This document shows, one piece after another, positions 1 to 64,000 of a DNA stretch of 64,000 nucleotides. A model generated the notes under the pieces. The model saw only the letters and a list, made by a program, of their open reading frames with translations. It had not been told where the DNA came from and made no database searches. Every line of letters begins with the position of its first letter. Positions within the stretch are counted from its first letter, which is position 1. Where the stretch lies: contig CAZOYW010000007.1 of NCBI GenBank assembly GCA_964584165.1, positions 32,886 through 96,885 on the forward strand. Reading direction: 5' to 3'. The DNA is from an uncultured bacterium (GTDB lineage Bacteria > Auribacterota > Erginobacteria > Erginobacterales > CAZKCI01). The translations under genes were made by a program, and so were the position numbers.

Positions 1-353
1 CGGCCGACCTTCGGGAACATCCTGGCCGCGGCCCGGAAGAAGATCGCCGACGCCCTGGTCAACTCCCGGGCGATCCGGATCGAGGGAGGCGTTTACCGGA
101 CAGGGGACGCCTTCGGCAAAAACGCCCGCGGGAGGGGGCGGGGGGGTGGAGGCCGGCGTTGGAAACCCGGCCCGCCGACCGGCCCCGGAGCGCCGGGACG
201 CTGAACCGGATCAATTCTGGGGACCGCGAGCAAATTTGGGGATGGGAAGATCGCTGCGGATTCCCGAGGTAGCTTGTCTCAAAAACAACCGCCCGAATCG
301 ATCGGGAAGATCGCGCGATCTTCCCGGGCGATTCGGGTCCAGGAGGGAGGAGC

Positions 354-713
354 ATGAAGATCGCCGTCACCGCGCAGGGGACGAACCTGGACGCGTTCGT
401 CGACCCCCGCTTTGGCCGTTGCCAGTTTTTCCTCTTCATAGACACCGACTCCTCGAGCGTGGAGGCGGTCGCCAACGAGTCCCGCTCGGCCGCGGGCGGT
501 GCGGGGATCCAGGCGGCCCAGTTCGTCGCCGGGAAAGGGGCGAAGGCCCTGATCACCGGCGCGGTCGGGCCGAACGCGGAGGCGGTCCTGAAGAAGGCCG
601 CCATCCCGGCCTACCGGGGCGCGGGGACGGTCCGCGCCGTGGTGGAGAAGTTCCAGGCCGGGAAGCTCCCGGCGATGGAAGCCGGCGGCCCCCCCGGCGG
701 GGGCGCGGAGTAG
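354..713 (+). CDS. NifB/NifX-family dinitrogenase FeMo-cofactor-binding domain protein (standalone, copy 1)
   Basis: 119-aa ORF MKIAVTAQG...FGRCQFFLFIDTD...GAGIQAAQFV, typical of the small NifX/NifB-C (DUF134-like) fold. GGAGGGAGG RBS about 8 nt upstream of the ATG. Confidence 0.75.
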   Translation: MKIAVTAQGTNLDAFVDPRFGRCQFFLFIDTDSSSVEAVANESRSAAGGAGIQAAQFVAGKGAKALITGAVGPNAEAVLKKAAIPAYRGAGTVRAVVEKFQAGKLPAMEAGGPPGGGAE

Positions 714-716
714 GCG

Positions 717-1742
717 ATGAGAATTTCGGACGCCGAGAAGCTCCTCCGCGCCGAGACCGCCCGGGTCGTCGGCTGCACGGAGCCGGCGGCGATCGCCTTC
801 GCCGTCCAGGCGGCGCGGCGGCAGCTTAAGGGGCCGATCGATCCCGCGACCGTCCGGCTGCGCCTCTCCGTCTCGCCCGAGGTGCGCCGCAACGCCTCGA
901 CCGCGGTCGTGCCGGGCATCGGGAGGCGCGGGGTGCGGGCGGCGGCCGCGGCCGGCCTCCTCTCCCGGGCCGAGGGCTTCAACCCCTTCGCGGGGCTGCG
1001 CCTCTCCCCCTCCCACCCCCTCCTCCGGCGGAGCGGCTGGCTCCTCGTCTCCACCGCCCGGAGGAGGGGGATCTTCATCCGGGCCGAGATCGCCACGCCC
1101 TCGGGACGGGCGGCGGCCGTCGTCGCCGGGCGCCACGACCGGGTCGTCTCCGTTTCCCGCGGCGGGGAGGCCGTCTTCCGGGCGGCGCGGCCGGACCTCC
1201 CGAGGTTGCGCGGGCTTGCCGAGATCGCCGGGATCGCGCGGAGGCGCGACCCCCGGCTCGAATCCTTCGCCCGCGATTTCCTCCGACGCCAGGTCCGCGG
1301 CGACCCCTCGCGGGGTCTGGTCGACGAGCTCGCGGGCCTGGTCGTGGACCGGATGAACGGCCGTCCCCTCCCCGTCCTCACCTTCACCGGCTCGGGGAAC
1401 CAGGGGATGTTCCTCGGCGTCCCCCTGCGCGACCTCTACCGGCGGCGCGGGGAGGAGGCCCTCCCGGCCGTCGTCTTCTCCCTCCTCGCCCAGGTCCACC
1501 TTTGCCGCGTCCGCAAGAGGATCTCCGACGAGTGCGGACTGGCGGTGAAGGCCGCGCCGGCCCTCGCCGCCGGATTGGCCTATGCCCGGGGAAGGAGTCT
1601 CGCGGAGATCAAGCGAGTCATGGAGCGGGTCCGCCGGAGGCTGGAGAACATGGACTGCCGGGGCGCGCTCCCCTCCTGCGGGGGGAAGGCTGCCCATGCC
1701 CTGCGCGTAGCCGGAGAAGAGGCCGGGAAAAGAAAAATATGA
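717..1742 (+). CDS. L-cysteine desulfidase / serine-dehydratase-like family protein (UPF0597)
   Basis: 341 aa with the VGCTEPAAIAFAV motif characteristic of the SDH-alpha-like/CdsB family. Starts 4 nt after the upstream stop. Confidence 0.65.
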   Translation: MRISDAEKLLRAETARVVGCTEPAAIAFAVQAARRQLKGPIDPATVRLRLSVSPEVRRNASTAVVPGIGRRGVRAAAAAGLLSRAEGFNPFAGLRLSPSHPLLRRSGWLLVSTARRRGIFIRAEIATPSGRAAAVVAGRHDRVVSVSRGGEAVFRAARPDLPRLRGLAEIAGIARRRDPRLESFARDFLRRQVRGDPSRGLVDELAGLVVDRMNGRPLPVLTFTGSGNQGMFLGVPLRDLYRRRGEEALPAVVFSLLAQVHLCRVRKRISDECGLAVKAAPALAAGLAYARGRSLAEIKRVMERVRRRLENMDCRGALPSCGGKAAHALRVAGEEAGKRKI

Positions 1743-2257
1743 GCGAAACCGCAGAGACGCCGGTCGTCTACGCTCCGATCGGGGTGATCCGGAGCGAACA
1801 TCGCCTGGCCGAGGAGACGCCGATCCAGCCGGTCTGCGCCCGCGGCTGCCGCGGGCAAGCGGAGATCAAGCCAGAGTATGCCGAGGGGCTCAAGGACCTC
1901 GACGGTTTCTCCCACCTGATACTGATCTACCACCTGCACCGGGCGGGGCCTCCCCTCCTGACCGTCAAGCCGTTTACTGACAACCGGGAACGGGGGGTGT
2001 TTTCGACCCGTCACCCCCAGCGTCCCAATCCCGTCGGTTTCTCCGTGGTGCGACTGAAAAAGATCGCGGGAACGACGCTGCACCTGGAGGACGTAGACAT
2101 CCTGGACGGAACGCCTCTTCTCGACATCAAGCCCTATGTCCCTCGTTTCGATTCGGTCGATGGCCCGCGAGGAGGGTGGACCGAAGAGGTGGCCGAGGGA
2201 ACGGCTCGGTCTCGCGGACGGCGCGGTTATCGGGGCAATAATGCAGCCAAGGACTAG
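1739..2257 (+). CDS. tRNA (adenine37-N6)-methyltransferase TrmO/TsaA-like protein (YaeB family)
   Basis: Internal ATG at 1739 (ATGA overlap with the upstream gene). GVFSTRHPQRPNPVGFSVVRL and DGTPLLDIKPY motifs of the TsaA-like fold. Confidence 0.7.
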   Translation: MSETAETPVVYAPIGVIRSEHRLAEETPIQPVCARGCRGQAEIKPEYAEGLKDLDGFSHLILIYHLHRAGPPLLTVKPFTDNRERGVFSTRHPQRPNPVGFSVVRLKKIAGTTLHLEDVDILDGTPLLDIKPYVPRFDSVDGPRGGWTEEVAEGTARSRGRRGYRGNNAAKD

Positions 2258-2262
2258 GCCTC

Positions 2263-2571
2263 ATGAAAGAGGACAAGCTCAAGCAGATAGAATTAGCCCG
2301 AAGCATATTGGGATTGGGCGAAGAGGCGACGCTCGCCGAAATCCAAAAGACTTTCCGCCGACTCAGCTTGAGCCTTCATCCGGACCGCTGCCCGGAAAAG
2401 GACAAGAAGGCTTGCGAAGAGGAGTTCAAGAAGATCGGGTGGGCCAAGGCGGTCATCGCCCGCTACTGCGCGAACTACCGCTATTCCTTCCGCCCGGAGG
2501 ACATCCGGCGGAACACGGAGGAGGGCTTCGTCGAGGACCACCTCCGCCGCTTCTACGAAGGCTGGCTGTGA
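2263..2571 (+). CDS. J-domain (DnaJ-like) protein
   Basis: 102 aa with the HPD tripeptide in a J-domain context (LSLSLHPDRCPEKDKKACEEEFKKI). Confidence 0.65.
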   Translation: MKEDKLKQIELARSILGLGEEATLAEIQKTFRRLSLSLHPDRCPEKDKKACEEEFKKIGWAKAVIARYCANYRYSFRPEDIRRNTEEGFVEDHLRRFYEGWL

Positions 2572-3254
2572 GGCCCCCCGGACCGTTCGAGACCGGGGCG
2601 CGCGCGTATGACGGATGGTATGCGAGGCACCCGGTGGCCTACGCGGCGGAGCTGAAGGCCCTGCGCCTCGCGCTGCCCGCCTTCGCCCGCGGGTTGGAGG
2701 TCGGCGTGGGGACGGCCCGCTTCGCCTCGTCCCTGGGGCTGGGCTGGGGGATCGACCCGGCCCGGCCGATGCTCGAGATCGCCCGGGAGCGGGGCGTCCG
2801 AGCGGTCCAGGCTATGGGCGAGGACCTCCCCTTCGGGGAGGGGTCCTTCGACTGCGTCCTCATGGTCACGGCCCTCTGCTTCGTCCGCGATCCCTCCCGG
2901 GCTCTCGCCGAGGCGGGAAGAGTCCTTCGCGCCGGGGGGGCGCTGGCCCTGGGGATCGTCGACCCGGAAAGCCGGCTCGGGCGGGACTACCATCAGCGGG
3001 CGGCGGGGAGCGGCTTCTACGCCGGGGCTCGCTTCCTCGCCGTCCCCGCGGTCCTCGATCTCCTGGCCGGAGGCCCCTGGTCGCGGATCGGGATCCGGCA
3101 AACCCTCTTTCCGGACGGAGGGGAGGATCGGGAGCAGCCGGTCCGGGAAGGCCACGGCGAGGGCGCGTTCGTCGTGGTCTCCGCGCGCAAGAAAACCCGA
3201 CCGCCGCGAAGTCGCGGCGGCCAACAGCAAACCGAACAAGGAGGACTTGCATGA
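2568..3254 (+). CDS. class I SAM-dependent methyltransferase
   Basis: Motif-I-like LEVGVGTARF and DxxF...LxxGGxL post-I motifs. Start placed at GTG 2568 (GTGA overlap with the J-domain gene stop). The 2136 start in the ORF track overlaps the J-domain gene and is unlikely. Confidence 0.55.
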   Translation: MRPPGPFETGARAYDGWYARHPVAYAAELKALRLALPAFARGLEVGVGTARFASSLGLGWGIDPARPMLEIARERGVRAVQAMGEDLPFGEGSFDCVLMVTALCFVRDPSRALAEAGRVLRAGGALALGIVDPESRLGRDYHQRAAGSGFYAGARFLAVPAVLDLLAGGPWSRIGIRQTLFPDGGEDREQPVREGHGEGAFVVVSARKKTRPPRSRGGQQQTEQGGLA

Positions 3255-3625
3255 AAGTCGTCTTCACCGCCGATGGAACCGGCCTGTCGTCGCCCACCGA
3301 CCCCCGCTTCGGGCGCTGCGCCAACTTCGTCCTGGTCGACACCGATTCGCTGGCCGTCCAGTCCCACCCCAACCCCTCCCGCCAGGCCGCCGGCGGAGCG
3401 GGGATCCAGGCCGGCCAGTTCGTCGCCTCGCTCGGCGCCCAGGCGGTGGTCACCGGCCAGGTCGGCCCCAACGCGGCCCGTGTCCTCAAAGCGGCCGGGA
3501 TCCGGATCTTCGTCGGGGCCGCGGGCTCCGTCCAGGAGGCGCTCGATGCCTTCCGGGCCGGGAAGCTCTCCGAGGCCGACGCGGCCACGGTCGAAGCCCA
3601 CTCCGGGATGGGGGGAAAGCGGTGA
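3251..3625 (+). CDS. NifB/NifX-family FeMo-cofactor-binding domain protein (copy 2)
   Basis: 124 aa MKVVFTADG...FGRCANFVLVDTD...GAGIQAGQFVAS. Paralogous to the 354-713 ORF. ATGA overlap with the upstream methyltransferase; GGAGG RBS. Confidence 0.75.
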   Translation: MKVVFTADGTGLSSPTDPRFGRCANFVLVDTDSLAVQSHPNPSRQAAGGAGIQAGQFVASLGAQAVVTGQVGPNAARVLKAAGIRIFVGAAGSVQEALDAFRAGKLSEADAATVEAHSGMGGKR

Positions 3626-3747
3626 TCGTAGCCGTGGCCGGGAAGCCGGCGGTGGAGCTGGCCGACGCCGCGCTCGGAGAAAGGCTTGAGGAGACCTACC
3701 GGCGCATCCGCGGCCTCCTGGCCGGAAGCGAACGGGGGGGAGCGTGA
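3622..3747 (+). CDS. small hypothetical protein (41 aa), possibly translationally coupled
   Basis: Short ORF whose GTG start overlaps the upstream stop and whose stop overlaps the downstream GTG start (GTGA at both ends). No recognisable domain. Confidence 0.25.
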   Translation: MIVAVAGKPAVELADAALGERLEETYRRIRGLLAGSERGGA

Positions 3748-4484
3748 AAATCCTGGAGGAGATCATCGCCACGCTCGACCCGGCCGCCGCCGTCCGGGAG
3801 GCCTGCATCGGCCCTTTCGACACCGCGGTCTTAAGCGCGCGCTGGGGGATCTCCACGACCTTCCGCGACGACTGCGCCTCCGGGGGACCGGCCGGCGTCC
3901 GGGGCGCCGGAGAGCTCGTCGGCCGACCCGCCCTCGAGATCGCGCGCCTCGCCCTCTCCGACCGCCTCCTCGAGGCCTCCCTGGGGATGGCCGCGGTCAA
4001 CTCGCTCCTCGACCCCGGCCGGCTCGCCCTCCGCGAGGTCAACGCCTCCCGCCTCATCGCCGAGAAGGGTCGGGGGAAGAACGTCGCGGTGGTCGGCTGC
4101 TTCCCCTTCCTCGACTCCGTCCGCGGCGTGGCGAAAAACCTCTGGGTGGTGAGCCGCCCCCCGGGGGAGGGGAAGGAAGGGGTGAGGGAGGCGGAGCGCG
4201 TCCTCCCCCGCGCCGACGTCGTCGCGATCACCGCCTCCTCCTTCATCAACCACACCGCCGCCGACCTCCTCGCCCTCTGCCCGCGGGCCTACACGGTCGT
4301 CCTGGGGCCGACCACCCCCCTCTCCCCCGTCCTCTTCCGCCACGGCGCCGCCGCCCTCTGCGGGGCGGTCGTCGCCGATCCCGCCGCCGCCCTCGCCGGC
4401 GTCCGTGAGGGCGCGCCCTTCCGCTTCCTCGCCGGCGTCCGGCGGGTGACCGCGCTCGCGGAGGGACCGGAGGCGGCGGGGTGA
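3744..4484 (+). CDS. DUF364/DUF4213-type Rossmann-like protein (putative heavy-metal/cofactor-handling)
   Basis: 246 aa. Pattern of a conserved N-terminal small domain followed by a Rossmann-like core (NVAVVGCFPFL...VVAITASSFINHT). This family is commonly encoded next to NifX-like and Mrp/MinD genes. Confidence 0.55.
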   Translation: MKILEEIIATLDPAAAVREACIGPFDTAVLSARWGISTTFRDDCASGGPAGVRGAGELVGRPALEIARLALSDRLLEASLGMAAVNSLLDPGRLALREVNASRLIAEKGRGKNVAVVGCFPFLDSVRGVAKNLWVVSRPPGEGKEGVREAERVLPRADVVAITASSFINHTAADLLALCPRAYTVVLGPTTPLSPVLFRHGAAALCGAVVADPAAALAGVREGAPFRFLAGVRRVTALAEGPEAAG

Positions 4485-5872
4485 AACCGCGCCGGACACG
4501 GCCGCCGCCGGCGGGGATCGGCCCCGCCGCGGCCATCCTGGAGTCGATCTCCGACGGCGTCTTCACCGTCGATGCGGCCTGGCGGGTGACCTCCTTCAAC
4601 CGCGCGGCCGAGCGGATCACCGGGGTCCCCCGGAAAGAGGCGATCGGCCGCCCCTGCTCCGAGGTCTTCCGCTCCAGCATGTGCGAAACCGCCTGCGCCC
4701 TGCGCCGGACGCTGAAGACCGGCCGGCCGGTGATCGGGCAGACGGGTTACATCGTGACCGCGCGAGGGGAGAGGACCCCGATCAGCGTCTCGACCGCCCT
4801 CTTCCGCGACCGCTCCGGGCGGGTGATCGGGGGGGCGGAGACCTTCCGGGACCTGAGCGAGGTCGAGACCCTCCGCCGGGAGCTCAGCGGCCGCCGCCGG
4901 GTCGGCGAGCTCGCCTCCGGGAGCCCCCTGATGCGGAAGATCTTCGACCTCCTCCCCGCCGTCGCCGCCTCCCCCGCCACCGTGCTCATCCTCGGCGAGA
5001 CCGGGACCGGGAAGGAGCTGCTGGCCCGGGCGATCCACGACCTCTCCCCCCGCCGGGCGGGTCCCTTCGTCGCCCTCAACTGCGCCGCCCTCCCCGACAC
5101 CCTCCTCGAGTCGGAGCTCTTCGGCTACAAGGCGGGGGCTTTCACCGGAGCCGACCGGGACAAGCCGGGCCGCTTCGCCCTCGCCCGGGGGGGGACCATC
5201 TTCCTCGACGAGATCGCCGACGTCAGCCCCTCCCTCCAGGTCCGCCTTCTCCGCGTTCTCGAGGGAAAAACCTTCGAGCCGCTGGGTTCGGTCCGCCCCG
5301 AGGAGACCGACGCGCGGGTCGTCGCGGCCACCAACCGCGACCTCGAGGAGCGCGTCCGGACGGGCGGTTTCCGCCGCGACCTCTACTACCGCCTGAACGT
5401 CGTCCGCCTCTCCCTCCCCCCCCTGCGCCGGCGCAAGGAGGACGTCCCGCTCCTCGCCGCCGAGTTCATCGACCGCTTCAACCGCCTCCACCGCAAGTCC
5501 GTCGAAGGCCTCTCCCCGGAGGCGCTCGCCCTGCTGATGGCCCACGACTGGCCCGGCAACGTCCGGGAGCTCGAGAACGCGATCGAGCGGGCCTTCATCC
5601 TCTGCCCCGGGGGGACGATCGGGGTCGAGCACCTCCCGGAGGAGCTCACCGGGGCCGGGCGCCCGGAGCCGGACGGGATGCGGGGGGCCCGCGATCTCAT
5701 CGAGCGGCAGGCGATCCGCCGCGCCCTGGAGGAGAGCGCGGGAAACCGTCAGAAGGCGGCGCGGGCGCTCGGCCTCCACAAGAGCACCCTCTTCCGGAAG
5801 ATCGCCCGCCTCCAGATCGCCCTTCCCCCCCGCGACGGGCGCTCCCGCCCGGAAACGCGACAGTCGCCTTAA
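4481..5872 (+). CDS. sigma-54-dependent transcriptional activator with N-terminal PAS domain (NtrC family)
   Basis: PAS-like N-terminus. Walker [15 protein letters not shown] motif (YKAGAFTGA), ESELFGY, C-terminal Fis-type HTH ([20 protein letters not shown]). Confidence 0.9.
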
Positions 5873-5997
5873 CGCTACCCCATCCGCCGCCAGTGTCGCG
5901 CATTTGCGACTCTATGCCCCGGGGCCGCGGGCGGGCGCAAAGTCCTTATCCCTTGGCGGCCAATTCGATGCAACCGGATGCTGCTCCCTGCTGTTTT

Positions 5998-6013
5998 TGG
6001 CATGCCGCTTGCT
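5998..6013 (+). promoter_or_regulatory. sigma-54 (-24/-12) promoter TGGCATGCCGCTTGCT
   Basis: Exact GG-N10-GC spacing with TGGCA and TTGC elements. Lies 50 bp upstream of the 6064 NifX-like gene and directly downstream of the sigma-54 activator gene. An imperfect palindrome GTCGCGCATTTGCGAC at 5895-5910 could be its upstream activator site. Confidence 0.6.
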
Positions 6014-6063
6014 AAAGTAATCATTCGGAATTCAATTGCAGTCATTGCGAGGAGGCGAACGAT

Positions 6064-6465
6064 GTGAAAGCGGCCTTCCCGGTCTGGAACGGGCGGATCG
6101 CCCCGGTCTTCGACGTCGCCCGCCGGCTGCGGGTGGCGGAGAAGGGCCCGGACGGGGTCCTCCGGGAGCGCGAGGAGGACCTCCCCGGCGCCGCGGACGG
6201 CAAGGCCGAGCGGCTGCGCGAGCTCGCCGTCGACGTGTTGGTCTGCGGCGCCATCTCCCGCCCCTTGCAGTTCGCGGTCGAGTCGCGCGGGGTGCGGGTG
6301 ATCCCCTTCGTGGCCGGCGACCAGGGCGAGATCGTCCGGGCCTGGTCGGAGGGGAGGCTCGCGCGCCCCCTCTTCGCGATGCCGGGCTGCCGCGGCTGGA
6401 GGCGGATGCGCGGGCGCGGCCGGTGCGGACGCGGATTCATGAACAACCCAACATTCGGGAGGTGA
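6064..6465 (+). CDS. NifB/NifX-family domain protein (copy 3) with Gly/Arg-rich C-terminal tail
   Basis: GTG start with GAGGAGG RBS. N-terminus MKAAFPVWNGRIAPVFDVARR...VLVCGAISRP...GVRVIPFVAG is typical of NifX-like proteins. C-terminal RGWRRMRGRGRCGRG low-complexity tail. Confidence 0.6.
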   Translation: MKAAFPVWNGRIAPVFDVARRLRVAEKGPDGVLREREEDLPGAADGKAERLRELAVDVLVCGAISRPLQFAVESRGVRVIPFVAGDQGEIVRAWSEGRLARPLFAMPGCRGWRRMRGRGRCGRGFMNNPTFGR

Positions 6466-6470
6466 CGGTC

Positions 6471-6659
6471 ATGCCGAGAGGAGACGGAACGGGACCGGCC
6501 GGGCAGGGACCCGGCACGGGACGCGGATTGGGCCCCTGCGGCGCGGGCGGTTCCGCGGGCCGCGGAACGGGACGCCGCCGGGGACGCGGAGGTGGAAAAG
6601 GCGACGGGAGAGGGCGCGGGGCGGGCGGGGGCCAGGGTCTCGGCCGCCGCCAGGCCTGA
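6471..6659 (+). CDS. DUF5320-family small protein (one unit), extremely Gly/Arg-rich
   Basis: MPRGDGTGPAGQGPGTGRGLGPCGAGG matches the N-terminal MP(R/G)xDGTGPxGxGPxTGRGxGxC signature of DUF5320. GGGAGG RBS. Confidence 0.5.
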   Translation: MPRGDGTGPAGQGPGTGRGLGPCGAGGSAGRGTGRRRGRGGGKGDGRGRGAGGGQGLGRRQA

Positions 6660-6679
6660 GCGGGCGAAGAGAGGATGAT

Positions 6680-7213
6680 ATGCCGAGAGGAGACGGAACG
6701 GGACCGCTGGGGACGGGGCCGATGACCGGGCGCGGGATGGGTTACTGCGCGCTCGCGTCCGACACCGCCCGACCGGGGATCCTCGAGGGGTTCGCCGGCG
6801 TGGCGGGCGCTCCCGTCAGCCTATCGGCCGCAACGAATAAGGAGGTGAGTCAGATGCCAGCAGGAAACGGAACCGGCCCCTGGGGAATGGGGCCGATGAC
6901 CGGGCGGGCCGCCGGGTTCTGCGCCGGTTACGGCGTGCCCGGCTACCTGAACCCCATGCCCGGGCGCGGCTTCGGCCTGGGCTTCGGGCGGGGGCGGGGA
7001 GGCGGAGGGAGAGGTCGGCGGAACATGTTCTACGCCACCGGATTGCCCGGCTGGGCGCGGTTCGGAGGGGCGGCTTATCCCGCCGCCTATCCCAAGCCCG
7101 ACCCGGAGTGGGAGAAGCAAGCACTCAAGAGCCAGGCGGAAGCCCTCCAGGCGGAGATGGAGGAGATCAAGAAGCGCCTGAGCGAGATCGAGGCCGCTCC
7201 CGAGGCCAAGTGA
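6680..7213 (+). CDS. DUF5320-family protein with two tandem signature units and C-terminal coiled coil
   Basis: MPRGDGTGPLGTGPMTGRGMGYC and MPAGNGTGPWGMGPMTGRAAGFC units. C-terminal amphipathic helix EWEKQALKSQAEALQAEMEEIKKRLSEIE, as in DUF5320. Confidence 0.6.
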   Translation: MPRGDGTGPLGTGPMTGRGMGYCALASDTARPGILEGFAGVAGAPVSLSAATNKEVSQMPAGNGTGPWGMGPMTGRAAGFCAGYGVPGYLNPMPGRGFGLGFGRGRGGGGRGRRNMFYATGLPGWARFGGAAYPAAYPKPDPEWEKQALKSQAEALQAEMEEIKKRLSEIEAAPEAK

Positions 7214-7286
7214 GAAACCCCAAGCCGCCCGGGATGGCCGGGAGCCGTCCCGGGCGGTTCCGCCCGGCCGCGGAAGCCCCCTCCCG

Positions 7287-8189
7287 ATGAAAACCGCTCT
7301 TCCATGCCTCCCCTGCCTGGTCCGCCAGGGACTGGAGGCGGCCGCTTTCGTCCTCAAGGACCCCGCCGATCGGGAACGGGCCCTCCGGGAGACGCTGCGC
7401 TCCCTCGCCAAGAGCGACCTCTCCCTCTCGCCGCCCGCACTGGCCCAGATCATCCACCGCCGGCTGCGCGCCGTCTCCGGGAGCAAAGACCCCTACCGGA
7501 AGGCTAAGACCCGCTCCAACCGCTTGGCCCTGGAACACCTGCCGTGGCTGCGGCGGCGCGTGGGAGAGACACGGGACCCGCTCGCTCTCGCGCTGCGCCT
7601 GGCGATCGCGGGAAACGTCATCGACCTCGGCGCCTTCGGCGACCTCCCGGACGCCGCGATCCTCCGGGAGATCGATCTCGCGGCAAACGGGCCCTTCTCC
7701 GGGGATATCGAGGCCTTCCGCCGGGCGGCGCGGGAGGCTCGATCGATCCTCTACCTAGCCGACAACGCGGGCGAGATCGTCTTCGACCGCCTCTTGATCG
7801 AGGCCCTCGGGCCGGGTCGGGTGACGGTGGCGGTGCGCGGCCATCCGGTGATCAACGACGCCACCCGCGACGACGCCCGGGAGGCCGGGCTGGAAGGAGA
7901 GGTCGAGCTGATCGACAACGGATCCGACGCCCCGGGCACGATCCTCGAAGACTGCAGCCCGGCCTTCCGGGAACGCTTCCGGGCGGCCGGGTTGATCGTC
8001 GCCAAGGGGCAGGGGAACGCGGAGACCCTCTCGGGCGTCCCGGGGAGAATCTTCTTCCTTTTCAAGGTGAAATGCGCTGTCATGGCCTCCCGCTTCGGTT
8101 TGGCGGAGGGAACGCTGGCCTTGGTCGCTTCGTCCCGCCCCGGGAGCGGACCTGGCGCCCAGCGGACCGCTGGCCGAGTCGAACCGTGA
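7287..8189 (+). CDS. DUF89 family protein (ARMT1-like damage-control phosphatase family)
   Basis: N-terminal MKTALPCLPCLVRQ signature of DUF89. 300 aa. Confidence 0.7.
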   Translation: MKTALPCLPCLVRQGLEAAAFVLKDPADRERALRETLRSLAKSDLSLSPPALAQIIHRRLRAVSGSKDPYRKAKTRSNRLALEHLPWLRRRVGETRDPLALALRLAIAGNVIDLGAFGDLPDAAILREIDLAANGPFSGDIEAFRRAAREARSILYLADNAGEIVFDRLLIEALGPGRVTVAVRGHPVINDATRDDAREAGLEGEVELIDNGSDAPGTILEDCSPAFRERFRAAGLIVAKGQGNAETLSGVPGRIFFLFKVKCAVMASRFGLAEGTLALVASSRPGSGPGAQRTAGRVEP

Positions 8190-8280
8190 ACCGCGGAACC
8201 GTTGAACCTATGGAAGAATGCATGAAAATCCTGCTCATCTTCAACCGCCCATCCTATGACGGCACGGATGTGACCCGGAA

Positions 8281-9129
8281 ATGAAGATAGCGGTCGCCAG
8301 CGGCAAGGGGGGGACGGGGAAGACCACGGTCGCCCTCAATTTGGCCCGGGCCGTGGCCGGTCCCGTCCAGCTCCTCGACTGTGACGTGGAGGAGCCGAAC
8401 TGCCACCTCTTCCTCCGGGGGGAGCTCCTCCGCCGGGAGACCGTCTCCATCCCCGTCCCCCGGGTCGACGAATCGCTCTGCGACTTCTGCAACGCCTGCG
8501 GGGAGTTCTGCCGCTTCCACGCGATCGTCGCGATCAAGTCCGCCCCGCTCGTCTTCGGCGAGCTCTGCCACGGCTGCGGCGGGTGCGCGCGGGTCTGCCC
8601 CCGAAAAGCCATCCGTGAGATCGACCGCCCGGTCGGCGCGGTGGAGACGCTCCGGGCCGGGCCGATCACGCTGATCCAGGGCCGACTCGACGTCGGCGCC
8701 CCCCTCTCCCCCCCGGTCATCCGGGCGGTCAAGGCGCGCCTCCGCGAGGGGACGCCGGCCATCCTGGACGCCCCCCCGGGGACCTCCTGCCCGGTGATCG
8801 CCGCGGTCCGCGGCGCCGACCTGGTCGTTCTCGTCACCGAGCCGACGCCCTTCGGCCTCCACGACCTCGCCCTGGCGGTGGAGGTGATGAAAGAGATCGG
8901 CCTCCCCTTCGGGGTCGTGGTCAACCGGATGGGGGCGGGAGACGACCGCGTCCACCGCTACTGCGCCGAGCGCCGCGTGCCCATAATCGCCGAGATCCCC
9001 GACGACCGGAGGATCGCCGAGGCCTACTCGCGGGGGGAGCTGATCGCGGACGCCCTCCCCGAGTACCGCTCCCTCTTCGATCGTCTCCTCCTCAATATCG
9101 AAAAATCGATCGCGAAGAAAGCGAGCTGA
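8281..9129 (+). CDS. MinD/CooC-type P-loop ATPase with inserted 2x[4Fe-4S] ferredoxin domain
   Basis: Deviant Walker A SGKGGTGKTT. Cys clusters CDFCNACGEFC and CHGCGGCARVCP. Confidence 0.8.
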   Translation: MKIAVASGKGGTGKTTVALNLARAVAGPVQLLDCDVEEPNCHLFLRGELLRRETVSIPVPRVDESLCDFCNACGEFCRFHAIVAIKSAPLVFGELCHGCGGCARVCPRKAIREIDRPVGAVETLRAGPITLIQGRLDVGAPLSPPVIRAVKARLREGTPAILDAPPGTSCPVIAAVRGADLVVLVTEPTPFGLHDLALAVEVMKEIGLPFGVVVNRMGAGDDRVHRYCAERRVPIIAEIPDDRRIAEAYSRGELIADALPEYRSLFDRLLLNIEKSIAKKAS

Positions 9130-9132
9130 TCC

Positions 9133-9384
9133 ATGCCGACCTACGAGTACGAGTGCGCGGGCTGCGGAAAGCGGTTCGAGCGGCGCCAGGCGATCACCGC
9201 GGCGCCGGTCGAGCTCTGCCCGGACTGCGGCGGGAAGGTCCGCCGCCTGATCAGCGGCGGGGCGGGCTTCATCCTCAAGGGCGGCGGCGGACGGTCGGGA
9301 AAGAACTGCTCGCTGGACGCGAACGGGCAGACCTGCTGCGGACGGTCCGAGCGCTGCGGACGGCCCGCCTGCGGGGAGCAATAG
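9133..9384 (+). CDS. FmdB-family zinc-ribbon protein
   Basis: [16 protein letters not shown]...CPDCGG signature. Confidence 0.65.
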
Positions 9385-9385
9385 C

Positions 9386-10333
9386 ATGGCCAAGGCTCCC
9401 TCCCACGTCTACGGTCCCGTCCCCTCGCGCCGCCTGAAGCGCTCGTTGGGCGTGGACCTCGTCCCCTACAAGACCTGCACCTACGACTGCGTCTACTGCC
9501 AGCTGGGGCGGACGACGAACCGGACCGTCCGGCGGCGGGAGTATGTCCCGGTCCCGGCGATCCTCGCCGAGATCGAGGAGAAGCTTTCCCGGCGGCCCCT
9601 CCCCGACTACATCAGCCTGGCCGGGTCCGGCGAGCCGACGCTGAACACGGGCCTGGGCGACCTGATCGACGGGATCAAGCGGCTGACCCGGGTGCCGGTG
9701 GCCGTCCTCACCAACGGCTCACTCCTCTGGAAGCGGGAGGTGCAGGACTCCCTGATCTCCGCCGACTTGGTGCTCCCCTCCCTGGACGCCGGCGACGAGG
9801 GCCTTTTCCAGTGCGTCAACCGCCCCCACCGGAGCCTCGCCTTCGCCCGGACCGCCGAGGGGATCGCCGAATTCACCGCCCGTTTCCCGGGGAAGGTCTG
9901 GCTCGAGGTTTTTCTCCTGGCCGGGCTCACCGCCTGGGACCGGGAGGTGGAGAAGATCGCCCGCTGGGCGAAGAAGATCCGCCCGGAGCGCGTCCAGCTG
10001 AACACGGTCTCCCGCCCCCCGGCGGAGGATTTCGCCTTCGCGGTCGGCCGGGAGGAGCTGGAGAGGCTGGCGCGCCTCTTCCCCGGCCGGGCCGAGGTGA
10101 TCAACGAGAGCCCGAGGATCGCCGGAGGCGCCCGGAAGGCCGACGGAGCGGCCGACCGGGAGATCTTGAGCCTCCTGAACCGGCGCCCCTGCACCGTCCG
10201 GGGCGTGGCGCTCGGCCTCGGCCTGAACGCCGCCCAGGCCTCGAAAAGGCTGGAGGCGCTCTGCCGGAAGGGACTGGTCGGGATCGTGCGCCGCGACCGC
10301 GACCTCTTCTTCGACGCGATGAGGGCGCGATGA
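9386..10333 (+). CDS. radical SAM protein with C-terminal winged-helix-like domain
   Basis: CTYDCVYC (CxxxCxxC) in an HVYGPVPSRRL...context; GSGEPTL glycine-rich SAM motif. Confidence 0.8.
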   Translation: MAKAPSHVYGPVPSRRLKRSLGVDLVPYKTCTYDCVYCQLGRTTNRTVRRREYVPVPAILAEIEEKLSRRPLPDYISLAGSGEPTLNTGLGDLIDGIKRLTRVPVAVLTNGSLLWKREVQDSLISADLVLPSLDAGDEGLFQCVNRPHRSLAFARTAEGIAEFTARFPGKVWLEVFLLAGLTAWDREVEKIARWAKKIRPERVQLNTVSRPPAEDFAFAVGREELERLARLFPGRAEVINESPRIAGGARKADGAADREILSLLNRRPCTVRGVALGLGLNAAQASKRLEALCRKGLVGIVRRDRDLFFDAMRAR

Positions 10334-11202
10334 CGAAGGAGATCGTCATCGTCAGCGGCAAGGGCGGGACGGGCAAGACCAGCCTCGCCGCCTCCTTCGC
10401 CGTCCTCGCTTCCGGCCGGGCGGTCATCGCCGACTGCGACGTCGACGCGGCCGACCTCCACCTCGTCCTCTCCCCCCGGGTCGTCGAGCGGCACGCCTTC
10501 CGGAGCGGGAACGAGGCCTCGATCCGGGCGGCGGACTGCACGGCCTGCGGGCTCTGCCAAAAGCTCTGCCGCTACGGCGCCATCGCTCCGGCCGCGGGGA
10601 AGTTCGCCGTCGACCCCGTCTCCTGCGAGGGATGCGGAGTCTGCGTCCGCTTCTGCCCGGAGCGGGCGATCGACTTCCCCGAGCGGGAGTGCGGGGAGTG
10701 GATGGTCTCCGAGACCCGCTGCGGGCCCTTCTTCCACGCCCGCCTCCAGGCGGCGGCGGAAAACTCCGGGAAGCTCGTCACCGCCGTCCGCCGCGCCGCC
10801 CGGGAGCGCGCCGAGAAGTCCGCCGCCCCTCTCCTCCTCGTCGACGGCCCGCCCGGGATCGGCTGCCCGGTGATCGCCGCCCTGACCGGCTCTTCGCTCG
10901 CGGCGGTGGTGACCGAGCCCACCGTCTCGGGCGAGCACGACCTTGCGCGGGTGCTGGCGCTCGCCCGCCACTTCCGGGTGCCGGCCGCGGTCTGCGTGAA
11001 CAAGTGGGACATCAACCCCCTCCTCTCCGAACGGATCGAGCGGTCGGCCGCGGCGGCGGGCGCCCTCCTCGCCGGGCGGGTCCGCTACGACAGCGGGGTG
11101 ACCGCGGCCCAGATCCGGGGGAGGGCGGCGGTGGAGACGGAGGCCGCCTCGGCCGAGGATATCCGCCGGGTCTGGCGGCGGCTGGAGGAGGCGGCGTCTT
11201 GA
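10330..11202 (+). CDS. MinD/CooC-type P-loop ATPase with inserted ferredoxin domain (second copy)
   Basis: ATGA overlap with the radical SAM gene. SGKGGTGKTS; CTACGLCQKLCRYG and CEGCGVCVRFCP. Confidence 0.8.
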   Translation: MTKEIVIVSGKGGTGKTSLAASFAVLASGRAVIADCDVDAADLHLVLSPRVVERHAFRSGNEASIRAADCTACGLCQKLCRYGAIAPAAGKFAVDPVSCEGCGVCVRFCPERAIDFPERECGEWMVSETRCGPFFHARLQAAAENSGKLVTAVRRAARERAEKSAAPLLLVDGPPGIGCPVIAALTGSSLAAVVTEPTVSGEHDLARVLALARHFRVPAAVCVNKWDINPLLSERIERSAAAAGALLAGRVRYDSGVTAAQIRGRAAVETEAASAEDIRRVWRRLEEAAS

Positions 11203-11289
11203 GCCGGGAAACCGCCAATGGGCGCGGGGCGGCCAGCCGTCCGATTCGTCGGATCCGACCGATCCGTCCGATCGGAGCGCGCGGCCGGA

Positions 11290-11410
11290 CGGGCCCGGCG
11301 GATGAAACCACGAATCGCGCGAATCTTCACGAAAGAGCCGGGGCGCTATGCTCCATGCGCGCGGTTGGGCCCGGCGGATGGAATCGCAAATTACACGGAT
11401 TTCATGGAGG
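11290..11410. repeat. intergenic ACGAAT-heptad repeat element (locus A); tandem units beginning GGGCCCGGCGGATG
   Basis: ccacgaatcgcgcgaatcttcacgaa with about 10-bp phasing. Related arrays at 50841, 54381, 58350 and 60583. Confidence 0.5.
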
Positions 11411-11450
11411 GGGCGTTTCCTGATCACTGATTACTGAGGATACCAATGCC

Positions 11451-12785
11451 ATGACCAGAGAGAGACCTTCACCGGCTGACGGACGGGACTCCGGCCTCCC
11501 GTCCTCCCCCGGCGGCGCCTCCGCCGCCTCCCCCCGCCGGCCCGGGGAGAGCGAGCGGGAGTTCGCGGACCGCCAAAAGCTCGAGTCGCGCCTCGGCCGC
11601 ATCCGCCGCCGGATCGTCGTCCTCTCCGGCAAGGGCGGCGTCGGGAAGTCCACCGTGGCGGTCAACCTGGCCGCGGCCCTCGCCCGCGCGGGCGAGAAAA
11701 CCGGCCTCCTCGACGTCGACATCCACGGCCCCAGCATCCCCACCATGCTCGGCCTGGAGGGGGCAATCCCCGCCGCCGACGGGAAGGAGTTCGTCCCGGT
11801 GGAGGCGGAGGGGATCCGGGTCATGTCGCTCGGCTTCCTCCTGGCGAGCCCCGACGACGCCGTAATCTGGCGTGGGCCGCTCAAGATGGGCGTCATCCGC
11901 CAGTTCCTCTCCGACGTGGCCTGGGGGGAGCTCGACTTCCTCGTCGTCGACTCGCCCCCGGGGACGGGCGACGAGCCGCTCTCCCTCTGCCAGCTCCTCG
12001 GCCGGGTAGACGGGGCGGTGATCGTGACCACCCCCCAGAAGGTGGCCGCCGTGGACGTCCGCAAGTGCGTCACCTTCTGCCGCAAGCTCGCCGTCCCGGT
12101 GCTGGGCGTGGTCGAGAACATGGCCGCCTTCGCCTGCCCGAAGTGCGGGGAGATCACCCCCATCTTCAGCGCCGGGGGAGGGCGGGCGCTGGCCGAGGGG
12201 ATGGGCGTCCCCTTCCTCGGCTCGATCCCGATCGACCCCCTCATCGCCGAGTCCGGCGACCGGGGTCTTCCTTTCATCCGCCACTACGCCGGAACCCCCA
12301 CCGCCCGGATCATGGAGGAGATCATCCGCCCGATCCTGGCCCTGGACCCGAAAGAATCAGCGGCAGTAACCGTGGGAGCGGCAGCCCGCCCCGAGCGCAT
12401 CGAAGGGTCCCCGCCGCGACAACGAAACCAGAGGAGGATGCCAACCATGAGGATCGCCATCCCGATCACCGGGGGCGCGCTCTCGGCCCACTTCGGCCAC
12501 TGCGAGACCTTCGCCCTGATCGACGTCGACCCAGAGGCGAAGAAGATCGTCCGGCGGACGGATCTCGAGCCGCCCCCCCACGAGCCGGGCCTTCTCCCGG
12601 CCTGGCTCAAGGAGAAGGGCGCGGAGCTGATCATCGCCGGAGGCATGGGCCAACGCGCCCAGGACCTCTTCGCGGAAAACGGCATCCAGGTGCTGGTCGG
12701 CGCCCCGTCCGAGAAGCCGGGGAAGCTGGCGGCGGATTACCTCAACGGGACACTGCGCACGGGTGAGAACGTCTGCGACCACTGA
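11451..12785 (+). CDS. Mrp/NBP35/ApbC-family Fe-S cluster carrier ATPase fused to C-terminal NifB/NifX-like domain
   Basis: SGKGGVGKST Walker A. CPKCGE ApbC-type CxxC. C-terminal MRIAIPITGGALSAHFGHCETFALIDVD...GIQVLVG NifX-like domain. Confidence 0.85.
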   Translation: MTRERPSPADGRDSGLPSSPGGASAASPRRPGESEREFADRQKLESRLGRIRRRIVVLSGKGGVGKSTVAVNLAAALARAGEKTGLLDVDIHGPSIPTMLGLEGAIPAADGKEFVPVEAEGIRVMSLGFLLASPDDAVIWRGPLKMGVIRQFLSDVAWGELDFLVVDSPPGTGDEPLSLCQLLGRVDGAVIVTTPQKVAAVDVRKCVTFCRKLAVPVLGVVENMAAFACPKCGEITPIFSAGGGRALAEGMGVPFLGSIPIDPLIAESGDRGLPFIRHYAGTPTARIMEEIIRPILALDPKESAAVTVGAAARPERIEGSPPRQRNQRRMPTMRIAIPITGGALSAHFGHCETFALIDVDPEAKKIVRRTDLEPPPHEPGLLPAWLKEKGAELIIAGGMGQRAQDLFAENGIQVLVGAPSEKPGKLAADYLNGTLRTGENVCDH

Positions 12786-13227
12786 TCGGCCCGGATCGCC
12801 GGCCCGCTCGGCCGGAAACCGCCATGGGCACGCCCACTGCCTGATGTGCGGCGACGAGAATCCCCTGTCTCTCGGTTTGCGCTTCCGGACCGGGAAGAAG
12901 GGGACGGTTTGGACGCGGTTCCAGGCCCGGCGCCTCTTCCAGGGATACGAGGGGATCCTCCACGGCGGCGTGATCTGCGCCCTCCTGGACGCGGCGATGA
13001 CCCACTGCCTTTTCCACGGCGGGGTGCGCGCGGTGACCGGGGATATGCGCGTGCGCTTCTCCCGGCCGGTCCCCTGCCGGGCCGTCCTCCATCTGCGGGC
13101 CTGGCCGCTGTCGATGCGCCCGCCCCTCTACCGGGTCGCCGCCGCGCTGCTCGAGGGCCGACGGGCCATGGCCCGGGCCGAGGCCAGGTTCATGCTCTAT
13201 CCACGGGGCGAACGGCGTAGATCATGA
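12763..13227 (+). CDS. PaaI/hotdog-fold thioesterase family protein
   Basis: HCLMCGDENPLSLGL, then GILHGGVICALLDAAM, characteristic of PaaI-type thioesterases. Start uncertain (12763 overlaps the upstream gene by 23 nt). Confidence 0.55.
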   Translation: MRTSATTDRPGSPARSAGNRHGHAHCLMCGDENPLSLGLRFRTGKKGTVWTRFQARRLFQGYEGILHGGVICALLDAAMTHCLFHGGVRAVTGDMRVRFSRPVPCRAVLHLRAWPLSMRPPLYRVAAALLEGRRAMARAEARFMLYPRGERRRS

Positions 13228-14051
13228 GGATCACCATTCTCGTCGACAATGCGGGCGCGGCCGGCCTGCGCGCCGAGCACGGTCTCTCCCTCTGGATCGA
13301 GGCGCGGGGGCGGCGCATCCTGTTCGACACGGGGCAGGGGAACGCCCTTAGGGGCAACGCCCGAGGTCTTCGCGCGCCGCTCGAGAGAACAGACACGATT
13401 GTTCTCAGCCACGGCCACTACGACCACGCGGGGGGGCTGGCCGGAGTCTTGAAACTCGCGCCCGCCGCGCGGCTGATCGTCCATCCGTCCGCCCTCTTCC
13501 CGAGATTCAGCCTCCCAGCCGGGAAGCCTCCGCGTTCCATCGGCTTCCCGCCGTCCGCCCTATCCGCGTGCCTGCGCGCCCGTCCCGGACAGATCATCTG
13601 GGCGACGAGGCCCGTTTTCATCGCCCGCGGAGTGGGCGTCACCGGGCCGATCGTCCGGCGGACCGCCTACGAGGACTCGGGGGGGCCGTTCTACCTCGAC
13701 ACCGGCGGGCGGGAGAAGGATCCCTTCGCGGACGATCAGGCGCTGTGGATCGAATCGCCCGCGGGGGTGATCGTCTGCGTGGGCTGCTGCCACGCCGGCC
13801 TGGTCAACACCCTGAACCAGGTCCGGCGGACGACCGGCGCGCGGAGGATCCGGGCGGTGATCGGGGGCTTTCACCTCGGAGCGGCGGGCCAAGACCGCTT
13901 GCGGCGGACCGCCGACGCCCTGGGGGCGCTGTCGCCGGAACTGATGGCCCCCTGCCATTGCACGGGCGAGAAAGCCGTCCGCGTCCTTCGGAAAGCCCTG
14001 GGCGAAGCGGTCGTCAGCGTGCGGGCGGGTTCGACCTTCACCTTCCGCTGA
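13224..14051 (+). CDS. MBL-fold metallo-hydrolase
   Basis: LSHGHYDHAGG (HxHxDH) motif. ATGA overlap with the upstream gene. Confidence 0.7.
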   Translation: MRITILVDNAGAAGLRAEHGLSLWIEARGRRILFDTGQGNALRGNARGLRAPLERTDTIVLSHGHYDHAGGLAGVLKLAPAARLIVHPSALFPRFSLPAGKPPRSIGFPPSALSACLRARPGQIIWATRPVFIARGVGVTGPIVRRTAYEDSGGPFYLDTGGREKDPFADDQALWIESPAGVIVCVGCCHAGLVNTLNQVRRTTGARRIRAVIGGFHLGAAGQDRLRRTADALGALSPELMAPCHCTGEKAVRVLRKALGEAVVSVRAGSTFTFR

Positions 14052-14147
14052 CCGCGCGCGGCCGAGTGGTTGTGGAATGTGCGTTCCCTGGGAGGTGCGT
14101 CTTGCCTGTCCCGATCACGATTAAATTTGATCACAAGAGGAAATCGT

Positions 14148-14630
14148 TTATGGCCGCTCGGGAGCGGCGTCACCGTGGAGCGCCAGGTAGTTCGCCAGCG
14201 CGTTGTGGAGCGTAGTCGTGGCGAGCAGGCAGCAGTGCCAGTGGGAGCGGGGGAGGCGCCCCAGGTCCTTGAGCAGGGCCCGGGGAGAAATCCCGAAGGC
14301 CTCCTCCAGCGTCTTCCCCTCGGCCAGCTCCGTGATCGCCTCGCCGCAGGCGGTGGTGACACCGCAGCCGTCGGTCTCGTAACGGGCCGCGACGATCCGG
14401 TCGTTCTTAAGGGAGAGGTAGACCGCCATCGTGTCGCCGCAGATCCCCCGGTTCCGGGCGAAGCCGTCCGGGCGATCGATCGTCCCCCGCCGCCGGGGGT
14501 GCGACCAGAGCTCGACCACGCGCGGCGAGAACTCCTTGCGGGCCTGCTCGTTGAGCGCCTCCTGGATCGCCCGGAGGACGGGATCGTCCGAAGCCGGATC
14601 CGGTTCGGTTCTCTTTTCTGGCTTGCTCAT
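14148..14630 (-). CDS. IscU/NifU N-terminal-like Fe-S cluster scaffold protein
   Basis: GICGDTMAVYL...ETDGCGVTTACGEA...GKTLEEA...HCCLLATTTL: three conserved scaffold Cys in IscU-like spacing. Confidence 0.7.
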   Translation of the reverse strand: MSKPEKRTEPDPASDDPVLRAIQEALNEQARKEFSPRVVELWSHPRRRGTIDRPDGFARNRGICGDTMAVYLSLKNDRIVAARYETDGCGVTTACGEAITELAEGKTLEEAFGISPRALLKDLGRLPRSHWHCCLLATTTLHNALANYLALHGDAAPERP

Positions 14631-14837
14631 GCCTGTCCTTCCGGGGAAAGCCCCGCGGTCAGTCGGCGTAGGAAGACCCTCAGGCGGGCGGCGAAGGCCG
14701 AGTTCAGGACGACCGCGACCAGGGCGATTTTCTGCCGGGTGTTCACATGCGGCCTTGCGCGGGGCGGGGTGACATTGTGAGCATATGCTGGTAATATCCC
14801 CCTGTCAAGGATCGCCGGGCGGGAAGCAAGAGGGGAT

Positions 14838-15305
14838 ATGCCGCAACTGGAGAAGGGCGGGAAGCATGTTTTCGGCTGGTCGGTCGTCGGAAGGGACGGC
14901 CGGGTCCGGATCCCCGCCGAGGCGCTGCGGGAATACCGCCTGCGGGCCGGAGAGCGGGTCATCCTGGTCTCGGGCAGCCGGACCTCGGGGGGGTTCGGAC
15001 TGACCCGGCGGTCCTTCCTCGTCCGCTCGCCGCTGCGGCGGCTCCTCCAGGAGAACCCCCGCCTCGACCGCTACCGCCTCCGGGAAGGCGAACCGCTGCG
15101 CCACCGCTGGCGCTTCCTCTGCTGGCTTAAGATCCGCCGGGGCGGGATCGTCCGCCTCCCCCCCGCGGCGCGGGCGGCCTACGGCCTCCGGGGCGGAGAC
15201 CGCCTGATGTCGGTCCGCTCCAGCGACATCGCCATCGGCTTCGCCGCGAAGGGCCCCCTGGTCGCGGTGGGGAGGAAGCACCCGGAGATCGAGGTGTTCG
15301 TCTAG
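14838..15305 (+). CDS. hypothetical protein with two AbrB/MazE/SpoVT-like swapped-hairpin motifs
   Basis: VGRDGRVRIPAEALREYRLRAGERV and IRRGGIVRLPPAARAAYGLRGGDRL resemble the AbrB-type DNA-binding consensus. Low complexity makes this uncertain. Confidence 0.35.
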   Translation: MPQLEKGGKHVFGWSVVGRDGRVRIPAEALREYRLRAGERVILVSGSRTSGGFGLTRRSFLVRSPLRRLLQENPRLDRYRLREGEPLRHRWRFLCWLKIRRGGIVRLPPAARAAYGLRGGDRLMSVRSSDIAIGFAAKGPLVAVGRKHPEIEVFV

Positions 15306-15322
15306 GTCCGGGGAAACAAGCC

Positions 15323-16066
15323 ATGGATACGAGAGGAAGGGAATTCCTGAAGGATGGCGTGCGGAAATCGGTCGACTTCTCCCGGACGCCGCAGGCCCGG
15401 GGGATTGAGCCGCCGCCGCCCCAGAAGCCGCCCCGGCCGGTCGAGCGGATCATCGCCCTCTCCCCGCCGGGGGCTTGGCGGACCGTTCCGAAACTCGGCC
15501 TGGAAGAGGCGATCGCGCGGCGGCGATCGCGGCGCGACTTCCTCGCTCAGCCCCTCTCGATGGAGGAACTTTCCTTCCTCCTCTGGGCGACGCAGGGGCT
15601 CCGGCCGGGCAGCCCTCCGGGGGGGAACTTCCGCACCGTCCCGTCCGCCGGCTGCCGCCACGCCCTGGAGAGCTACGTCGCGGCCTTGCGCGTCGCCGGC
15701 CTCGCCCCGGCGATCTACCGCTACCTCCCCCTCGACCACGCCCTGGTCGAAGCCGTCCGCCCCGCCGATCTCGCGGAGCGGCTGGTCCGGGCGACCTTCG
15801 GCCAGCGCTTCTGCGGGGAGGGCGCCGCGACCTTCGCCTGGACGGCCGTCCCCGCCCGGATGGAGTGGCGCTACGCCTCGGCCTCCTACAAGGTGATCGC
15901 CCTCGACGCCGGCCACGTCTGCCAGAACCTCTACCTGGCCGGAGAGAGCATCGGCACCGGGGTCTGCGCCGTCGCCGCCTACGAGCAGGACCTCATGGAC
16001 GAGCTCCTGGGCGTCGATGGCGAGGAGGAGTTCACTCTCTATCTCGCCGCCGTCGGCAAGCGATGA
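15323..16066 (+). CDS. SagB-type dehydrogenase domain protein (nitroreductase superfamily)
   Basis: RRSRRDF...ELSFLLWATQG...TVPSAGCRHALESYV pattern. Confidence 0.7.
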   Translation: MDTRGREFLKDGVRKSVDFSRTPQARGIEPPPPQKPPRPVERIIALSPPGAWRTVPKLGLEEAIARRRSRRDFLAQPLSMEELSFLLWATQGLRPGSPPGGNFRTVPSAGCRHALESYVAALRVAGLAPAIYRYLPLDHALVEAVRPADLAERLVRATFGQRFCGEGAATFAWTAVPARMEWRYASASYKVIALDAGHVCQNLYLAGESIGTGVCAVAAYEQDLMDELLGVDGEEEFTLYLAAVGKR

Positions 16067-16641
16067 GATCCCACGTGGAAACCTGGCTGGAGGGGGACGG
16101 GGCCGCATTCCTCCGGCGGATCGGCCTGAAGCCGGGCGACCGGGTCCTGGACTTCGGCTGCGGCCGCGGCCACTACTCCATCCCGGCAGCGCAGGTGGTG
16201 GGAACGGCGGGGCGGGTGCTGGCCATGGACAAGGAGGGGAAGGCCCTGGAAGGGCTGAAGCAGTGGGCGGAAAAGTTCGGGCTGACCAACCTCGAACCCC
16301 GGCTGACCGCCGGCGCGCTCGCCGTCGATTCCCCCGACGGGTCCTTCGACGCGATCCTGGCCTACGACGTCATCCACTACCCGGAGCGGCGGGAGCCGCT
16401 CTTCGCGGAATTCCACCGGGTCCTGAAGGGGGGAGGCTTCCTCTCCGTCTATCCCAAGCACCGCCGGGGGGACCACCCCCTCCCCCCGATGGCTTGCCTG
16501 TCCCTGGATGAGATCGTCGCGGAGGTCGCCGGGGCCGGCTTTTCCCCGCGCCGGAGATTCTACGAGCGCCTCCTCCACGATGAGAGCTACAATCAGGGGG
16601 TGGTGATTAACTTCGCTTGGAGGACGCGACGATGCCGGTGA
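16063..16641 (+). CDS. class I SAM-dependent methyltransferase
   Basis: ATGA overlap with the SagB gene. Motif I VLDFGCGRGHYS; post-I DAILAYDVIHY. Confidence 0.7.
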   Translation: MRSHVETWLEGDGAAFLRRIGLKPGDRVLDFGCGRGHYSIPAAQVVGTAGRVLAMDKEGKALEGLKQWAEKFGLTNLEPRLTAGALAVDSPDGSFDAILAYDVIHYPERREPLFAEFHRVLKGGGFLSVYPKHRRGDHPLPPMACLSLDEIVAEVAGAGFSPRRRFYERLLHDESYNQGVVINFAWRTRRCR

Positions 16642-16769
16642 TGGAGATCACCTTCGTCCCGGGCGTCCGGCGGGTGGTCACCTCGATCCGGATCGACGAT
16701 CGTCGGGACAAGCTCCTGACCATGCAGGGCAAGCTGGCCTCGGTCCGCCGGAGACTCCAGCCCAAATAG
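16632..16769 (+). CDS. small hypothetical ORF (45 aa)
   Basis: ATG overlapping the upstream stop. No domain. Confidence 0.2.
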   Translation: MPVMEITFVPGVRRVVTSIRIDDRRDKLLTMQGKLASVRRRLQPK

Positions 16770-16785
16770 AGGGGGCTCTTCCCGC

Positions 16786-17220
16786 TCAGCGCTGGATCGG
16801 GTTCCCTTTCTCGTCCCAGTCCTGGCGGCTCACCTCCACTCCGTCGCGGTTTTCGATCTCCTCCGCCAGCTGTCCGTTCTCGTACCAGCTCCTCCAGGTG
16901 CCGACCGGAACGCCGTACCGATAGCCGTGCTCCGACTTCTTCTGGCCGTTCTCGTACCAGGACGTCTGCATCCCGTCCTGCACCCCGTCCCGATACCAGA
17001 TCTCCGCCTTCTTCTGCCCGCTCGGGTAGCGCCGGACGACCGCGCCGGTGAACGGGGTCTTCGAGCCGGACTCGAACTTGGTCTCCTTCACCTCGAACAG
17101 TGTGCTTCCGTCCACCACCCTCCCCTCGCCCGCCTCCGCCGGAACCGTCGTCTCGTTCCGGGCGCACCCCGCCCCGGCCAACGCCGCCGCCAGCCCGACC
17201 AGCGCCCAGGTGGTCCTCAC
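16786..17220 (-). CDS. MORN-repeat (YwqK-like) lipoprotein
   Basis: GTG start preceded by AAGGAGGG. Signal peptide with lipobox LAGAGC. Repeated WYENGQKK/YRDGVQDG/WYENGQ MORN-variant units. The remainder of the 1038-aa ORF in the track is a GC artefact. Confidence 0.65.
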   Translation of the reverse strand: MRTTWALVGLAAALAGAGCARNETTVPAEAGEGRVVDGSTLFEVKETKFESGSKTPFTGAVVRRYPSGQKKAEIWYRDGVQDGMQTSWYENGQKKSEHGYRYGVPVGTWRSWYENGQLAEEIENRDGVEVSRQDWDEKGNPIQR

Positions 17221-17231
17221 GCTCTCCCTCC

Positions 17232-17894
17232 TTACAAGTTCTTCTTGGAGAAGAACCAGTCCGTGCACTCGATCCCCTTCTCCCTCACCCGCTCCTCGGC
17301 CCCCTTCTGGGTCCGCGGCGGGGGCACGATCACCTTGTCGCCGGGGCGCCAGTTGGCCGGGGTGGCCACGCCGTGCTTGTCGGTGGTCTGGAGCGCCTGG
17401 ATCAGGCGCAGGATCTCGTCCATGTTCCGCCCGGTGGAGAGCGGATAGTAGATGATGGCCCGGATCGTCTGCTCGAGGTCGATCACGAAGACGCAGCGGG
17501 AGGTCTCCGTCTTGCTGTCCCCCGGCATGATCATCCCGTAGAGCGACGCCACGTTCTTGTCCAGGTCGGCGATGATCGGGAAGGTGAGCTTTCGGCCAAA
17601 CTTCTCCTCGACCGTCCTCGCCCAGGCGATGTGCGAGTAGACGCTGTCGATGGAGAGCCCCAAAAGCTCGCAGTTGAGCTCGCGGAGCTTCCCGTGGATC
17701 TCGGCGAAGGCGATGAACTCCGTCGTGCAGACCGGCGTGAAGTCGGCCGGGTGGGAGAACATGATCAGCCACTTGCCCTTGAAGTCGGAGAGCTTCAGGG
17801 GCCCGAAGGTGGTGACCGCCTCGAACTGCGGGGCGGGGTCTCCGATCCGGGGAAAGGTCGGGCACGGGGCCTCGGCGGTTGTTTTTTCTTCCAT
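17232..17894 (-). CDS. peroxiredoxin (1-Cys/Prx6-like)
   Basis: FTPVCTTE peroxidatic Cys motif. AAGGAGG RBS. Confidence 0.9.
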   Translation of the reverse strand: MEEKTTAEAPCPTFPRIGDPAPQFEAVTTFGPLKLSDFKGKWLIMFSHPADFTPVCTTEFIAFAEIHGKLRELNCELLGLSIDSVYSHIAWARTVEEKFGRKLTFPIIADLDKNVASLYGMIMPGDSKTETSRCVFVIDLEQTIRAIIYYPLSTGRNMDEILRLIQALQTTDKHGVATPANWRPGDKVIVPPPRTQKGAEERVREKGIECTDWFFSKKNL

Positions 17895-18075
17895 GGGTAT
17901 GCCTCCTTGGGCTCTTAAACCCGTTAAGCGCGTTTGCGCATCTTCTTCTTAGTTTAATCCGTCTTCCCGGCCCCGTCAAACCCCCAGCGGCGAGCCGAAA
18001 GTAGGACGCTTCTGCAATTAAACCCCGTCCCTCCTCCCTTTTCATTGGACAGCATGATAGGGAAGCGCTAAAAAG

Positions 18076-18579
18076 ATGCGACGAGGCGATGGGAGAAATA
18101 ACGCCGTGGAAGACATGGACTTCAGGATTCAAGCCGCTCTGGTGACGGCGGCGGCGGTCGTCATCACCGCGGTGACGAGCCAGGCGATCAAGATCTTTTC
18201 CGACCTCCACGACCGCCGGCGCCGCCATCGAATAAGCCTGATGAACCTCCGCAACGAGCTCGTCGTCAACCTCTCCCTGGCCCGGGCGATGACCGTCTGC
18301 AGCCGCACCTTCGGGATGCGCTTCATCGACTCCGTCTGGACGACGGGGGACACCTCGGTCATCTACCTCGGCCGCCAGCCCGCGGAGAGGATCCTCGCCG
18401 CCTACACGAAGATGCAGCTCTTCAATTGCCTGAACGAGCGCTACCAGCTGATCGCCCGGTCCCCGGAGTATGGACCCAGCCGCGGTCAGCGCCTGGTGGA
18501 CGAGCAGAAGGAGCAGGCCGACCTCGCCGCCGAAATCGAACGGCTCCTCGCCGAACTCGTTCCGGCGATCCGGATCTGA
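18076..18579 (+). CDS. hypothetical protein, N-terminal TM helix
   Basis: ORF with a hydrophobic stretch ALVTAAAVVITAVT. No recognisable domain. An alternative start at 18115 is possible. Confidence 0.35.
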   Translation: MRRGDGRNNAVEDMDFRIQAALVTAAAVVITAVTSQAIKIFSDLHDRRRRHRISLMNLRNELVVNLSLARAMTVCSRTFGMRFIDSVWTTGDTSVIYLGRQPAERILAAYTKMQLFNCLNERYQLIARSPEYGPSRGQRLVDEQKEQADLAAEIERLLAELVPAIRI

Positions 18580-18609
18580 GCCTAGGGGCAGCGGGGAGGC
18601 CACCCATCC

Positions 18610-19860
18610 GTGAAAGCCGAGATCATCGCGATCGGTGACGAACTCCTCTCCGGGGAAACCGAGGACAGCAACTCTTCCCTCATCTCCCGCGCCCTCGCCG
18701 GGGCGGGGATCGACGTCGTCCGCCGCCGGACGGTCGGCGACCGGAAGGACGAGATCGTCGCCGCCCTGCGCGAGGCGGCGGCGCGGGTCCGCCTGGTCAT
18801 CGCCACCGGGGGGCTCGGGCCCACCCCGGCCGACCTCACCCGCCAAGCCCTGGCCGAAGCCGCCGGACGACCGCTCGTCCGCGACCCGCGGGCGGAGGCG
18901 AACCTCCGCGCCTTCTTCTCCCGCCGCGGCTGGTCGCCGTCCGGAAGCAACTTCCGCCAGTGCGAGGCTCCGGCGGGCGCCGAGCTGATCGAGAACTCCT
19001 GCGGGACGGCGCCGGGGATCTTCCTGGAATGGTCCGGCGCGCTCCTCTTCGCCCTCCCCGGCCCCCCCGCCGAGATGCGCGAGATGCTCCTCCGCTCGGT
19101 CCTCCCCCGCCTGCGGGAGGAGGCGCGGGAGTCGGGGGGAGGGACAAGGGAAGCCCGGACGCTCCGCCTCATCGGGATCGGCGAATCGAACGCGGCCGAG
19201 GCGCTCCGCGGACTCATCGACCCCGCCGGCGAACCCGCGCTCGCCATCTACGCCTCCCCGGGGGAGGTGCGCCTGCGCCTCTCCGCGAAGGGTGCGGGCG
19301 CGGCGGCCCGGCTCGGCGCGCTCGAGAGCGAAGTCCGCCGGCGACTGGGAGAGCGCATCTACGGCGAAGACGACGACACCCTGGAGTCGGTGGCGGGAAA
19401 GCTTCTCCGGGAGAGGAAGGCCACCCTCGCCCTGGCGGAGTCCTGCACCGGGGGCTTGATCGCCGACCGGATCACCGACGTCCCGGGCGCTTCGGACTAC
19501 TTCGCCGCCGGCTTCGTCGCCTACGCCAACGCGGCGAAGGTCCGTCTCCTCGGAGTCGATGAGGCGATCATCCCAGCGCACGGGGCGGTGAGCGAGGAGT
19601 GCGCCCGGGCGATGGCGGAAGGCGCGCGGGCGCGGGCGGGGACGGACCTCGCCCTGGCCGTGACGGGGATCGCCGGTCCGGGAGGAGGGAGCCCGGAGAA
19701 GCCGGTCGGCCTGGTCTATATCGCCCTGGCCGACGATTCCGGGACGTCGGTGGAAAAACACCTCTGTCCCGGGACACGGCTCCAGTTCAAGCGGCGCGTC
19801 TCCACCCTCGCCCTCGACCTCCTGCGCCGGAGACTGATGAGCAAAGAGCGGAAGGCCTAG
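18610..19860 (+). CDS. cinA: CinA-family protein (MoCF-biosynthesis domain + nicotinamide-nucleotide amidase PncC domain)
   Basis: MKAEIIAIGDELLSGETEDSN...; C-terminal AESCTGGL motif. GTG start with GGGAGG RBS. Confidence 0.85.
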   Translation: MKAEIIAIGDELLSGETEDSNSSLISRALAGAGIDVVRRRTVGDRKDEIVAALREAAARVRLVIATGGLGPTPADLTRQALAEAAGRPLVRDPRAEANLRAFFSRRGWSPSGSNFRQCEAPAGAELIENSCGTAPGIFLEWSGALLFALPGPPAEMREMLLRSVLPRLREEARESGGGTREARTLRLIGIGESNAAEALRGLIDPAGEPALAIYASPGEVRLRLSAKGAGAAARLGALESEVRRRLGERIYGEDDDTLESVAGKLLRERKATLALAESCTGGLIADRITDVPGASDYFAAGFVAYANAAKVRLLGVDEAIIPAHGAVSEECARAMAEGARARAGTDLALAVTGIAGPGGGSPEKPVGLVYIALADDSGTSVEKHLCPGTRLQFKRRVSTLALDLLRRRLMSKERKA

Positions 19861-19883
19861 AGCAGAGAACCGGAGCCAGCGAC

Positions 19884-20046
19884 AAGCGCAGCGATACTGC
19901 AAGCCTTTCCGAAGGAAAGGCGGTCCTACAAGCGAAGCGATCCCACAAGCCTTTCCGATCCGCCAGCGGATCGGAAAGGCGATTCTACAAGCGTAGCGAT
20001 CCTACAAGCCTTTCCGATTCGCCAACGAATCGGAAAGGCGATCCCG
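19884..20046. repeat. three tandem ~58-bp units, each carrying a CCTTTCCGA...GGAAAGG hairpin
   Basis: aagcg(c/a/t)agcgat...caagcctttccgatccgccagcggatcggaaaggcg repeated three times between cinA and arfB. Confidence 0.7.
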
Positions 20047-20053
20047 CATCTCC

Positions 20054-20476
20054 ATGATCTTCATCACTCCCAGCCTCTCCCTCCCCGAGCGGGAGATCTC
20101 CTTCTCCTTCGTCCGCTCCCCCGGGCCCGGCGGACAGAACGTGAACAAGGTCGCCACCGCCGTCCTCCTCCGCTTCGACCTCGCCGCCTCCTCGCTCCCC
20201 GCCCCGGTCAAGGATCGCCTGGCCAGACTCGCCGGATCGCGGGTCAACCGGGAAGGGATCCTGCTTGTCCGGGCCAGCCGATTCCGGACCCAGGGTGAGA
20301 ACCGCCGCGACGCCGTCGAGCGTTTCGCCGCCCTCGTCCGGCGAGCGCTCGAACCCCCGCGCGCCCGCCGGAAGACCCGTCCCCGGGCCGGGGCGCGGGA
20401 GAAGCGCCTGGAGGGCAAGCGCCTCCGCTCCCGGAAAAAGATCTGCCGGCGGCGGCCGACGGCGTGGGATAATTGA
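20054..20476 (+). CDS. arfB: alternative ribosome-rescue factor ArfB (peptidyl-tRNA hydrolase, GGQ motif)
   Basis: SPGPGGQNVNKVATAV; basic C-terminal tail. Confidence 0.85.
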   Translation: MIFITPSLSLPEREISFSFVRSPGPGGQNVNKVATAVLLRFDLAASSLPAPVKDRLARLAGSRVNREGILLVRASRFRTQGENRRDAVERFAALVRRALEPPRARRKTRPRAGAREKRLEGKRLRSRKKICRRRPTAWDN

Positions 20477-21450
20477 AGCCGGAACGCGGGGAATATCTGA
20501 TGCCGGCCGCCCAGCTGAACCGAGAGCGCATCACCCGGATCGCCCGCCTCCTCCAGGGGGTCCCCGACCTCCCAGTCTTGGACTACGCGGGCAACCTCTT
20601 CCCGCCGCCCGGCGCCTCCGGCGCGCTCGAATATTTTTTCGGGATCGTCCTCCACCAGTTCGGCTTCTGGACGGACGACGGGCGGCGCTACGCCGCTCCC
20701 ATGCTCGCCCGGATCGAGGGGCGAACCCTGAAGGGCTCGGACTTCGTCTGGAAGGCGGGAGCGCGGGCCGCGGAGCGCGAACCGGACTTCTTCGATCCCG
20801 CCTTCCAGGCCGTCATCTCTCCCCGCACCTTCGCCGCCGCCTTCGCCGAGGACGCCGGCACCTGCCCCCTCCCCATGTTCGACGCCCATGTCGCCCTCTC
20901 CCGGTCCTACGGCCGGGACCTCCTCGCCCAGGGGCTTTCCCCCCGGGGGATCGTCGAATCCGTGAACGCCGAGGACCGCCCCCTCAACGCGCTCCTCAAG
21001 GTCCTCTCGGGCGTCGGCGGGTACCGCGAGGACCCCCTCCGGAAAAAGGCCCTCCTCCTCGCTCTTGCGCTCGAGCGGAGGCCCGAGCGTTTCCTCCGGG
21101 TCAAGGACCCTCTGAGCTGGGCGCCGGTCGTCGACTACCATAACATCCGGACGGCGCTGCGCACGGGCATGGTGGAGCCGGTCGGGGAGCCCCTCCGGGG
21201 CAAGCTCCGGCGGCGGGAGTTCGTGACCGAGGAGGAGGAGCGGGCGGTGCGAGCGGCGACCTTCGACGCCATCGCAGGCCTGATCGAGGGCTCGGGCGCG
21301 GGCGTGGCCAAGATCGACGCTCTCTTCTTCGGGGCGCGCCGGACCTGCCCGGAGATGACGGCGCCGGACTGCCCGCGCTGCCCGCTCGAGAAGGCCTGCG
21401 CGAAACGGACCGAACTCTTCCAGCCCGTCTTCCGGACCACGTTCTACTGA
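20473..21450 (+). CDS. hypothetical protein, possibly divergent Qng1/DUF2419 (queuosine salvage) paralog
   Basis: Ends ...FRTTFY like the 22422 Qng1 gene (..RTVFY), and has an FGFW motif. The start is either TTG 20473 or ATG 20500. Confidence 0.4.
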   Translation: MKPERGEYLMPAAQLNRERITRIARLLQGVPDLPVLDYAGNLFPPPGASGALEYFFGIVLHQFGFWTDDGRRYAAPMLARIEGRTLKGSDFVWKAGARAAEREPDFFDPAFQAVISPRTFAAAFAEDAGTCPLPMFDAHVALSRSYGRDLLAQGLSPRGIVESVNAEDRPLNALLKVLSGVGGYREDPLRKKALLLALALERRPERFLRVKDPLSWAPVVDYHNIRTALRTGMVEPVGEPLRGKLRRREFVTEEEERAVRAATFDAIAGLIEGSGAGVAKIDALFFGARRTCPEMTAPDCPRCPLEKACAKRTELFQPVFRTTFY

Positions 21451-21556
21451 AACATTCTTGCCACTAAGACACCAAGTCACGAAGAACTGACATAATGTCT
21501 TTCTTCGTGCTTCCTTTGTGCCTTGGCGCCTTTGTGGCATAATCCCCCGTCGGGCC

Positions 21557-22285
21557 ATGATCATCTACGGACGCAACGTCATCCGGGAAGCCATTCAGGC
21601 CGGAGTCCGCCTTTCCCGCGCTTACCTCGCCGTCGGCGAGGGAGCCGCGGCGGAGCTCAAGCGCCTGGAAGAGGAGCTCGCCCGCCGGGGAGTCCCGGTC
21701 GAGAAGCTCTCCCGCGACCGACTGGAGGCCGTCGCCCACTCCCGCGAGCACCAGGGGATCGCGGCCAAGATGGCGGATTTCGCCTACGCCGACGTCGGCG
21801 CCGTCCTGGACAGCCTCTCCCGACCCCCCTTCGTCGTCCTCCTCGACCGGATTCAGGACCCCCACAACCTGGGGGCGATCATCCGCACCGCCTACGGGGC
21901 GGGGGCGGACCTGATCGTCATCCCCGCCCACGACGCCTGCCTGGTCACTCCCGCCGTCCTCAAGACCTCGGCGGGCTACGCCTTCCGGATGCCGATCGCC
22001 GTGGAAACCAACCTCTCCCGGACCGTCGCGCTCCTGAAAGAGCGCGGGATCTGGGTCTACGGCGCGGTCATGGGCGGCGAGTCCTGTTTCCGGGTCGACT
22101 TCTCCGGGCCGGCGGCGCTCGTTTTCGGGAACGAGGGGGACGGGATCCGGAAGATGCTCCTCGAAAAGTGCGACTTCCGTGTCTCCATCCCGATGGCGCG
22201 GGAGATGGACTCGCTCAACGTCTCCGTCTCCGCCGCCGTGATCGCCTTCCGGGTGCTGGAGTCGCGGGCCAGCGCGCGGGTCTAA
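21557..22285 (+). CDS. SpoU/TrmH-family RNA 2'-O-methyltransferase (RlmB-like)
   Basis: MIIYGRNVIREAIQAG N-terminal domain; LDRIQDPHNLGAIIRTA; SLNVSVSAAV. Confidence 0.8.
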   Translation: MIIYGRNVIREAIQAGVRLSRAYLAVGEGAAAELKRLEEELARRGVPVEKLSRDRLEAVAHSREHQGIAAKMADFAYADVGAVLDSLSRPPFVVLLDRIQDPHNLGAIIRTAYGAGADLIVIPAHDACLVTPAVLKTSAGYAFRMPIAVETNLSRTVALLKERGIWVYGAVMGGESCFRVDFSGPAALVFGNEGDGIRKMLLEKCDFRVSIPMAREMDSLNVSVSAAVIAFRVLESRASARV

Positions 22286-22421
22286 AGACCCGCGCCTACG
22301 GAAAACGGGGAGGGCAACACCGAGTGCCCGTAGCCGCGGACCTTTGATTGACCACAACCCCATCCCAAGGTAATCATCCCGACGAAAGTCGGGACAGGAC
22401 CGCGGGCGGGGCAAGGACGCC

Positions 22422-23387
22422 ATGAAATCCTACACCGAACTCGTCCGCTCCACCTGCCGCCAAGCGGCGGAGGCGGCCGTCCACGTCCGCATCCGCCCGG
22501 AGAGGATCGCCGCCTACGGCCGCTCCCTCCTCGCGGTCCGCCCCCCTCCCCCCGGCCTCGACCCCGCCCGCCACTACCTCGGCCACGACGAGGACACCGT
22601 CGCCTTCATCCTCACACTCGACTCGATCAACTTCGGATCGGGCTACTTCCCCCGCCTGAAGAAGCGGCCGGGCTGCTCGGGCTACTTCACCGTCGCCTCC
22701 GCCCTGACCGACCGCTTCCGCGAGCGGGGGCCGCTCTCCGCCGAGGAGCTGAGCCAGATCACCCCCCGCGACTGCGCCGGCATCTTCGGCCAGGACCTCT
22801 CCGACGGCGCCGTCGCCGAGCTGATGTCCCTCTTCGCCGGCGCCCTCAACGACCTCGGCCGCCTCCTCAACCGGAAATACGCCGGGAGCTTCCTCGGACT
22901 GGCCGGGGCGGCCCGGGGGTCGGTCGAGAGGATGATCGGACTCCTCAACGGGATGGAGGCCTTCGCCGACAGGGAGACCTATCGCGGGGGGCTCATCGTC
23001 CACTTCTACAAGCGGGCCCAGATCGCCTGCGCCGACCTCGCCCTGGCCTTCGACCGGCAGGGGCCGGGGCGCTTCGACGACCTCGAGCGCCTCACCATCT
23101 TCGCCGACAACCTCGTCCCCCACGTCCTGCGGGTGGACGGCGTCCTCGAGTACGACCAGGATCTCCTCGACCGGATCGAGAAAGGAGTCCTGATCCCGAA
23201 GGGCTCCGAGGAGGAGATCGAGCTTCGGGCCTCGGCCGTCCACGCCGTCGAGCTGATCGCGGAGAGCCTGAAGGGCTCGGAACGCCCGCTTGCTCCGATG
23301 GAGCTCGACTACGTCCTCTGGAACCGCGGCCAGGAGCCGTCCTACAAGGCCCGCCCCCGCCACCGGACGAGGACCGTGTTCTACTGA
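22422..23387 (+). CDS. Qng1/DUF2419 family queuosine salvage protein
   Basis: IVHFYKRAQI, TIFADNLVPHVLR, IPKGSEEEIELRAS, LDYVLWNRG, C-terminal TVFY. These parallel human QNG1 (C9orf64) motifs. Confidence 0.75.
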   Translation: MKSYTELVRSTCRQAAEAAVHVRIRPERIAAYGRSLLAVRPPPPGLDPARHYLGHDEDTVAFILTLDSINFGSGYFPRLKKRPGCSGYFTVASALTDRFRERGPLSAEELSQITPRDCAGIFGQDLSDGAVAELMSLFAGALNDLGRLLNRKYAGSFLGLAGAARGSVERMIGLLNGMEAFADRETYRGGLIVHFYKRAQIACADLALAFDRQGPGRFDDLERLTIFADNLVPHVLRVDGVLEYDQDLLDRIEKGVLIPKGSEEEIELRASAVHAVELIAESLKGSERPLAPMELDYVLWNRGQEPSYKARPRHRTRTVFY

Positions 23388-23413
23388 GCCGAAGCTCATC
23401 GCGACGAATAAAA

Positions 23414-23463
23414 AGTGATCAGTAATCAGTCACTGATAACTGATTACTGATCACTGATTACTG
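23414..23463. repeat. GTGATCAGTAATCAGT palindromic hairpin element (terminator-like)
   Basis: agtgatcagtaatcagtcactgataactgattactgatcactgattactg. Near-identical hairpin at 60048-60082; half copy at 11421-11437. Confidence 0.6.
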
Positions 23464-23475
23464 TATGCTGCTTCC

Positions 23476-24507
23476 ATGAACCTTTCCGCCCTTCCCGAAA
23501 TCCTCAAGGACGAGCCTCCCTACCGGGAGAAGCAGGTCCGCCACGCCCTCTTTTCCCAGCTGATCGGGTCCTGGGACGAGGCGACGAACCTCTCCAAGGA
23601 GCTGCGGGAGAAGCTGAAAGCCGCCGTCCCGGTCGATCTCCCGGCCGAGATCGTCCGCTCCGCCGACGGAAAAACCCTGAAGGCGGCACTGCGCCTCATC
23701 GACGGGGAGACGGTGGAGACCGTCCTCATCCGCCACCGGGACGGGCGCAACACGGTCTGCGTCTCCTCCCAGGCGGGCTGCCCGCTCAAGTGCTCCTTCT
23801 GCCTCACCGGACGGGCGGGCTGGCGGCGCAACCTCCAGGCGGAGGAGATCGTCGACCAGGTTGTCCTCTTCGCGCGCCTCCTGAAACGGGAGGGGGAGCG
23901 GGTCTCCAATGTGGTCATGATGGGGATGGGGGAGCCCTTCATCAACTACGCCCAGGCCCTCGCCGCGGTCCGGATGCTCAACCGGCCGGACATGCTCGGG
24001 ATCGGGGCCCGCAAGATCTCCATCTCGACCGTCGGGATTGTCGAGGGGATCGAGAAGCTCGCCCGGGAGCCCCTCCAGGTCAACCTCGCCCTCTCCCTCC
24101 ACGCCCCGGACGACGCGCGCCGGGAGAAGCTCATCCCGGTCAACCGGAAATACCCGATCGCCCGGGTCCTGGCGGCCGTCTCCGACTACATCGAGAAGAC
24201 CCGCCGGCGGGTGATGATCGAGTACCTCCTGCTCAAGGACTTCAACGACTCCGAGGAGGACGCGCGGAAGCTCGCCGCCCTGCTCAAGAAGTCCCTGAAG
24301 CGCCTTTTCTTCGTCAACCTGATCGCCTGCAACCCCGGCGGTCCGGGGGAGGCCTCTCCTCCCGAGCGGATCAAGCGCTTCCAGGCCGTCCTCGAGGGCG
24401 AGCGGATCGAGGCGGTCGAGCGCTTCCGCTTCGGCGACGAGATCGCCGGGGCCTGCGGCCAGCTGGCGGGCAGACCCGGAGATCCAACCGCGAATCTCCG
24501 TGAATAG
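23476..24507 (+). CDS. rlmN: 23S rRNA/tRNA (adenine-C2)-methyltransferase RlmN (radical SAM)
   Basis: CPLKCSFC; MGMGEP; overall RlmN architecture. Confidence 0.9.
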   Translation: MNLSALPEILKDEPPYREKQVRHALFSQLIGSWDEATNLSKELREKLKAAVPVDLPAEIVRSADGKTLKAALRLIDGETVETVLIRHRDGRNTVCVSSQAGCPLKCSFCLTGRAGWRRNLQAEEIVDQVVLFARLLKREGERVSNVVMMGMGEPFINYAQALAAVRMLNRPDMLGIGARKISISTVGIVEGIEKLAREPLQVNLALSLHAPDDARREKLIPVNRKYPIARVLAAVSDYIEKTRRRVMIEYLLLKDFNDSEEDARKLAALLKKSLKRLFFVNLIACNPGGPGEASPPERIKRFQAVLEGERIEAVERFRFGDEIAGACGQLAGRPGDPTANLRE

Positions 24508-24631
24508 GCCTGGCCGGGAAGATGATGTCCATGGATTGCCACGCTTGCGCGCCATCGCGCTTCAGCGCGCAGGCACAAATTTGCATGAATGGTCTGATCA
24601 CTTCTTTCCCCGTTGCCGATCGCTCTCTTCG

Positions 24632-24707
24632 TGTGGGAGCCCCGATCAAATCTTCGATTCGATCGGGGCGATGACGAGCCGGATCGGGGCGAGACGCCCC
24701 TCCCACA
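24632..24707. mobile_element. MITE-like element with TGTGGGAG...CTCCCACA terminal inverted repeats and internal CCCGATCG-AATC-GATCGGG palindrome
   Basis: Related copies at 39846-39881, 51956-51986, 63888-63953; partial copy at 31655. Confidence 0.5.
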
Positions 24708-24794
24708 CCCCGCATAACTGAGGCCTTACGTCCGGTTGATTTTTCCGGCTGTTTCCCGCTATTATAGACCTAGCATTAACCCGGAGGATGACCC

Positions 24795-26474
24795 ATGAAA
24801 CTAGCCGCCCCGGCTGTATGCTTAGCCTTCGTCCTGGTGATCGCGACCCCCCCGGTTTCCGCCCAGACCACGTGGTCGCTGGATACCGACGTCGGGTCCA
24901 CCAACCTCTACGGCGTCAGCGTCCTGGACGCCTCCCATGCCTGGGCGGTCGGCGGGGTCGGCGCCGGCGGGCCGGGAAACATCTATAGATACGACGGTGC
25001 CACCTGGTCGTTCGAGACAACCATCGACACTCGCCATAGCGCGGTCTGGGCGGTCTCCCCGAACGATGTCTGGGTGGCCTCCCACAACGGAGCGGTCTAT
25101 CACTACGACGGCACCTGGAAACAGGACACCGACTTGGGCATCGCCTTCAACTCGAGCATCCGGGGCGATTCTATGGGATCGACGATCAATGTGGGGACCA
25201 GCAACGGCACGGTTTATCAAAAAGCGGGGAACTGGGCCGTCCAAACCCAGCTCGAAGCTGGTCTGATGGTGAACGGCTTCGACATCAAGACCGGATCGGG
25301 GTTCTGGATGGTGGCCGACTCCTACGGAAGCCACGGTGTCATCTTCCGCAACCTGGGGGGCTGGACGGTCCAGACCGACATCGCGGGGATCGACCTTTAC
25401 GACCTCTACGTCGTCTTCGAGGATTTCTATTACGGATATGTGGCGGCGGGAAAGCTTTCCCCCGCTACCGGCTACATCCTTTTCTGGAATGGAGTGAGGT
25501 GGACCACGCAGACGACCGTGCCCGACGCCATCATCCGCTGCGTCTGGGGGGCCGACTCCCGCCACGTCTGGGCCGGCGACAACGGGGGAAGGATCTATTT
25601 CGGCGACGGCGACACCTGGACACTGCAGACGAAGACCTCCTCCTCCATGATCAATGACATCTGGGGGACGAACTCCGGACTGGTCTGGGCGGTGGGCAAC
25701 GACGGCCAGATCTACCGGGGGTTGACCCCCCAGCGGTGCAACTACCACACCGATTTCGACGGCGACGGGACGAGCGAGATCGCCCTTTACCGGCAGAGCG
25801 AAGGGCTCTGGGCGATCCGGGACCTCACCCGGGCCTACTTCGGCTCCTCGGTCGACACCGCCGTCCCCGCCGACTACGACGGCGACGGCGCCTGCGAGAT
25901 CGCTACCCAGCGGGGCTCCTCCGGCCTCTGGGCGGTGCGCGACCTCACCCGCGTCTACCTTGGCATTCTCCTCGACCAACCCCTCCCCGGCGACTACGAC
26001 GGCGACGGGTCGGCCGACTGCTGCGTCTTCCGCCCGGAAACCGGCCTCTGGTCGATCCGAAACGTCACCCGCTTCTACTTCGGCGGCTCGGGCGATCGTC
26101 CGGCCATCGGCTACTACGACGGGGACAACCTCCTCGACGCCGCTGTCTTTAAAGCGGGCGAGGGGCTCTGGGCGGTCCGGGGGATCACCCGCTTCTACCT
26201 CGGCTCCTCCGCCGACAACCCCGTCCCGGGCGACTATACGGGCAACTCCGCCTGGGAGGGGGCGATTTTCCGCCCGGCCGACAAGCTCTGGTCGGTCCGG
26301 GACCTCACCCGGCTCTACTTCGGCTCCGGCAACGTCTCCTCCCGCCCCGGCGATTACGACGGCAACGGCCGCGACGACATCGCCGTCTACCGCTTCCTCG
26401 ACGGCCAGTGGGCGGTCCGCGACCTGACCCGGGTCTACTTCGGCTCCTCCCTGGACCTCCCGGTGACAAGGTAG
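24795..26474 (+). CDS. secreted beta-propeller protein with C-terminal FG-GAP-like DYDGDG repeat domain (paralog 1)
   Basis: Signal peptide. N-terminal WxVGxxGxIYxYDGxxW blades. Six to seven C-terminal ~40-aa modules DYDGDGxxDxAVFRxxxGLWxVRxLTRxYFG. Confidence 0.7.
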   Translation: MKLAAPAVCLAFVLVIATPPVSAQTTWSLDTDVGSTNLYGVSVLDASHAWAVGGVGAGGPGNIYRYDGATWSFETTIDTRHSAVWAVSPNDVWVASHNGAVYHYDGTWKQDTDLGIAFNSSIRGDSMGSTINVGTSNGTVYQKAGNWAVQTQLEAGLMVNGFDIKTGSGFWMVADSYGSHGVIFRNLGGWTVQTDIAGIDLYDLYVVFEDFYYGYVAAGKLSPATGYILFWNGVRWTTQTTVPDAIIRCVWGADSRHVWAGDNGGRIYFGDGDTWTLQTKTSSSMINDIWGTNSGLVWAVGNDGQIYRGLTPQRCNYHTDFDGDGTSEIALYRQSEGLWAIRDLTRAYFGSSVDTAVPADYDGDGACEIATQRGSSGLWAVRDLTRVYLGILLDQPLPGDYDGDGSADCCVFRPETGLWSIRNVTRFYFGGSGDRPAIGYYDGDNLLDAAVFKAGEGLWAVRGITRFYLGSSADNPVPGDYTGNSAWEGAIFRPADKLWSVRDLTRLYFGSGNVSSRPGDYDGNGRDDIAVYRFLDGQWAVRDLTRVYFGSSLDLPVTR

Positions 26475-26560
26475 CGGCCGAGACGACGGGCGGTAGGCCG
26501 TTTCCCCGCCTCCGCCCTGCGGGCTACGGCGGACGGGTGTGAACCGGCGCCCCAGGACGC

Positions 26561-26620
26561 CCGATCGCACTTGTCCGCCAGAGCCCGAAGGGCGACGGCG
26601 GAGATCGGGCCTAGAGGCGG
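26561..26620. repeat. 60-bp structured repeat (CCGCCAG-GCCCGAAGGGC-GACGGCGG nested hairpin), copy A
   Basis: Roughly 93% identical to 58991-59050, which lies inside the nfnB/gltD-like gene. Confidence 0.7.
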
Positions 26621-26637
26621 CTGTCCCGCGAAACCCG

Positions 26638-27711
26638 ATGAACTGCATCCGGATCGCGATCGCCCTGGCTCCCCTGATCCCCTCGTTCGTTTCCGCCTCC
26701 CCCCTCAAGCCGGACGAGGAGATCGTCTTCTTCCCCACCGCGGCCGCCCTTTCGACCGACGGGACGCGCTGGATCGTCCCCGTCCACGGATGGGTTTTCG
26801 AGCGGGAATCCGGCTCCCCGACGCGGAACGCCCTGATCGCCGCCCTGCGGATTAGCCTCGGTCTCGAGGCGGAAGACCCCGGCGACGATCTCTTCCGGGC
26901 CCGGGCGGGGATGTTCGTCGTCGACAACGAGAGCGGCAAGGAGATAACCGTTCGCCTGAACGATCGGATCCTCCCCTGCCCCCCCTCCGGAGATGACGGC
27001 CATTTCCGGGGCGAGTTCGGCATCCCGCGGGAAAAGGGCCGGCCGGGCGAATGGGTCTTCTTCACCGCCTGTCTCCCCGCCGCCGACGGCCGGACCTACG
27101 CGGGCCGAGCGCTGCTCGTCCCGGACGGCGCGCCGATGGTGATCTCCGACATCGACGACACGGTCAAGGTGACCGAGGGCTGGAGAAAGGATGCGCGGAT
27201 CGCCAACACCTTCGCCCGCCCGTTCGAGGCCGTGGCCGGGATGGCGGAGGTTTATCGGGAGTGGGCGGCCAAGGGAGCGGTCTTCCACTACGTCTCGGGA
27301 TCGCCCTGGCAGCTCTACCCCTCGTTCGCGGAGGGTTTCGCTCGCGTCGGCCTCCCCCCCGGCGCTTTCCACCTGCGCCCCTTCCGCCTGGCCGACGGGA
27401 CCGGACTCGCCTTCTTCTCCTCCCCCCGGGAGTACAAGCTAAAGACCGTCTCGGCGATCGTCGAGCGCTTCCCGCGGTCCGTCTTCGTCCTGGTCGGCGA
27501 TTCCGGGGAGCAGGACCCCGAGGTATACGGCGAGATCGGGCGGAGGTACCCCGAGCGGGTCGGCGCGATCTTCATCCGCGACGTGAGCGTGGGCGAGTCC
27601 CAGGCCGGGCGCTTCGAGAAGGCCTTCCGCGGCCTTCCTCCCTCCCACTGGCATGTCTTCAAGTCGGCCGACGACCTGCGCCGCCTGCCCGGGTTCGGAG
27701 TGGTATATTAA
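26638..27711 (+). CDS. App1-like phosphatase family protein (DUF2183), secreted
   Basis: Signal peptide. ISDIDDTV HAD-like DxDxT motif. FHYVSGSPWQLYPSF, VLVGDSGEQDPEVY. Confidence 0.7.
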   Translation: MNCIRIAIALAPLIPSFVSASPLKPDEEIVFFPTAAALSTDGTRWIVPVHGWVFERESGSPTRNALIAALRISLGLEAEDPGDDLFRARAGMFVVDNESGKEITVRLNDRILPCPPSGDDGHFRGEFGIPREKGRPGEWVFFTACLPAADGRTYAGRALLVPDGAPMVISDIDDTVKVTEGWRKDARIANTFARPFEAVAGMAEVYREWAAKGAVFHYVSGSPWQLYPSFAEGFARVGLPPGAFHLRPFRLADGTGLAFFSSPREYKLKTVSAIVERFPRSVFVLVGDSGEQDPEVYGEIGRRYPERVGAIFIRDVSVGESQAGRFEKAFRGLPPSHWHVFKSADDLRRLPGFGVVY

Positions 27712-27716
27712 AGGCG

Positions 27717-30179
27717 ATGATCTCGCCTGCCCTCCTCGGCCGCCGGCTCGCGCCCGTTTTCCTCCTCCTCGCCGCCCGCGCCGCCCAGGGCGGCGCGGTT
27801 TTTGAGACCTCGCTCGCCAAGGTTAAGCCGGACTCTCCCCATGAAGGCCCGGCGACGATCGAGATCGCCGCCGCCCGGAACGAATACGAGTCCTTTGCGA
27901 TCATCCTTAACGGCCCCCTCTCCGGCGTCACGGTCGAGTTCTCCTCGCTCACCGGCCCCCAGGGAACCATCCCGGCCTCGTGCCTCCTCGGCTTCCGCGC
28001 CGCTTACCTCAAGATCGCGACCGCCTCCAACTACGAGGGGGATACCGGCCTCTTCCCCGACGCGCTCATCCCCGGGGTTGACCCCTACGCCGGAGAGGAA
28101 CGAAACGCCTTCCCCGTGGACGTCCCTCCGGGGGAGAACCGAACCGTCTGGGTCGATCTCTTTGTCCCCCCCGGAACGCCCGCCGGGCGCTACGCCGGAA
28201 CCGTCCGCGTCCGCTCCTCCTCCTCGCCCGACCAGTTCCTCCCCTACTCCCTGACCGTCTGGAACTTCGACCTCCCCCCCACCTCGTCCCTCCCCACCGC
28301 CTTCGGCTACGAGGCCTGGTCGGTCCTGCGGGGGCACTACGGCGAGGACGGCATGGACAACCACTACGACCAGATCGTTCCCCTCGCCCAGCGCTACGCC
28401 GACTGCGGCCTGATGCACCGCGTCACCCTCTCCTCCTGCCTGCGGGAGGAATGGGATCTCTACGACGATCCCATCCCCTGGGAAGCCCTGGACGCCCGCT
28501 GGGGAAGCTTCTTCGACGGGCGCGACCTTCCCTTCGGCCTGAAAAACGCGCGCCTCACTTCCCTGGAAATTCCGGAGATCGGCGATACGCCGGAGGGCAA
28601 GATCGCCTTCTGGGAGAAGTTCTGCGAACACTACCGCGCCCAGGGCTGGTTCGACCTCCTCTTCGATTACACCTTCGACGAGCCCTCCGAGGCGGCCGAC
28701 TACCAGGCGATCCGCGACCGCGTCGCCCTCCTCCGCGAGGCCGACCCCGGTCTCCGCTCATTGGTCACCGCCGACATCCAGGAAGCCTCGCAGTTCGACG
28801 CCCAGACCGTCATCGACATCTGGGTCCCGATCATCAACGTCATGGACGGCAAGCCCTACCCCGCCTGCTGGGACCCCCAATCGGAATACGCGGGAAGCCA
28901 GCGGACGCTCTACGATCCCCTCCTCGCCGCCGGGGCGGAGCTCTGGTGGTATCAGTCCTGCATGAGCCACGGCTGCGACGGGGCCGACCCGGACGACGCC
29001 TGCGAGTCGGAGTATCCCTCCTACATGGTGGACCATTCTTCGGTGAAGAACCGGGTCATGTCCTGGATGAGCTACTACTACGACGTCCGGGGCGAGCTCT
29101 ACTTCGACGTCAACTACTGCGACGCCGAGGGTGAAGCCTGGGTGAGCACCTACTATTTCGGGGGAAATGGCGACGGGACCTTGATCTACCCCGGTCGGCC
29201 CGACGTGATCGGGGGGACCACGCACATCCCCATCGAGTCCATCCGGATGAAGCAGATCCGGGACGGGATGGAGGACTACGAGTATTTTCGGCTTCTGGAG
29301 AACCTGGCGGGGCGGGATACGGTCCTGGCCATTCTGTCCAGAGCGGTCACCAACGCTTATACCTATTCTGGCGACGGAGCGGTCTACCGGGAGATCCGGC
29401 GCGGGATCGGCGAGAGGCTCTCCCGCGCGGGGGCGCCCCGGGTCATGGCCGGCAGCGATTTCGACGGTGACGGCACGAGCGAGATCGCCGTCTTCCGCCC
29501 CGCGAGCGGCCTCTGGGCGGTCCGGGGGATCACCCGTCTCTCCTTCGGCGCTCCGGGCTCTCTCCCCGTCAACGGAGACCACGACGGAGACGGGACCGAC
29601 GATATCGCGGTCTTCTCCCCCTCCTCCGGACTCTGGGCGGTCCGCGCCGTTACACGCTTCTTCTACGGAAACTCCTCCGATTCCCCCGTCCCGTCCGATC
29701 TCGACGGCGACGGGACGGCCGACTCCGCCGTCTTCCGGGAAGCAACCGGCCTCTGGGCGATCAGGGGATCCTCCCGCTTCTATCTGGGGACGGCCGGAGA
29801 TTTCCCCATCGCCAGCGATAGCCGGGGCGACAGGACGGCTGACGTCGGAATCTTCCGTCCGGGGCTCGGCCTCTGGACGATCCGAGGCGCCACTCGTTTC
29901 TATCTCGGCGGATCGTCGGATCTCCCCGTCTATCTCGACCACGACGGGGACGGGACGGAGTCGGCGGGGATCTTCCGTCCCGCCTCGGGTCTCTGGACGA
30001 TCCGGGGACTGACGCGCTTCTTCTTCGGATCCGCCGGTGACATCCCCTGTCCGGCCGATCCCGACGGCAACGGGAGTGGCGAACCCATCGTTTTCCGGGG
30101 AGGCCAGGGCCTGTGGGCGGCGAGGGGGCTCACCCGCCTCTTCTTCGGCTCGGCCGCCGACATTCCCGTGGCCAAATAG
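27717..30179 (+). CDS. secreted DUF4091/GH123-like domain protein with C-terminal FG-GAP-like repeat domain (paralog 2)
   Basis: Signal peptide. FGGNGDGTLIYPG...ESIRMKQIRDGMEDYEYFRLL resembles DUF4091. Six C-terminal DxDGDG repeats as in 24795 and 54539. Confidence 0.65.
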   Translation: MISPALLGRRLAPVFLLLAARAAQGGAVFETSLAKVKPDSPHEGPATIEIAAARNEYESFAIILNGPLSGVTVEFSSLTGPQGTIPASCLLGFRAAYLKIATASNYEGDTGLFPDALIPGVDPYAGEERNAFPVDVPPGENRTVWVDLFVPPGTPAGRYAGTVRVRSSSSPDQFLPYSLTVWNFDLPPTSSLPTAFGYEAWSVLRGHYGEDGMDNHYDQIVPLAQRYADCGLMHRVTLSSCLREEWDLYDDPIPWEALDARWGSFFDGRDLPFGLKNARLTSLEIPEIGDTPEGKIAFWEKFCEHYRAQGWFDLLFDYTFDEPSEAADYQAIRDRVALLREADPGLRSLVTADIQEASQFDAQTVIDIWVPIINVMDGKPYPACWDPQSEYAGSQRTLYDPLLAAGAELWWYQSCMSHGCDGADPDDACESEYPSYMVDHSSVKNRVMSWMSYYYDVRGELYFDVNYCDAEGEAWVSTYYFGGNGDGTLIYPGRPDVIGGTTHIPIESIRMKQIRDGMEDYEYFRLLENLAGRDTVLAILSRAVTNAYTYSGDGAVYREIRRGIGERLSRAGAPRVMAGSDFDGDGTSEIAVFRPASGLWAVRGITRLSFGAPGSLPVNGDHDGDGTDDIAVFSPSSGLWAVRAVTRFFYGNSSDSPVPSDLDGDGTADSAVFREATGLWAIRGSSRFYLGTAGDFPIASDSRGDRTADVGIFRPGLGLWTIRGATRFYLGGSSDLPVYLDHDGDGTESAGIFRPASGLWTIRGLTRFFFGSAGDIPCPADPDGNGSGEPIVFRGGQGLWAARGLTRLFFGSAADIPVAK

Positions 30180-30234
30180 TGAATGGCGACTAGTGACTGG
30201 TAGCTAGCAAATATTCGCCGGCCAGCGATTATTG

Positions 30235-30287
30235 GTCCATACTGTCCATAAAGTCCATATTGTCCATAACTGTCCTATCGTCCATCC
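30235..30287 (+). promoter_or_regulatory. six GTCCATA heptamers at 9-10 bp phasing immediately upstream of the hypD ATG
   Basis: gtccatactgtccataaagtccatattgtccataactgtcctatcgtccatcc. Confidence 0.5.
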
Positions 30288-30292
30288 AGCCC

Positions 30293-31561
30293 ATGCCAGC
30301 TCCCACCTCCCATCGCCTCTCCCAGGCCATCGCCGCCGCCGCCCGCGGACAGACCTTCGCCCTGATGGAGGTCTGCGGGACCCACACCGTCTCCATCTTC
30401 CGCTCCGGGCTCCGCTCCCTCCTCCCCGAGACCATCCGCCTCGTCTCCGGACCGGGCTGCCCGGTCTGTGTCACGCCGGTCGAGTACCTCGACCGCCTGA
30501 TCGCCCTCGCCCGCCGGCCCAAGACCGTCATCGCCACGTTCGGCGACCTGATGAGGGTGCCCGGTTCGAGATCGTCGCTGGCGAAGGAGAGAGCGCGCGG
30601 CGCGGACGTCCGTCTCGTCTATTCCCCCTTGGACAGCGTACGGATCGCCGCCGCCGAGAGGGGGAAGCGCGTGGTCCTCGCCGCCGTCGGCTTCGAGACC
30701 ACCATGCCCGCGGTGGCCGCCGCCGTCCTGGAGGCGGAAAAGCTTGGGCTCGACAACTATTTCATCCTCCCCGGCGGGAGGATGATCGCGCCCGCGATGG
30801 AGTCCCTGCTGGCCCGAACCGGGGAGGATCGTTCGGCCGGTCATTGCCAGGACCCCGAGCGGAGCGAGGGGGACGAAGCAATCTCTCCCTCTCGCCGCTC
30901 TGTCATTGCGAGGACCCCCGAGCGGAGCGAGGGGGACGAAGCAATCTCTCCCTCACGCCGACGGAGAGATCGCTTCGCTTCGCTCTCCCTGACCACCCGG
31001 GCCGTCGAAAAGCCCCTCCGCGGCATCGACGGATTCATCTGCCCCGGCCACGTCTCCGTCGTCACCGGGATGGAACCCTACGAGCGGATCGCCCGGAGGT
31101 ATAAGGTCCCCTGCGCCGTCGCCGGATTCGAAGCGGAGGACATCCTCCTGGCGGTCCTGACGTTGGTGAGGATGATCCGGGAGGGGAAGGCCGGGGCGGC
31201 CAACCTCTACACCCGGGCCGTGCGAACGGAGGGGAATCGAAGGGCGCAGGACCTCCTGCGCCGGGTTTTCCGCGCCGGAGACGCCCCCTGGCGGGGCCTG
31301 GGGACGATCCCGGGGAGCGGCTTCGCCCTGAAAAATGAGTTCCGCCGCTTCGATGCCCGGACGGCGATCCCGCTCCGCCTCCCGCCGGCGCGCGAGGACC
31401 CCCGCTGCCGCTGTGGCGAGGTCCTCACCGGCCGGATCGTCCCCCCCGCCTGCCCCGCCTTCGCCCGCCGCTGCACCCCCGACCGCCCCCTCGGCCCCTG
31501 CATGGTCTCGAGCGAGGGGGCCTGCGCCGCCTGGTTCTCTTTATCGCGGTGCGATCCGTAG
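30293..31561 (+). CDS. hypD: [NiFe]-hydrogenase maturation factor HypD (with in-frame ~55-aa repeat insertion)
   Basis: MEVCGTHT, GPGCPVCV, FETTMP, GFICPGHVS, CRCGEV, MVSSEGACAAW: all HypD hallmarks. Followed by a perfect 11-bp-stem hairpin at 31562-31586. Confidence 0.85.
   Translation: MPAPTSHRLSQAIAAAARGQTFALMEVCGTHTVSIFRSGLRSLLPETIRLVSGPGCPVCVTPVEYLDRLIALARRPKTVIATFGDLMRVPGSRSSLAKERARGADVRLVYSPLDSVRIAAAERGKRVVLAAVGFETTMPAVAAAVLEAEKLGLDNYFILPGGRMIAPAMESLLARTGEDRSAGHCQDPERSEGDEAISPSRRSVIARTPERSEGDEAISPSRRRRDRFASLSLTTRAVEKPLRGIDGFICPGHVSVVTGMEPYERIARRYKVPCAVAGFEAEDILLAVLTLVRMIREGKAGAANLYTRAVRTEGNRRAQDLLRRVFRAGDAPWRGLGTIPGSGFALKNEFRRFDARTAIPLRLPPAREDPRCRCGEVLTGRIVPPACPAFARRCTPDRPLGPCMVSSEGACAAWFSLSRCDP
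30842..30993. repeat. 2 x 62-bp tandem direct repeat plus partial inverted copy, inserted in-frame inside hypD
   Basis: Two copies of cattgc(c/g)aggaccccgagcggagcgagggggacgaagcaatctctccctc(t/a)cgccg, followed by the partial inverted copy ggagagatcgcttcgcttcgctctccc. Encodes a duplicated ERSEGDEAISPSRR segment. Confidence 0.8.
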
Positions 31562-31735
31562 GCGCGGACATTTATGTCCGCGCGCCCTGCCGTGGAGTGT
31601 GAAGCGAAAGCTTCACGCCGATTTGGAGTGCGGCGACACGTCGCCGCTTTCGCCATCGGGGCAGGAATGCCCCTCCTACAAGCACGCTATCGATCGCCCC
31701 CCCGATTATTCCGTGAAGATGGCGACGCTGATCCT

Positions 31736-32512
31736 TCAGCCAACGGCTTTCAGCCTGCCCAACGCCGACAGCAATCCGTCCAGGATGGTCAGCGGATGAG
31801 GAGGACAGCCGGGTATGAAGAGGTCGACCGGGAGGAGCCCGGGGAGGCCGCCGTGCGCTTCGGGATGGCCGGCGTAGATGCCGCCGGAGATCGCGCAGGC
31901 GCCGACGGCAATGACGATCTTCGGGGAAGGGACGGCCGCGTAGGTCTTGAGGAGCGCGAGCCGCATGTTTTCCGTCACCGGCCCGGTGACGAGGATACCG
32001 TCGGCGTGGCGGGGCGAGGCGACGAACTGGATGCCGAAGCGGCCGATGTCCCAGGCCAGCGTGCCGAGGACGTTGGTGTCGGCCTCGCAGGCGTTGCAGC
32101 CGCCGGCCGAAACCTGGCGGAGTTTCAGCGAACGCGAGAAGCACTTCCTCCGGTCTTCCCGGAGAAGCGGAGGAACCCGCTCACTCCCCGGAACGACGAC
32201 GAGATCCTCCCGCCGGGCCGCGGCGAGGCGGTGGTCGCGGCTGAACAAGACCGCGCCCGAAGGGCAGGCGGCGCGGCAGGCCCCGCAAAAGATGCATAAG
32301 CCCATGTCCAGTCGCAGCGGAGTGGAATCGCGAGGCGGCTGGATCGCCCCGGTCGGGCAGATGGCCGCGCAGGACCGGCAGCCCGGAGCGCATTTCCCGC
32401 CCTCCAGAACCGGACGGCCGATAAAAAGCGCGGGCAATTCCGGCGCCGGGCCGGCGGGATAGGGCATGGTCCGATATCCCTGGTGGAAACGGGCTTTCAA
32501 TATCTCCAGCAT
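31736..32512 (-). CDS. fused 2x[4Fe-4S] ferredoxin (HycF/NuoI-like) + hydrogenase small-subunit/NuoB-like (HycG-type) protein
   Basis: CAPGCRSCAAICP and CIFCGACRAACP; then GGCNACE, VGACAISGG, IPGCPP (proximal-cluster ligands). Confidence 0.75.
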   Translation of the reverse strand: MLEILKARFHQGYRTMPYPAGPAPELPALFIGRPVLEGGKCAPGCRSCAAICPTGAIQPPRDSTPLRLDMGLCIFCGACRAACPSGAVLFSRDHRLAAARREDLVVVPGSERVPPLLREDRRKCFSRSLKLRQVSAGGCNACEADTNVLGTLAWDIGRFGIQFVASPRHADGILVTGPVTENMRLALLKTYAAVPSPKIVIAVGACAISGGIYAGHPEAHGGLPGLLPVDLFIPGCPPHPLTILDGLLSALGRLKAVG

Positions 32513-32522
32513 GTATTCCTCT

Positions 32523-34013
32523 TCACCGATCGAAGCCGCAGTAAGAGAGATTGAAACTCTTGTTGCAGAGGGGGAAGTCCGAGATCTGGCCGTTGCGCAG
32601 GGCGAGGGCGAGACCAAACCAGTTGTGGAAGGAGGGATCGACCGCCTGGTAGCGAGCGAAACGCCCCGCGTCATCGGTGACCGCCGCGTGGCAGATCTCG
32701 CCGCGCCAGCCCTCGACCAGGGCCACGGCGAGCCTCCCCGCCGCCCAAGGCCCCCCCTCCACCCGCGCCGGACCCTCGGGCAGGGCCTGGAGCTGCTCGG
32801 CGATGAAGGCCGCCGACCTCTGGATCTCGAGCCAGCGGACGAAGGCCCGGGCGAAGACGTCGCCGGTCTCCGCCGAGGCCGGCGGGATGTGCGCCATCCG
32901 GAAGATCCCGAAGGGAAAATCCCGGCGGACGTCGCGGGCGAGTCCGGAGGCGCGAGCCGCCAAGCCCACCAAACCTGCCGCCGCCGCGTCCGCCCCCGTC
33001 ACCACGCCCGTCCCCTCGAACCTGGCCAGGACCGACGGCGTCTCCCAGAGAAGCCCGATCGCCGATTCGGCGTCGCGCAGAGCCGCCGCCAGGCGCTCCC
33101 GCAGCCGAGCGGCGGTTTTCTCCTCCAGATCGAACCCGACGCCTCCCGGTCGCATCATCCCGCGTCCGAATCGGTTGCCGCAGAGGGCGGCCGTGAGGTT
33201 CAGGACGTCACCCCGGATCCGCCCGCAGTAGGACATCGTGGGCAGGAAGCCGACGTCGCCGGAGAGAGCCCCCAGATCTCCGAGATGGTTGGCGATCCGC
33301 TCCAGCTCCAGCGCCACGCCCCGAATGACCTGGGCCCGCGCCGAGACCCGGCAGCCGGAGAGCGCTTCCGCGATCCGGCAGTACGCCATGGCGTGGCCCA
33401 CCGTGGTGTCGCCGGCGAGCGTTTCCAGGTAATGAATGGTTTTCGACGCGGGAGCGCCGACCAGCGCCCGTTCGATGCCGCGGTGCTGATAGCCGAGCGA
33501 GATCTCCAGGTGGTGGACGACCTCGCCGTGGCACTGGAAACGGAAGTGCCCCGGCTCGATGATCCCCGCGTGCACCGGCCCCACCGCCACCTCGTGGATC
33601 TCCTCGCCCTCGATCCGGAAAAAGTCCGCGGCGCCGCAGGAAACGGCCGGGCGGCCGGAAAGGCGCGCCGGGGGGAAACGCACCGGTTTCAGCCAGGGGT
33701 GGCCCCGGGGTTCGACGCCGGTCTCCTCGAATATCTCCCGCTCGAAGAGATGCGCCTGGGGACATAACGGCGTCAAGGCGGGATAGCCATCACTGACGGC
33801 GGCGGAGAGGACCGAGAGGATGCCTCGGTCTTCCCGGGCGATGACGGCGACCAGACGCGCCCCCGCCGGCCCGGGGAGGCCGAAGAAAGACGCCAGCCGC
33901 CCGCCGCGGCGAACGCCGATGAGAATGGACTCCCGGAACTCCTCCACGGTGAGAAGGGGGACTTCGCCGAGATCCACCGCGGCGCCGCTCAAGAGGGGAA
34001 CGCCCGCGATCAC
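32523..34013 (-). CDS. NuoC-NuoD-like fused large subunit of an energy-converting-hydrogenase-related complex; NiFe-binding cysteines absent
   Basis: NuoC-like LFEREIFEETGVEPRGHPWL; NuoD-like GPVHAGIIEPGHFRF, ISLGYQHRGIER. Cys are absent at the L1 position (ETLAGDTTVGHAMAY instead of RxCGxCxxxH) and at the C-terminal L2 position (NLSYCGFDR instead of DPCxxCxxR). GTGA-coupled start. Confidence 0.75.
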   Translation of the reverse strand: MIAGVPLLSGAAVDLGEVPLLTVEEFRESILIGVRRGGRLASFFGLPGPAGARLVAVIAREDRGILSVLSAAVSDGYPALTPLCPQAHLFEREIFEETGVEPRGHPWLKPVRFPPARLSGRPAVSCGAADFFRIEGEEIHEVAVGPVHAGIIEPGHFRFQCHGEVVHHLEISLGYQHRGIERALVGAPASKTIHYLETLAGDTTVGHAMAYCRIAEALSGCRVSARAQVIRGVALELERIANHLGDLGALSGDVGFLPTMSYCGRIRGDVLNLTAALCGNRFGRGMMRPGGVGFDLEEKTAARLRERLAAALRDAESAIGLLWETPSVLARFEGTGVVTGADAAAAGLVGLAARASGLARDVRRDFPFGIFRMAHIPPASAETGDVFARAFVRWLEIQRSAAFIAEQLQALPEGPARVEGGPWAAGRLAVALVEGWRGEICHAAVTDDAGRFARYQAVDPSFHNWFGLALALRNGQISDFPLCNKSFNLSYCGFDR

Positions 34014-35491
34014 GGCGTCGCCCCCAGTATCCGGGCGGCCTGGGCGAGCGCGCCCAGCAGCGGAGGCGGCATCCAGACCCCCAGGAGGAGGAGCGCGCCG
34101 AGCGGTCCGAAGACCAGCGCCCCCTCGATCCAACATGCCTTCGGCGGTTTCACCGCCGCCGCCGGGGGATCCCAGGCCATCGCGATGACATGGCGGAGAG
34201 CCCCCACGAAGACGACGCCGACGCCGGAGAGGAAGAGGACGGCGGCCAGCCGGGCGCCGCTGTCCAGCGCGGCTTTGAGGATCAGGAACTCGCTCATGAA
34301 GAGGGCGAAGGGAGCGACGCCGAGGAGGGCGAGCAGGCTGCCGACGAGTCCGGACCCCCAGACCGGCGAGGAGCGCAGGAGGCCCGTCATCCCGCGCATA
34401 TCGTGCGTCCCGTAGATCTGCCCCAGCCTCCCCGCGCAGAAGAACGAGAGGGATTTGCAGAGGGAATGATTGAGCGTGTGCCAGAGGGCCGCCACCGCGC
34501 CGAAACCGCCCAGGCCGACGCCCAGCGCGATGATCCCCAGGTGCTCCACGCTGTGGTAGGCGAGGAGACGCTTGAGGTCGTGCTGGGCCACGATAAAGGC
34601 CGCCGCCACGATGATCGAGACGAGGCCGAAGGCCAGGAGGATCCCCCTTCCCCAGCCCGCGCCGCCCGGGATCGCCTCGGTGAGGGGGAGGCAGCGGAGG
34701 ATGCAGTAGAGGGCGGCGTTGAGCATGAAGCCGGAGAAGACGGCCGAGACCGGGGCGGGCGCCTGGCTGTGGGCGTCCGGGAGCCAGTTGTGCATGGGCG
34801 CCAGCCCCGCCTTGACGCCGTAGCCGACGACCAGGAAGATGAAGCCGGCCTTGAGGAGCGCGGGGTCGAGGCGGGAGGCGGCCGCCCGGGTCGCCGTCCA
34901 GGAGAGCGCGGCGGTCCCCTGGAGGCCCGCCATCCCCGCCGCCGCGGCGACCAGGAGCGCGCCGGTGAAGGCGAGCGCCACGCCGACCGAACACATCAGA
35001 AGGTATTTCCACATCGCCTCCAGCGAGGCCGGCGAGGGATGGATGCAGACCAGGAAGGCGGTGAGGAGCGTGGTCGCCTCGATCCCCACCCACATCAGGC
35101 CCAGGTTGTCGGAGAGGAGCGTGACGAGCATCGCCGCCAGCGACCCGAACCAGAGGCCGCCGTAGCGCCGCGCCGTTTTCCGGGAGAACTCCCCCGCTTC
35201 GATCTCGGCCCGGAAATAGCCGACGGCGTAGAGGGCGCTCAGGGAGAAGATCAACATCATCACCGCCAGGTGATAGGCCGAGAGCGCGTCGAGGCGGAGC
35301 CAGCCCCAGCCGGCCGAGACCGGCCCGGCGCGGAAGACCGTGACCGTGGCGACGGCGGCCAGGCCCGCCGTGATAAGCGTGCCCGCCGCCCCGAAGCGGA
35401 GGATCGCGGACGCGGAGGGAAGCGCGAGCGAGACGCCCGCCAGCGCCACCGGGAGCGCCGCCAGCAGAGGCAATAGCCATTCCGCGTTCAT
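34010..35491 (-). CDS. NuoN/NuoM/HyfF-like antiporter-type membrane subunit
   Basis: 493 aa, polytopic. KAGLAPMHNWLPDAHSQAP motif of complex I antiporter-like subunits. Confidence 0.8.
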   Translation of the reverse strand: MNAEWLLPLLAALPVALAGVSLALPSASAILRFGAAGTLITAGLAAVATVTVFRAGPVSAGWGWLRLDALSAYHLAVMMLIFSLSALYAVGYFRAEIEAGEFSRKTARRYGGLWFGSLAAMLVTLLSDNLGLMWVGIEATTLLTAFLVCIHPSPASLEAMWKYLLMCSVGVALAFTGALLVAAAAGMAGLQGTAALSWTATRAAASRLDPALLKAGFIFLVVGYGVKAGLAPMHNWLPDAHSQAPAPVSAVFSGFMLNAALYCILRCLPLTEAIPGGAGWGRGILLAFGLVSIIVAAAFIVAQHDLKRLLAYHSVEHLGIIALGVGLGGFGAVAALWHTLNHSLCKSLSFFCAGRLGQIYGTHDMRGMTGLLRSSPVWGSGLVGSLLALLGVAPFALFMSEFLILKAALDSGARLAAVLFLSGVGVVFVGALRHVIAMAWDPPAAAVKPPKACWIEGALVFGPLGALLLLGVWMPPPLLGALAQAARILGATP

Positions 35492-35494
35492 GGG

Positions 35495-36136
35495 TCAGCC
35501 TTTCAGGACGTTCAGCCGGTCGGCGTCGATGTGGTCAAACTCGCGGTTGATCCGGTAGATGGCGATCCCCATCACGAAGACCGCCGCGAAGAGGTCCATC
35601 AGGACGCCCAGCTCGATCAGGACCGGGATCTCCCGGGCGATCGCCAGGCCGAAAACGTAGATGCCGTTCTCGACCGCGAGATAGCCGATCGCCTGGTTCA
35701 TCGCCGTTCTCCGGGCCACGATCAGGAAGAGGCCGGTCAGCATCATCAGGAAAGACAACGGCGCGATGAGTCCCGAGGCGGTCTTCAGGGGAAGCGGCAA
35801 GCGGGAGTCGAGCCAGAAGGAGGCGAGCAGGGCGACCACGCCGAAGAGCAGGGACGCGGCGTAGCCGATGAAGGGCCGGGACTCGCGGTTGATGTCGGAT
35901 TCCCGCAAGGCGCGCGCGAGGAGACGGGGGAAAACGAAGCCCTTCATTCCGACCACGATCGCGCCGACCAAGGCCAGGCGCGTCGTCAGGCCGCCGCGCA
36001 GCGCGAGCGGAAGCAGCCCCGCCAGTATCCCCTGGACGGCGCCGATCCGGATGGAGACGCCGAAACGCCCCGCCCCCAGCAGAAGAAAGCTGGTCAGGAC
36101 CAGGGCGACGAGGAGCGTGTCCAGAACCGTCTTCAT
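35495..36136 (-). CDS. HyfE-like small membrane subunit
   Basis: 213 aa, about 6 TM helices. Position and size as HyfE/MbhH-type subunits. Confidence 0.6.
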   Translation of the reverse strand: MKTVLDTLLVALVLTSFLLLGAGRFGVSIRIGAVQGILAGLLPLALRGGLTTRLALVGAIVVGMKGFVFPRLLARALRESDINRESRPFIGYAASLLFGVVALLASFWLDSRLPLPLKTASGLIAPLSFLMMLTGLFLIVARRTAMNQAIGYLAVENGIYVFGLAIAREIPVLIELGVLMDLFAAVFVMGIAIYRINREFDHIDADRLNVLKG

Positions 36137-37053
36137 GACGCGAAACCCGCTACCAGGGCGAAGGCGAGCGCCGAGATGGCGCCCGCGCCCACCAGGAGCT
36201 GGGGGACCTTGGCGAGGGGGAGACGCGCCATCACCGACTCGATCGCGCCCACCGCGACGGCGAGAACCCCCATCCCTCCGGCGAAGGCGGCGAAGGCGAG
36301 CGGGGACGGAAGCTCCCAGGGCGAGAGGACGAGGTTCACGATCAGGCTCCCCGTCACCCAGAGCTTCAGCGAGGCGCCGTAGAGGACTAAAGCCAGGTCG
36401 GGGCCGGAGTAGTCCAGGATCATCACCTCGTGGATCATGGTGAGCTCGAGGTGCGTGTTGGGATCGTCCACCGGGATGCGCGAGTTCTCCGCCAGGAAAA
36501 CGATCAGGAGCGCCGAGGCGACCAGCGCCAGGGCGGGCCCCGACGCCGCCCAGGACGACCGGGAGAGGCCGGCGAAGATCCCGCTCAGGGAGAGCGAGTC
36601 GCCGGAACGGGCCAGGGCGGCCAGGCCGAGGAGGAGAGCCGGCTCGGCCAGGGCGGCGAACTGGACCTCGCGCGACGCCCCCATGCCTCCGAAGCTCGAC
36701 CCGGTGTCCAGTGCCGCGATCACCGTGACGAACCTCATCAACCCCAGGCAGTAGGCGAAGAGGATCAGGTCGCCCGGGAAGGAGACCGGCGCCGGCGACC
36801 CCGGGACGGGCAGGATCGTGAGCGCCGCCGCCACGGACGCGAGAGAGATCGCGGGAGCGGCTCGGAATACCCAGGTGGTGGTGCGGCTGTAAACGGCCCC
36901 TTTCCGGAGAAGCTTGGCGAGATCGCGGTAGGACTGGAGGAGGGGCGATCCCCGCCTCCCCGCGAAGACGGCCTTGGTCCGGTTGATCACTCCCGAGAGG
37001 AGGGGAGCGAGGAGAAGTCCGGCGACCGGCAATAGTATCGAAGACAGGCGCAT
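36133..37053 (-). CDS. NuoH/HycD/HyfC-like membrane subunit
   Basis: LLSGVINRTKAVFAGRRGSPLLQSYRDLAKLLRKG (HycD-type N-terminus). Confidence 0.8.
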   Translation of the reverse strand: MRLSSILLPVAGLLLAPLLSGVINRTKAVFAGRRGSPLLQSYRDLAKLLRKGAVYSRTTTWVFRAAPAISLASVAAALTILPVPGSPAPVSFPGDLILFAYCLGLMRFVTVIAALDTGSSFGGMGASREVQFAALAEPALLLGLAALARSGDSLSLSGIFAGLSRSSWAASGPALALVASALLIVFLAENSRIPVDDPNTHLELTMIHEVMILDYSGPDLALVLYGASLKLWVTGSLIVNLVLSPWELPSPLAFAAFAGGMGVLAVAVGAIESVMARLPLAKVPQLLVGAGAISALAFALVAGFAS

Positions 37054-37060
37054 GACGGCT

Positions 37061-39037
37061 CTAGAGTTTCCAGACCAGGAGGCCCACCAGCGCCAGGACG
37101 ATCCCCAGTATATAAAGGTTCAAACGCCCGTGCTGAAGGAGACGGAGCCGGGCCAGGAGCCCCCCCATGATCGAAAAAATCGGACGGTAGACGCCCTCCT
37201 GGTAGAGATCGGGCGTTTCGCTGGAGAAGGAGGATGACGCGGGGAAGAAACCCATGGGCGGAACGAAACGGCGGCGGGTGCGCAGGAAAACGCGGAACAT
37301 CCGCATCAGGGGATCGGCGAAGGAGGAGGCGGTGTATTGCATCCGGGGCGACGGCGCGATGTAGCCGCAGTCCCAGGTGACGGAGGCGCTCACCTCCCGG
37401 CCGCGGAGAAGGCGGTCTCGCGCCCAGTAGAGAAGGAGGGCAAGGCCGATCCCTCCCGTCGCCACCGCCGCGATCATGGTCAAGGCGTCGCCCACGCCCG
37501 CCGGGGCCGAAGACAAGCCGGCCACCACGCCGACCGCCGGCTGGAGGAATGGGATGATGAACGACCCGCCGAGGCCGATGGCGGCGCAGGTGGTCGCCAG
37601 AATCGCCATCGGCATCTTCATCGCCCCTCCCGATTCATGGGCCGCGGCGGACGCGGAGGAGCGCGGCTCGCCGAGGAAGATCACGCCGAAGGCCTTGACG
37701 AAGCAGGCCACCGCCAGTCCCCCGATCAGTGCCAGCGCGGCGAGGCCGATCATCCCGGCGAAAACCGTCCCGACGGGTTGGCGGCTGGGCTCGGCCACGG
37801 CGCGCAGGGAGGACAGGTAGATCAGGAACTCGCTCACGAAACCGTTGAGCGGCGGCAGTCCGCAGATGGCGGCCGAGCCGACGAGAAAGGCGAGTCCCGT
37901 AGCCGGCAACCGCTTGAGGAGTCCGCCGAGATGCTCGATATCGCCCGTCCCGGCGGCGTGGATGACCGACCCGGCGGAGAGGAAGAGGAGGCTCTTGAAG
38001 ACGGCGTGGTTGATCACGTGGAGGAGCGCGCCGGCCAGGCCCAGAAAGGCCATGGCCGGAGAGCCGTAGGAAATCCCCAAGAGGCCGATGCCGATACCGA
38101 GCGCGATGATCCCGATATTTTCGACGCTGTGGTAGGCGAGGAGGCGCTTGAGGTCGTGCTGGGCGAGCGCGAAGAGGACGCCCAGGACGCCGGAGACGAC
38201 GCCGATGGCGACGAGCGACCAGCCCCACCAGGGAGGCGGCGTCCCGAGAAAGGTGAGAACGCGCAGCAGGCCGTAGATCCCGGTCTTGATCATGACGCCG
38301 CTCATCACGGCGGAGACATGGGAGGGGGCGGCGGGGTGGGCCTCGGGGAGCCAGACGTGGAGGGGAATGAAACCGGCCTTGGCGCCGAAGCCGACGAGGG
38401 CGAGGAGGAAGGCCGCTCCGGCGAAGCCGGGGAGGGCGGCGGCGCGGGCGAACCCGCTGAACTCCAGGCCCTCCGCTCCCCGCCCGAGCAGCGCGAAGAG
38501 GGCGAGCAGGAACGCCGCCCCGATGTGGGCGGCGATCAGGTAGATCCAGCCGGCCCGGCGAACGCCGGCCTTCTCGCTGTCGAACATGACCAGGAAGAAG
38601 GAGGCGATCGACATCGCCTCCCAGGCGAGGAGGAAGAGGAGTCCGTCGCGCGCGAGCACCACCAGGAGCATGCTGGCGGTCAAGAGGTGGAAGAAAAACC
38701 AGGAGGCGGCGATGTCCCTCTTCCCCTCCCGGTCCCTGAGGTAGGCCGACCCGTATATCGCCGAGAGAGCTGTTATGGCGAGTATCGGGAGCGCGAAGAC
38801 GGCGGAGAGGGCGTCCAGGGCCAGGAGGATCGATCCGAATGGCATCGACCAGCCGAGGCGAAGGACGCCCAGAGAGTGTCCGCTCAACGCCATGAGGACC
38901 GGAGGGAGGCCGAGGAGAGCGGCGGCGACGGCGACCGCCGGCCCGACGACCCGCGTCCATGACGGACGGCCGATCGTGGCCAGGCAGAGGAACGCCCCCC
39001 CGAAGAGGACACTAAGAGCCGCGACGATCCAGATCAC
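37061..39037 (-). CDS. NuoL/MrpA/HyfB-like antiporter-type membrane subunit
   Basis: 658 aa. KAGFIPLHVWLPEAHPAAPSHVSA motif. GTG start overlapping the upstream stop. Confidence 0.8.
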   Translation of the reverse strand: MIWIVAALSVLFGGAFLCLATIGRPSWTRVVGPAVAVAAALLGLPPVLMALSGHSLGVLRLGWSMPFGSILLALDALSAVFALPILAITALSAIYGSAYLRDREGKRDIAASWFFFHLLTASMLLVVLARDGLLFLLAWEAMSIASFFLVMFDSEKAGVRRAGWIYLIAAHIGAAFLLALFALLGRGAEGLEFSGFARAAALPGFAGAAFLLALVGFGAKAGFIPLHVWLPEAHPAAPSHVSAVMSGVMIKTGIYGLLRVLTFLGTPPPWWGWSLVAIGVVSGVLGVLFALAQHDLKRLLAYHSVENIGIIALGIGIGLLGISYGSPAMAFLGLAGALLHVINHAVFKSLLFLSAGSVIHAAGTGDIEHLGGLLKRLPATGLAFLVGSAAICGLPPLNGFVSEFLIYLSSLRAVAEPSRQPVGTVFAGMIGLAALALIGGLAVACFVKAFGVIFLGEPRSSASAAAHESGGAMKMPMAILATTCAAIGLGGSFIIPFLQPAVGVVAGLSSAPAGVGDALTMIAAVATGGIGLALLLYWARDRLLRGREVSASVTWDCGYIAPSPRMQYTASSFADPLMRMFRVFLRTRRRFVPPMGFFPASSSFSSETPDLYQEGVYRPIFSIMGGLLARLRLLQHGRLNLYILGIVLALVGLLVWKL

Positions 39038-39750
39038 TCCTGGACGGCTCCTTCCTCCCTGTTCCCGGATGGGCGATGCGGGATGCTGCCGTCGACCAGA
39101 GCCGCGGCGGCGGCGATCTCGGCCCGGCTTCCGCGGCGGGAGATCGCATCGGAGAAAGCGGGATGGCGCAGCGCGAATGACAGCCGGGAGAGAAGATTCA
39201 GATGGGCCGAGATGGTGGGAGAGACGATCATGAAGATCGTGTGGACCGGTTTGCCGTCCAGAGAGCCGAAATCGATCGCTTTCTCCAGGAAACAGAGCGT
39301 CACCATCGGCTGGGGGATGAACATGACGATGGGGTTGCGGACATGGGGGATGGCGATCCCTTCGCCGATCCCCGTGGATCCCAGCGACTCCCGGGCCAGG
39401 AGCACGCGCAACAGGAACATCCGGTCGACTTCCTTCGGGAGCGCCATCATCTCGATGGCGGTTTTCAGGACCGAATCTTTGTCATCACCCTCCACCCGGT
39501 AGTGAATCCCCCCTGCCTGGAGGGCTTCCGCCAAGGAAGGGAACGGCACCTTGTCGCGGTCGGGGTCGGAGAAGATCTCGGTCGAGACGTTGACGCGGTG
39601 GGCCGTCGCCCATTCCAGGAGCTCGGCCCGGTTGATCCGGTATTGCTCGTTGATCTTGAAAACCGGGAGATTGTTCCCCTTGATCCACCGATAAACGGTC
39701 TTCTCCGACACGTTCATCAGCTCGGCTGCTTCTCTGACCCCTATCTGCAT
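39034..39750 (-). CDS. HTH (MerR/excisionase-type) DNA-binding domain fused to PTS EIIA(Fru/Ntr)-type domain; first gene of the Ehr-like operon
   Basis: N-terminal MNVSEKTVYRWIKGNNLP HTH. C-terminal EIIA-2-like domain with GIAIPH active-site His motif. Confidence 0.6.
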   Translation of the reverse strand: MQIGVREAAELMNVSEKTVYRWIKGNNLPVFKINEQYRINRAELLEWATAHRVNVSTEIFSDPDRDKVPFPSLAEALQAGGIHYRVEGDDKDSVLKTAIEMMALPKEVDRMFLLRVLLARESLGSTGIGEGIAIPHVRNPIVMFIPQPMVTLCFLEKAIDFGSLDGKPVHTIFMIVSPTISAHLNLLSRLSFALRHPAFSDAISRRGSRAEIAAAAALVDGSIPHRPSGNREEGAVQE

Positions 39751-39845
39751 ATTTTCTTATCTCTGTATTCCCTCGCTTGTGACAATCCTGGACATATTAT
39801 CGCCCATAGCCCCACTTGTCCACGCCAAACATGCTTTCGCGTGCC

Positions 39846-39881
39846 TGTGGGAGCCCCGATCGAATCGAAGATTCGATCGGG
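39846..39881. mobile_element. TGTGGGAG-family MITE-like element (partial), palindrome CCCCGATCGAATCGAAGATTCGATCGGG
   Basis: Same family as 24632-24707. Confidence 0.45.
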
Positions 39882-40125
39882 ACGATCCAAGCCAGCCAAG
39901 CCCATGCGAGCGCTATCTTGGATGCTATTGTAGCGTCGGGCCTCCTGGCCCGACGTCGTCAGAACCGTCGTAGATGCCTTTCAGTTGCGATATCCAATTT
40001 CGCTCCGAATCTCCGCATCCTGTGTTTTCCATTCGTAGCCTCGGACCTTAATCCCCTCTTCCCGCTCCGCGAATTGTAGGCCGGGTCTGTGACCCGGCGC
40101 GAGGGCGAAGCGGGGGATTTCTTCT

Positions 40126-40488
40126 CTAGTCGCTCTTGTTTTCCTCATCGCTTTCGCGATTATGCGAATCTCCATCTATCCCCGCCCTTTTCAATAGATT
40201 GAATACTAACTTGCCCCTAAACAGCATATACCACGCCAACACAACATATAGCATTATGTGAATAACATTATTTGCGAATGCCGATATATCGATATTTTGC
40301 GCCGTCTTGGCAATATATGTCGCCATATCTTGCCCGGATTCGTCGATATGAATCCTGGGCATGGCGATATACTTGTACATGGATATCATAAGGGATGGCA
40401 GTATCATGACGGCCTTAATGCCGCAATATACGCCGAATGCCCTTACGATCACCCAGGCTGTTTCAGCCCCGTTCATATTCATCTTCAC
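40126..40488 (-). CDS. small membrane protein (2 TM), AT-rich, island-borne
   Basis: 120 aa. GC content far below the genome background. Confidence 0.4.
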   Translation of the reverse strand: MKMNMNGAETAWVIVRAFGVYCGIKAVMILPSLMISMYKYIAMPRIHIDESGQDMATYIAKTAQNIDISAFANNVIHIMLYVVLAWYMLFRGKLVFNLLKRAGIDGDSHNRESDEENKSD

Positions 40489-41360
40489 GTTATTTTCCTT
40501 TTTGGGTATTCAGACCCGAAGCCTCATCCCCACATTTCACTCAACATCCTCGCCCGTTTCAACTTATTCATGAGCACCAAGCGGGGTGCCAATAACCCTT
40601 GGTGAAAGTTGACCGGGCCGATCCTCTTGGCAGGTCTATGAGCAAGACACTACATTTAAGACTTCAAGATCTCAGATTGAGATCTTAAACGCTGCCCGTC
40701 GTTCCGCACACCATGCACTGCGGTTCCCGCCCATCCCTATCTCGCGGGCCTGTTCCCCGGCATTAGCCGTATCTCACGAGGTGATGGCTTGCCTGTATTT
40801 CAACGATCACTTCCTGATATATCGCGATGTTCATCGGGAACTGTTCGCAAATTGCGCTGAATTAGGTGAACCCGCCAACTCGGCCGCACGTCTCGATCAG
40901 GCCGAATGAGAATGTTGACTGATTGATACGTCCTCTGTCTTCATCTTTTTTGCTCGCTTATAAAGCCCCGAAACCCCGGAGGGGTGATCGACAATAGCCA
41001 AGGGGTTTACCCCCTGCTCTGAAGGCAAAATCAGCATGGAGCCCCGGAAGGGCGACGGAATCCCGCCGCCGAAGCTAGCCTCGCGAAATCGCCTGCGCTC
41101 CATCCCCTGCCTTCCTGTCCCGTGCCAATCCAAGGAAGGCTCTCATTTACAACTGTCCAGTTTTTGGGGGGCAGGTCATCCCGAGCATAGGAAAAATAAA
41201 TGATGGTGCACTTTTCAACATAATTTCTCTCCCTAATGGTTAAGGGATTTACTCTAACGGCTCCCGCTCAAGCCGCCCCCCTTTTCCCAGCACTCATTGA
41301 TCGGCGGCTTACAGCCGATTTTTAACCCTAATTTCGGCTTTAAGCCGTTATAAACCCCCA

Positions 41361-41396
41361 TTTATGCGTATCCCTTTGCTAATCAACCAGATTCCG
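41361..41396. repeat. 36-bp direct repeat R1 (tttatgcgtatcc...caaccagat.ccg), 3' of the RSD gene
   Basis: 30/36 identical to R2 at 42818-42853. Confidence 0.6.
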
Positions 41397-41435
41397 TGGT
41401 CCGACTACATGTTCGATATCTCTAGATATTACTCC

Positions 41436-42482
41436 TCACGCCTTGTCATTATCCTTTTTATTGTCTTCATTTTTAGTTGTTAGTGGAAAACCCAATAAGC
41501 CCGGAAATGTCCCCAATCCATACTTTGATATGTCAATCCTGAATTCGTTAGGATTTGGTATACCAGCTATATTTGGACTATCTAAAATGTACATATTCGG
41601 ATCAAATATATTGATCTTTTCTATCTGAAACGCATTCAACTTATTTATCAGTTCCTCCTTTTCCTTTTTTTCAATTTCTAGCTTGTCGATTTTCACTTTA
41701 AGATCTTCAATTATGCAAGACAATTTATTTACCTCCATCTTATGAACTTCAGCAGTTTCGTCAATCTTCCCCTTTAAATACTGTATATATGAGCCCATCC
41801 CATCCGCGCTTCCAGCGAGGCCATTAAATATTTTCAGGTACGGCATTAGTATTGGATTATCTTTGTCGTATGGATATCGCATTTTATGATCGATTTCGCT
41901 CCACGCCTCTTCAAATATAGTTCGTACTTGAATTTCAACAATAACAGGTTCCTTTGTCGGTTGGGTTTTAATTATGTAATGTACAGATCTATATCCATAC
42001 GGGTGGTTTTCCACCACACATCCCTTGTCTGTATACCTATTTTTTTCGTCGCCTTCACGAATATATGCCTTCGGCTTTTCGATGGTCTCCCATTCATTAA
42101 TAATATATTCATGAATATCATCCCAATCATTTTTAAATAAATGCATTACCCTTACCCCAGCTAAATCAATTACAATGTTCCGATAATTATCTATAGCAAT
42201 TCTAACCTCGGAGTTTTCAAGAGATTTTCGAATAATTTTCTCAATTAAATGATCCGATTCTTTAATGCGTGTTTTTACTGAATGAGCTTTAGGTATATTT
42301 CTTAGCCTTTCGGCAATAGAATTCGCTGCTTGAAATAGATTCATAAATGTTTTATCATAATCTTCGACTATCGCCATCAAATTGGCCCACTTTAATCCTG
42401 ATTTAATATAGTTATCATCGGGTATTCTATACTTCTTGATAAAATCCTTATAATTCATAGCACGACTCCATTGTTTATGCAT
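41436..42482 (-). CDS. RelA/SpoT-domain (RSD) protein, toxSAS/CapRel-like single-chain architecture
   Basis: HSVKTRIKESDHLIEKIIRK, YRSVHYIIKT, VEIQVRTIFEEAWSEIDHKMRYPY (synthetase-fold motifs). C-terminal ~140 aa with coiled coil. Low GC. Confidence 0.7.
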   Translation of the reverse strand: MHKQWSRAMNYKDFIKKYRIPDDNYIKSGLKWANLMAIVEDYDKTFMNLFQAANSIAERLRNIPKAHSVKTRIKESDHLIEKIIRKSLENSEVRIAIDNYRNIVIDLAGVRVMHLFKNDWDDIHEYIINEWETIEKPKAYIREGDEKNRYTDKGCVVENHPYGYRSVHYIIKTQPTKEPVIVEIQVRTIFEEAWSEIDHKMRYPYDKDNPILMPYLKIFNGLAGSADGMGSYIQYLKGKIDETAEVHKMEVNKLSCIIEDLKVKIDKLEIEKKEKEELINKLNAFQIEKINIFDPNMYILDSPNIAGIPNPNEFRIDISKYGLGTFPGLLGFPLTTKNEDNKKDNDKA

Positions 42483-42599
42483 TATTCAATTCCACCTTGG
42501 ATCCCTGGATTCGATAGCTTATTCCTTACTGGTGAAGATAGCTTTGAGAACAAAACAGCTACAACATCACCTCCAATGCATTCTCTTGCTTCAACCTGT

Positions 42600-42790
42600 C
42601 AATGAGCTCTAGGCGGGGGGCCTGGATATTCCCCTTCGGCGGGAAGTGGAGCCCCGCACCATTTTTACGCCTCAATGCGAAACTCTAAGCGAAGTGCCCT
42701 TGGCCAATCTATCGCCGCAGAAGACCGGGGCACAAGCCGAAGGGTCGACCGAGCGGATCCGCTTAGGCCGGCCTTTGAGCAAGACGCTGC
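42600..42790 (-). pseudogene. degraded 3' fragment of a GIY-YIG-family paralog (related to the C-terminus of the 47014-47817 gene)
   Basis: The minus strand translates to VLLKGRPKRIRSVDPS... and ...NIQAPRLELIDR. Compare KYIVLLKGRPKRVGPVDSSPKVNIQAPRLALLDRLI in the intact gene. Frameshifts and a stop are present. Confidence 0.5.
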
Positions 42791-42817
42791 TGTTGTTTTG
42801 ACTCCTTTTTATGCGTA

Positions 42818-42853
42818 TCCGCCTGTCAAGCAACCAGATGCCGAAGCCTAACC
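42818..42853. repeat. 36-bp direct repeat R2, immediately 3' of the PHP-SMC ATPase gene
   Basis: See R1. Confidence 0.6.
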
Positions 42854-42863
42854 GCGCATTTAT

Positions 42864-45845
42864 CTATCCAGCCTCGCCTAAAATATGTTTCCACTGTAAT
42901 CGGTAACGCCGCTCACGTTCTAAAAATGCACGTTCCCCTCCCTCTAGAATCCCGCACACCGTCGTCCGGATATTCGGGTTTTCAAGCGACCCGCTCTGAT
43001 ATTTAATGTGTGGAAGAGTGCCGTCTATACTCGGAGTGGCAGTTGCAATAATCACCTGATCCGCATCCGTATTAACGACCAAGTTGGCATTGTGAGTTAC
43101 GATAATTACCTGTCGGCGCTTACGTACTTGACGAAAGTGCGGTACCAAATCATCGAAAACTGATTTGGGATCAAGATTCTCCTCCGGTTGATCTATTAGA
43201 AGGGGGCGCCGGTCGTTGCGATCAATTGCGAGGTATAGCAAAAGAAGCACTATTCCACGCGTACCGGGAGATACCTGTTCAACAACAACCCCATCATACT
43301 CAATCCCATAACGAATTTCGATGTGCTCAGTGCTGTAAAGCCACGCTCCGATCTGGCGAAACCACTCTACCTTTTTCCCGGGTTCGATCGATGAAGGCAT
43401 TGCAGCCTGAATATCATCCGAATGTTTCGCCACGAAATCATGCATAGCCGTCGCCACTTCATCGGGGTTTCCGACGCGCCACGGCGATAAAAGAGCATCC
43501 TTTGTAATGCTGGCCAGTGTGCCGTGCCCTCGAAATGGTGTGTTCTTCCGCAGATCGAGCAATTCTTCCCCAGCCTTAACCCAATCATTGAAACTAACAT
43601 GTCGCCTGACAACAAAACGCATTTTGGCGAGCGCCCCTTGCTCTCCTTCGAGCTCTTTGTGCAACGGCGTATAAAGACGTGCTAGAGCCCGCTCTTCTTC
43701 TGCAAATGTATTGAAAATCGAGCGGTAGGCTTGTCTGCGCGTGGCTCGTAGAGCGCGTAGTCGTTCGTCCGCCCCTTCCCCATTGTCGATCGCGAGGTCT
43801 AGCTTTTTTAGGCTAGTCTCATTCGCTGCAATCGCTCTATTGAGGATGTCATATTTCCTTTGCTTAATCTCGTCACCCCCAACCTGCTTTTTCGCGGCGG
43901 CACGCGCAGATTTCAGCGCGTCGAGCGGCCAAACGTTCAACGGCACTTTCGTAAGATCTAACGGATTAGTAGGGTCGACGCATTGAAGCTTAGTAATCTC
44001 ATTCGCGACTTTGCTTTTAGCTTGGGTGATGATCGTCTCCACATCGCCGGAATATTTTAGCCGGAAATTCCCCCACTCGATTTCAGTAAGACCTGACTCA
44101 GCGAACCTCTCGCGCATTTCAGCCAAACGTTGCGCGGCATCTTGATCGCGAATGAATATCACCTCGGCGAGCAAGTCATCCAAAGCTTTTTGCCTCCGCC
44201 TCAAGCTTTCAACGCGGTTTTCTGCGTCCGTACATGCCAGATCAAGTTCGAGCAACCGCTGGGCTCGTTTTCCAGCATCCTTCGGCAGCAGGTTCTCAAG
44301 ATCTTTGCGAGATTTCTTGAGTTGCACGCCCAAACTATTGCGATCAATTCGGAGCTTGGGCAATTGATCCTGCAACCGCATCTCCATGGCAATTTTCGCA
44401 GAAGCTGTCGCCACACTTTCGATTTGCTGCTGGCGGCGGCGTCTGATCGGTTTCAGCAACAGATCTGCAAGCGCCTCGAAAGATTCGGTTTGCATACGGT
44501 CTACTGGTTCGGTTTGGTCGAAAATCACCCTCTCAATCTCTTGTCGTAGTTCGACGGCAAGCCCTGCAGATGAGCAAAGTTGTTCCACGAACTGCTGTGA
44601 GAGATAGCGCACCTGCGGCATTTCCTCCGTCCATTCGTCGGGTGAACGGAAGGGAGCCAACTTCCTCTCACCATCGGCCCAGACCTCTTCAACTTGAGCG
44701 TCGCCGATGAGATCGTCAGGTGAGGTGGCTCGCCGCAAAAATGAGGATTCACCCAAGTTGTTGCCGATTGCCTGAGCACCGGCGGCAATCATGTCAAGCA
44801 GCGCGGTCTTGCCAGAACCCCGCTCGCCAATGATGCTGATAAGTCCATGGTTCAATTCGATTTCTTTATTGAGGACCCAAGACATGCCGATGGGCTTTAT
44901 GCTCTCGAGGGTAACCGAATCGGGGATTTCAGTCGGAGATCGTTCGCTGATCGAGACTCGTTCTTCCGGCTCAATGACGGCCTGGCGGAGACTCTCAAAT
45001 GCGAGATCGCCCTTGATCCAGCAATAGCGCGCCAAGTCTGGAGCAGCGACACGGTCCAATTGGTGAGCGTCACATCCATGGAGGCAAGGCTTGATTGCAC
45101 CATATCTGCGTTCAATCGCCTTGCGATCCATCCCGGCCTTGAACCCTAGCCAAAAATCATGGTCGGCTTTGTTGCCTGAGAAGATTATATGCGAGAAACC
45201 CTCGATTTCTTGCCGGATAGCGGAGAAGGCATCATCCTCTTGGAGGCCAGAAGTCCCATCACATTTCGAACTTGCGACTGCCACGAGGCAGTTGTGTCGA
45301 ACCCAGGAATCTTCACGAAAAAGACCTCGCAGCTGGTCAAGGGTTACTTTGAACTGACCAACACCTTCTCGGAATGCACCTTCATCATCCGTTTGCTTTG
45401 GATTATACTTGCGGCCCAATGCGATGAGTTCCGAGCGCGCGCATGAATATTTTCGCTCCTTATACTCGAACGTGAGCTTTCCGAGAATTCGTTCAATCTG
45501 CTGCTCGTGATCCAGATCATCAGGAGAAAACAAGAGATGAATATTGATGCCTTTACTTTGCGCGGTCTTGAGCTCAAGCCTCATTTCAATATTTGGGAAA
45601 ATAAGGTCCACTTGAGGCAGCCGGCCCTCAGCTTTATGCGCACAGATTTGCTTATAACTCTGGATGCACAAATAATCCGTGATGCCTATGGCTCGGATGG
45701 TAGGGGATGCATTTTCGATCTTTTCCAGATAACCCTGCCAGGCACCAGCGAACTGATCACCCAGCACGGTTCCCGGTGCATGAATATGGGGGTCCCAGCG
45801 GTGCCATTCTGAACCGCGCAGGCTCCATTTTGGTGTTGCTTTCAT
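42864..45845 (-). CDS. PHP (polymerase/histidinol-phosphatase) domain fused to SMC/RecF/ABC-type coiled-coil ATPase (993 aa)
   Basis: N-terminal WDPHIHAPGT...AIGITDY (PHP motifs). Walker A IIGERGSGKTALL. Roughly 450 aa of coiled coil. C-terminal LLIDQPEENLD (Walker B / D-loop) and VTHNANL (H-loop). GGAGGA RBS; AT-rich upstream region. Confidence 0.8.
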   Translation of the reverse strand: MKATPKWSLRGSEWHRWDPHIHAPGTVLGDQFAGAWQGYLEKIENASPTIRAIGITDYLCIQSYKQICAHKAEGRLPQVDLIFPNIEMRLELKTAQSKGINIHLLFSPDDLDHEQQIERILGKLTFEYKERKYSCARSELIALGRKYNPKQTDDEGAFREGVGQFKVTLDQLRGLFREDSWVRHNCLVAVASSKCDGTSGLQEDDAFSAIRQEIEGFSHIIFSGNKADHDFWLGFKAGMDRKAIERRYGAIKPCLHGCDAHQLDRVAAPDLARYCWIKGDLAFESLRQAVIEPEERVSISERSPTEIPDSVTLESIKPIGMSWVLNKEIELNHGLISIIGERGSGKTALLDMIAAGAQAIGNNLGESSFLRRATSPDDLIGDAQVEEVWADGERKLAPFRSPDEWTEEMPQVRYLSQQFVEQLCSSAGLAVELRQEIERVIFDQTEPVDRMQTESFEALADLLLKPIRRRRQQQIESVATASAKIAMEMRLQDQLPKLRIDRNSLGVQLKKSRKDLENLLPKDAGKRAQRLLELDLACTDAENRVESLRRRQKALDDLLAEVIFIRDQDAAQRLAEMRERFAESGLTEIEWGNFRLKYSGDVETIITQAKSKVANEITKLQCVDPTNPLDLTKVPLNVWPLDALKSARAAAKKQVGGDEIKQRKYDILNRAIAANETSLKKLDLAIDNGEGADERLRALRATRRQAYRSIFNTFAEEERALARLYTPLHKELEGEQGALAKMRFVVRRHVSFNDWVKAGEELLDLRKNTPFRGHGTLASITKDALLSPWRVGNPDEVATAMHDFVAKHSDDIQAAMPSSIEPGKKVEWFRQIGAWLYSTEHIEIRYGIEYDGVVVEQVSPGTRGIVLLLLYLAIDRNDRRPLLIDQPEENLDPKSVFDDLVPHFRQVRKRRQVIIVTHNANLVVNTDADQVIIATATPSIDGTLPHIKYQSGSLENPNIRTTVCGILEGGERAFLERERRYRLQWKHILGEAG

Positions 45846-45970
45846 CTGATAACTATAGTCCTCCAGTTGCTTGTTCGCGATATATTCAGATCCCGAATAT
45901 TGCCCATTGCCATATAATTTCCCCGATATTTACGCTAGGTATAGCTATAATTTGAGGTTATCATCCAATA

Positions 45971-46417
45971 TTACAATTTCTGAATCCATTTCGCGAAATC
46001 GGATTGTGTCTTCTTCCCTACTGCAACGGATCCCCCGCGGGTAAAATGTTTGCTTCCCGCTATCCAAATGTATCCGCCAAAATCAGATGGAAGAAATAAA
46101 TCCCCATATTGAATCATGGCTACCTTTTCTTTCCCGAAATGGCCGAAGAAATAGCCAAACTCAAACATAACATTCAGATTTGGGATGTTCTTTTTCTGTT
46201 TCTTGATTATCGTTCGGGATTCCGGAGAGAAAACAAGCAAGGCTCCTTGCACTTTCGCGCGGATAGAGTCTAGTTCTTCCAGTAAGTTTCTCCCGGGAGT
46301 AAACGCATCCCACCACGGTAAGAAGGAGACAACATTTGAGGTTAAAGCTTTGACAATCGCTTTGGCTTGGGACCTGGCTGCCGACGACGAACCGATGAAT
46401 AGCTTTATTTCTGGCAT
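45971..46417 (-). CDS. TIR-like domain protein (COG4271/PF10137-type predicted nucleotide-binding TIR-like)
   Basis: 148 aa KLFIGSSS...PWWD.F..G...L..L......GALLVFSPE...NVMFEFGYFFGHFGKEKV...LPSD.GG pattern. Confidence 0.55.
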   Translation of the reverse strand: MPEIKLFIGSSSAARSQAKAIVKALTSNVVSFLPWWDAFTPGRNLLEELDSIRAKVQGALLVFSPESRTIIKKQKKNIPNLNVMFEFGYFFGHFGKEKVAMIQYGDLFLPSDFGGYIWIAGSKHFTRGGSVAVGKKTQSDFAKWIQKL

Positions 46418-46530
46418 ATTTGTTCCTCCCTTCCATTGTTTAATTTCAGATATTATTTGAATACGTAGGCCAACGTCCTAACCTACTTTAACCTATCCAT
46501 AAGCGCCGAACGAATGGTATGAATATTCAT

Positions 46531-46896
46531 CTATTTCAGAACAATGGATAGAATACCCACAAGTAGCCCTATAATGCTTGCAATCGCTCCCCAAGTTTGT
46601 AGATTTACATCAATCTCGGGATATTTATCTCTAATATATTTCGCCAATATAATACCTCCAACGCAGGAACCCCCTACAAGAACAAGCAGGAATGCTGTCT
46701 TGATCAATATTGGGCCTATATTATAGCTTGGCAAAGGTGTTCCTAGCGAAGATTCCCAAATGTAGACTATTGGCCGAACAAGTGCTCCATGCCGCGTTGC
46801 AGGGAAAAACACTGCTAATATTAGCAATAATAGCAATACTGCAATTGTGCACAAACATCCAAACTGATCTGTTTTATTAAAATTGCTTCTAAACAT
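46531..46896 (-). CDS. small membrane protein (3-4 TM)
   Basis: 121 aa. Hydrophobic segments CLCTIAVLLLLLILAVFF, AFLLVLVGGSCVGGIIL, AIASIIGLLVGILSIVL. Confidence 0.45.
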   Translation of the reverse strand: MFRSNFNKTDQFGCLCTIAVLLLLLILAVFFPATRHGALVRPIVYIWESSLGTPLPSYNIGPILIKTAFLLVLVGGSCVGGIILAKYIRDKYPEIDVNLQTWGAIASIIGLLVGILSIVLK

Positions 46897-47013
46897 AAAT
46901 ATGCCCTTTTAGTTTCAGCGAGATATGCTCGCTAATATCGACACCGCCTCTGCCAACGTCCTCGACCGCTTCAACCTGTTCATAAGCGTCAGGCAGGGGA
47001 CCTGACTACCTGA

Positions 47014-47817
47014 CTACAGTGCATTTGCCAATGTCTTCGCCCGGATCAGCCGATCCAGCAAAGCCAGGCGCGGGGCCTGGATATTGACCTTCGGCGAGGA
47101 ATCTACCGGACCAACCCTCTTGGGGCGGCCTTTGAGCAACACGATATATTTCCCTGACTTGCGCCAGGGCTTGATCTTCCGGATGCGGCCATAATGGGTC
47201 ACTTGCTTGATGGGCGAGGTAAGGTAAATCGCAAGGTATTTCAGCCTCGGGATGACCCGCTTGGAAAGGCGGATGGCATACCAACGGTTTTTGCCCAGGA
47301 ACTCCTTCTCGAACCCATCCTTGTGAGCCGGGCAGACAAGCGTGTCATACTCCCCTCTTCGCCGGCGGACATCACAGCTTGAAGATACCTTCTTCGGAAC
47401 GCCTCCGGTGATATCAGCCAACTCGCGCCGCTGGGACTGAACGATCCGGCTCTTGAACACCCGGTAAAGATCGCGCGAGGCGGTGATTTTCCCTGAAACC
47501 CGATTCCCTTTGGGCGAGGCTATCCTCAGAACCAGCGACTCAAGCTCCCGCAAATGCTCGTCGCCCTGAGTCAGATAGATGCTGAACCGGTCCCATTCCT
47601 CGGCATGGCGATCCTTGAGGTGGCCATGCAGCCTTGATCGAAGGTTCCGGGCCAGGCCGACGTAGTAGAGGCTATCCCCGGCATAAAGAGCATATACCCC
47701 GCTCTTCCCCCGGGCGAATTCGGTAATGATATCCGGATATCTTTTTATCGCCGTCCGGGCGATGTTCTCCAAATGCTCGACGACGAGCGGGGCTTTCCCA
47801 ATCCGTTTTCTTCTCAC
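47014..47817 (-). CDS. GIY-YIG nuclease-domain protein with ~170-aa C-terminal domain
   Basis: GVYALYAGDSLYYVGLARNLRSRLHGH (GIY-YIG). Cys/His pair CDVRRRRGEYDTLVCPAH. Degraded copies of its 3' end elsewhere in the island. Confidence 0.6.
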   Translation of the reverse strand: MRRKRIGKAPLVVEHLENIARTAIKRYPDIITEFARGKSGVYALYAGDSLYYVGLARNLRSRLHGHLKDRHAEEWDRFSIYLTQGDEHLRELESLVLRIASPKGNRVSGKITASRDLYRVFKSRIVQSQRRELADITGGVPKKVSSSCDVRRRRGEYDTLVCPAHKDGFEKEFLGKNRWYAIRLSKRVIPRLKYLAIYLTSPIKQVTHYGRIRKIKPWRKSGKYIVLLKGRPKRVGPVDSSPKVNIQAPRLALLDRLIRAKTLANAL

Positions 47818-48078
47818 TTGGCATCTCCTTTCACAATCCCAATCGCTTCCTCCGTCAGTTCAAATAGCTCATAATGACCGAACTTGTACAGGCGGGAAGG
47901 TTGCGCTCGAAGACTTCGACCAGGCGTTGGATCTTGTCCGAGGCGGGCATGGTCTATACCGGAGGGTTGTTTATAATCATACAAATCCCCGTTTTCCAAT
48001 TCCATAAGATATTCCATTACATAATATATTCCAGTTCCCCCCTCCCTCCTATTCATAGCCCCCCCCGCCTGCTCCCCC

Positions 48079-48463
48079 TGGGACACTTCCTGTCCGATCG
48101 GACAAGGTTTGTCCACTTTTGATCGGGAATGGAGGATTTCCGGCCCCCCCAACCCAGCATTGATCTGGGACAACTCGTGTCCGATCGGACAGGGTTTGTC
48201 CACTTTTGAGCAGGAATGGAGGGTTTCTGGCCCCCCCAACCCAGCATTGATCTGGGACAACTCGTGTCCGATCGGACAGGGTTTGTCCACTTTTGAGCAG
48301 GAATGGAGGGTTTCTGGCCCCCCCAACCCAGTATCGAGCTGGGACAACTCGTGTCCGATCGGACAAGGTTTGTCCGTTTTTGATCGGGGAACGAGGGCTT
48401 TTCCTGCTCCAAACCCACCCATTGAGTTGGGACAACCCATGTCCGATCGGACATGGGTTGTCC
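48079..48463. repeat. array of five ~87-bp tandem repeats, each containing the perfect palindrome TGTCCGATCGGACA (last unit a perfect 36-bp palindrome)
   Basis: gggacaactcgtgtccgatcggacagggtttgtcca...cccccccaacccagcattgatct repeated. Lies in the divergent region between the GIY-YIG and PaaX-like genes. Confidence 0.85.
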
Positions 48464-48567
48464 CAATGTCGTCTCCTGATGAGTTCATTGCCCTTGAAAT
48501 CTCTGCAAGAAATATCCGTTCAAAAGAGTCCTTATAGTAGGGCGGGCAATGTCCGCATGAGCGCCGA

Positions 48568-49356
48568 TTGCCCCTCCATCGCGGAGACGCGCGGATGCCA
48601 ACCGTTGCCGAAGATATCCTGATGCTCCTCGCCGAGGGAGCGTTCCGGCTCCTGACTTTCCGCTCCCTGTTCACGCTCGACTGGGGGTTCAGCTCTCCGG
48701 CTTATCGCAAAACGATCACCCGGCTCGAAAAAGACGGCGCGGTCCGGCGGGTGCAACATAGACGCGACGTGTATCTTCATCTCACCGATCGAGGCAGAAA
48801 AATTCTGGAACAACGCCGTCCTCCCCCGAGAAAATCCCCGCCGACCTGGGATCGTCTCTGGCGGCTGGTGATCTTCGATATCCCGGAGAAAAGAAACGAG
48901 GACCGCCTTCTGCTCCGTCGGTATTTGACGGCATCGGGGTTCGCAAAAGTGCAAAAGAGCGTTTGGATCGCTCCCTATGACCGCGAAGAACAAGTGCAGG
49001 AGTTCACCCGAAAAATCGATATCCAACGCTATGTATTGCAGCTGACGTTTAAAAAATTCCGCAACCTCGAGGAGCGGGATTTAGCCGCGTCGTTCTGGGA
49101 TATCCAAGGTCTGCAAGTTCGCTACCAGGAACTGATCCAACGCTACGCGAAAAGAATGGCCGTGCTCCCGGCAGGGACAAGGGGGGCGGCGATTGGGCGC
49201 AGACAGTTCTTGAACGATCTGCTCTGGGATTACCAAACTATCCTGGCCTTAGACCCTCAACTGCCGACCGAGCTGCTTCCGGCGAACTGGAGCGGCGCGG
49301 CCGCGAAGCAGTTCGTGAATCGCTGCCGCACCCTTTTCTCCAGCGGCCCTGTGTAG
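48568..49356 (+). CDS. PaaX-family winged-helix transcriptional regulator
   Basis: WDRLWRLVIFDIPEKRNEDRLLLRRYLTASGFAKVQKSVWIAP matches the PaaX C-domain consensus. N-terminal wHTH. The start may be ATG 48595. Confidence 0.6.
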   Translation: MPLHRGDARMPTVAEDILMLLAEGAFRLLTFRSLFTLDWGFSSPAYRKTITRLEKDGAVRRVQHRRDVYLHLTDRGRKILEQRRPPPRKSPPTWDRLWRLVIFDIPEKRNEDRLLLRRYLTASGFAKVQKSVWIAPYDREEQVQEFTRKIDIQRYVLQLTFKKFRNLEERDLAASFWDIQGLQVRYQELIQRYAKRMAVLPAGTRGAAIGRRQFLNDLLWDYQTILALDPQLPTELLPANWSGAAAKQFVNRCRTLFSSGPV

Positions 49357-49385
49357 CGCAATCCGGATATGCGTTGTTGCACGCT

Positions 49386-49507
49386 CGGACAACTTCTGTC
49401 CGATCGGACAGGAGTTGTCCCGATGAAACCAGGTTTTCGGGAGGCAGTTTCCCCCTCTTTCATGCTTGGATTTGGGACAAATCCATCCGATCGGACAGGT
49501 TTGTCCC
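49386..49507. repeat. two further 34-36-bp palindromes of the TGTCCGATCGGACA family, 3' of the PaaX-like gene
   Basis: cggacaacttctgtccgatcggacaggagttgtccc and gggacaaatccatccgatcggacaggtttgtccc. Confidence 0.8.
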
Positions 49508-49532
49508 AAGCCCGAAGCAGGCGGAAAGGGGG

Positions 49533-49780
49533 GATGAGGGATGAGAGATGAGGCATAAGAGATGAGGCATGAGGGATGAGGCATGAGGAACAAGGAGGGG
49601 CGACTGCCGATGCTGGACCGTCCCGGCGCAGGCGGTTTCCCGATTTGGCCCGTGCCGCGACATTCCAGATGGGCGACCGCCGATGCTGGACCGACCCGGC
49701 GCGGGCGGTTTCCCGATCTGGCCCTTGCCGCGACATTCCAGAGGGGCGACTGGCGATGCTGATCCGTGCCGGCGCGGCCT
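49533..49780. repeat. GATGAGG(C/G)AT heptamer run, then 2.5 tandem ~75-bp repeats, upstream of hypE
   Basis: gatgagggatgagagatgaggcataagagatgaggcatgagggatgaggcatgagg; then ggggcgac.gccgatgctggaccg.cccggcgc.ggcggtttcccgat.tggccc.tgccgcgacattccaga.g two times plus a partial copy. Confidence 0.75.
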
Positions 49781-49807
49781 TCCTCGGGGGTGATATACTG
49801 TTGCCCG

Positions 49808-50821
49808 ATGAGCAAGCAGCGGACCATCACTATGGACGACGGGAGCGGGTCGCTCTCCTCCCGGGAGCTCCTCCGGGAGAGCGTCCTCCCCTATCTCCGG
49901 AACCCCGTCCTCAACCGGCTGGAGGACGCGGCCCGCTTCCCGGCGGGGGGCGGGGAGTTCGCCTTCACCACCGACGCCTTCGTGGTCTCGCCAATCGTCT
50001 TCCCGGGCGGGGACATCGGGAAGCTCGCGGTCTGCGGGACGGTCAACGACCTCGCCGTGATGGGCGCCCGCCCCCTCGCCCTCGCCTCCGCCCTCATCCT
50101 CGAGGAGGGCTTCCCACGGGCGCTTCTGGAAAGGATCGTCCGCTCGATGGGAATCTGGGCGAAGCGGGCCGGCGTCCGGATCGTCGCGGGCGACACCAAG
50201 GTGGTGGGAAAGGGGAACGCCGACGGAATCTACATCTCCACCTCCGGCGTCGGCCGGGTGATCATGAAAACGCCCCCGGCGGCGGAGCGGATCCGCCCGG
50301 GCGACCGGGTGATCTCAAGCGGGACGGCCGGCGACCACGGCCTGGCGATCCTGGCCGCCCGGGAGAGGCTCGACATCAGCCCCCAGCTCAAAAGCGACTG
50401 CGCTCCCGTGAACGGACTGATGGAGCGGATGGTCAAATCCGGGGCGGAGATCAAGTTCATGCGCGACCCCACGCGGGGAGGGCTGGCCGCGGTACTCAAC
50501 GAGATCGCCGAGGGGCGGGACTGGGGGATCGGGATCGAGGAACGCTCCGTCCCGGTCCATCCCCGGGTTCGGGCGGCGGCCGAGATACTCGGCCTCGACC
50601 CGCTGGTCCTCGCCGGCGAGGGGAGGATCGTGGCCGTCGCCGCCGATCGGGACGCCCGGAGGCTCGTCGCGGCGATGCGGTCGCATCCCCTGGGGAAACA
50701 GGCGGCCGTCATCGGCGGGATCGTCCGCGGGCATCCCGGCCTGGTCTCCCTGAGGACCCGGGCGGGGGGAGAGCGGGTCATGGACTGGCCCCGGGGCGGC
50801 GACCTGCCGCGGATCTGCTGA
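49808..50821 (+). CDS. hypE: [NiFe]-hydrogenase maturation factor HypE
   Basis: AVCGTVNDLAVMGARP, AGDTKVV, C-terminal ...PRIC. Confidence 0.85.
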   Translation: MSKQRTITMDDGSGSLSSRELLRESVLPYLRNPVLNRLEDAARFPAGGGEFAFTTDAFVVSPIVFPGGDIGKLAVCGTVNDLAVMGARPLALASALILEEGFPRALLERIVRSMGIWAKRAGVRIVAGDTKVVGKGNADGIYISTSGVGRVIMKTPPAAERIRPGDRVISSGTAGDHGLAILAARERLDISPQLKSDCAPVNGLMERMVKSGAEIKFMRDPTRGGLAAVLNEIAEGRDWGIGIEERSVPVHPRVRAAAEILGLDPLVLAGEGRIVAVAADRDARRLVAAMRSHPLGKQAAVIGGIVRGHPGLVSLRTRAGGERVMDWPRGGDLPRIC

Positions 50822-50840
50822 GCGGCTTAGCCCGGCGAAG

Positions 50841-50953
50841 AAAACCACGAATCACACGAATCTTCACGAATAGCCCCGCCCCGGCGCGCGGACCTGAAGG
50901 TCCGCGCCTACGGGATCGCGGATTGCGCGAATCAGACTTGGAACGAATTAACC
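50841..50953. repeat. ACGAAT-heptad repeat element (locus B)
   Basis: aaccacgaatcacacgaatcttcacgaat ... gcggattgcgcgaatcagacttggaacgaat. Confidence 0.5.
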
Positions 50954-50954
50954 C

Positions 50955-51845
50955 ATGGCAGACCAAACGCCATTAATGTTCGAGGAGGAGCGGATTGCGT
51001 CGTGGGTCGGGGCGGCCCTCGCCGCCTCGATCCTCCTCCACCTCCTCTTCGCCCTCGGCCTCTCCCGGATCGCGCTCAGCCGCCCACCTTCCGCACCCCC
51101 GGAGAAGACAGTCCGGGTGGAGTTCGTGGACTCGCCCCAGCGGGTCGCCCCCAAGGAAAAAGAGGTTCCCACCAACTTGATCTCGGAGAAGGCCTCCGCC
51201 GTCCAGGACGTCATCCCTGGCAAGGACGAGGCCGGGGAACTCCCCCGGGCCGCCGGAGAGGTCCCCGGGAAGAGCGTCCGGAAGGTGCCGGCGGGGCAGT
51301 CGGTCCCCGTGAGGGCGCCGAGCTGGGAGACCGCCTTCCCGGACAAGAAGCAGCCGGAGGCCGACGGGCTGGCCGTCAAGAAGGTCCCCCGGCAGGAGGA
51401 GCAACCCTCCCGCGATCAGGCGAGCGCGCCCGGGGACGAGAGCCCCTTCCACCTCCAGGGGATGGACGCCTACCTCTCGCCCGAGTCCGAGATCCCGGAG
51501 GGGAAGGCGGCGATCCTGAAGCAGGTGGCCTTCAACACCCTCTCCCCGGAGGTGGCCCAGTATCTCGCCCGGATCCGGCCCCGGATCACCAACCTCTGGC
51601 ACTTTGCCATCCTGGCCAACACCTTCCACGTCCGCTCGGAGAAGACGAGCCTCCTCTTCAAGATCATGCCGGACGGGACGATCGGGAAGCTCGTCCTGAA
51701 CGAGCACAAGGGGCCCGAGTTCGAGATCTACTACTCCGCCAGCGCGATCGAGAATGCCGCCCCCTTCGATCCGCTTTCCAAGGAAATCCTGGAGTACATC
51801 GCAGACGACGGGCTCTGGCTGGAGTTCAACTTCATCTACCATTGA
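50955..51845 (+). CDS. TonB-family protein (N-terminal TM anchor, Pro/Lys-rich linker, TonB-C-like domain)
   Basis: TM WVGAALAASILLHLLFALGL. C-terminal ...FHVRSEKTSLLFKIMPDGTIGKLVLNEHKG... resembles the TonB C-domain. Confidence 0.45.
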   Translation: MADQTPLMFEEERIASWVGAALAASILLHLLFALGLSRIALSRPPSAPPEKTVRVEFVDSPQRVAPKEKEVPTNLISEKASAVQDVIPGKDEAGELPRAAGEVPGKSVRKVPAGQSVPVRAPSWETAFPDKKQPEADGLAVKKVPRQEEQPSRDQASAPGDESPFHLQGMDAYLSPESEIPEGKAAILKQVAFNTLSPEVAQYLARIRPRITNLWHFAILANTFHVRSEKTSLLFKIMPDGTIGKLVLNEHKGPEFEIYYSASAIENAAPFDPLSKEILEYIADDGLWLEFNFIYH

Positions 51846-51955
51846 TCTTCGCCCCCGCCCTCCCGGGCGGGGGCGAAGTTCAGGGTTGAACCCTAGCCCG
51901 GTTTATGGATAGGCCATGCATTTCAGCGGAGAGCGCAGTTTGCACAATGTCGCTC

Positions 51956-51986
51956 GTCCCGATCGAATCGAAGATTCGATCGGGGG
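51956..51986. mobile_element. partial copy of the CCCGATCGAATCGAAGATTCGATCGGG palindrome family
   Basis: Same core as 39854-39881. Confidence 0.4.
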
Positions 51987-52092
51987 CGGTTTTCCCTTGC
52001 CCGGGCAGTCGCCGAAACGATATGTTTCCCAAAACCGATGATCCGTGCCACCCGCGGCCCCGCCCGAAGCGGCCGCGGCCCACGGAGGAGAC

Positions 52093-52926
52093 ATGTTCCG
52101 CGTCGCCCATGCTCAACGCCTTCACCCGCAGGCCGTCCTCCTCAGGATCGAGGCGCCCGAGATCGCCCGGAGACGCCGCGCCGGCCAGTTCGTCGTTGTC
52201 CGCCCGGACGAGAGGGGCGAGCGGATCCCCCTGACCATCATGGATTCCGATCCCCGGGAGGGGACGATCACGCTGGCCGTGCAGGAGGTGGGGGCGACCA
52301 CGAGGAAACTGGGACGGCTGAAGGTGGGAGACCGCATCGCGGACGTGATCGGACCGCTCGGCCACCCGACCGAAACCCCCCGGGTCGGCGAGGTGGCCTG
52401 CTTGGCCGGCGGGATCGGCGCGGCCGAGGCCCTCCCGGTGGTCAAGGCCCTCCGGGAGGCGGGCAACCGCGTGACCGCGATCGTCGGCGCCCGGACCCAC
52501 GACCTCCTTATCCTGGAGGAAGAGATGCGGCGGGCGGCCGACCGCCTGATCGTCACCACCGACGACGGCACCTACGGCAAGCACGGGCGGGTGACCGACG
52601 CCCTCCTGGAGATGATCAACGACGGCAGCATCCCCCAGCTGGTCTACGCCATCGGCCCGGTTCCCATGATGCGGTCGGTGGCCGACCTCACCCGCCCCTA
52701 CGCGATCCGGACCATCGTCTCCCTGAACCCCCTGATGGTGGACGGGACCGGGATGTGCGGGTGCTGCCGGGTGACGGTCGGGGGGAAGACCCGCTTCGCC
52801 TGCGTCGACGGGCCGGAGTTCGACGGCCACGCGGTCGATTTCGACGAGCTCGCCCGGCGGCAGGGAGCGTATCTCGAGGAGGAAAAACGATCCCTGGAGG
52901 CCGGGGCGGGCAAACCGGGCGTTTAG
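52093..52926 (+). CDS. NfnA/SudB-type FAD/NAD(P)-binding oxidoreductase small subunit with [2Fe-2S] motif
   Basis: PyrK-like fold. GTGMCGCCRV...FACVDGPEFDGHAVDF. GGAGGAG RBS. Confidence 0.75.
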   Translation: MFRVAHAQRLHPQAVLLRIEAPEIARRRRAGQFVVVRPDERGERIPLTIMDSDPREGTITLAVQEVGATTRKLGRLKVGDRIADVIGPLGHPTETPRVGEVACLAGGIGAAEALPVVKALREAGNRVTAIVGARTHDLLILEEEMRRAADRLIVTTDDGTYGKHGRVTDALLEMINDGSIPQLVYAIGPVPMMRSVADLTRPYAIRTIVSLNPLMVDGTGMCGCCRVTVGGKTRFACVDGPEFDGHAVDFDELARRQGAYLEEEKRSLEAGAGKPGV

Positions 52927-53026
52927 GGGTTACCGGGCGAGGCCCGAAGGGTAGCCGCGGACATTGGCTTCGCCTTCACACCATTGTTTGAACGCGATTA
53001 ACCTCACGCAAAAAGGAGAACCCATC

Positions 53027-54367
53027 ATGGCGGCGCCGTTCAAGGCTTACGATATCCGCGGAATCTACGGAAAGGACGTCACCGACTCATTGGCCTACGA
53101 CCTGGGGCGGGCCTTCGCGAACTACCTCCCGGGCAAGACGGTCGTGGTCGGGCGGGACATGCGCCCCGCCGGCGAGACCCTGCAGAAAAACCTGGTCCAG
53201 GGGCTGACCGAGCAGGGGGCCAAGGTCATCGACATCGGCTTGGCCTCAACCGACATGTTTTACTTCGCCGTCATCGCGAAAAAGGCGGACGGCGGGGTGA
53301 TCATCACCGCCTCGCACAACCCGGCCCAGTACAACGGCTTCAAGCTGACCCGGGAGAAGGCGATCCCGATCGGGATCGATTCCGGCCTGGCTGAGATCGA
53401 GAAGACCGTCCGCGCCGGCCGCTTCCCGGAAGCGGCCCGGAAGCCCGGGAAGGTCGTGAAGTGCGAGATCTTAGGCGACTTCATCGCCTTCATGCACGGC
53501 TTCGTCAAGCCGAAGGAGCTCGCGCCCCTCAAGGTCGTAATCGACTGCGGCAACGGCATGGGCGGCCTGGTCATCCCCAAGCTGCTCGCGGGGAGCCCGC
53601 TTAAGATCGTCCCCCTCTACTTCGAGCTCGACGGGACCTTCCCCCACCACGAGGCCAATCCCCTCCTGGAGGAGAACCGCCGGGACCTGATCGCGGCCGT
53701 CCTCAAGGAGAAGGCCGACCTGGGGATCGGCCTGGACGGCGACACCGACCGGGCCTTCTTCGTGGACGACACGGGCGCCTTCTGCTCGGCCGATTTCATC
53801 CTCGGCCTGCTCGCCAAGCCGATCCTCCGGGCCCATCCCGGGGCCAAGATCGCCTACGACGTCCGCTGCTCCAACTACGTCCGCGACACCGTGAAGAAGT
53901 ACGGCGGGACGGCCCACATGGGCAAGGTGGGCCACGCTTATGCCAAGATCTTCATGCGCGAGATCGGCGCCGAGTTCGGCGGCGAGGTCAGCGGGCACTA
54001 CTACTACAAGTACCAGGACGCCTTCTTCGACAGCGGGAACCTGACCTGCCTCCTCCTCCTCAAGGTCTTAAGCGAGAAGAAGGAGAAGCTCTCGGCCGCC
54101 TTGGCCGAGACCAGGAACTACCACATCAGCGGGGAGATCAACTCCACGGTCAAGGATCCCGACGCCGCGATCCGGCGGGTCCTGGAGGGCTTCCGGCCCC
54201 GGGGCAGGCTGGTCGAGATCGACGGGGTGTCCGTGATCGGGCCGACCTGGTGGCTGAACGTCCGCAAGTCCAACACCGAGCCCCTGGTCCGGCTGAACTG
54301 CGAGGCCGACAGCAAAGCGAACATGGAGAAGCTCCGGGACGAGGTCCTGACTCTGATCCGGGCCTGA
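53027..54367 (+). CDS. phosphoglucomutase/phosphomannomutase (alpha-D-phosphohexomutase family)
   Basis: AYDIRGIYG; active-site TASHNP; AAAGGAG RBS. Confidence 0.85.
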   Translation: MAAPFKAYDIRGIYGKDVTDSLAYDLGRAFANYLPGKTVVVGRDMRPAGETLQKNLVQGLTEQGAKVIDIGLASTDMFYFAVIAKKADGGVIITASHNPAQYNGFKLTREKAIPIGIDSGLAEIEKTVRAGRFPEAARKPGKVVKCEILGDFIAFMHGFVKPKELAPLKVVIDCGNGMGGLVIPKLLAGSPLKIVPLYFELDGTFPHHEANPLLEENRRDLIAAVLKEKADLGIGLDGDTDRAFFVDDTGAFCSADFILGLLAKPILRAHPGAKIAYDVRCSNYVRDTVKKYGGTAHMGKVGHAYAKIFMREIGAEFGGEVSGHYYYKYQDAFFDSGNLTCLLLLKVLSEKKEKLSAALAETRNYHISGEINSTVKDPDAAIRRVLEGFRPRGRLVEIDGVSVIGPTWWLNVRKSNTEPLVRLNCEADSKANMEKLRDEVLTLIRA

Positions 54368-54380
54368 CGCGGCCGGGAAA

Positions 54381-54510
54381 AGAAACCACGAATCCCGCGA
54401 ATCTTCGCGAATATGTCCGGCTGGGCCCGGCGACCGAAAACGCGGATTAGCGCCGGCCGACCGGCAGGGATTCCACGGATTGATCGCGAACGATTGATCG
54501 CCGCCGGGCT
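54381..54510. repeat. ACGAAT-heptad repeat element (locus C)
   Basis: aaccacgaatcccgcgaatcttcgcgaat ... cacggattgatcgcgaacgattgatcg. Confidence 0.5.
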
Positions 54511-54538
54511 AGAACATCCAGGAAAGGAGAAGAAGACC

Positions 54539-57112
54539 ATGCAAAAATGTCGTTGCTTTACCGGTCTGATCGCGCTCGCCGCCCTTGTCCTCGCCGGAAA
54601 GGCGGAAGCGACCGCCTGGCAGACCCAGAACCCCATCCCCACCGCCAACAACTTCAACGACGTTTACTGCCTCCCGGGCGCCCACGTCGTCGCGGTGGGG
54701 AACGCCGGGGCAATCTTCCTCTACGAGCCGGGGGAGGCCGCCTGGCACTATCTGACCTGCCCGCCGGAGGCGAACTACAACGGCGTCTGGGGCGACACTC
54801 CGAATAACATCTACGCGGCCGGGCGCGGCCAGGGCGAATACAGCGACGGGGCGATCTACCACTACGACGGCTCCTCCTGGTCCCAGGTCCATTTCGTCCA
54901 ATACAACCAGATCTACGACATCTGGGGCGCCGACGGCGCCTCGGTCTACGCCGTGGGCGACGGGGGGACCGTCCTCCGCTACAACGGGTCGTCCTGGTCG
55001 GCCATGGACATCGGCACCGCCCAGACCATGCGCGGGGTCTGGGGGCTGGCCGCGAACGACGTCTACGTCGCCGGGAGCGCCAAGGTCCTCCACTACAACG
55101 GATCGAGCTGGTCCGAGATGACCAGCGACTCCTCCGGCGGCTTCCAAGACATCTGGTGCGACGCCGCAAACAACATCTACGCGGTCAAGGACACCGGGAA
55201 GATCTTCCACTACAACGGTTCCACCTGGTCGGTGGCGACCGCGGTCACCAGCGGAGGGTCGAGCGTCTCCCTCTCCGCCGTCTGGGGCGCGGGCGGAGAG
55301 GTCTACGCGACCGGGAGCGGCAATCCGGTGGTAGTCTTCCGCTATGCCTCCGGCTCCTGGGAAGCGATGGAGAGCGGTACCGCCAAGCCCCTCAACGGGG
55401 TGCACGGACTGAACACGGGCGACGTCTACGCCGTCGGAGAAGACGGCAGCGTCGTCCACTACGCCGGCTCCTCCTGGTCCTCCCTCCCGAGATGGAACGA
55501 CAGCAATTTCTACGGCGTCTGGGGCTCCTCGCCCACCGACGTCTTCGCCGTGGGCTGGCGGGCGAGCGGGGCGGGCGGCGTCGTCCTCCACTATGACGGA
55601 ACCGACTGGTCGGAGATGACCATCCCACCCTACGGGACCTTCAACCAGCTCGAAGGGGTCTGGGGATCATCCTCCTCCCAGGTCTTCGCTCTCGGCAACA
55701 AGATCTACCTCTACAACGGCTCCGGCTGGACCGAGCAGACCGAGATCACGCCCGCCCAGGTCTACGCGGCCTGGGGGTCTTCCCCCACCAACGTCTTCGC
55801 GGTCGGCTACGTCGCGTCCTACGAGGGGGGAGTCTTCCGCTACGACGGAGCGAACTGGACCGTCTCGACCGTCATCCCCTACACCCTGCGCGACGTCTGG
55901 GGATCTTCGGGCACCGACGTCTACGCCTGCGGAGACCATAACCAGATCATCCGCTTCGACGGGAACCAGTGGACGGTGCTCACCGACGGCGACGCCGCGA
56001 CCGGCTGGTCCGGGATCTGGTCGGGAGGGAGCGGTTCCTTCTACGCGGTCGGCTCCAACCTGAACAACGACGACCTCCTCCTCCACTACGACGGGGGGGT
56101 CTGGACGCTGAAAAGCGACTTCCACTTCGCCAACTTCAGCCGGATCTGGGGCTCCTCGGACTCCGACCTCTTCGCCGTCTCCACACCGATCGGGACGAGC
56201 GACAAGGTCTGGGGGCGGATCCACCACTACGACGGCCGTTCCTGGGCCGAGTCGCCGACCTACTGGGAGAACGGCTTCAACAGCGTCTGGGGATCGTCCG
56301 GGACCGACGTCTTCGTCGTCGGCGACGGGGGGTCCATCCTCCACTACGGGGGCGGCCGGCTCGTCGCCGAGAAGCCGAATTGGATCTACGACTACGACGG
56401 CGACGGCACCTCGGACATCGCCATCTTCCGGGGGACGAACGGGATGTGGTCGATCCGGAACCTCACCCGGGTCTACCTGGGGAACTCGACCGACGAACTC
56501 GTCCCCGCCGATTACGACGGCGACGGGACGACCGACCCCGCGATCTTCCGGGAATCCGCCGGCCTCTGGTCGGTCCGCTCCCTCTCCCGCTTCTACCTGG
56601 GGGCCACCGACGACCGCCCCGTCCCCGGCGACTACGACGGCGACGGGACAGCGGAGGCGGGGATCTTCCGCCCCACGGCGTCGCTCTGGTCGATCCGGAA
56701 CGTCACCCGGGTCTATCTCGGCGGATCGGACGACGTCCCCGTCCCCGGCTGGTACGACGAGGACGGCGCCAAGGACATCGCCGTCTTCCGGGGAGAGAAC
56801 GGTATGTGGTCGGTGCGAAACCTGACCCGGTTCTACTTCGGGAACTCGACCGACGATCTCGTCCCTGGCGACTACAACGGCGCCGGTTTCTGGGAGGCGG
56901 GGATCTTCCGCCCCTCCTCGTCGATGTGGTCGATCCGGAATGTCACCCGGGTCTATCTCGGGGGCGCGGGCGACTGGGCCCTGCCCGCCGACTACGACGG
57001 CGACGGCGCCGACGACGCCGGGATCTTCCGCGATTCCTCGGGCCTCTGGTCCGTCCGCGACGTTACGCGGGTCTTCTTCGGCTCCAGCGCCGACCTGCCG
57101 GCGACGAGGTAG
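54539..57112 (+). CDS. secreted beta-propeller protein with C-terminal FG-GAP-like DYDGDG repeat domain (paralog 3)
   Basis: Signal peptide. About 14 WG..xxDVYAVGxxGxILHYDGSSWS blades. Seven C-terminal DYDGDGTxDxAIFR...GLWSVRxLTRFYLG modules. Confidence 0.7.
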   Translation: MQKCRCFTGLIALAALVLAGKAEATAWQTQNPIPTANNFNDVYCLPGAHVVAVGNAGAIFLYEPGEAAWHYLTCPPEANYNGVWGDTPNNIYAAGRGQGEYSDGAIYHYDGSSWSQVHFVQYNQIYDIWGADGASVYAVGDGGTVLRYNGSSWSAMDIGTAQTMRGVWGLAANDVYVAGSAKVLHYNGSSWSEMTSDSSGGFQDIWCDAANNIYAVKDTGKIFHYNGSTWSVATAVTSGGSSVSLSAVWGAGGEVYATGSGNPVVVFRYASGSWEAMESGTAKPLNGVHGLNTGDVYAVGEDGSVVHYAGSSWSSLPRWNDSNFYGVWGSSPTDVFAVGWRASGAGGVVLHYDGTDWSEMTIPPYGTFNQLEGVWGSSSSQVFALGNKIYLYNGSGWTEQTEITPAQVYAAWGSSPTNVFAVGYVASYEGGVFRYDGANWTVSTVIPYTLRDVWGSSGTDVYACGDHNQIIRFDGNQWTVLTDGDAATGWSGIWSGGSGSFYAVGSNLNNDDLLLHYDGGVWTLKSDFHFANFSRIWGSSDSDLFAVSTPIGTSDKVWGRIHHYDGRSWAESPTYWENGFNSVWGSSGTDVFVVGDGGSILHYGGGRLVAEKPNWIYDYDGDGTSDIAIFRGTNGMWSIRNLTRVYLGNSTDELVPADYDGDGTTDPAIFRESAGLWSVRSLSRFYLGATDDRPVPGDYDGDGTAEAGIFRPTASLWSIRNVTRVYLGGSDDVPVPGWYDEDGAKDIAVFRGENGMWSVRNLTRFYFGNSTDDLVPGDYNGAGFWEAGIFRPSSSMWSIRNVTRVYLGGAGDWALPADYDGDGADDAGIFRDSSGLWSVRDVTRVFFGSSADLPATR

Positions 57113-57193
57113 CTGGTGGGAGGGGCGTCCCGCCCCGATGGCGAGCCGGGGATCGCGGCGAGACGCCGCTCCCACGGGGCGTGCCCAAAGTCC

Positions 57194-58333
57194 ATGAGCG
57201 CAAAACTCAAGACCCATTTCGCCCCCGCCGAACGGTCGGGAAAGGCCGAGATCGCGCGGCAGGTCCGGGACGTGAGTTCCAGCTCCCTGGTCAGCGGCCT
57301 CCTCGAGACCGCCGCCGGGCTCCTCGCCGTTCTCAACCGCCGCCGACAGATCCTGGCCCTGAACCACGCCCTCCTCGCCGCCCTCCGGGTCCGCGACCCC
57401 GAAGCCGTTCTCGGCCTGAGGCCGGGCGAAGCGATCCGCTGCGTCCACGCGCGGGACATGGCCGCCGGCTGCGGGACGGGGAAGTTCTGCGCCTCCTGCG
57501 GAGCGGCGATCGCCATCGTCTCCTCCCTGAAGAAGCGCCGGCCCGTCGACCAGAAATGCATCCTGACCGTTGCCGGAGGAGGGGAAACCCGCGACCTCTG
57601 CTTCCGAGTAAAGGCCCATCCCTTCCGTGTCCGGAAGGAACCCTTCCTCCTCCTCTTCCTCCAGGACATCAGCGAAGAGGAGCGGCGGGCGGAGCTGGAG
57701 CGAGCCTTCTTCCACGACCTGAAAAACGTCGTCATGGGCATCCAGGGGGCTTCCCAGCTGATGGCGAAGGGGACCGGCGCGGGGATGGCGGATTGGCCGC
57801 AGCAGATCGGCCGGATGGCCTCCCGCCTCCAGGCCGAGATCGCGATCCAGCAGTCGCTCTCCCGGGGGACGCCGGGGAGATACGCGCCCCGGATCGAGGC
57901 GATCCGGGCCGGCGACCTGCTCGCCGAGCTGCGGGAGACCGTCGCCCACCATCCCGCGGCCCGCAAGAAGGTCCTGGTTGTCGGGAAGCCGCTCCCCCGG
58001 CGGCCGTTCCGGACCGACGTTTCCCTCCTCCTCCGCGTGCTCGGCAACATGCTGACCAACGCCTTCGAGGCGACCGAGGAGGGCGGCATCGTCCGCTTCC
58101 GGGCCGAGCTGACGAAGGCCCGGGCGCGATTCAGCGTCTGGAGCCGGGGGGCCATCCCCCCGGCCATCGCGCCCCGAGTTTTCCAGCGCTACTTCAGCAC
58201 CAAGGGGGGGCAAGGGCGGGGGATCGGCACCTACGCGATGAAGCTCCTCGGGGAGGAGTACCTGGGGGGGAAGGTCGATTTTACGTCGTCGCCGGCGAAG
58301 GGGACAACCTTCCGGATCACGCTCCCCGCCTGA
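57194..58333 (+). CDS. sensor histidine kinase with Cys-rich N-terminal sensory domain
   Basis: H-box FFHDLKN. G-boxes GGQGRGIGTYAMKLL. N-terminal CVHARDMAAGCGTGKFCASCGAA. The ORF could instead start at GTG 57116. Confidence 0.7.
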   Translation: MSAKLKTHFAPAERSGKAEIARQVRDVSSSSLVSGLLETAAGLLAVLNRRRQILALNHALLAALRVRDPEAVLGLRPGEAIRCVHARDMAAGCGTGKFCASCGAAIAIVSSLKKRRPVDQKCILTVAGGGETRDLCFRVKAHPFRVRKEPFLLLFLQDISEEERRAELERAFFHDLKNVVMGIQGASQLMAKGTGAGMADWPQQIGRMASRLQAEIAIQQSLSRGTPGRYAPRIEAIRAGDLLAELRETVAHHPAARKKVLVVGKPLPRRPFRTDVSLLLRVLGNMLTNAFEATEEGGIVRFRAELTKARARFSVWSRGAIPPAIAPRVFQRYFSTKGGQGRGIGTYAMKLLGEEYLGGKVDFTSSPAKGTTFRITLPA

Positions 58334-58349
58334 CCCGGCAAATGATTTC

Positions 58350-58541
58350 CACGAATTTACACGAATTTTCACGAATGGGCCCGGGTTAGATCGGGGGCCA
58401 AACTACGAATTGCGCGAATTTCGCGAATTACCTTTGGGATGATCCGAGGACTGGGCTGATCGCGATTGTTGGCATGTTGGCGAGTTATAACTCTGCTAGA
58501 TTACGTTCATATTCTAATTCGCGTAATTCGCGCAATTCGTA
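58350..58541. repeat. ACGAAT-heptad repeat element (locus D): 3 + 3 direct heptads, then 3 inverted heptads, flanking an AT-rich core
   Basis: ccacgaatttacacgaattttcacgaat (exact 10-bp period); ctacgaattgcgcgaatttcgcgaat; ...attcgcgtaattcgcgcaattcgtag. Confidence 0.6.
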
Positions 58542-58551
58542 GTTCCCATTC

Positions 58552-60051
58552 ATGAGCCAAACCAAGAAAACAATAATCCCCCGCCAGAGAATGGCGGAGC
58601 AGGAGCCGCGGAAGCGGATCGGAAACTTCCGCGAGGTCCCCTTCGGCTTTACCCCCGAGCAGGCCCGCCTCGAGTCCGCCCGCTGCCTTCAGTGCAAGAA
58701 CGCCCCCTGCCGGAAGGGCTGCCCGGTCGAGGTCGATATCCCCGCCTTCATCCGCGAGATCGGGGAAGGCCGGACCGCCGAGGCCGCCCGGACCATCCTT
58801 AAGACCAACTCCCTTCCCGCCGTCTGCGGAAGGGTCTGTCCCCAGGAAGACCAGTGCGAGAAGCTCTGCCTGCTGGGAAAGGTCTCTTCCCCGGTGGCGA
58901 TCGGGGCGCTGGAGCGTTTCGCGGCCGACGCTTCGGCGGGCGGCGATGTAGCGGCGCCCGATCGCAGATCGGGCCTACAGGCGGCCTCGACCGATCACGC
59001 TTGTCCGCCAGGGCCCGAAGGGCGACGGCGGAGATCGGGCCTACAGGCGACGGATGCGCGCGCAGGCCGAAAGGTCGCCGTGATCGGAGCGGGGCCGGCG
59101 GGGCTCACCGCCGCCGCCGACCTCGCCCGGCTGGGCCACCGCGTCGTCCTCTTCGAGGCGCTCCACGAGGCGGGCGGGGTGCTGGTCTACGGCATCCCCG
59201 AGTTCCGCCTCCCCAAGGAGATCGTCGCCCGGGAGGTGGAGAACGTCCGGAGGCTCGGCGTCGAACTCCGCCTCGACCAGGTGGCGGGGAGGACCGTCAC
59301 CCTGGACGATCTCCGGGCGGAGGGGTTTCAGGCCTTCTTCATCGCCACCGGCGCCGGTCTGCCTTCTTTCATGTCCATCCCGGGCGAGAACCTGGTCGGC
59401 GTCTACTCCGCCAACGAATACCTCACCCGGGTCAACCTGATGAAGGCCTTCCGCTTCCCCGATTACGACACGCCCGTCGCCCGCGGGAGGCGGGTTTGCG
59501 TCGTGGGGGGCGGCAACGTGGCGATGGACTCCGCCCGCACCGCGCGGCGGCTCGGGGCGGAGTCGGTCGCGATCGTCTACCGCCGGACCCGCGACGAGAT
59601 GCCGGCCCGGAAGGACGAGATCCACCACGCCGAGGAGGAAGGGGTCGCTTTGCGCCTCCTCACCCTCCCCGTCCGCTACCTCGGAGACGGGAAGGGGCGG
59701 CTCCAGGGGATGGAGTGCCTGAAGATGGTGCTCGGCGAGCCGGACGATTCGGGGCGGCGGCGGCCGCTCCCGGTCCGCGGCTCCGAGTTCCGGCTCGAAT
59801 GCGACCTGGCGGTGGTGGCGATCGGGAACGACCCCAACCCCCTCCTGGTCCGTTCCGTCGCGGGGCTGAAGCTGGGGCGGAAGGGGAACGTCGAGATCGA
59901 TCCCGGGACCGGGCAGACCTCCCTCCCCGGGATCTTCGCCGGGGGGGACATCGCCACCGGGGCGGCGACGGTGATCGAGGCGATGGGGGCGGGGAAGCGG
60001 GCGGCGAAGGCGATCGACGCCTACCTAAAAACAGTAACCGAAGAAAAGTGA
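58552..60051 (+). CDS. NfnB/GltD/SudA-type NAD(P)H oxidoreductase (glutamate synthase small-chain family) with in-frame repeat insertion in the linker
   Basis: N-terminal 2x Fe-S Cys clusters CLQCKNAPCRKGCP and CGRVCPQEDQCEKLC. VAVIGAGPAGL and VVGGGNVAMD dinucleotide-binding motifs. Confidence 0.8.
   Translation: MSQTKKTIIPRQRMAEQEPRKRIGNFREVPFGFTPEQARLESARCLQCKNAPCRKGCPVEVDIPAFIREIGEGRTAEAARTILKTNSLPAVCGRVCPQEDQCEKLCLLGKVSSPVAIGALERFAADASAGGDVAAPDRRSGLQAASTDHACPPGPEGRRRRSGLQATDARAGRKVAVIGAGPAGLTAAADLARLGHRVVLFEALHEAGGVLVYGIPEFRLPKEIVAREVENVRRLGVELRLDQVAGRTVTLDDLRAEGFQAFFIATGAGLPSFMSIPGENLVGVYSANEYLTRVNLMKAFRFPDYDTPVARGRRVCVVGGGNVAMDSARTARRLGAESVAIVYRRTRDEMPARKDEIHHAEEEGVALRLLTLPVRYLGDGKGRLQGMECLKMVLGEPDDSGRRRPLPVRGSEFRLECDLAVVAIGNDPNPLLVRSVAGLKLGRKGNVEIDPGTGQTSLPGIFAGGDIATGAATVIEAMGAGKRAAKAIDAYLKTVTEEK
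58966..59050. repeat. 60-bp structured repeat copy B (plus 19-bp flanking duplication), in-frame inside the nfnB/gltD-like gene
   Basis: ccgatcacgcttgtccgccagggcccgaagggcgacggcggagatcgggcctacaggcga, flanked by agatcgggcctacaggcgg. Encodes RRSGLQAASTDHACPPGPEGRRRRSGLQATDA. Confidence 0.75.
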
Positions 60052-60082
60052 TCAGTAATCAGTTACTGATCACTGATCACTT
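60048..60082. terminator. GTGATCAGTAA-TCAG-TTACTGATCAC hairpin overlapping the nfnB stop; convergent-gene terminator-like
   Basis: Perfect 12-bp stem. Same motif as 23414-23463. Confidence 0.55.
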
Positions 60083-60091
60083 CTTTCGCTT

Positions 60092-60538
60092 TTACTGCTT
60101 CTTCCGCCGGGGACGCGGCGGGAGAAGCTTGACCGCCGTCCCGCAGACGTAGACCTCGAAGGCCAGCGGCACGATCACGGTCACGTCGAAGGTGACCTTG
60201 AGCAGGGCGTCCGCCCCGATCCGCTCCGCTTTCTTGATCAGCTTCTTCAGGGCCTTCTCCCGGAGGTCGAAGAGAAGGTCGGCGTAGCCGTCCACGTAGC
60301 AGTCCGCCGCCGGGGCGTTCTTGTCGCAGACCTTGGGGCGCGGGGCGGGCTCGGGGATCCCGAACTCGCGGCCGGTGACGATCCGGGGCCCGAAGGAGAG
60401 GGCGTTGGAGAAGACCCTTTTGAGCGACTTGAGCAGGTCGTCGCTGACCGCCCGCGCTCCCTCCACGTTGGACTGGACGATCCCCAGGACTTCCCGGACC
60501 TTGCGGCCGGGGACGGTGTCGGTGTTGGTAACGATCAT
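60092..60538 (-). CDS. YbjQ/DUF74 (UPF0145) family protein
   Basis: MIVTNTDTVPGRKVREVLGIVQSNV...GADALLKVTFDVT...CGTAVKL. AGGAGGG RBS before the ATG at 60538. Confidence 0.65.
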   Translation of the reverse strand: MIVTNTDTVPGRKVREVLGIVQSNVEGARAVSDDLLKSLKRVFSNALSFGPRIVTGREFGIPEPAPRPKVCDKNAPAADCYVDGYADLLFDLREKALKKLIKKAERIGADALLKVTFDVTVIVPLAFEVYVCGTAVKLLPPRPRRKKQ

Positions 60539-60582
60539 TTCTTCCCTCCTATATCCGCCGCGACCTGACCGGCCGATTATTT

Positions 60583-60698
60583 CCACGGATTGACACGAAT
60601 TTTCACGAATAGATACTATCAGGCCCAACGCTGAATATTCGTGCAAATTCGTGTCAATTCGTGGACAGCAGTCGCCGAGCCATTCGCGGAATTCGTGG
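60583..60698. repeat. ACGAAT-heptad repeat element (locus E): 28-bp arms in inverted orientation plus extra heptads
   Basis: ccacggattgacacgaattttcacgaat ... attcgtgcaaattcgtgtcaattcgtgg ... cattcgcggaattcgtgg. Confidence 0.6.
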
Positions 60699-60699
60699 T

Positions 60700-61704
60700 T
60701 TAGAGTTTGACGACCTCGGCCAGGTCGGTGATCAGAAGCGCCCGGCGCTTCCCCCGCTGGGGGGTGGAGAGCTCGACCAGGTCGGCCTTCAGGCGGATCT
60801 TCTCCCCGCTCATCAGGTCACCCCGCATCGCCCCGTGGTAGACGATCAGCTCCATGTCCTCCAGTTTCCGCGCCCCCCGCTTCACGCCGTTGAGCTCCAG
60901 GATCGCCGGCAGGTAGTAGCCGTGCCGGTCGTCGCCGATCGTAGCCTCGACCTTCACCCCTTTCTCGACCACGGACATCTCGCAGGAGAGGATCGGGACG
61001 TCGGCCGGAGACGCGTAGCGGAAGAAGGGGCAGATCAGGGTCCCGGCGTAGTAGAAGCGGAGCGCCCAGACCTTCCCCAGCTCCCGGACCTGGGCTTCGG
61101 GGTGCTCGCGGAGGAAGGAGCGGATCTTCCGGGCGATCCGGTCGTTCTCCTTCGGATCGTTGATGAAAACGATATCGATGTCGTCCTCCACCCGCCCGTA
61201 GCTCATGGAGCCGGTGACTCCGGTCCGGTCGGGGTCCACCTCGAGGAGGGCGCAGGTCTCCCGCACCGCCTTCTCCACCCACTCGTACTCCCGGCGCAGG
61301 AGCTGCATCGAGCGGACGCTGTCGAAATACCCCTCGAAGCCGGAGAGAGGGAACTTGACGAAGTTCTTGGCGTAGGGGGGCTTCGCTCCCTGGAGAGCCC
61401 GGAGCTCGGGGGCGACGACGAACTGGTTCTCCACCTGGCGGTCGTAGGGGATGATGGCGAGCTCCCCGTTCACGTATTCGCGGTGGGTCCAGCTGTAGGG
61501 GCGGCCGAAGACGTCGATATGCCCTTGGGGGTGGGGATACTTGATGATCATCCCCCAGAAGGCACCGGGCGGATGGCAATAGCCCTCGGCGAAGACGAAG
61601 CTTCCCCCCTTCCGGAAGAAGTAAACGCTGTCCATCACCGGCTCCCGGACCTCCGAGATCGGGACGAGGTACTTCCCCACCACACGGTCGAACTGATCGG
61701 TCAC
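60700..61704 (-). CDS. hypothetical protein with nucleotidyltransferase-fold-like motif
   Basis: TGSMSYGRVEDDIDIVFI resembles the GS-x9-DxD motif of Pol-beta-type NTases. Otherwise unrecognised. Confidence 0.45.
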   Translation of the reverse strand: MTDQFDRVVGKYLVPISEVREPVMDSVYFFRKGGSFVFAEGYCHPPGAFWGMIIKYPHPQGHIDVFGRPYSWTHREYVNGELAIIPYDRQVENQFVVAPELRALQGAKPPYAKNFVKFPLSGFEGYFDSVRSMQLLRREYEWVEKAVRETCALLEVDPDRTGVTGSMSYGRVEDDIDIVFINDPKENDRIARKIRSFLREHPEAQVRELGKVWALRFYYAGTLICPFFRYASPADVPILSCEMSVVEKGVKVEATIGDDRHGYYLPAILELNGVKRGARKLEDMELIVYHGAMRGDLMSGEKIRLKADLVELSTPQRGKRRALLITDLAEVVKL

Positions 61705-61821
61705 GGCGCTTCTCCTTTCACACCCACCGCCTCTTTATACGCCGAACGGACCGCTTTTCAAGGCGAGAGATCGATAATAATCCCTGAATCGACGGGCCAA
61801 ATATGCGATATTTGGCGGATT

Positions 61822-63861
61822 ATGAAGCCGAGACGCCTAGCCCCGGCCGGCCTCCTCGTCCTGATCGCCCTCAGCCTGCCCGCGGCCGCGCCGGCCTACA
61901 TCGGCCCGGGGGCGGGCTTCGCCTTCCTCTCCTCCTTCGTCTTCGTCCTCGGCGCGGGGCTGGCGGCCTTTTCCCTTCTCCTCACCCTCCCGCTCCGCCT
62001 CCTGATCAAGGCCCTGCGCAGGAAGAAGCGCGGGAAGGCCCGCGTGGAGCGCCTGATCGTCCTCGGCCTCGACGGTTTCGATCCCGTCCTCGCCCGCGAG
62101 TTCATGGAGAAGGGGACCCTCCCGAACCTCTCGGAACTCGCCGCCGCGGGGACCTTCTCCGCCCTGGCCACCTCCAACCCTCCCATCTCGCCCGTCGCCT
62201 GGTCCTCCTTCATGACCGGGGCCAACCCCGGCAAGCACAACATCTTCGACTTCCTCCGCCGGGACCCGAGGAGCTATCTCCCGAGCCTCTCCTCGGCCGA
62301 GATCTCGGTGGGGCGGGGCAAGCCCGTGATGAAGCTTCTGCGCAAGTCCGTCCCCTTCTGGAAAGTCCTCGGGGACCACGGCGTGGATTCGATCGTCCTC
62401 AAGGTCCCGATCACCTTCCCCCCGGAGAAGTTTGCCGGCCTCTCCCTCTCCGGCCTCTGCGCCCCCGACCTCAAGGGATCGCAGGGCACCTTCGCCCTCT
62501 ACACCACCGCCGAGATCGCCGGGAGGAAGCTCACCTCGGGCTACGCGGTGAAGCTCGCAGGCAAGGGGCCGGCCTACGCCTCCGCCATCTCCGGCCCCCC
62601 CCACCCCGCCCGTCCGAAGGAGTCCCTGACCATCCCCCTCTCGATCCGAGTCGACCGGAAGCGGTCCAAAGTCGAGCTGAAGGCGGGGACGGCCGAGCTT
62701 TTGCTCGCCCCCGGCGAGTTCTCGGACTGGCTGCGCCTCTCCTTCCCGGCCGGGCGGTTCGCGCGGGTCCACGGGATCGCCCACTTCTTCCTGAAGAGCG
62801 TCGAGCCCGAGCTGGAGCTCTACCTCTCGCCGATCAACATCGACCCCGAGAAGCCCGCCCTCCCCGTCTCCCATCCCCTGACCTACTCGGTCTACCTGGC
62901 CAAGGTCTTCGGCCCCTTCGCCACCCTGGGCCTCCCCCAGGACACCTGGGCGCTCAACGAGGGGGCGCTCACCGACGGGGCCTTCCTGGAGCAGACCTGG
63001 AAAATCCACGAGCAGCTCGAGCGGATCTTCTTCCACTCCCTCTCCCAGCTCCGCCGGGGGCTCCTCTGCTGCGTCTTCGATACCAGCGACGTCATCCAGC
63101 ACGAGTTCTGGCGCTACCGGGGGAAGGACCGGGACGCCCTGGAGAAGGACCCCATCGCGGAGATGTATCGCCGCTGCGACGGCCTGGTGGGGAGGGTCCG
63201 CCGCAAGATCGGCCCGCGCGATCTCCTCTTCGTCGTCTCCGACCACGGCTTCAAGCTCTTCCGTCGGGGCGTGAACCTCAACACCTGGCTCCACCGGAAC
63301 GGCTACCTGGCGCTCAAGAACGGTTCCGGGGGGTCCGGCGAGTGGTTCGCGGGGGTGGACTGGACGCGGACCCGGGCCTACGCCTTCGGCCTCTCGGGTC
63401 TCTACCTGAACCGGAAGGGGCGCGAGCGGGACGGGATCGTGGAGAAGGAGGCGGCGGGAAAACTCAAGGACGAGCTGATCGGGAAGCTCGCCGGGCTGAA
63501 GGACGGCGAGGCCGGCGAGGCGATCAGCGCCGTCTACGACACGGAGAAGATCTACCGGGGCCCCTACCGGGAGAACGCGCCCGACCTGATCGTCGGCTAC
63601 CGCCCGGGCTGGCGGGCCTCCTGGGAGTCGGTGACCGGGATCGTCGCCCCCGAGGTCTTCAGCGACAACGAGAAGGCCTGGTCGGCCGACCACTGCATCG
63701 ACCATCGCTTCGTCCCCGGCGTCTTCTTCTCCAGCCGGAAGGTCGCGGCCGCTTCGCCCCGGATCATCGACCTCGCCCCGACCGTCCTCGACCTCTTCGG
63801 GATCGCTCCCCCCGACCACATGGACGGTTCGGTCCTGTCCGTCGAGACTGCTGATCGCTGA
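61822..63861 (+). CDS. membrane-anchored alkaline-phosphatase-superfamily protein (type I phosphodiesterase / nucleotide pyrophosphatase-like)
   Basis: N-terminal signal/TM segments. GLDGFDP...SNPPISPVAWSSFMTGANPGKHNIFDF matches the AP-superfamily metal-site region. C-terminal DHC/DH motifs. Confidence 0.7.
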   Translation: MKPRRLAPAGLLVLIALSLPAAAPAYIGPGAGFAFLSSFVFVLGAGLAAFSLLLTLPLRLLIKALRRKKRGKARVERLIVLGLDGFDPVLAREFMEKGTLPNLSELAAAGTFSALATSNPPISPVAWSSFMTGANPGKHNIFDFLRRDPRSYLPSLSSAEISVGRGKPVMKLLRKSVPFWKVLGDHGVDSIVLKVPITFPPEKFAGLSLSGLCAPDLKGSQGTFALYTTAEIAGRKLTSGYAVKLAGKGPAYASAISGPPHPARPKESLTIPLSIRVDRKRSKVELKAGTAELLLAPGEFSDWLRLSFPAGRFARVHGIAHFFLKSVEPELELYLSPINIDPEKPALPVSHPLTYSVYLAKVFGPFATLGLPQDTWALNEGALTDGAFLEQTWKIHEQLERIFFHSLSQLRRGLLCCVFDTSDVIQHEFWRYRGKDRDALEKDPIAEMYRRCDGLVGRVRRKIGPRDLLFVVSDHGFKLFRRGVNLNTWLHRNGYLALKNGSGGSGEWFAGVDWTRTRAYAFGLSGLYLNRKGRERDGIVEKEAAGKLKDELIGKLAGLKDGEAGEAISAVYDTEKIYRGPYRENAPDLIVGYRPGWRASWESVTGIVAPEVFSDNEKAWSADHCIDHRFVPGVFFSSRKVAAASPRIIDLAPTVLDLFGIAPPDHMDGSVLSVETADR

Positions 63862-63887
63862 TTACTTCTTTTTCTGTTACTGTTTTT

Positions 63888-63953
63888 TGTGGGAGCGACA
63901 TTCCTGTCGCGATCCATGTCGGCGCGGATCGGGGCAGGAATGCCCCTCCCACA
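63888..63953. mobile_element. TGTGGGAG...CTCCCACA MITE-like element
   Basis: tgtgggagcgacattcctgtcgcgatccatgtcggcgcggatcggggcaggaatgcccctcccaca. The 3' half is shared with 31655-31690. Confidence 0.5.
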
Positions 63954-64000
63954 GGAACGCAGTGAGGCAGCATAAGGTCGTCGCCGGGCTCAATGAGAAA

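Follow-up and report, generated by a model that had tools for sequence, protein, structure and literature searches.

Why does a gene for a PaaX-like protein stand between arrays of a palindrome, and what might recognise them? The locus lies in the window, the whole stretch of 64,000 nucleotides that was analysed. The sequence TGTCCGATCGGACA is found there in exact form at 48091, 48178, 48265, 48352 and 48440, upstream of the gene, and at 49397, downstream of it. A second downstream copy, CATCCGATCGGACA at 49484, has two mismatches to TGTCCGATCGGACA. These seven matches in the window compare with 0.51 expected by chance, and none of 100 shuffled sequences reached seven.

The palindromic sites and the array that they form are as follows.

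48079..48114, no strand: unit 1, a composite palindrome (GGACA-N5-TGTCC GATC GGACA-N5-TGTCC) with 13 of 17 arm pairs complementary
48166..48201, no strand: unit 2, a composite palindrome, 87-bp tandem copy of unit 1
48253..48288, no strand: unit 3, a composite palindrome, 87-bp tandem copy
48340..48375, no strand: unit 4, a composite palindrome; units 1-4 jointly correspond to what is one distal unit in relatives L001 and L009
48427..48466, no strand: unit 5, promoter-proximal, a perfect 40-bp palindrome whose core lies 153-154 bp before the ATG
48078..48463, no strand: tandem array of 4.4 copies of an 87-bp unit, made of a 36-bp site and a 51-bp spacer
49386..49421, no strand: site 6, a downstream composite palindrome that begins 30 bp past the stop codon, with 16 of 17 arm pairs complementary
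49472..49509, no strand: site 7, a downstream composite palindrome with outer arms TTGGGACAAA/TTTGTCCCAA and an exact core TCCGATCGGA, 87 bp from site 6

The sequence-only reading of this DNA had described five upstream copies of a 14-bp palindrome at an exact 87-bp period. The five copies stand, but the spacings are 87, 87, 87 and 88 bp; Tandem Repeats Finder gives a period of 87 with 87% matches over the array. The two copies reported downstream of the gene are both present, although only the first is exact. The last upstream unit, given as a perfect palindrome of 36 bp, is in fact perfect over 40 bp. As single-stranded DNA it folds into a hairpin of -21.8 kcal/mol (z = -7.5). The period of 87 bp is a non-integral count of helical turns, a point against the operator reading given below.

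Nor does the 14-mer seem to be the recognition unit. The putative site is wider and paired: two GGACA-N5-TGTCC units abut on GATC to give GGACA-N5-TGTCC-GATC-GGACA-N5-TGTCC, 34-40 bp in total, with outer arms GGACAA-N22-TTGTCC in the window. All 12 exact GGACA-N5-TGTCC units in the window lie inside 48081-49420, and 13 are found when up to one mismatch is allowed, against 1.7 expected. The 10-bp core TCCGATCGGA has one further exact copy in the 64 kb, at 11267.

The gene between the two sets of sites encodes a protein of three domains.

48595..49356, plus strand: gene for a 253-aa PaaX-fold protein, with a wHTH domain at residues 1-74, a Cas2-like ferredoxin-fold domain at 89-152 (F-D-I-P-E motif) and a helical PaaX_C domain at 160-249

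Translation is placed at the ATG at 48595 (MPT..., common to all homologues), which replaces the TTG at 48568 given earlier. The protein is a member of the PaaX family at the level of fold and Pfam. It matches PaaX_M (2.7e-21, 75.9 bits, cut-off 24) and PaaX_C (9.3e-11, 42.4 bits, cut-off 22), and phmmer finds two solved structures in the PDB, 8a39 (E. coli PaaX, 4.5e-11) and 3kfw (4e-7). The N-terminal PaaX wHTH family, PF07848, scores 18.3 bits against a cut-off of 24.8; an AF2 model has a winged helix at residues 1-74. This model is of only moderate quality (mean pLDDT 68.7, pTM 0.34) and is therefore used for domain order alone. Its best Foldseek matches are again 8a39 (4.3e-8) and 3kfw (1.2e-6), at a TM-score of only about 0.35 because of the quality of the model.

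Cas2 chains align to the middle domain in the same search. This domain also matches Cas2 profiles (8.9e-4 in Pfam, 2.9e-6 in PADLOC) and keeps the Y/F-D-I motif. Searches with Pfam, phmmer against the PDB and Foldseek found no HUH, transposase or recombinase domain in the 253 residues. By predicted function, the product is a PaaX-fold DNA-binding protein with a wHTH, a Cas2-like dimerisation domain and a helical C-domain.

An orthologue of the PaaX of phenylacetate catabolism was considered and rejected. No paa genes lie nearby, and the operator TGATTC-N27-GAATCA has no match in the window at two or fewer mismatches.

The arrangement of gene and sites is found again in relatives. In all nine close lineages (the window, L001, L005, L008, L009, L011, L013, L015 and L017; 41-94% identity) a site is present on both gene flanks, and in four of them (the window, L001, L009 and L005) the proximal core lies at -153 or -154. 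In L005, L008 and L011 the downstream site is located between convergent genes; it is therefore part of the module and not of the next gene. Among more distant relatives in GTDB genomes, matching upstream and downstream palindromes are found for 27 of 74 genes, compared with 0 of 78 shifted pseudo-genes, and in these genomes palindromes number 1.00 per kb close to the gene and 0.21 per kb at greater distances. Relatives with palindromes include PVC-group bacteria, Patescibacteria (CPR) and one Gammaproteobacteria genome. The sequence-only reading had proposed a search for the 14-mer beside PaaX-like genes in other genomes, and matching adjacent palindromes do accompany all the homologues examined that have about 40% identity or more, and many of those between there and about 30%. 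Around the canonical PaaX-family genes L133, L134 and L135 no bracketing palindromes were found.

Paralogues within a single genome each have their own variant of the palindrome, as in CAKZYZ01 with seven and CAWGIE01 with four, and the two copies around a given paralogue match each other. The palindrome varies together with the paralogue, and is very likely the cognate, putative binding site of the adjacent wHTH protein, in agreement with the target proposed earlier. This layout, in which a gene is bracketed by its own specific palindrome in many phyla, appears to be undescribed: open-access papers and bioRxiv yielded nothing relevant on PaaX-like proteins in connection with Cas2, Patescibacteria or palindromes, or on Cas2-like winged-helix proteins.

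The number of upstream copies is less constant. In the closest relatives, with proteins 94% and about 78% identical, two units precede the gene and the two that follow it are the same as here; the upstream copy number is two in L001 and L009 against five in the window. The five units are therefore a recent local tandem amplification, rather than the designed array for which they could be taken. On this comparison, a pair of sites on each side of the gene, with about 87 bp between the two of a pair, is the predicted ancestral state, and the distal upstream site with its 51-bp spacer would have been tandemly amplified in this genome to give five.

The amplified stretches are nearly uniform. Across the spacers of units 1-3, 166-nt stretches are 95-100% identical (family D1), and the stretch that includes the fourth spacer has 73% identity (family D2); homologous spacers are present at other loci. 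Because the spacers of units 1-3 are near-identical, the array is not a CRISPR array, as had been concluded before. A scan of six flanking genes at 41.4-50.8 kb, namely the AIRS/HypE-like gene and five genes of the island, also gave no match to cas families; the one Cas-related feature is the Cas2-like domain of the PaaX-fold protein itself.

The island to which five of these genes belong ends close to the array.

40128..48053, minus strand: low-GC defence island of 7.9 kb, outside the module, with a RelA/SpoT-like gene, a Ppl-like ATPase gene, a TIR gene and a GIY-YIG-like gene

The module has an HTH/PTS-EIIA gene, this island and an AIRS/HypE-like gene as neighbours in the window. In relatives, the module lies beside genes for CN_hydrolase, Peptidase_C1 or a TonB receptor. 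The right end of the island, with the GIY-YIG-like gene, lies about 25 bp from unit 1. The sequence-only reading had treated the intervening DNA as a divergent region shared by the GIY-YIG gene and the PaaX-like gene, but the former belongs to the island, which is missing from the closest relatives; the neighbour there is the HTH/PTS-EIIA gene.

This neighbourhood bears on one account of the palindromes. On this view they would serve a plasmid, phage or integrative element as an iteron, a centromere or a site of recombination, or be what the GIY-YIG-like nuclease targets in homing. In its favour, regularly spaced units stand in tandem, the island ends beside unit 1, and the module has a GC content of 56-60%, lower than that of the host (roughly 70%). 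However, relatives that are free of the island carry the same sites, and in L001 and L009 the module is syntenic between the HTH/EIIA and AIRS genes. No replication, partition, recombinase or integrase genes accompany it, and the sequence at both ends of the island and immediately beyond the bracketing palindromes showed neither target-site duplications nor inverted repeats. The palindromes are 87 bp apart, compared with direct iterons of 17-22 bp. No relatives were found in 2.9 million viral contigs, which rejects a phage origin. Plasmid matches are canonical PaaX genes only, at 25-31% identity, and palindromes are absent from the three of these that were inspected; a plasmid origin is rejected as well. 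The iteron, partition site or recombination site that had been suggested earlier finds no support in these results, and this whole account is already largely refuted and highly improbable.

A more probable account can be found in the relation of the sites to the promoter.

48504..48542, plus strand: promoter-like block TGCAAGAAA-N20-TCCTTATAGTAGGG, common to relatives at 50-94% protein identity

The block contains TATAGT at 48533-48538, taken as the -10 element. It is a presumptive promoter only, since the scan gave no canonical sigma-70 match; between 47800 and 49850, predicted sigma-70 promoters and intrinsic terminators are no more numerous than in shuffled sequence. In relatives of higher AT content, the upstream palindrome and a sigma-70-like promoter overlap. 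On consensus inspection the palindrome abuts or overlaps TTGACA-N17-TAnnnT in L020, L021, L022, L024, L025, L027 and L030, and in L013 and L008 it directly follows a conserved TATAGT. The nearest intact site in the window ends 67 bp upstream of the presumed TATAGT, so that the site does not obviously block RNA polymerase there by simple occlusion.

The palindromes are probably the cognate operators of the protein encoded between them, which would autoregulate a self-contained module and have further targets in the genome. In this model the gene would be bracketed by its own sites, and dimers or dimers of dimers would fill those on both flanks and repress its transcription. Since the clusters of sites are about 0.95-1.3 kb apart, cooperative contacts or a DNA loop are probable; such a loop would join the two clusters in the manner of lambda CI, which bridges OL and OR on either side of cI. 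For the sites downstream this could mean a role as second operator cluster, as roadblock or as terminator, and the protein is probably active at other genomic copies of the site too. It is in this sense that we infer binding, repression and looping from the layout.

The downstream sites of the window lie 260-380 bp upstream of the AIRS/HypE-like gene, and could regulate that gene instead.

The same promoter region also provides evidence on whether the palindromes act in RNA, as a 5' stabiliser and a 3' terminator formed by transcript hairpins, with the ferredoxin-fold domain binding RNA. In several relatives the upstream palindrome starts at about +1 of the predicted promoter, a T-run follows the downstream palindrome in L020, L086 and L090, and a terminator scan finds a hairpin with a T-run inside units 1 and 4. 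The number of such terminator-like elements is nevertheless 3, against 2.5 in shuffled sequence, and the presumed -10 of the window lineage lies downstream of all five intact upstream sites. No Rfam family is matched at the gathering score, and the hits are only sub-threshold ones to microRNA-type hairpins. Sense-strand G:U pairs show no excess over the A:C type (36 versus 47 for all sites, 10 versus 10 for near-perfect sites), and for want of this bias an RNA hairpin under selection is rejected. An action in RNA is accordingly very unlikely.

Sites are also dispersed away from the gene. The strict site is present on 35 metagenome contigs, about 20 of the gene-free ones coming from one metagenome; the PaaX-like protein is encoded on only 3, even at an HMM E-value of 1 or less, and 32 have the site and no gene. 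HMM searches of six-frame translations near dispersed sites found no hidden PaaX-like pseudogenes. Most dispersed sites are intergenic and occur in all gene-orientation contexts, including convergent ones. The genes beside them show no functional theme, with Metallophos, UPF0102, PfkB, MORN and Ig-like proteins among the neighbours. Homologous arrays of 86-88-bp units occur in L102, L108, L125 and L131, loci without a PaaX-like gene.

The arms of the sites covary. Despite differing spacers, the palindrome is perfect in 11 of the 40 sites that are dispersed and in 25 of the 98 that flank a gene, and complementary N5 pairs number 109, compared with 70.9 +/- 6.5 in shuffles. A plain dimer-operator model does not predict that non-conserved spacer positions should be self-complementary yet different between copies. 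Nor does an operator model predict sites in convergent intergenic regions far from any PaaX-like gene, as in L111 and L129. The family-wide extent of the bracket layout, the dispersal of the site in some genomes and the arm covariation are all points that the sequence-only reading did not contain.

Dispersal and covariation are what would be expected if the palindromes were REP-like repeats that amplify in tandem and disperse, and if the wHTH-Cas2-like protein bound or processed them with hairpin or cruciform DNA as its substrate. The gene-free arrays and contigs, the indifferent orientation of the dispersed sites and the paralogue-specific bracketing, which resembles that of REPtrons (PMC3333891, PMC2817692), all fit such a system, as does the Asp at the Cas2 catalytic position, which is kept in 126 of 149 clade relatives and absent from three canonical PaaX-family proteins. 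Against it, the protein has none of the HUH, transposase or recombinase domains searched for, PaaX-family proteins of known function are repressors, and upstream palindromes lie exactly on promoters in many relatives. The dispersed copies vary greatly, with 33 different N5 sequences in 40 sites, which does not look like the product of a recent mobile-element burst, and no polymorphism between empty and filled sites was observed. Only the bracketing copies are found in the 64-kb window and within +/-3 kb of 13 paralogue loci, and the palindromes are without the GTAG or CGTC tag typical of REPs. A REP-like system is thus judged unlikely. It is rather doubtful, too, that a whole module class in PVC-group bacteria, Patescibacteria (CPR) and one Gammaproteobacteria genome works in this way. 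In such a class, a wHTH-Cas2-like protein with retained Asp would recognise its own bracketing perfect palindromes as a hairpin or cruciform, and the palindromes would amplify and disperse. It would be a non-HUH counterpart of REP/RAYT, and possibly a living link of the Cas2 family to palindromic repeats outside CRISPR.

The autoregulating operator module remains the preferred reading, and the local case is one instance of a rule by which an entire clade of PaaX-fold proteins has its predicted recognition palindrome on both sides of the gene. Dozens of pairs of paralogue and site, roughly 30 of them gathered in this analysis, would constitute a protein-DNA specificity code that can be read from sequence, in a family for which we know of no structure of a DNA complex. 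They would also open a first way into the regulation of Patescibacteria (CPR) and PVC-group genomes, for which to our knowledge few regulators are understood. Arm covariation, site dispersal and the Cas2-type Asp raise the possibility of action on extruded DNA hairpins; if true, Cas2-like domains would be linked to palindromic repeats outside CRISPR. In annotation, such genes should not be named phenylacetate regulators.

Four known systems can be compared with this module. PaaX is a phenylacetyl-CoA-responsive repressor of E. coli and Pseudomonas. Its structure (PDB 8a39) has the same order of wHTH, Cas2-like dimerisation domain and helical C-domain. E. coli PaaX binds the wide inverted repeat TGATTC-N27-GAATCA (PMC9493321), comparable in geometry to the 34-40-bp palindrome, and PaaX autoregulates. 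Identity is only about 21-25%, however, and the window has neither nearby paa genes nor a PaaX operator. Canonical genes (L133, L134, L135) differ further in having no bracketing palindromes, and canonical proteins in having no Asp at the Cas2 position, which the clade of the window protein keeps.

Cas2 and CRISPR share with the module a domain that matches Cas2 and palindromic repeats of about 36 bp with spacers of about 51 bp. The spacers here are instead near-identical, or conserved from one locus to another; the neighbouring genes examined include neither cas1 nor any other cas gene; and the repeats stand on both sides of the gene, in place of a single array next to it.

In REPtrons (PMC3333891, PMC2817692, PMC3337134), a RAYT (TnpA-REP) gene is flanked by its own REP/BIME palindromes. 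Both systems have one gene bracketed by an associated class of palindrome, with a class of its own for each paralogue, and both have regularly spaced clusters and dispersed intergenic copies, seen here on metagenome contigs. The present protein has a PaaX fold and is not an HUH Y1 transposase, and its palindromes are without a GTAG/CGTC tag and in many upstream copies overlap promoters.

In the immunity region of lambda, cI is flanked by the OL and OR clusters, and CI autoregulates through cooperative long-range looping; specificity co-varies among heteroimmune relatives. The fold is unrelated, the module is outside any phage context, its sites are 34-40 bp long and not 17 bp, and looping is here a proposal. 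The likeness is in the layout: in both cases a repressor gene, putative in the module, is bracketed by clusters of its own palindromic or pseudo-palindromic operators.

The PaaX-like gene and the palindromes around it are read, with moderate confidence, as an autoregulated, self-contained module, which would carry its own operators on both sides and act on further targets in the genome. The 14-mer TGTCCGATCGGACA occurs exactly at 48091, 48178, 48265, 48352 and 48440, upstream of the gene, with spacings of 87, 87, 87 and 88 bp. Downstream lie an exact copy at 49397 and a copy with two mismatches at 49484, again 87 bp apart. Seven matches in the window compare with 0.51 expected, and seven was attained in no shuffle; in Tandem Repeats Finder the stretch 48078-48463 comes out with a period of 87 bp. 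The copies that the sequence-only reading noticed around the gene are thus confirmed, with corrections. Both downstream copies are present, the second imperfect; the supposedly exact period slips at the fourth spacing; the last unit is indeed a perfect palindrome, of 40 bp rather than 36 bp; and the repeat extends beyond the 14-mer to paired GGACA-N5-TGTCC units. The full site is GGACA-N5-TGTCC GATC GGACA-N5-TGTCC, with flanks mostly lengthening to (T)GGGACAA...TTGTCCC(A). All 12 exact GGACA-N5-TGTCC units in the 64 kb fall within 48081-49420.

Features of the window
40128-48053, low-GC island (7.9 kb, 42-55% GC), all genes on the - strand, missing from the closest relatives
41436-42482, - strand, RelA/SpoT-like gene (PADLOC PDC-S33)
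42864-45845, - strand, Ppl-like ATPase, 993 aa (Ppl, 3e-27)
45971-46417, - strand, CAP12/Pycsar-type TIR gene
within the island, - strand, two small membrane ORFs
47014-47817, - strand, GIY-YIG-like gene
40540-40651, 42572-42843, 46469-46505 and 46952-47145, degenerate copies of a segment from the 3' end of the GIY-YIG-like ORF
48427-48466, unit 5, perfect 40-bp palindrome
48595-49356, + strand, PaaX-fold ORF, start MPT... common to all homologues
49531-49588, heptamer GGGATGA, eight copies
49595-49777, 73-bp tandem repeat, 2.5 copies, following the heptamer run
56393-57082, nested 120-, 240- and 360-bp tandem repeats (65-74% matches)

At one further locus (L118, 3642-3720), four 15-bp units of the type GGACAC-TGGAT-GTCC stand head to tail at spacings of 19, 22 and 21 bp. 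They suggest that the elementary unit of the composite site is a 15-bp inverted repeat, GGACA-N5-TGTCC.

The array has a recent history. GC content is about 70% in the host DNA and 42-55% at 40-48 kb. In L001-L004, four contigs whose encoded protein is 94% identical, alignment with the window stops at 40127 and resumes at 48054, so that 40128-48053 is an insertion missing there. A locus with an about 78% identical protein (L009) likewise lacks the island genes between both neighbours. In those contigs some 920 bp separate the PaaX-like gene from the HTH/PTS-EIIA gene (window 39034-39750). Upstream, these relatives have a pair of sites at a distance of 88 bp; downstream, they share both sites with the window. 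The segment resembles a defence island whose insertion point lies about 25 bp from the array; neither an integrase nor a target-site duplication was seen in it. Since the closest relatives lack the island, the GIY-YIG gene came to lie here recently, and a control region shared with it is not borne out. Because those relatives have two upstream sites, the five-unit array arose by amplification of the distal unit in tandem, which raised the total from two sites to five, and is not a designed array.

Other repeats occur nearby. A 70-220-bp segment recurs between the island cassettes in three to four degenerate copies (62-78% identical), perhaps left over from repeated GIY-YIG-associated insertions or serving as a cassette-boundary repeat. 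The heptamer run, found in L001 too, and the 73-bp repeat lie immediately upstream of, and across the start of, an AIRS/HypE-like gene (49766-50821). The repeats at 56393-57082 probably belong to the coding sequence of a large protein, secreted or FG-GAP-like; similar DNA adjoins a Peptidase_S8 gene in L005.

The "PaaX-like" label is correct as to fold. The protein matches PaaX_M ("central Cas2-like domain", 2.7e-21) and PaaX_C (9.3e-11), with a PaaX winged-helix match below threshold, and the nearest solved structures by sequence and by fold are E. coli PaaX (8a39) and Rv0674 (3kfw). An AF2 model of moderate quality (pLDDT 68.7) places a winged helix before a beta-alpha-beta-beta-alpha-beta domain and a helical domain. 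CRISPR_Cas2 gives a weak direct match, and PADLOC's Cas2 profiles match at 2.9e-6. A phenylacetate regulator was rejected: no paa genes lie near the gene, the window lacks the PaaX operator, and three canonical PaaX-family loci bear little resemblance to the module.

A related palindrome flanks the gene on both sides in all nine close lineages (41-94% identity). For instance:

L005 and L008, TTCCGATCGGAA, arms ACAAC/GTTGT
L011, GGACAACTCATGTTCGATCGAACA..., 87-bp spacing
L015, perfect 40-bp palindrome
L017, CTGACAT...CCGATCG...ATGTCAG, 83- and 82-bp spacing

In L005, L008 and L011 the downstream palindrome sits between convergent genes and thus is not the next gene's operator. Relatives are encoded on 522 stretches of GTDB genomes. 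Among the best 80, 74 genes could be tested, and 27 of them have matching palindromes upstream and downstream; of 78 shifted pseudo-genes none does. The 27 include Ca. Auribacterota, Verrucomicrobia, Kiritimatiellae, Berkelbacteria, Parcubacteria, Saccharibacteria and Gribaldobacteria. A weaker matching pair brackets the gene in one Gammaproteobacteria MAG (L033).

Recognition of the palindrome by the protein is best supported by co-variation among paralogues, of which MAG CAKZYZ01 has seven (L020, L023, L025, L027-L030) and CAWGIE01 four (L019, L022, L024, L026). Each is bracketed by its own 36-bp palindrome, and both copies around one gene agree. The outer arms vary (GGCCA, ATACA, AAACA, AGACA, for example); the centre is CGATCG as a rule, with TTGATCAA, CGTACG and GCGGCCGC as alternatives. 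Of the earlier proposals, an operator for a dimeric wHTH protein survives as a putative cognate operator-type site, given this co-variation; an iteron or partition site does not. The pairs of paralogue and palindrome lend themselves to deciphering the DNA-recognition code.

The position of the sites fits autoregulation in some lineages. In AT-richer paralogues the left arm of the upstream palindrome meets or contains the end of a TTGACA-N17-TAnnnT element, and in L013 and L008 the palindrome immediately follows a conserved TATAGT, the classical geometry of autorepression. The window, L001 and L009 have this conserved block too, TGCAAGAAA...TCCTTATAGTAGGG (48504-42), and their closest intact site stops 67 bp short of TATAGT on its upstream side, so that repression here would need cooperative or looped complexes, the route we infer for this lineage. 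Right after TATAGT, at 48550-48590, GGGCGGGCAATGTCCGCATGAGCGCCGATTGCCCC bears a faint palindrome likeness. It may be what remains of an operator where transcription starts; L013 and L008 have an intact site at the matching position.

The site also occurs away from the gene. A search of metagenome contigs with the pattern GACA-N5-TGTCCGATCGGACA-N5-TGTC found 35 contigs, only three of which encode a PaaX-like protein, its gene bracketed in each case. Among the other 32 are contigs 10-15 kb long that carry the site in the middle. Dispersed sites are mainly intergenic, in divergent, tandem and convergent contexts, beside functionally unrelated genes. L102, L108, L125 and L131 contain arrays with a unit of 86-88 bp, whose spacers are homologous to that of the window; the L102 array adjoins four tRNA genes. 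Dispersed palindromes, single or in arrays, lie 300-600 bp from tRNA genes at three metagenome loci without a PaaX-like gene (L102 2280-3122 and 3597-3928; L126 6417-6487; L119 5175-5245). Dispersed sites without the gene thus probably reflect many protein targets in some genomes or REP-like palindrome spread.

Positions between the conserved boxes vary among copies, yet the arms tend to stay complementary. N5 is perfectly complementary in 11 of 40 dispersed sites (109 complementary pairs, against 70.9 +/- 6.5 in shuffles), and 25 of 98 gene-flanking sites are perfect 34-bp palindromes. In L022, L025, L028, L062 and L066 the spacer differs between upstream and downstream copies, each a perfect or near-perfect palindrome. 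An RNA hairpin is disfavoured, as sense-strand mismatches show no G:U bias. A DNA-level cause is therefore left: a cruciform or hairpin form may be functional, or hairpin-templated repair may keep the two arms alike.

Alternatively, the module may resemble a REPtron, a RAYT gene flanked by REP palindromes. Sites away from the gene and covarying arms both speak for the REPtron-like reading, as does a retained Cas2-type Asp. This Asp (F-D-I/V-P-E), which we take to be the Cas2 catalytic position from the Y-D-I motif at the end of beta-1, is kept in 126 of 149 relatives of the clade and missing in three canonical PaaX-family proteins. The REPtron-like reading is nevertheless considered unlikely, and the autoregulated module is preferred. 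The literature searched, of limited reach, contains no description of the bracketed layout.

Follow-up and report, generated by a model that had tools for sequence, protein, structure and literature searches.

The 64,000-nucleotide stretch of DNA analysed here (the window) carries arrays of short, directly repeated heptads inside five of its intergenic gaps, and among the matches listed the same architecture is found in genomes of more than ten phyla and in IMG/VR viral contigs. These arrays form a class of repeats of which the literature we searched holds no description; queries with the heptad and with six 15-16-mers returned no relevant paper. We tentatively propose, at a probability of about 0.4 and largely by analogy with known operators, that the arrays are genome-wide sites along which a small wHTH protein of the BldC/Xis type polymerises and acts at the level of DNA.

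Anatomy and position of the arrays in the window

The full unit consists of CCCGGC, 8-12 A-rich nucleotides, CC and three YRCGRAT heptads at a spacing of 9-10 (rarely 11) nt, and is longer than the bare heptad run given in a preliminary description of this DNA; TTTCCACGAATTTACACGAATTTTCACGAAT is an example of a three-unit array. The number of direct units per array is variable, 2-4 in general and 2-3 in the window, where the heptad period is 9 or 10 nt. This regular period is as had been described, whereas the term 'helically phased' was loose, since the heptads recur every 9-10 bp and the helix turns once every 10.5 bp. Array coordinates below count from the CC through the last base of the final heptad, and unit coordinates include the leader.

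It is the tandem arrangement that stands out from the composition of the DNA. The triple pattern ACGAAT-N2-3-CRCGAAT-N2-3-CRCGAAT occurs six times in the window and not once in 100 dinucleotide-preserving shuffles, while lone heptads are not enriched (32 ACGAAT against 22.5 expected and 20 SACGAAT against 15 expected). Arrays are present in all five regions named previously. Density of the CGAAT core is 3.8 per kb in intergenic DNA and 0.63 per kb in genes, and the arrays all lie inside the five gaps, so that their description as intergenic was correct. About one in ten of the window's intergenic gaps bears an array, and the density of array-bearing gaps is approximately one per 4-13 kb. A different, contiguous-heptamer repeat, ACTGAT(N), is also present in the window (inverted repeat I1).

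Three of the gaps hold arrays in direct orientation only. Between the Fer4/CbiA and Mrp/NifX genes, a plus-strand unit at 11286-11334 (array 11308-11334) consists of the leader GGGCCCGGCGGATGAAA, CC, CACGAAT, CGCGAAT and CACGAAA, and is followed on the same strand by a decayed second unit at 11362-11400 (leader GGGCCCGGCGGATGGAAT, CGCAAAT, CACGGAT; family D17). After the AIRS-domain gene (stop 50821), the plus-strand unit at 50823-50871 (array 50845-50871) has the leader GCCCGGCGAAGAAAA, CC and three copies of CACGAAT; a degenerate second array on the plus strand at 50916-50948 (core 50916-50932; CGCGGAT, CGCGAAT ... ACGAAT) ends 7 nt ahead of the ATG at 50955 and diverges fast among strains. 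The unit after the phosphoglucomutase gene (stop 54367) lies at 54364-54412 on the plus strand (array 54386-54412), with the leader GGCCGGGAAAAGAAA, CC, CACGAAT, CGCGAAT and CGCGAAT, and decayed follow-on units continue in the same direction at 54424-54483 (degenerate units 54441-54483; GGGCCCGGCGACCGAAAA-CGCGGAT ... CCACGGAT).

The remaining two gaps contain the two inverted sets reported earlier, both of which we recovered. After the histidine-kinase gene (stop 58333), array A (plus strand, unit 58327-58376, array 58349-58376) has the leader ACCCGGCAAATGATTT, CC and three copies of CACGAAT. It is followed by array B at 58403-58428 (plus strand; TACGAAT, CGCGAAT, CGCGAAT), which contains the 9-mer AATTGCGCG and forms the left arm of an inverted pair; the right arm, B', lies 88 nt away at 58517-58542 on the minus strand and ends 9 nt before the gltD-like ATG (58552). 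Between the 334-aa and YbjQ-like genes, both on the minus strand, array A1 at 60583-60610 (plus strand; CACGGAT, CACGAAT, CACGAAT) is separated by 26 nt from its partner A1' at 60637-60664 (minus strand; three copies of CACGAAT), which is co-oriented with the two genes. The same gap holds a two-unit array at 60682-60698 on the minus strand (CCACGAAT, CGCGAAT), directly after the stop (60700-60702) of the 334-aa gene. The stretches 58335-58376 and 60569-60610 are 88% identical, leader included (repeat family D20), and the predicted folds of both inverted-pair regions are much more stable than those of shuffled sequence (z = -6.6 and -5.5). Matches to sigma-70 promoters and intrinsic terminators were incidental only, such as TTGACA at 60590, which arises at a heptad junction, and small CGCGAAATTCGCG hairpins.

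Four of the arrays had been placed directly upstream of gene starts, which holds, but the same arrays also begin 12-24 nt past the preceding co-directional stop (about 105 nt at 11308), and in the fifth gap the two-unit array likewise begins right at a stop. The distance from an array to the next start is often 85-200 nt. In the window lineage, the first array of a gap points, without exception, in the direction of the gene upstream of it. The genes flanking the arrays are unrelated housekeeping genes, syntenic and conserved across species; this, and the presence of three boxes per arm instead of two, led us to reject integron attC sites.

Spread across phyla and turnover among relatives

Among the matches listed, array-bearing lineages belong mainly to the PVC group (Planctomycetota, Verrucomicrobiota), Bacteroidota, Acidobacteriota and Chloroflexota, with some Proteobacteria. 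Flavobacterium species, Singulisphaera sp. GP187 and Akkermansia are culturable examples rich in arrays. The description of the arrays as a dispersed repeat family was right, and on a far wider scale than a single genome. Ahead of the first heptad, at two positions that the search pattern left unspecified, 141 arrays have C at frequencies of 89% (-2) and 95% (-1), with CC in about 90%. The cross-phylum flank profile reads T T A R C C, then ACG, and the ends of arrays frequently have the form ..AAC|C and G|GTT.., to be compared with the RYYYAAC ... GTTRRRY cores of attC sites. In the whole collection of viral contigs, the reversed heptad pattern used as a control gave 20 loci; a permuted pattern was unsuitable as a control there, 142 of its 148 matches being coding repeats with a 9-nt period. 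In GenBank phages, a query with a typical array found chance intragenic matches only.

The geometry is likewise shared. Arrays sit at the edges of intergenic gaps, and where two of them face each other the pair always points inward with the CC ends outside (29 '+-' against 0 '-+'). Over 47 such pairs, arms of 28-30 nt enclose 1-205 nt of non-coding DNA, and in most the inverted repeat reaches 1-4 nt past CC/GG. About three quarters of all arrays have no full partner within 260 nt. The arms of pairs co-vary at heptad position 2 (A-T 130, G-C 12, discordant 2), and at heptad position 4, 31 of the mismatches are G·A and 10 are G·T. Spacers between heptads vary and are often non-complementary between the two arms of a pair. 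On a Nitrosomonas contig, near-identical elements of 175 nt stand in tandem, and on a viral contig (L132) eight sense arrays each lie just upstream of the RBS of a successive gene.

No bias towards promoters is apparent. Array-bearing gaps are co-directional in 45 cases, convergent in 13 and divergent in 9, which is not far from random given the typical proportions of these gap types, and in bacteria the single arrays between co-directional genes favour neither strand (13 sense, 16 antisense). Viral arrays between co-directional genes are 39 sense and 10 antisense, an excess exaggerated by about 20 samplings of one phage family. Furthermore, all-against-all clustering of 516 ORFs from 120 genome loci revealed no gene family enriched beside arrays; only ubiquitous families were recovered (two-component systems, ABC transporters, SDR). 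PDDEXK_3 (GxxExxY) genes lie near arrays in three loci.

Syntenic relatives of the window (gltD 91% and 81% identical at the amino acid level) keep arrays at the same orthologous gaps, although the intergenic DNA around them can no longer be aligned. In the 81% relative, all four covered array-bearing gaps have kept their arrays in the same orientation and one extra gap has gained one. One relative has five array-bearing gaps within 21 kb. Intact heptads amid neighbouring DNA that is saturated with changes point to selection or active renewal. Between relatives the heptads of one array change all together and the number of units differs: array B' has three units in the window and two in strains L121 and L122, which are about 99.3% identical, and another array has three in the window and two in the 91% relative. 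The relative L243 has two units at the site of array A. Target-site duplications were absent from the two window pairs, and over the 47 pairs direct repeats abutting the arrays were as frequent as in shuffled pairs of flanks.

A proposed head-to-tail binding protein and its alternatives

The closest known analogy is provided by the operators of BldC, a 68-aa MerR/Xis-like wHTH protein of Streptomyces (Pfam HTH_17). A published BldC operator contains two to four direct repeats, each of 9-10 bp and arranged head-to-tail, with the core CGAATT/CGGATT (TGTGTCCGAATTGCTCGGATTG; optimised TGTCCGAATTGTCCGAATTG), and the consensus per protomer is AATT(N3-4)(C/G). BldC has 367 ChIP targets and has been discussed as resembling a nucleoid-associated protein, and proteins of its kind have been reported to 'radiate throughout eubacteria'. 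The present arrays share the number of repeats and its variability, their period and orientation, in some arrays an AT-rich tetrad followed by C/G, and an abundance of hundreds of sites per genome. Eight of nine bases agree between the 9-mer AATTGCGCG of array B and the whiI repeat AATTGCTCG of BldC, and the CGAATT/CGGATT core is common to the window core TACGAATTGCGCGAATTTCGCGAATT and to whiI TCCGAATTGCTCGGATTG. An AATT tract followed by C/G is present at 58349-58428, 58517-58542 and 60583-60664 and in the Bacteroidota matches, while many other arrays have AAT followed by G or C. The earlier proposal of multimeric repressor-type sites comes nearest among known analogies, whereas that of a regulon is not supported.

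The proposed mechanism would assign each 9-10 bp unit (YRCGRAT plus 2-4 nt) to one protomer of a small wHTH protein of the BldC/Xis/Apl type, with protomers polymerising head-to-tail along the direct repeats. The first protomer would settle on the conserved CC-proximal unit by the gene boundary, and binding would grow inward across the intergenic DNA, so that two facing arrays would bracket a whole gap. Since many gaps are occupied and the flanking genes are unrelated, the action would be global, as in a nucleoid-associated, architectural or boundary system, with no pathway-specific regulon. Arrays would turn over by slippage of whole units, which would account for the concerted evolution of their heptads, with occasional REP-like duplication. 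The combination of conserved heptads with variable, often non-complementary spacers fits protein contacts better than base pairing. We consider it unlikely, albeit conceivable, that the arrays go further and constitute a hitherto undescribed class of boundary elements across phyla and phages, in which triplets of 9-10 bp units, anchored through CC at every gene border, nucleate inward head-to-tail filaments of a conserved small protein of the wHTH or nucleoid-associated type. Such filaments would insulate or gate gaps, perhaps by blocking read-through and antisense transcription in a polar manner.

Several observations count against this reading. Streptomyces BldC sites are degenerate, unpredictable from sequence and found at developmental-gene promoters of Actinobacteria, whereas the present arrays are highly regular, have a CC-prefixed first unit (with a CCCGGC leader in the window lineage), form inward pairs at the edges of gaps and are not tied to a BldC orthologue. 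Many arrays have GAATG or GAATC in place of AATT, the 9-10 bp period departs from exact helical phasing, and there were no Streptomyces genomes among the first 120 matches listed. Neither the window nor some 2 Mb of array-bearing loci yielded a stand-alone BldC-like ORF in searches with tblastn and jackhmmer. In favour of the reading, the window does encode a single protein with a BldC-type domain, at most a candidate for the binder: on the minus strand at 39034-39750, an HTH_17 domain (3e-14) is fused to a PtsN-like EIIA domain (1e-24). Its gene has no array at its own promoter, and a homologue search with its HTH domain gave only seven, mostly truncated matches. A CGAAT palindrome lies at 39854-39885.

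Other systems resemble the arrays in part. Xis, Apl and Cox are small wHTH proteins that bind phased direct repeats cooperatively and can regulate transcription. Phage-encoded regulators of the Xis/Apl/Gp36 type are described as binding direct repeats, and the array ahead of each gene of L132 recalls the sites of such excisionase and RDF-type proteins (lambda Xis X1-X1.5-X2, phage 186 Apl, P2 Cox, mycobacteriophage D29 Gp36), but those sites are unrelated in sequence to the heptads, are confined to attP or the switch region of a single element, and are not known to be dispersed in host chromosomes. The stoperators of cluster A mycobacteriophages, single 13-bp sites bound by the phage repressor, are similarly short and asymmetric and lie in many small intergenic gaps, and the L132 arrays too are oriented with transcription; stoperators, however, have no triple tandem units and are not known from host chromosomes. 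Cyanobacterial STRRs, which are contiguous intergenic heptamer repeats of period 7, share with the arrays an intergenic tandem of heptamers and a potential to generate spurious ORFs, but the present heptads are separated by 2-4 variable nucleotides and their unit number is small and fixed. Sigma-54/ECF promoter consensus sequences, MraZ boxes (GTGGG-N5), parS, Chi, rut sites, the RNase E consensus, 16S rRNA complementarity and attC sites were dropped by eye for poor fit.

Among the alternatives, a repeat of the REP/BIME/REPIN type is possible, if somewhat doubtful. Here the inward pair would be a long imperfect hairpin unit, copied by an enzyme at a low rate and inherited vertically, with single arrays as decayed halves and with effects on neighbouring genes being secondary. 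Like REPs and the terminal inverted repeats (TIRs) of TIRYT elements, the arrays are extragenic, high in copy number, vertically inherited and often just downstream of genes, and they occur as singles, inverted dimers and clusters. The invariably inward pairs, the 88% identity of two leader-bearing arrays, the density of array-bearing gaps and the stability of the predicted folds agree with this, and given the co-variation of arms and the tandem 175-nt Nitrosomonas elements, a hairpin or duplicating REP-like element fits at least equally well. However, REP units are palindromic and tagged with GTAG (GT[AG]G) or CGTC, whereas a single array is a direct repeat that lacks both palindrome and tag; heptads remain intact at orthologous sites where the surrounding DNA is saturated; and whereas the literature describes REP families as restricted, for the most part, to certain species or lineages, one heptad spans more than ten phyla among the matches listed. 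About 2 Mb of array loci contained no Y1 transposase gene, and four TIRYT-type Y1/DnaA_C genes bear other inverted repeats (GGGGTCACATCTTGAC, GGGTCAGRTCTTGAC). The TIRYT transposases (Y1 + DnaA_C), a family retrieved by the consensus query, were also rejected as a source: their flanks hold GGGGTCAC-type inverted repeats and no heptad arrays, and the GGGGWSAS shared by TIRYT inverted repeats is absent from the arrays. The suggestion of a MITE-like family fails on the criterion given with it, terminal repeats together with target-site duplications. Pairs do resemble 28-30 nt terminal inverted repeats around non-coding DNA, but the 'inverted repeat' is itself a tandem repeat whose heptads evolve in concert, target-site duplications are absent, no parent insertion sequence came to light, and positions are conserved between species, with retention at four of four gaps in the 81% relative where presence/absence polymorphism would mark a MITE.

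It is rather improbable that the arrays act at the RNA level, in read-through or polycistronic transcripts, where paired arrays would be stems for termination, RNase III-like processing or mRNA stability, or would bring a stop codon near the next start, and single arrays would be RNA repeats bound by protein. The co-orientation of the first array with the upstream gene, 0-24 nt past its stop in four gaps and about 105 nt in the fifth, the strong predicted stems and the sense excess in viral contigs would suit such an element, as would the variable spacers of 2-4 nt, which are typical of repeats recognised by RNA-binding proteins such as TRAP and HutP. The equal strand distribution of bacterial single arrays nevertheless argues against a strand-tied RNA element, and the viral excess is inflated as noted above. 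Spacers are uncompensated between arms (in L243, TG in array B opposes AA in B'), and the predominance of G·A over G·T at heptad position 4 shows that these mismatches are not wobble pairs. No U-tract follows the stems. Over the whole window, Rfam 15 gave no match at gathering score; when 50.7-60.8 kb and locus L035 were scanned by E-value, the only matches were generic microRNA-precursor long hairpins far below threshold. Binding by DnaA itself or by an HTH like its domain IV is very improbable: TTARCCACG, the flank profile joined to ACG, agrees with the DnaA box TTATCCACA at 7 of 9 positions, inward arrays resemble the two opposed arrays of DnaA sites in oriC, and Y1 transposases that carry a DnaA_C-like domain are widespread (14.9% of strains), yet the differing positions, T4 and A9, are invariant in the consensus TT[AT]TNCACA, the TIRYT genes examined bear unrelated inverted repeats, and five loci in 64 kb are incompatible with a replication origin. 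The idea of a local regulon, in which one response regulator or repressor would co-regulate the Mrp/NifX, TonB-like, FG-GAP and gltD-like genes, is already contradicted and hardly credible. OmpR/PhoB-type sites typically consist of direct repeats roughly one helical turn apart, and four arrays do lie upstream of gene starts, but the flanking genes are functionally unrelated and no neighbouring family is enriched, the arrays abut the upstream stop and are often far from the next start, about a tenth of all gaps is occupied, and the identical architecture recurs in more than ten phyla and in phages among the matches listed.

Meaning for poorly studied phyla and their phages

We believe that, if the arrays are protein-binding elements, a large share of intergenic regions would be marked by them in poorly studied phyla, including Planctomycetota, Verrucomicrobiota, Bacteroidota, Acidobacteriota, Chloroflexota and others, as well as in their phages. 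On a practical matter, the arrays could be misread as spurious small ORFs and could confound the annotation of promoters, terminators and repeats, and they may serve as a compact sequence signature for linking phages to hosts. If it is correct, our reading would imply that a system of DNA architecture or gene boundaries operates globally in these organisms, one for which E. coli and Bacillus offer no known counterpart.

Heptad arrays in the window and their evolution

Both direct reading and an automatic scan confirmed the heptad runs that a preliminary description had located in five regions. They consist of two or three YRCGRAT heptads with a period of 9 or 10 nt and, as had been claimed, every real array falls in one of five intergenic gaps, all between co-directional genes of unrelated function. 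Measured from CC to the end of the last heptad, the arrays lie between Fer4/CbiA and Mrp/NifX (11308-11334, +), between AIRS and a 296-aa gene (50845-50871, +, and a degenerate array at 50916-50932, +), between the phosphoglucomutase gene PGM and an 857-aa gene for a large repeat protein (54386-54412, +), between a histidine kinase and a gltD-like oxidoreductase gene (array A, 58349-58376, +; array B, 58403-58428, +; array B', 58517-58542, -) and between a 334-aa gene and a YbjQ-like gene, both on the minus strand (60583-60610, +; 60637-60664, -; 60682-60698, -). The exact triple-heptad pattern was found six times in the window and not once in 100 shuffles, and the CGAAT core is six times as dense in intergenic as in genic DNA; lone heptads are not significantly enriched in the window (32 observed versus 22.5 expected).

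The full unit in this lineage is C(C/T)(C/G)GGC, 8-12 mostly A-rich nucleotides, CC and three heptads. The first array of each gap is co-oriented with transcription; its distance from the upstream stop codon is 0-24 nt in four gaps and ~105 nt in the remaining one. Antisense arrays stand immediately before the next start codon (B' stops 9 nt short of the gltD-like ATG). Inverted sets had been proposed for two loci, and two gaps indeed contain inverted pairs, the arms of which are mirror images heptad by heptad, for example TACGAAT, CGCGAAT, CGCGAAT and its complement; the predicted folding of these regions is much stronger than that of shuffled sequence (z = -6.6 and -5.5).

Two same-species contigs (~99.3% identical) differ in array B' by a clean 9-nt indel, leaving three versus two units, and show point changes also within heptads. 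In the syntenic relatives L243 (GltD 91% identical), L244 and L245 (both 81%), arrays are kept in the same gaps and orientation, and the alignment of the remaining intergenic DNA to the window is lost. Unit number varies among these relatives, one gap has gained an array, and within one array the heptads have changed jointly (three CACGAAT to three CGCGAAT; three CRCGAAT to three CGCGGAT). Such positional conservation and concerted evolution fit a maintained tandem repeat with turnover by slippage, and do not fit a simple cut-and-paste element that is either present or absent. With five array-bearing gaps within 21 kb in L244 and five in the 64 kb of the window, extrapolation would give several hundred array loci per genome.

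Distribution and geometry across genomes

With one genome taken per species, the pattern ACGAAT-N2-3-CRCGAAT-N2-3-CRCGAAT matched at least 120 loci, the matches listed including Flavobacterium, Chitinophagaceae, Verrucomicrobiota, Planctomycetota, Acidobacteriota, Chloroflexota, Nitrosomonas, Halofilum, Desulfobacterota, Gemmatimonadota, Cloacimonadota, Spirochaetales, others, and one Thermoplasmata metagenome-assembled genome. Viral contigs in IMG/VR also carry the pattern (at least 143 CACGAAT matches); among the 143 listed, 57 fall within long ORFs and the other 86 are short arrays between genes, and part of the matches are (GTN)n-type coding repeats. A reversed-heptad control returned only 20 loci across all of IMG/VR; a permuted-heptad control was invalid because it caught coding repeats with a 9-nt period. 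The strongest internal control is provided by the two bases preceding the first heptad, whose identity the search pattern did not fix: C occupies these positions in 89% and 95% of the 141 bacterial arrays among the matches listed, with T-T-A-(A/G) ahead of them. The same loci hold heptads of the same style in other flavours (CACGGAT, CACAGAT, CACTAAT, CACAAAT, GCAGATT, CGCAGAA and CACGAAA). Thus, the common feature is the architecture, CC followed by three (CRC-D-R-A-W + 2-4 nt) units, with CACGAAT as a frequent flavour. In the literature searched we found no prior description of this cross-phylum architecture and no paper carrying the array sequence, and there was no Rfam match.

Among the matches listed, 134 of 145 arrays are intergenic by crude gene calls, and where one gap holds two arrays they are invariably turned towards each other, their CC ends to the outside (29 '+-' versus 0 '-+'). 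The CC end lies near a gene boundary, which is the stop codon if gene and array share an orientation and the start codon if the gene is on the opposite strand; the other end is directed into the gap. Usage of co-directional, convergent and divergent gaps (45, 13 and 9 among the matches listed) is close to random by typical gap proportions, so neither promoters nor terminators are clearly preferred. The idea of a regulon was not supported, as neighbours in the window are functionally unrelated and no gene family is enriched beside the arrays, including at the array-bearing loci among the matches listed.

Other repeats and islands

The array family takes another form on the Nitrosomonas sp. contig JALRCN010000002.1, where near-identical ~175-nt elements of the form aaCC CRCGAAT x3 ... 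ATTAGYG x3 GGtt stand in tandem. In its first 3600 nt (1-3600), heptad arrays stand on both sides of each small gene (GxxExxY/PDDEXK_3 and toxin-antitoxin-like ORFs), and four elements that contain no gene follow one another in tandem. The layout bears a superficial resemblance to an integron cassette array; PDDEXK_3 genes adjoin arrays in two other loci (L053 and L084). On a Sulfuricella sp. contig (JAQTMN010000004.1; L255 and L256), two copies of a Y1 (TIRYT-type) transposase gene have GGGGTCACATCTTGAC inverted repeats on their flanks, together with long tandem runs of (A)AAGGGGTCAC / GTGACCCCATTATG units, which are a repeat family distinct from the heptad arrays and tied to a known enzyme.

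Within the window, a 32-nt palindrome, CCCCGATCGAATCGAAGATTCGATCGGGG, whose half-site has the CGAAT core of the arrays, occupies three intergenic gaps (24640-24671, 39854-39885 and 51954-51985). GTGGGAG directly precedes it at 24640 and 39854, and at 24640 CTCCCAC follows as well, giving a REP-like hairpin; in L244 an ATCCGCG x3 array replaces the palindrome in the corresponding gap. A GC-rich GTGGGAG...CTCCCAC hairpin at 57112-57200, 3' of the 857-aa repeat-protein gene, is kept in the 81% relative (L244 9752-9830) and resembles canonical GTGG-tagged REP sequences; extragenic repeats of several distinct families are therefore present in the genome. The hairpin GGCGCGCGGAC-loop-GTCCGCGCC occurs at 31556-31595 and at 50874-50913, there between two arrays of one gap, and also at ~9830 in L243. 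Hairpin-forming, STRR-type contiguous heptamers, (G/A)TGATCA / ACTGAT(N), lie at 23410-23464, 60031-60085 and 11420-11437; that at 60031-60085, between the convergent gltD-like and YbjQ genes, has a terminator-like score, and the same spot holds an ordinary GC hairpin in L243 and a retained heptamer hairpin in L244.

A low-GC island at 39900-49500 (34-57% GC versus a 65-70% backbone) encodes a RelA_SpoT-domain protein (41436-42482, -), a 993-aa AAA_21/SMC_N ATPase (42864-45845, -) and a CAP12/Pycsar-type TIR protein (45971-46417, -), and probably represents an anti-phage defence island gained by horizontal transfer. Four tandem 87-nt units at 48078-48468 (73-96% identity to the reference copy), each with the palindrome GGACAAC..GTCCGATCGGAC..GTTGTCC, lie just upstream of a PaaX-like gene with a Cas2-like central domain (48568-49356), and a further copy lies just downstream (49387-49425); they are not a CRISPR array because the entire unit is conserved. 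Three large paralogous genes (24795-26474, 27051-30179 and 54539-57112) contain 120-nt (40-aa) tandem repeats with D-x-D-G-D-G calcium-binding-like motifs; the FG-GAP label given to them earlier found no Pfam match for the 857-aa copy. Near a NifX-like (Nitro_FeMo-Co) gene, three copies of a ~71-nt coding repeat beginning ATGCCGAGAGGAGACGGAAC stand at the start of small adjacent ORFs (6471-6924), which suggests tandem small paralogous genes.

Possible nature of the arrays

Several known elements were considered and rejected. Abutting direct repeats at 47 pairs equal the shuffled expectation, and thus there are no target-site duplications and the arrays are not classical MITEs, contrary to an alternative raised in the preliminary description. 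A DnaA-box cluster would have the invariant T4 and A9, which the arrays lack, and attC sites do not suit neighbours that are syntenic housekeeping genes. Inverted repeats of TIRYT / Y1 + DnaA_C transposases were also discarded, as four such genes have repeats of the GGGGTCACATCTTGAC type on their flanks instead.

The closest functional analogue would be the sites of BldC, a 68-residue MerR/Xis-like wHTH protein of Streptomyces (Pfam HTH_17) that binds cooperatively as a head-to-tail multimer on two to four direct repeats of 9-10 bp. BldC has 367 ChIP targets, its likeness to a nucleoid-associated protein has been discussed, and its homologues are said to 'radiate throughout eubacteria'. Its mapped sites, TGTGTCCGAATTGCTCGGATTG (whiI), TGTCCGAATTGTCCGAATTG (optimised) and the smeA repeats, e.g. 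CATTTGCAC, are strikingly similar to the heptad arrays: array B reads TACGAATTGCGCGAATTTCGCGAATT, and its 9-mer AATTGCGCG matches AATTGCTCG of whiI at 8/9 positions. Phage excisionase-type proteins (Xis, Apl, D29 Gp36) share this binding mode and can regulate phage genes, and such regulators would suit the viral contig L132, in which successive genes next to a DnaB helicase gene each have a sense array 5' of the ribosome-binding site, eight arrays in all. No stand-alone BldC-like ORF was found in the window and ~2 Mb of array-bearing loci; in the window's single HTH_17 protein (39034-39750, -), which is no more than a candidate binder, the domain is fused to an EIIA domain that is PtsN-like. 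Some 100 nt upstream of the gene for this protein is a palindrome sharing the CGAAT core, with copies at 24640 and 51954.

The main rival, a REP/REPIN-like hairpin repeat copied by some enzyme, seems to us somewhat less likely than the explanation given below: a single array is not palindromic and carries no GTAG or CGTC tag, on which grounds we rejected REP itself, and no TIRYT / Y1 + DnaA_C transposase gene lies within ~2 Mb of array loci. Since E. coli REP elements are bound by architectural proteins, such a repeat and a protein polymerisation site are not mutually exclusive. A role at the RNA level is quite improbable. The arms co-vary at heptad position 2 (A-T 130, G-C 12, discordant 2), and opposite position 4 the partner arm is unconstrained (C 98, A 31, T 10, G 5), the mismatches there not being wobble pairs; the RNA-level role is weakened by the absence of compensatory changes and of strand bias, single arrays between co-directional bacterial genes among the matches listed dividing 13 versus 16. 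The two proposals of a dispersed repeat family and of multimeric DNA-binding sites are each borne out in part.

A binding protein, and any effect it may have on neighbouring genes, is what we infer here. The best explanation, to which we give a probability of about 40%, is that the arrays, anchored at gene boundaries and directed into intergenic DNA, are a genome-wide set of polymerisation sites for a BldC/Xis-type wHTH or other oligomerising DNA-binding protein.

Follow-up and report, generated by a model that had tools for sequence, protein, structure and literature searches.

The interdomain linker of an nfnB gene from an uncultured bacterium contains, with a probability that we put at roughly 0.78, an in-frame cluster of GTAG-tagged repetitive palindrome (REP) units. 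The gene lies in a window of 64 kb, which is the whole stretch of DNA analyzed in this study. REPs within genes are already documented, and the nfnB case is a further member of that known phenomenon. It would provide a datable example in which REP-type palindromes colonize, and then remodel, a coding linker of a core redox enzyme in an uncultured lineage, with four orthologous states caught: empty, doublet, duplicated and long-loop. The sequence-only reading had proposed a small, dispersed family of palindromic repeats with one member tolerated in-frame in the NfnB linker, and our analysis agrees with that proposal.

The host gene and its linker

The gene (58552-60051, plus strand) encodes a 499-aa NfnB, or homotetrameric GltA-type NADPH oxidoreductase, which scores 566.8 bits against TIGR01316 (cutoff 471.75). 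The repeats are located in the interdomain linker, at residues ~130-172, between the Pfam domains Fer4_20 (23-128) and Pyr_redox_2 (174-481). Thus, the longer repeat, copy B, does lie between the Fe-S domain and the FAD/NAD domain of this TIGR01316/NfnB-type protein, where it had been placed from the DNA alone. In a two-block alignment the linker is 43 aa long, compared with 15 aa in T. maritima NfnB (4ylf_B), and the catalytic motifs on either side of the insert are intact. None of the three plus-strand frames of the element contains a stop codon. Gene calling gave identical or near-identical proteins with the insert on several contigs, which come from different assemblies (4 contigs for P0001, 2 each for P0241 and P0242), and the insertion is therefore not an assembly artefact. 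An AlphaFold2 model calculated from a 14-sequence alignment was poor (mean pLDDT 58.5). Its insert region, residues 121-168, was coil with pLDDT values of 26-38, the lowest confidence of the model, and had no predicted secondary structure. Since the N-terminal domain was also modelled poorly, this is weak support for a disordered loop.

Structure of the repeat units

Read on the minus strand, the units consist of GTAG, an 8-bp stem arm GCCCGATC, a loop and the arm GATCGGGC. The loop has a short form of 3 nt and a long form in which the 3 nt are joined by a 33-nt self-complementary inner hairpin, as in copies A and B. Unit 1 (58956-58978, minus strand) is a short-form GTAG REP, GTAG-GCCCGATC-tgc-GATCGGGC, with a perfect 8-bp stem. 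It equals copies A and B minus the inner hairpin and is conserved in the 91% and 81% identical relatives (L002 and L003, respectively). The same sequence occurs in an intergenic position at L032 11103-11125. Unit 2 (58989-59049, minus strand) is a long-form GTAG REP and corresponds to copy B. On the plus strand it reads as a left arm (G)ACCGATC (58989-58996), a loop ACG (58997-58999), the inner hairpin (59000-59032), the arm GATCGGGC (59033-59040), the tag CTAC (59041-59044) and a tail AGGCG (59045-59049). The inner hairpin, CTTGT-CCGCC-AGG-GCCC-GAA-GGGC-GAC-GGCGG-A on the plus strand, spans 11 codons. It is absent from the same place in the 91% orthologue, where unit 2 reads CCGACCACG^GATCGG without the 33 nt. 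In addition, an orphan GTAG tag (58948-58951, plus strand) appears in DNA alignment with L002 and L003 to be the remnant of hairpin 1 of an ancestral REP doublet. In the relatives this tag is followed by a 21-nt hairpin, GCCGCCYCTGYGAGGCGGCGG, which is missing in the window; in L003 hairpin 1 is intact (10403-10425, GTAG-GCCGCCTC-tgt-GAGGCGGC).

Copies B (58991-59050) and A (26561-26620) were both found where the sequence-only reading had located them. Their identity is as high as claimed in kind, with the figure corrected from about 93% to 92% (55 of 60 positions, 5 differences). Two exact matches to the 27-nt core CCGCCAGRGCCCGAAGGGCGACGGCGG are present in the window (0.00 expected from shuffles). 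The nested fold proposed for both copies is right as far as it goes, but it lies within a further, outer stem, (G)CCCGATC/GATCGGG(C). A "related core" at about 41046 was a chance resemblance, with 2 mismatches in 16 nt and unlike flanks, and 0.56 such matches are expected, with up to 3 per shuffle.

Copy A, with its complete unit at 26559-26620 (minus strand), is an intergenic long-form REP that ends 18 nt before the start codon (26638) of a gene assigned to the App1 family through PF09949. A third, diverged long-form copy, A' (26493-26548, plus strand), is inverted relative to copy A and reads GTAG-GCCGtTTC-C-CCGCC-TCC-GCCC-TGC-GGGC-TAC-GGCGG-ACGGG-TGT-GAACCGGC. Together A' and A form a REPIN-like head-to-head inverted doublet (26493-26614), the two halves being an estimated ~70% alike. 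The region 26480-26625 folds into one long hairpin of -52.1 kcal/mol (z = -5.04), and none of 200 shuffles folded as well. The pattern CCGCCnnnGCCCnnnGGGCnnnGGCGG gave 3 exact matches and 4 at up to 2 mismatches (0.10 expected). The short units align in register, position by position, with copies A, B and A' and with the copy in L006. The GTAG tag is present on unit 1, unit 2 and A', and is CTAG, a one-base degeneration, on copy A. The stem of the short form is a perfect 8 bp, and that of the long form is 7-8 bp around a 36-nt loop with the nested hairpin. The sequence-only reading had included neither the GTAG tag, nor the short "empty" form (58956-58978), nor the inverted copy (26493-26548).

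Tagged hairpins in the window and in related DNA

The window has 6 instances of a GTAG or GTGG tag followed by a perfect stem of 8 bp or more with a 2-5 nt loop, compared with 0.28 expected and a maximum of 3 in 100 controls. Five of the 6 are intergenic or at ORF ends, and the sixth is in nfnB. Related genomes contain many more such hairpins than the window. At L032 11103-11125 and 11136-11158 there is an intergenic doublet of a GCCGCYTC hairpin and a GCCCGATC hairpin, and the same doublet is found in the nfnB linker of L003 (10403-10454). Small palindromes also differ at orthologous intergenic sites among the window, L002 and L003.

Several searches gave negative results. No Rfam family matched the window at the gathering threshold. 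The foreign copies of the core likewise had no Rfam family around them. In L005-L007 the matches at E <= 1 were tRNAs, plus two sub-threshold Plastid-ycf2 matches that overlapped tRNAs. The scan of viral contigs returned no match, and the sole plasmid match in blastn, 33 nt in a Streptomyces cold-shock gene, was rejected as chance. A six-frame translation of the joined element was searched against 5.8 billion proteins for other in-frame hosts and gave none at E <= 10; this search is uninformative, because a match of about 20 low-complexity residues is too weak for the method.

History of the nfnB linker

Close orthologues lack the insert or carry other versions of it, as an alignment of their linkers demonstrates. 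The linker of a 76% relative contains no REP. A two-hairpin doublet is present in the 81% relative, and a second unit, without the 33-nt core, in the 91% relative; the window has lost hairpin 1 (21 nt) and contains the core. The indels are thus 21, 33 and 33 nt, all of them multiples of 3. Unit 1 is ancestral and common to the 91% and 81% relatives. The tandem units, with a 33-nt period, are 64% identical to each other in L002 and 82% identical in the window after removal of the core. The right arm and tail of unit 2 in the window are unlike those of L002 and match the family consensus.

These states suggest the following history. A two-hairpin REP doublet (GTAG...CTAC, 52 nt) would have entered the linker before the lineages of at least 81% identity diverged, and hairpin 2 would then have undergone tandem duplication (33 nt) in the common ancestor of the 91% relative and the window. 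The lineage of the window would have lost hairpin 1 by deletion (21 nt), and its unit 2 would have come to carry the long-loop version, possibly copied or converted from a long-form REP elsewhere, of which copy A is an example. Alternatively, unit 2 may have been born long, with the core later lost in the 91% relative; three taxa were compared, and both gain and loss of the 33 nt fit. The insertions may be tolerated because the site is a flexible surface linker and the element has no plus-strand stop codon, and selection would remove variants with a length that is not a multiple of 3. According to the literature, the dispersal of such units in trans would be due to a REP-associated tyrosine transposase (RAYT), which acts on single-stranded hairpins beside the GTAG tag, together with recombination between copies.

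Comparison with known repeat families

The REP interpretation is favored for several reasons. First, the units resemble GTAG REPs (Di Nocera, De Gregorio & Rocco 2013, BMC Genomics 14:522) in their tag, their G+C-rich 8-bp stem and their 3-nt loop. In GTAG REPs, a stem-loop immediately adjoins, at one of its ends, an unpaired tetranucleotide that is GTAG or a degenerate GYRG/GTGG; the stems are 5-13 bp, and the loops are tabulated at 2-20 nt and reported at up to 27 nt (PMC3733652). The likeness to published GTAG REPs, which comprise 24 families, is one of anatomy. Secondly, in some of these families the loops are long and self-complementary and terminate in GCGG/CCGC, most dimers are head-to-head, and REPs may sit inside small palindromes (PMC3733652); the long-loop variants and head-to-head doublets described here are similar. 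Third, GTAG REPs are normally extragenic and near ORF ends, while the intragenic ones are typically dimers or groups that encode 20-30 aa and are plausibly neutral in flexible linkers (PMC3733652). The tagged hairpins of the window may follow the same pattern, with five of the 6 extragenic and one in-frame in nfnB. Lastly, the A'/A doublet and those of L003 and L032 are, like REPINs (Bertels & Rainey 2011, PLoS Genet 7:e1002132, PMC3116915), inverted REPs that form one long hairpin. New units in REPIN clusters adjoin or enter existing ones (PMC3116915), and those described here also lie beside or within existing units.

Other observations count against the REP interpretation or separate these units from the published families. 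No RAYT, Y1 or other transposase was found among the 38 ORFs of the window (Pfam) or the genes called in the related loci that were examined. A RAYT is present in single copy and may be located anywhere in the genome. The ~80 kb of the source genome that were covered contain 3 long-form and 1 short-form unit of the GCCCGATC type, and ~16 kb of source-contig extension (L036, L001) contained no further long-form copy. At 36 nt, the long loop goes beyond the range tabulated for GTAG REPs. The nfnB units in the window are not inverted but form a tandem head-to-tail pair, an arrangement that is rare among the dimers of published families. The host lineage is uncultured and high in GC, and the DNA-repair genes emphasized for intragenic GTAG REPs do not include nfnB (PMC3733652). 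The RAYT gene of GTAG REPs is flanked by the same REPs (PMC3733652). REPINs (PMC3116915) differ from our case in that no RAYT was seen in the DNA examined, and in that the doublets of the relatives pair two different hairpins.

Rickettsia palindromic elements are described (PMC10969869, PMC3733652) as sequence families RPE-1 to RPE-10, including RPE-1, which is ~100-150 bp long and encodes a conserved peptide, and the CGTC-tagged RPE-4 and RPE-6. They are similar in being palindromes in-frame in housekeeping genes that stay intact, with members of the same family in non-coding DNA. They differ in that the tag here is GTAG and not CGTC, the units are 23-61 bp, no sequence relationship is apparent and the host is not an intracellular alphaproteobacterium. 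Thus, the element in the window works like an RPE but is not one.

Alternative explanations

One observation that the REP interpretation leaves unexplained is that the inner hairpin has exact counterparts of 26-29 nt in unrelated MAGs and metagenomes. The 26-nt core (GCCAGAGCCCGAAGGGCGACGGCGGG), 29 nt in three MAG contigs, is exact in a Lentisphaerae MAG and a gammaproteobacterial MAG, and in the three contigs different outer stems enclose the same core. It is also exact in four more unrelated metagenome contexts, with 25 nt in a fifth (L012), where the enclosing stem is weak or absent. Among 21 metagenome matches to a 23-nt pattern, about half were discarded as coincidental coding sequence (CQGPKGDG, in a conserved, apparently zinc-ribbon protein). 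It is unlikely, in our judgment, that the inner hairpin (CCGCC-AGA-GCCC-GAA-GGGC-GAC-GGCGG, 26-33 nt) is an independent, horizontally spreading module, whether a very small element that inserts into the loops of other hairpins or a protein-binding or RNA motif that is conserved and has been recruited by different REPs. Such a module would fit its presence and absence at the same stem position in two cases, unit 1 versus copy A and unit 2 of L002 versus that of the window. It would also fit the base-for-base identity among the window, the Lentisphaerae and gammaproteobacterial MAGs and several soil and freshwater metagenome contigs, in which the surroundings and any enclosing stems are unrelated. 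However, the arm and tail of unit 2 in the window differ from L002 as well, and if a longer tract was copied this is better accounted for than by the clean insertion of 33 nt. In addition, A' has the same architecture with other loop bases, as in ordinary divergence of a long-loop REP subfamily. The module had no Rfam match, and we know of no mechanism for a 33-nt mobile unit. Loop sequences common to REP families of different species have already been reported (PMC3733652).

A purely local expansion of the linker, by slippage or tandem duplication of a 33-nt unit with the hairpins as a by-product and no mobile element, was judged quite improbable. The 33-nt period of the tandem units in L002 and the window, and the restriction of every indel to multiples of 3, would be expected from it. 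However, non-coding DNA at a distance of 32 kb (A and A') and the intergenic L032 doublet contain the same sequences, and the GTAG tag and head-to-head doublets are hallmarks of REPs. Slippage is probably a part of the tandem step; it does not explain the dispersal.

The insertion of a MITE-like transposon of 60-66 bp into nfnB, with an 18-19 bp target-site duplication, is a very remote explanation. Exact 18-bp direct repeats do surround a 48-bp segment, none of the 66 bp is present in the 81% orthologue, and collinearity is restored when one repeat is taken out along with the DNA between the two. The flanking duplication noted in the sequence-only reading is real (AGATCGGGCCTACAGGCG, at 58966-58983 and 59032-59049, with a spacing of 66 bp or 22 codons), but it is 18 and not 19 bp long and is not a target-site duplication, because copy A carries one copy only: a 1-mismatch version at its right end (26602-26619), with nothing matching on its left flank. 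The repeat is a part of the element, made up of the right stem arm, CTAC tag and AGGCG tail, and is present in two tandem units. Its left copy belongs to the older REP unit common to L002 and L003. In addition, the second unit of L002 lacks the core, and therefore the 66 bp did not arise in a single event. Where a MITE would have terminal inverted repeats and a duplication of host sequence, the direct repeat here is element sequence.

Lastly, an adaptive origin, in which NfnB would gain a new function or interaction from the extra 22-28 residues (among them a Cys and four consecutive Arg, RRRR), is highly improbable: the insert is kept in several near-identical strains or assemblies beside intact catalytic motifs, but its DNA is 92% identical to a non-coding copy, its content varies among 81-100% relatives in which the remaining protein is highly conserved, and the structure model gives it no secondary structure and its lowest confidence.

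Significance and related observations

On the REP interpretation, odd low-complexity peptides in MAG proteins are possibly REP-encoded and not functional, and direct repeats that flank such inserts should not be taken for target-site duplications. Since the REP content is not the same in 91%-identical relatives, it can serve as a strain marker. That the inner hairpin recurs exactly in bacteria that are unrelated hints at a recognition module conserved within REPs. A putative recognition partner could be, for example, a RAYT-like or other protein. The SDR repeats of heterocystous cyanobacteria (Elhai and co-workers, 2008) are reportedly 21-27 nt long and inserted within other repeats or hairpins. 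The 33-nt inner module, which sits in REP loops, resembles them as so described; the sequences and hosts differ, and the resemblance is a lead.

The sequence-only reading had also joined the nfnB insert with one in hypD as a single element family. The hypD insert belongs to a separate repeat family (GTCATTGCGAGG...GAAGCAATC), and it is older, because it is common to HypD orthologues of 69-71% identity. The two inserts are the same phenomenon and not one element family.

The nfnB linker carries REP units

The nfnB gene (58552-60051, plus strand) encodes a 499-residue NfnB / homotetrameric-GltA type enzyme (TIGR01316, 566.8 bits; cutoff 471.75) and contains in-frame GTAG-tagged repetitive palindromes (REPs) inside a protein linker. 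The observation is genuine, and the structure behind it is understood; such events are already known, and this case is new. The sequence-only reading placed a repeat, copy B (58991-59050), between the Fe-S and FAD domains, and Fer4_20 (residues 23-128) and Pyr_redox_2 (174-481) do lie on either side. Alignment with Thermotoga NfnB (4ylf_B) forms two blocks, with a linker of 15 residues there versus 43 in the window protein. Among 14 aligned homologues, the linker is short in every one at 76% identity or less. Expanded linkers are confined to the closest relatives (81-100% identity) and vary in content. Gene calls on several contigs, which come from different assemblies, yield the same insert-bearing protein, and this rules out an assembly artefact. 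The element has zero stop codons in any plus-strand frame.

Copy B and the intergenic copy A (26561-26620) are present as claimed, with mismatches at 5 of 60 positions, and their 27-nt core CCGCCAGRGCCCGAAGGGCGACGGCGG has exactly two occurrences in the window (0.00 expected). A supposed related core near 41046 is within chance: it differs at 2 of 16 nt, and its flanks are dissimilar. Units were put in register in the minus-strand reading. Unit 1 (58956-58978) is GTAG-GCCCGATC-TGC-GATCGGGC. The long forms are GTAG-GCCCGATC-[T CCGCC GTC GCCC TTC GGGC CCT GGCGG ACAAG]-CGT-GATCGGtC in copy B and cTAG-GCCCGATC-[T CCGCC GTC GCCC TTC GGGC TCT GGCGG ACAAG]-TGC-GATCGGGC in copy A. The bracketed 33 nt (11 codons) are the only difference between unit 1 and copy A, which makes the nfnB unit 1 a short form of copy A. 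Searching the window with the inner-architecture pattern CCGCCnnnGCCCnnnGGGCnnnGGCGG gave three exact matches, and four with at most 2 mismatches, against 0.10 expected. This search revealed a third copy at 26506-26532, within A' (26493-26548, plus strand; GTAG-GCCGtTTC-...-GAACCGGC), which is inverted relative to copy A and follows the same plan with different outer-stem bases, altered in both arms. The segment 26480-26625, spanning A' and A, is predicted to form one long hairpin (-52.1 kcal/mol, z = -5.04, 0/200 shuffles). Neither single units nor the copy-B region, in contrast, stand out against G+C-rich shuffles.

GTAG-tagged REPs are defined by an unpaired GTAG tag, stems of 5-13 bp, and loops that are short, or long and self-complementary with GCGG/CCGC termini (Di Nocera et al., PMC3733652); the window units have exactly these features. 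Head-to-head dimers predominate among them, and in some species REPs insert into small palindromes (PMC3733652). Intragenic REPs are documented, typically as dimers or groups encoding 20-30 residues, and are probably neutral where they lie within flexible linkers (PMC3733652). A scan for GTAG or GTGG preceding a perfect stem (8 bp or longer) with a 2-5 nt loop found six hairpins in the window; 100 Markov controls averaged 0.28 (maximum 3). These are at 22274 (-), 31558 (+), 39930 (+), 40076 (+), 50886 (-) and 58956 (-); all except the last, unit 1, are at ORF ends or intergenic. The same scan found far more in related contigs. In one relative (L032), an intergenic GTAG-GCCCGATC unit (11103-11125) lies head-to-head with GTAG-GCCGCTTC (11136-11158), the same two-hairpin doublet that the 81% relative carries in its nfnB linker (L003, 10403-10454); this ties the nfnB units to the REP family.

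The sequence-only reading also described a 19-bp flanking duplication as resembling a target-site duplication. The repeat exists at 18 bp (AGATCGGGCCTACAGGCG, 58966-58983 and 59032-59049, 66 bp apart), and the target-site reading is rejected for several reasons. First, the 18-mer is the element's own right stem arm, CTAC tag and AGGCG tail, and occurs twice in nfnB because two units stand in tandem. Secondly, copy A has it once, as a 1-mismatch version at its right end, with nothing similar in its left flank. Lastly, the left copy in nfnB is part of a unit predating the split from L003.

Linker history and spread

In orthologous DNA, the linker has no REP at 76% identity (L034) and reads GTAG-[GCCGCCTC hairpin]-GGGCGC-[GCCCGATC hairpin]-CTAC at 81% (L003/L004). 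The 91% relative (L002) has this doublet plus a second, decayed 33-nt unit, CCGACCACG^GATCGG. In the window (100%), hairpin 1 (21 nt) is absent, an orphan GTAG stands at 58948-58951, and unit 2 has the 33-nt core at ^. Every linker length difference is a multiple of 3, which selection to preserve an essential frame requires. Unit 2 has an orthologous left arm and loop in the window and in L002 (11/13 positions); in the right arm and tail the window matches the family consensus and L002 has diverged (12/20 positions match). The window may have acquired a tract (core, right arm and tail) copied from another long-form REP, or unit 2 may have been long from birth, with L002 losing the core and then decaying; both scenarios fit this comparison of three taxa.

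Only four GCCCGATC-type units occur in ~80 kb of the source genome. As the window and the fetched related loci showed no REP-associated tyrosine transposase or other transposase, we infer the mobilisation mechanism from the literature, in which the mobile unit is an inverted REP doublet (REPIN) and new units enter or adjoin existing ones (Bertels & Rainey, PMC3116915). Differing palindromes at orthologous intergenic sites support ongoing gain and loss of small palindromic elements in the clade. For example, downstream of the 857-aa gene a GTGGGAG-type nested palindrome is present in both the window genome and L003, and downstream of the nfnB stop both have a AGTGATCAG palindrome; L002 has GTAG REPs at the first site and a GTAG REP at the second. 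Upstream of App1, relatives have unrelated nested palindromes.

The inner hairpin in unrelated DNA

The inner hairpin is identical base-for-base in unrelated DNA, with a common 26-nt core, GCCAGAGCCCGAAGGGCGACGGCGGG. The match is 29 nt (CCCGCCAGAGCCCGAAGGGCGACGGCGGG) in three MAG contigs, where the core lies within differing outer stems. In a Lentisphaerae MAG (L006, 2907-2933; the same contig as L015 and L024) it occupies the loop of a GGCGGGGCC/GGCCCCGCC stem and adjoins a GTAG-GGCGGACC REP. In two contigs of one gammaproteobacterial MAG (L005, 583-609; L007, 3095-3121) it is enclosed by CGGATACGC/GCGTGGCCG. In four further metagenome contexts (L013/L019, L017, L025, L026) the flanks are unrelated and no enclosing stem is evident, and a fifth (L012) has a 25-nt match. 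The core is rare and patchy, with no more than 3 loci across 185,579 species genomes; the inner hairpin had no Rfam, viral or plasmid match. Loop sequences common to REP families of different species have been reported (PMC3733652). Exact identity at such distance suggests that the hairpin either spread horizontally or is a recognition site under constraint.

Other repeats and nearby features

The hypD gene (30260-31561) has an in-frame insert (30838-30990), which the sequence-only reading grouped with the nfnB element; it comes from another repeat family, in which GTCATTGC[C/G]AGGACCCCGAGCGGAGCGAGGGGGACGAAGCAATCTC precedes an inverted GAGAGATCGCTTCGC segment. One copy is present in HypD orthologues of 69-71% identity (L032, L033), and the window carries it as a 63-nt tandem duplication (PERSEGDEAISPSRR twice).

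A low-GC island (~40000-48500; 46-51% GC versus 65-72% elsewhere) encodes, on the minus strand, a RelA/SpoT-domain protein (41436-42482), a 993-residue AAA/SMC-type ATPase (42864-45845) and a CAP12/Pycsar-type TIR-domain protein (45971-46417), and resembles a defence island gained by horizontal transfer. GTAG REPs (39930, 40076) mark its left edge. Its right edge has four tandem 87-88 bp repeats (48078-48470), each with palindrome GGACAnnnnnTGTCCGATCGGACAnnnnnTGTCC, upstream of a PaaX-like (Cas2-like domain) gene (48568-49356); a solitary copy is at 49387-49425.

Intergenic CACGAAT-type decamer arrays (e.g. ATTTCCACGAATTTACACGAATTTTCACGAAT), along with an inverted pair of CGCGAAT repeats (30 nt), occur at 58325-58386, 58401-58544, 60558-60689, 11281-11400, 50818-50894 and 54359-54435, including both nfnB flanks. 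A similar string, 'cacgaatacgaagaat', adjoins the core hairpin in L013 and L019, which are contigs from soil metagenomes. Palindromic AGTGATCAGTAATCAGTTACTGATCACTGATCACT repeats are at 23410-23464 and 60031-60085; the second overlaps the nfnB stop codon, and the reading frame of the 81% relative continues through its equivalent repeat, adding VISDQ to the C-terminus of the protein. GTGGGAG- or CCCCGATC-type nested palindromes (e.g. GTGGGAGCCCCGATCGAATCGAAGATTCGATCGGGG; 24633-24669, 39844-39885, 51954-51985, ~57113-57185) have a CCCGATC/GATCGGG stem in common with the element studied; relatives' versions have GTGGGAGGGGCG...CGCCCCTCCCAC around a CCCCGATCC hairpin (L032, 9920-9975). Upstream of the window on the source contig (L036), another palindromic family, CTAG-CCCGRATTATTCR-loop-YGAATAATYCGGG-CTAG, with CTAG on both sides, has two copies (1949-1998 and 7762-7814) 5.8 kb apart. 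Coding repeats of FG-GAP/VCBS-like type, each 120 nt (40 aa) long, make up the window's largest direct-repeat families; three different large secreted proteins contain them (25751-26443, 29456-30148, 56389-57081).
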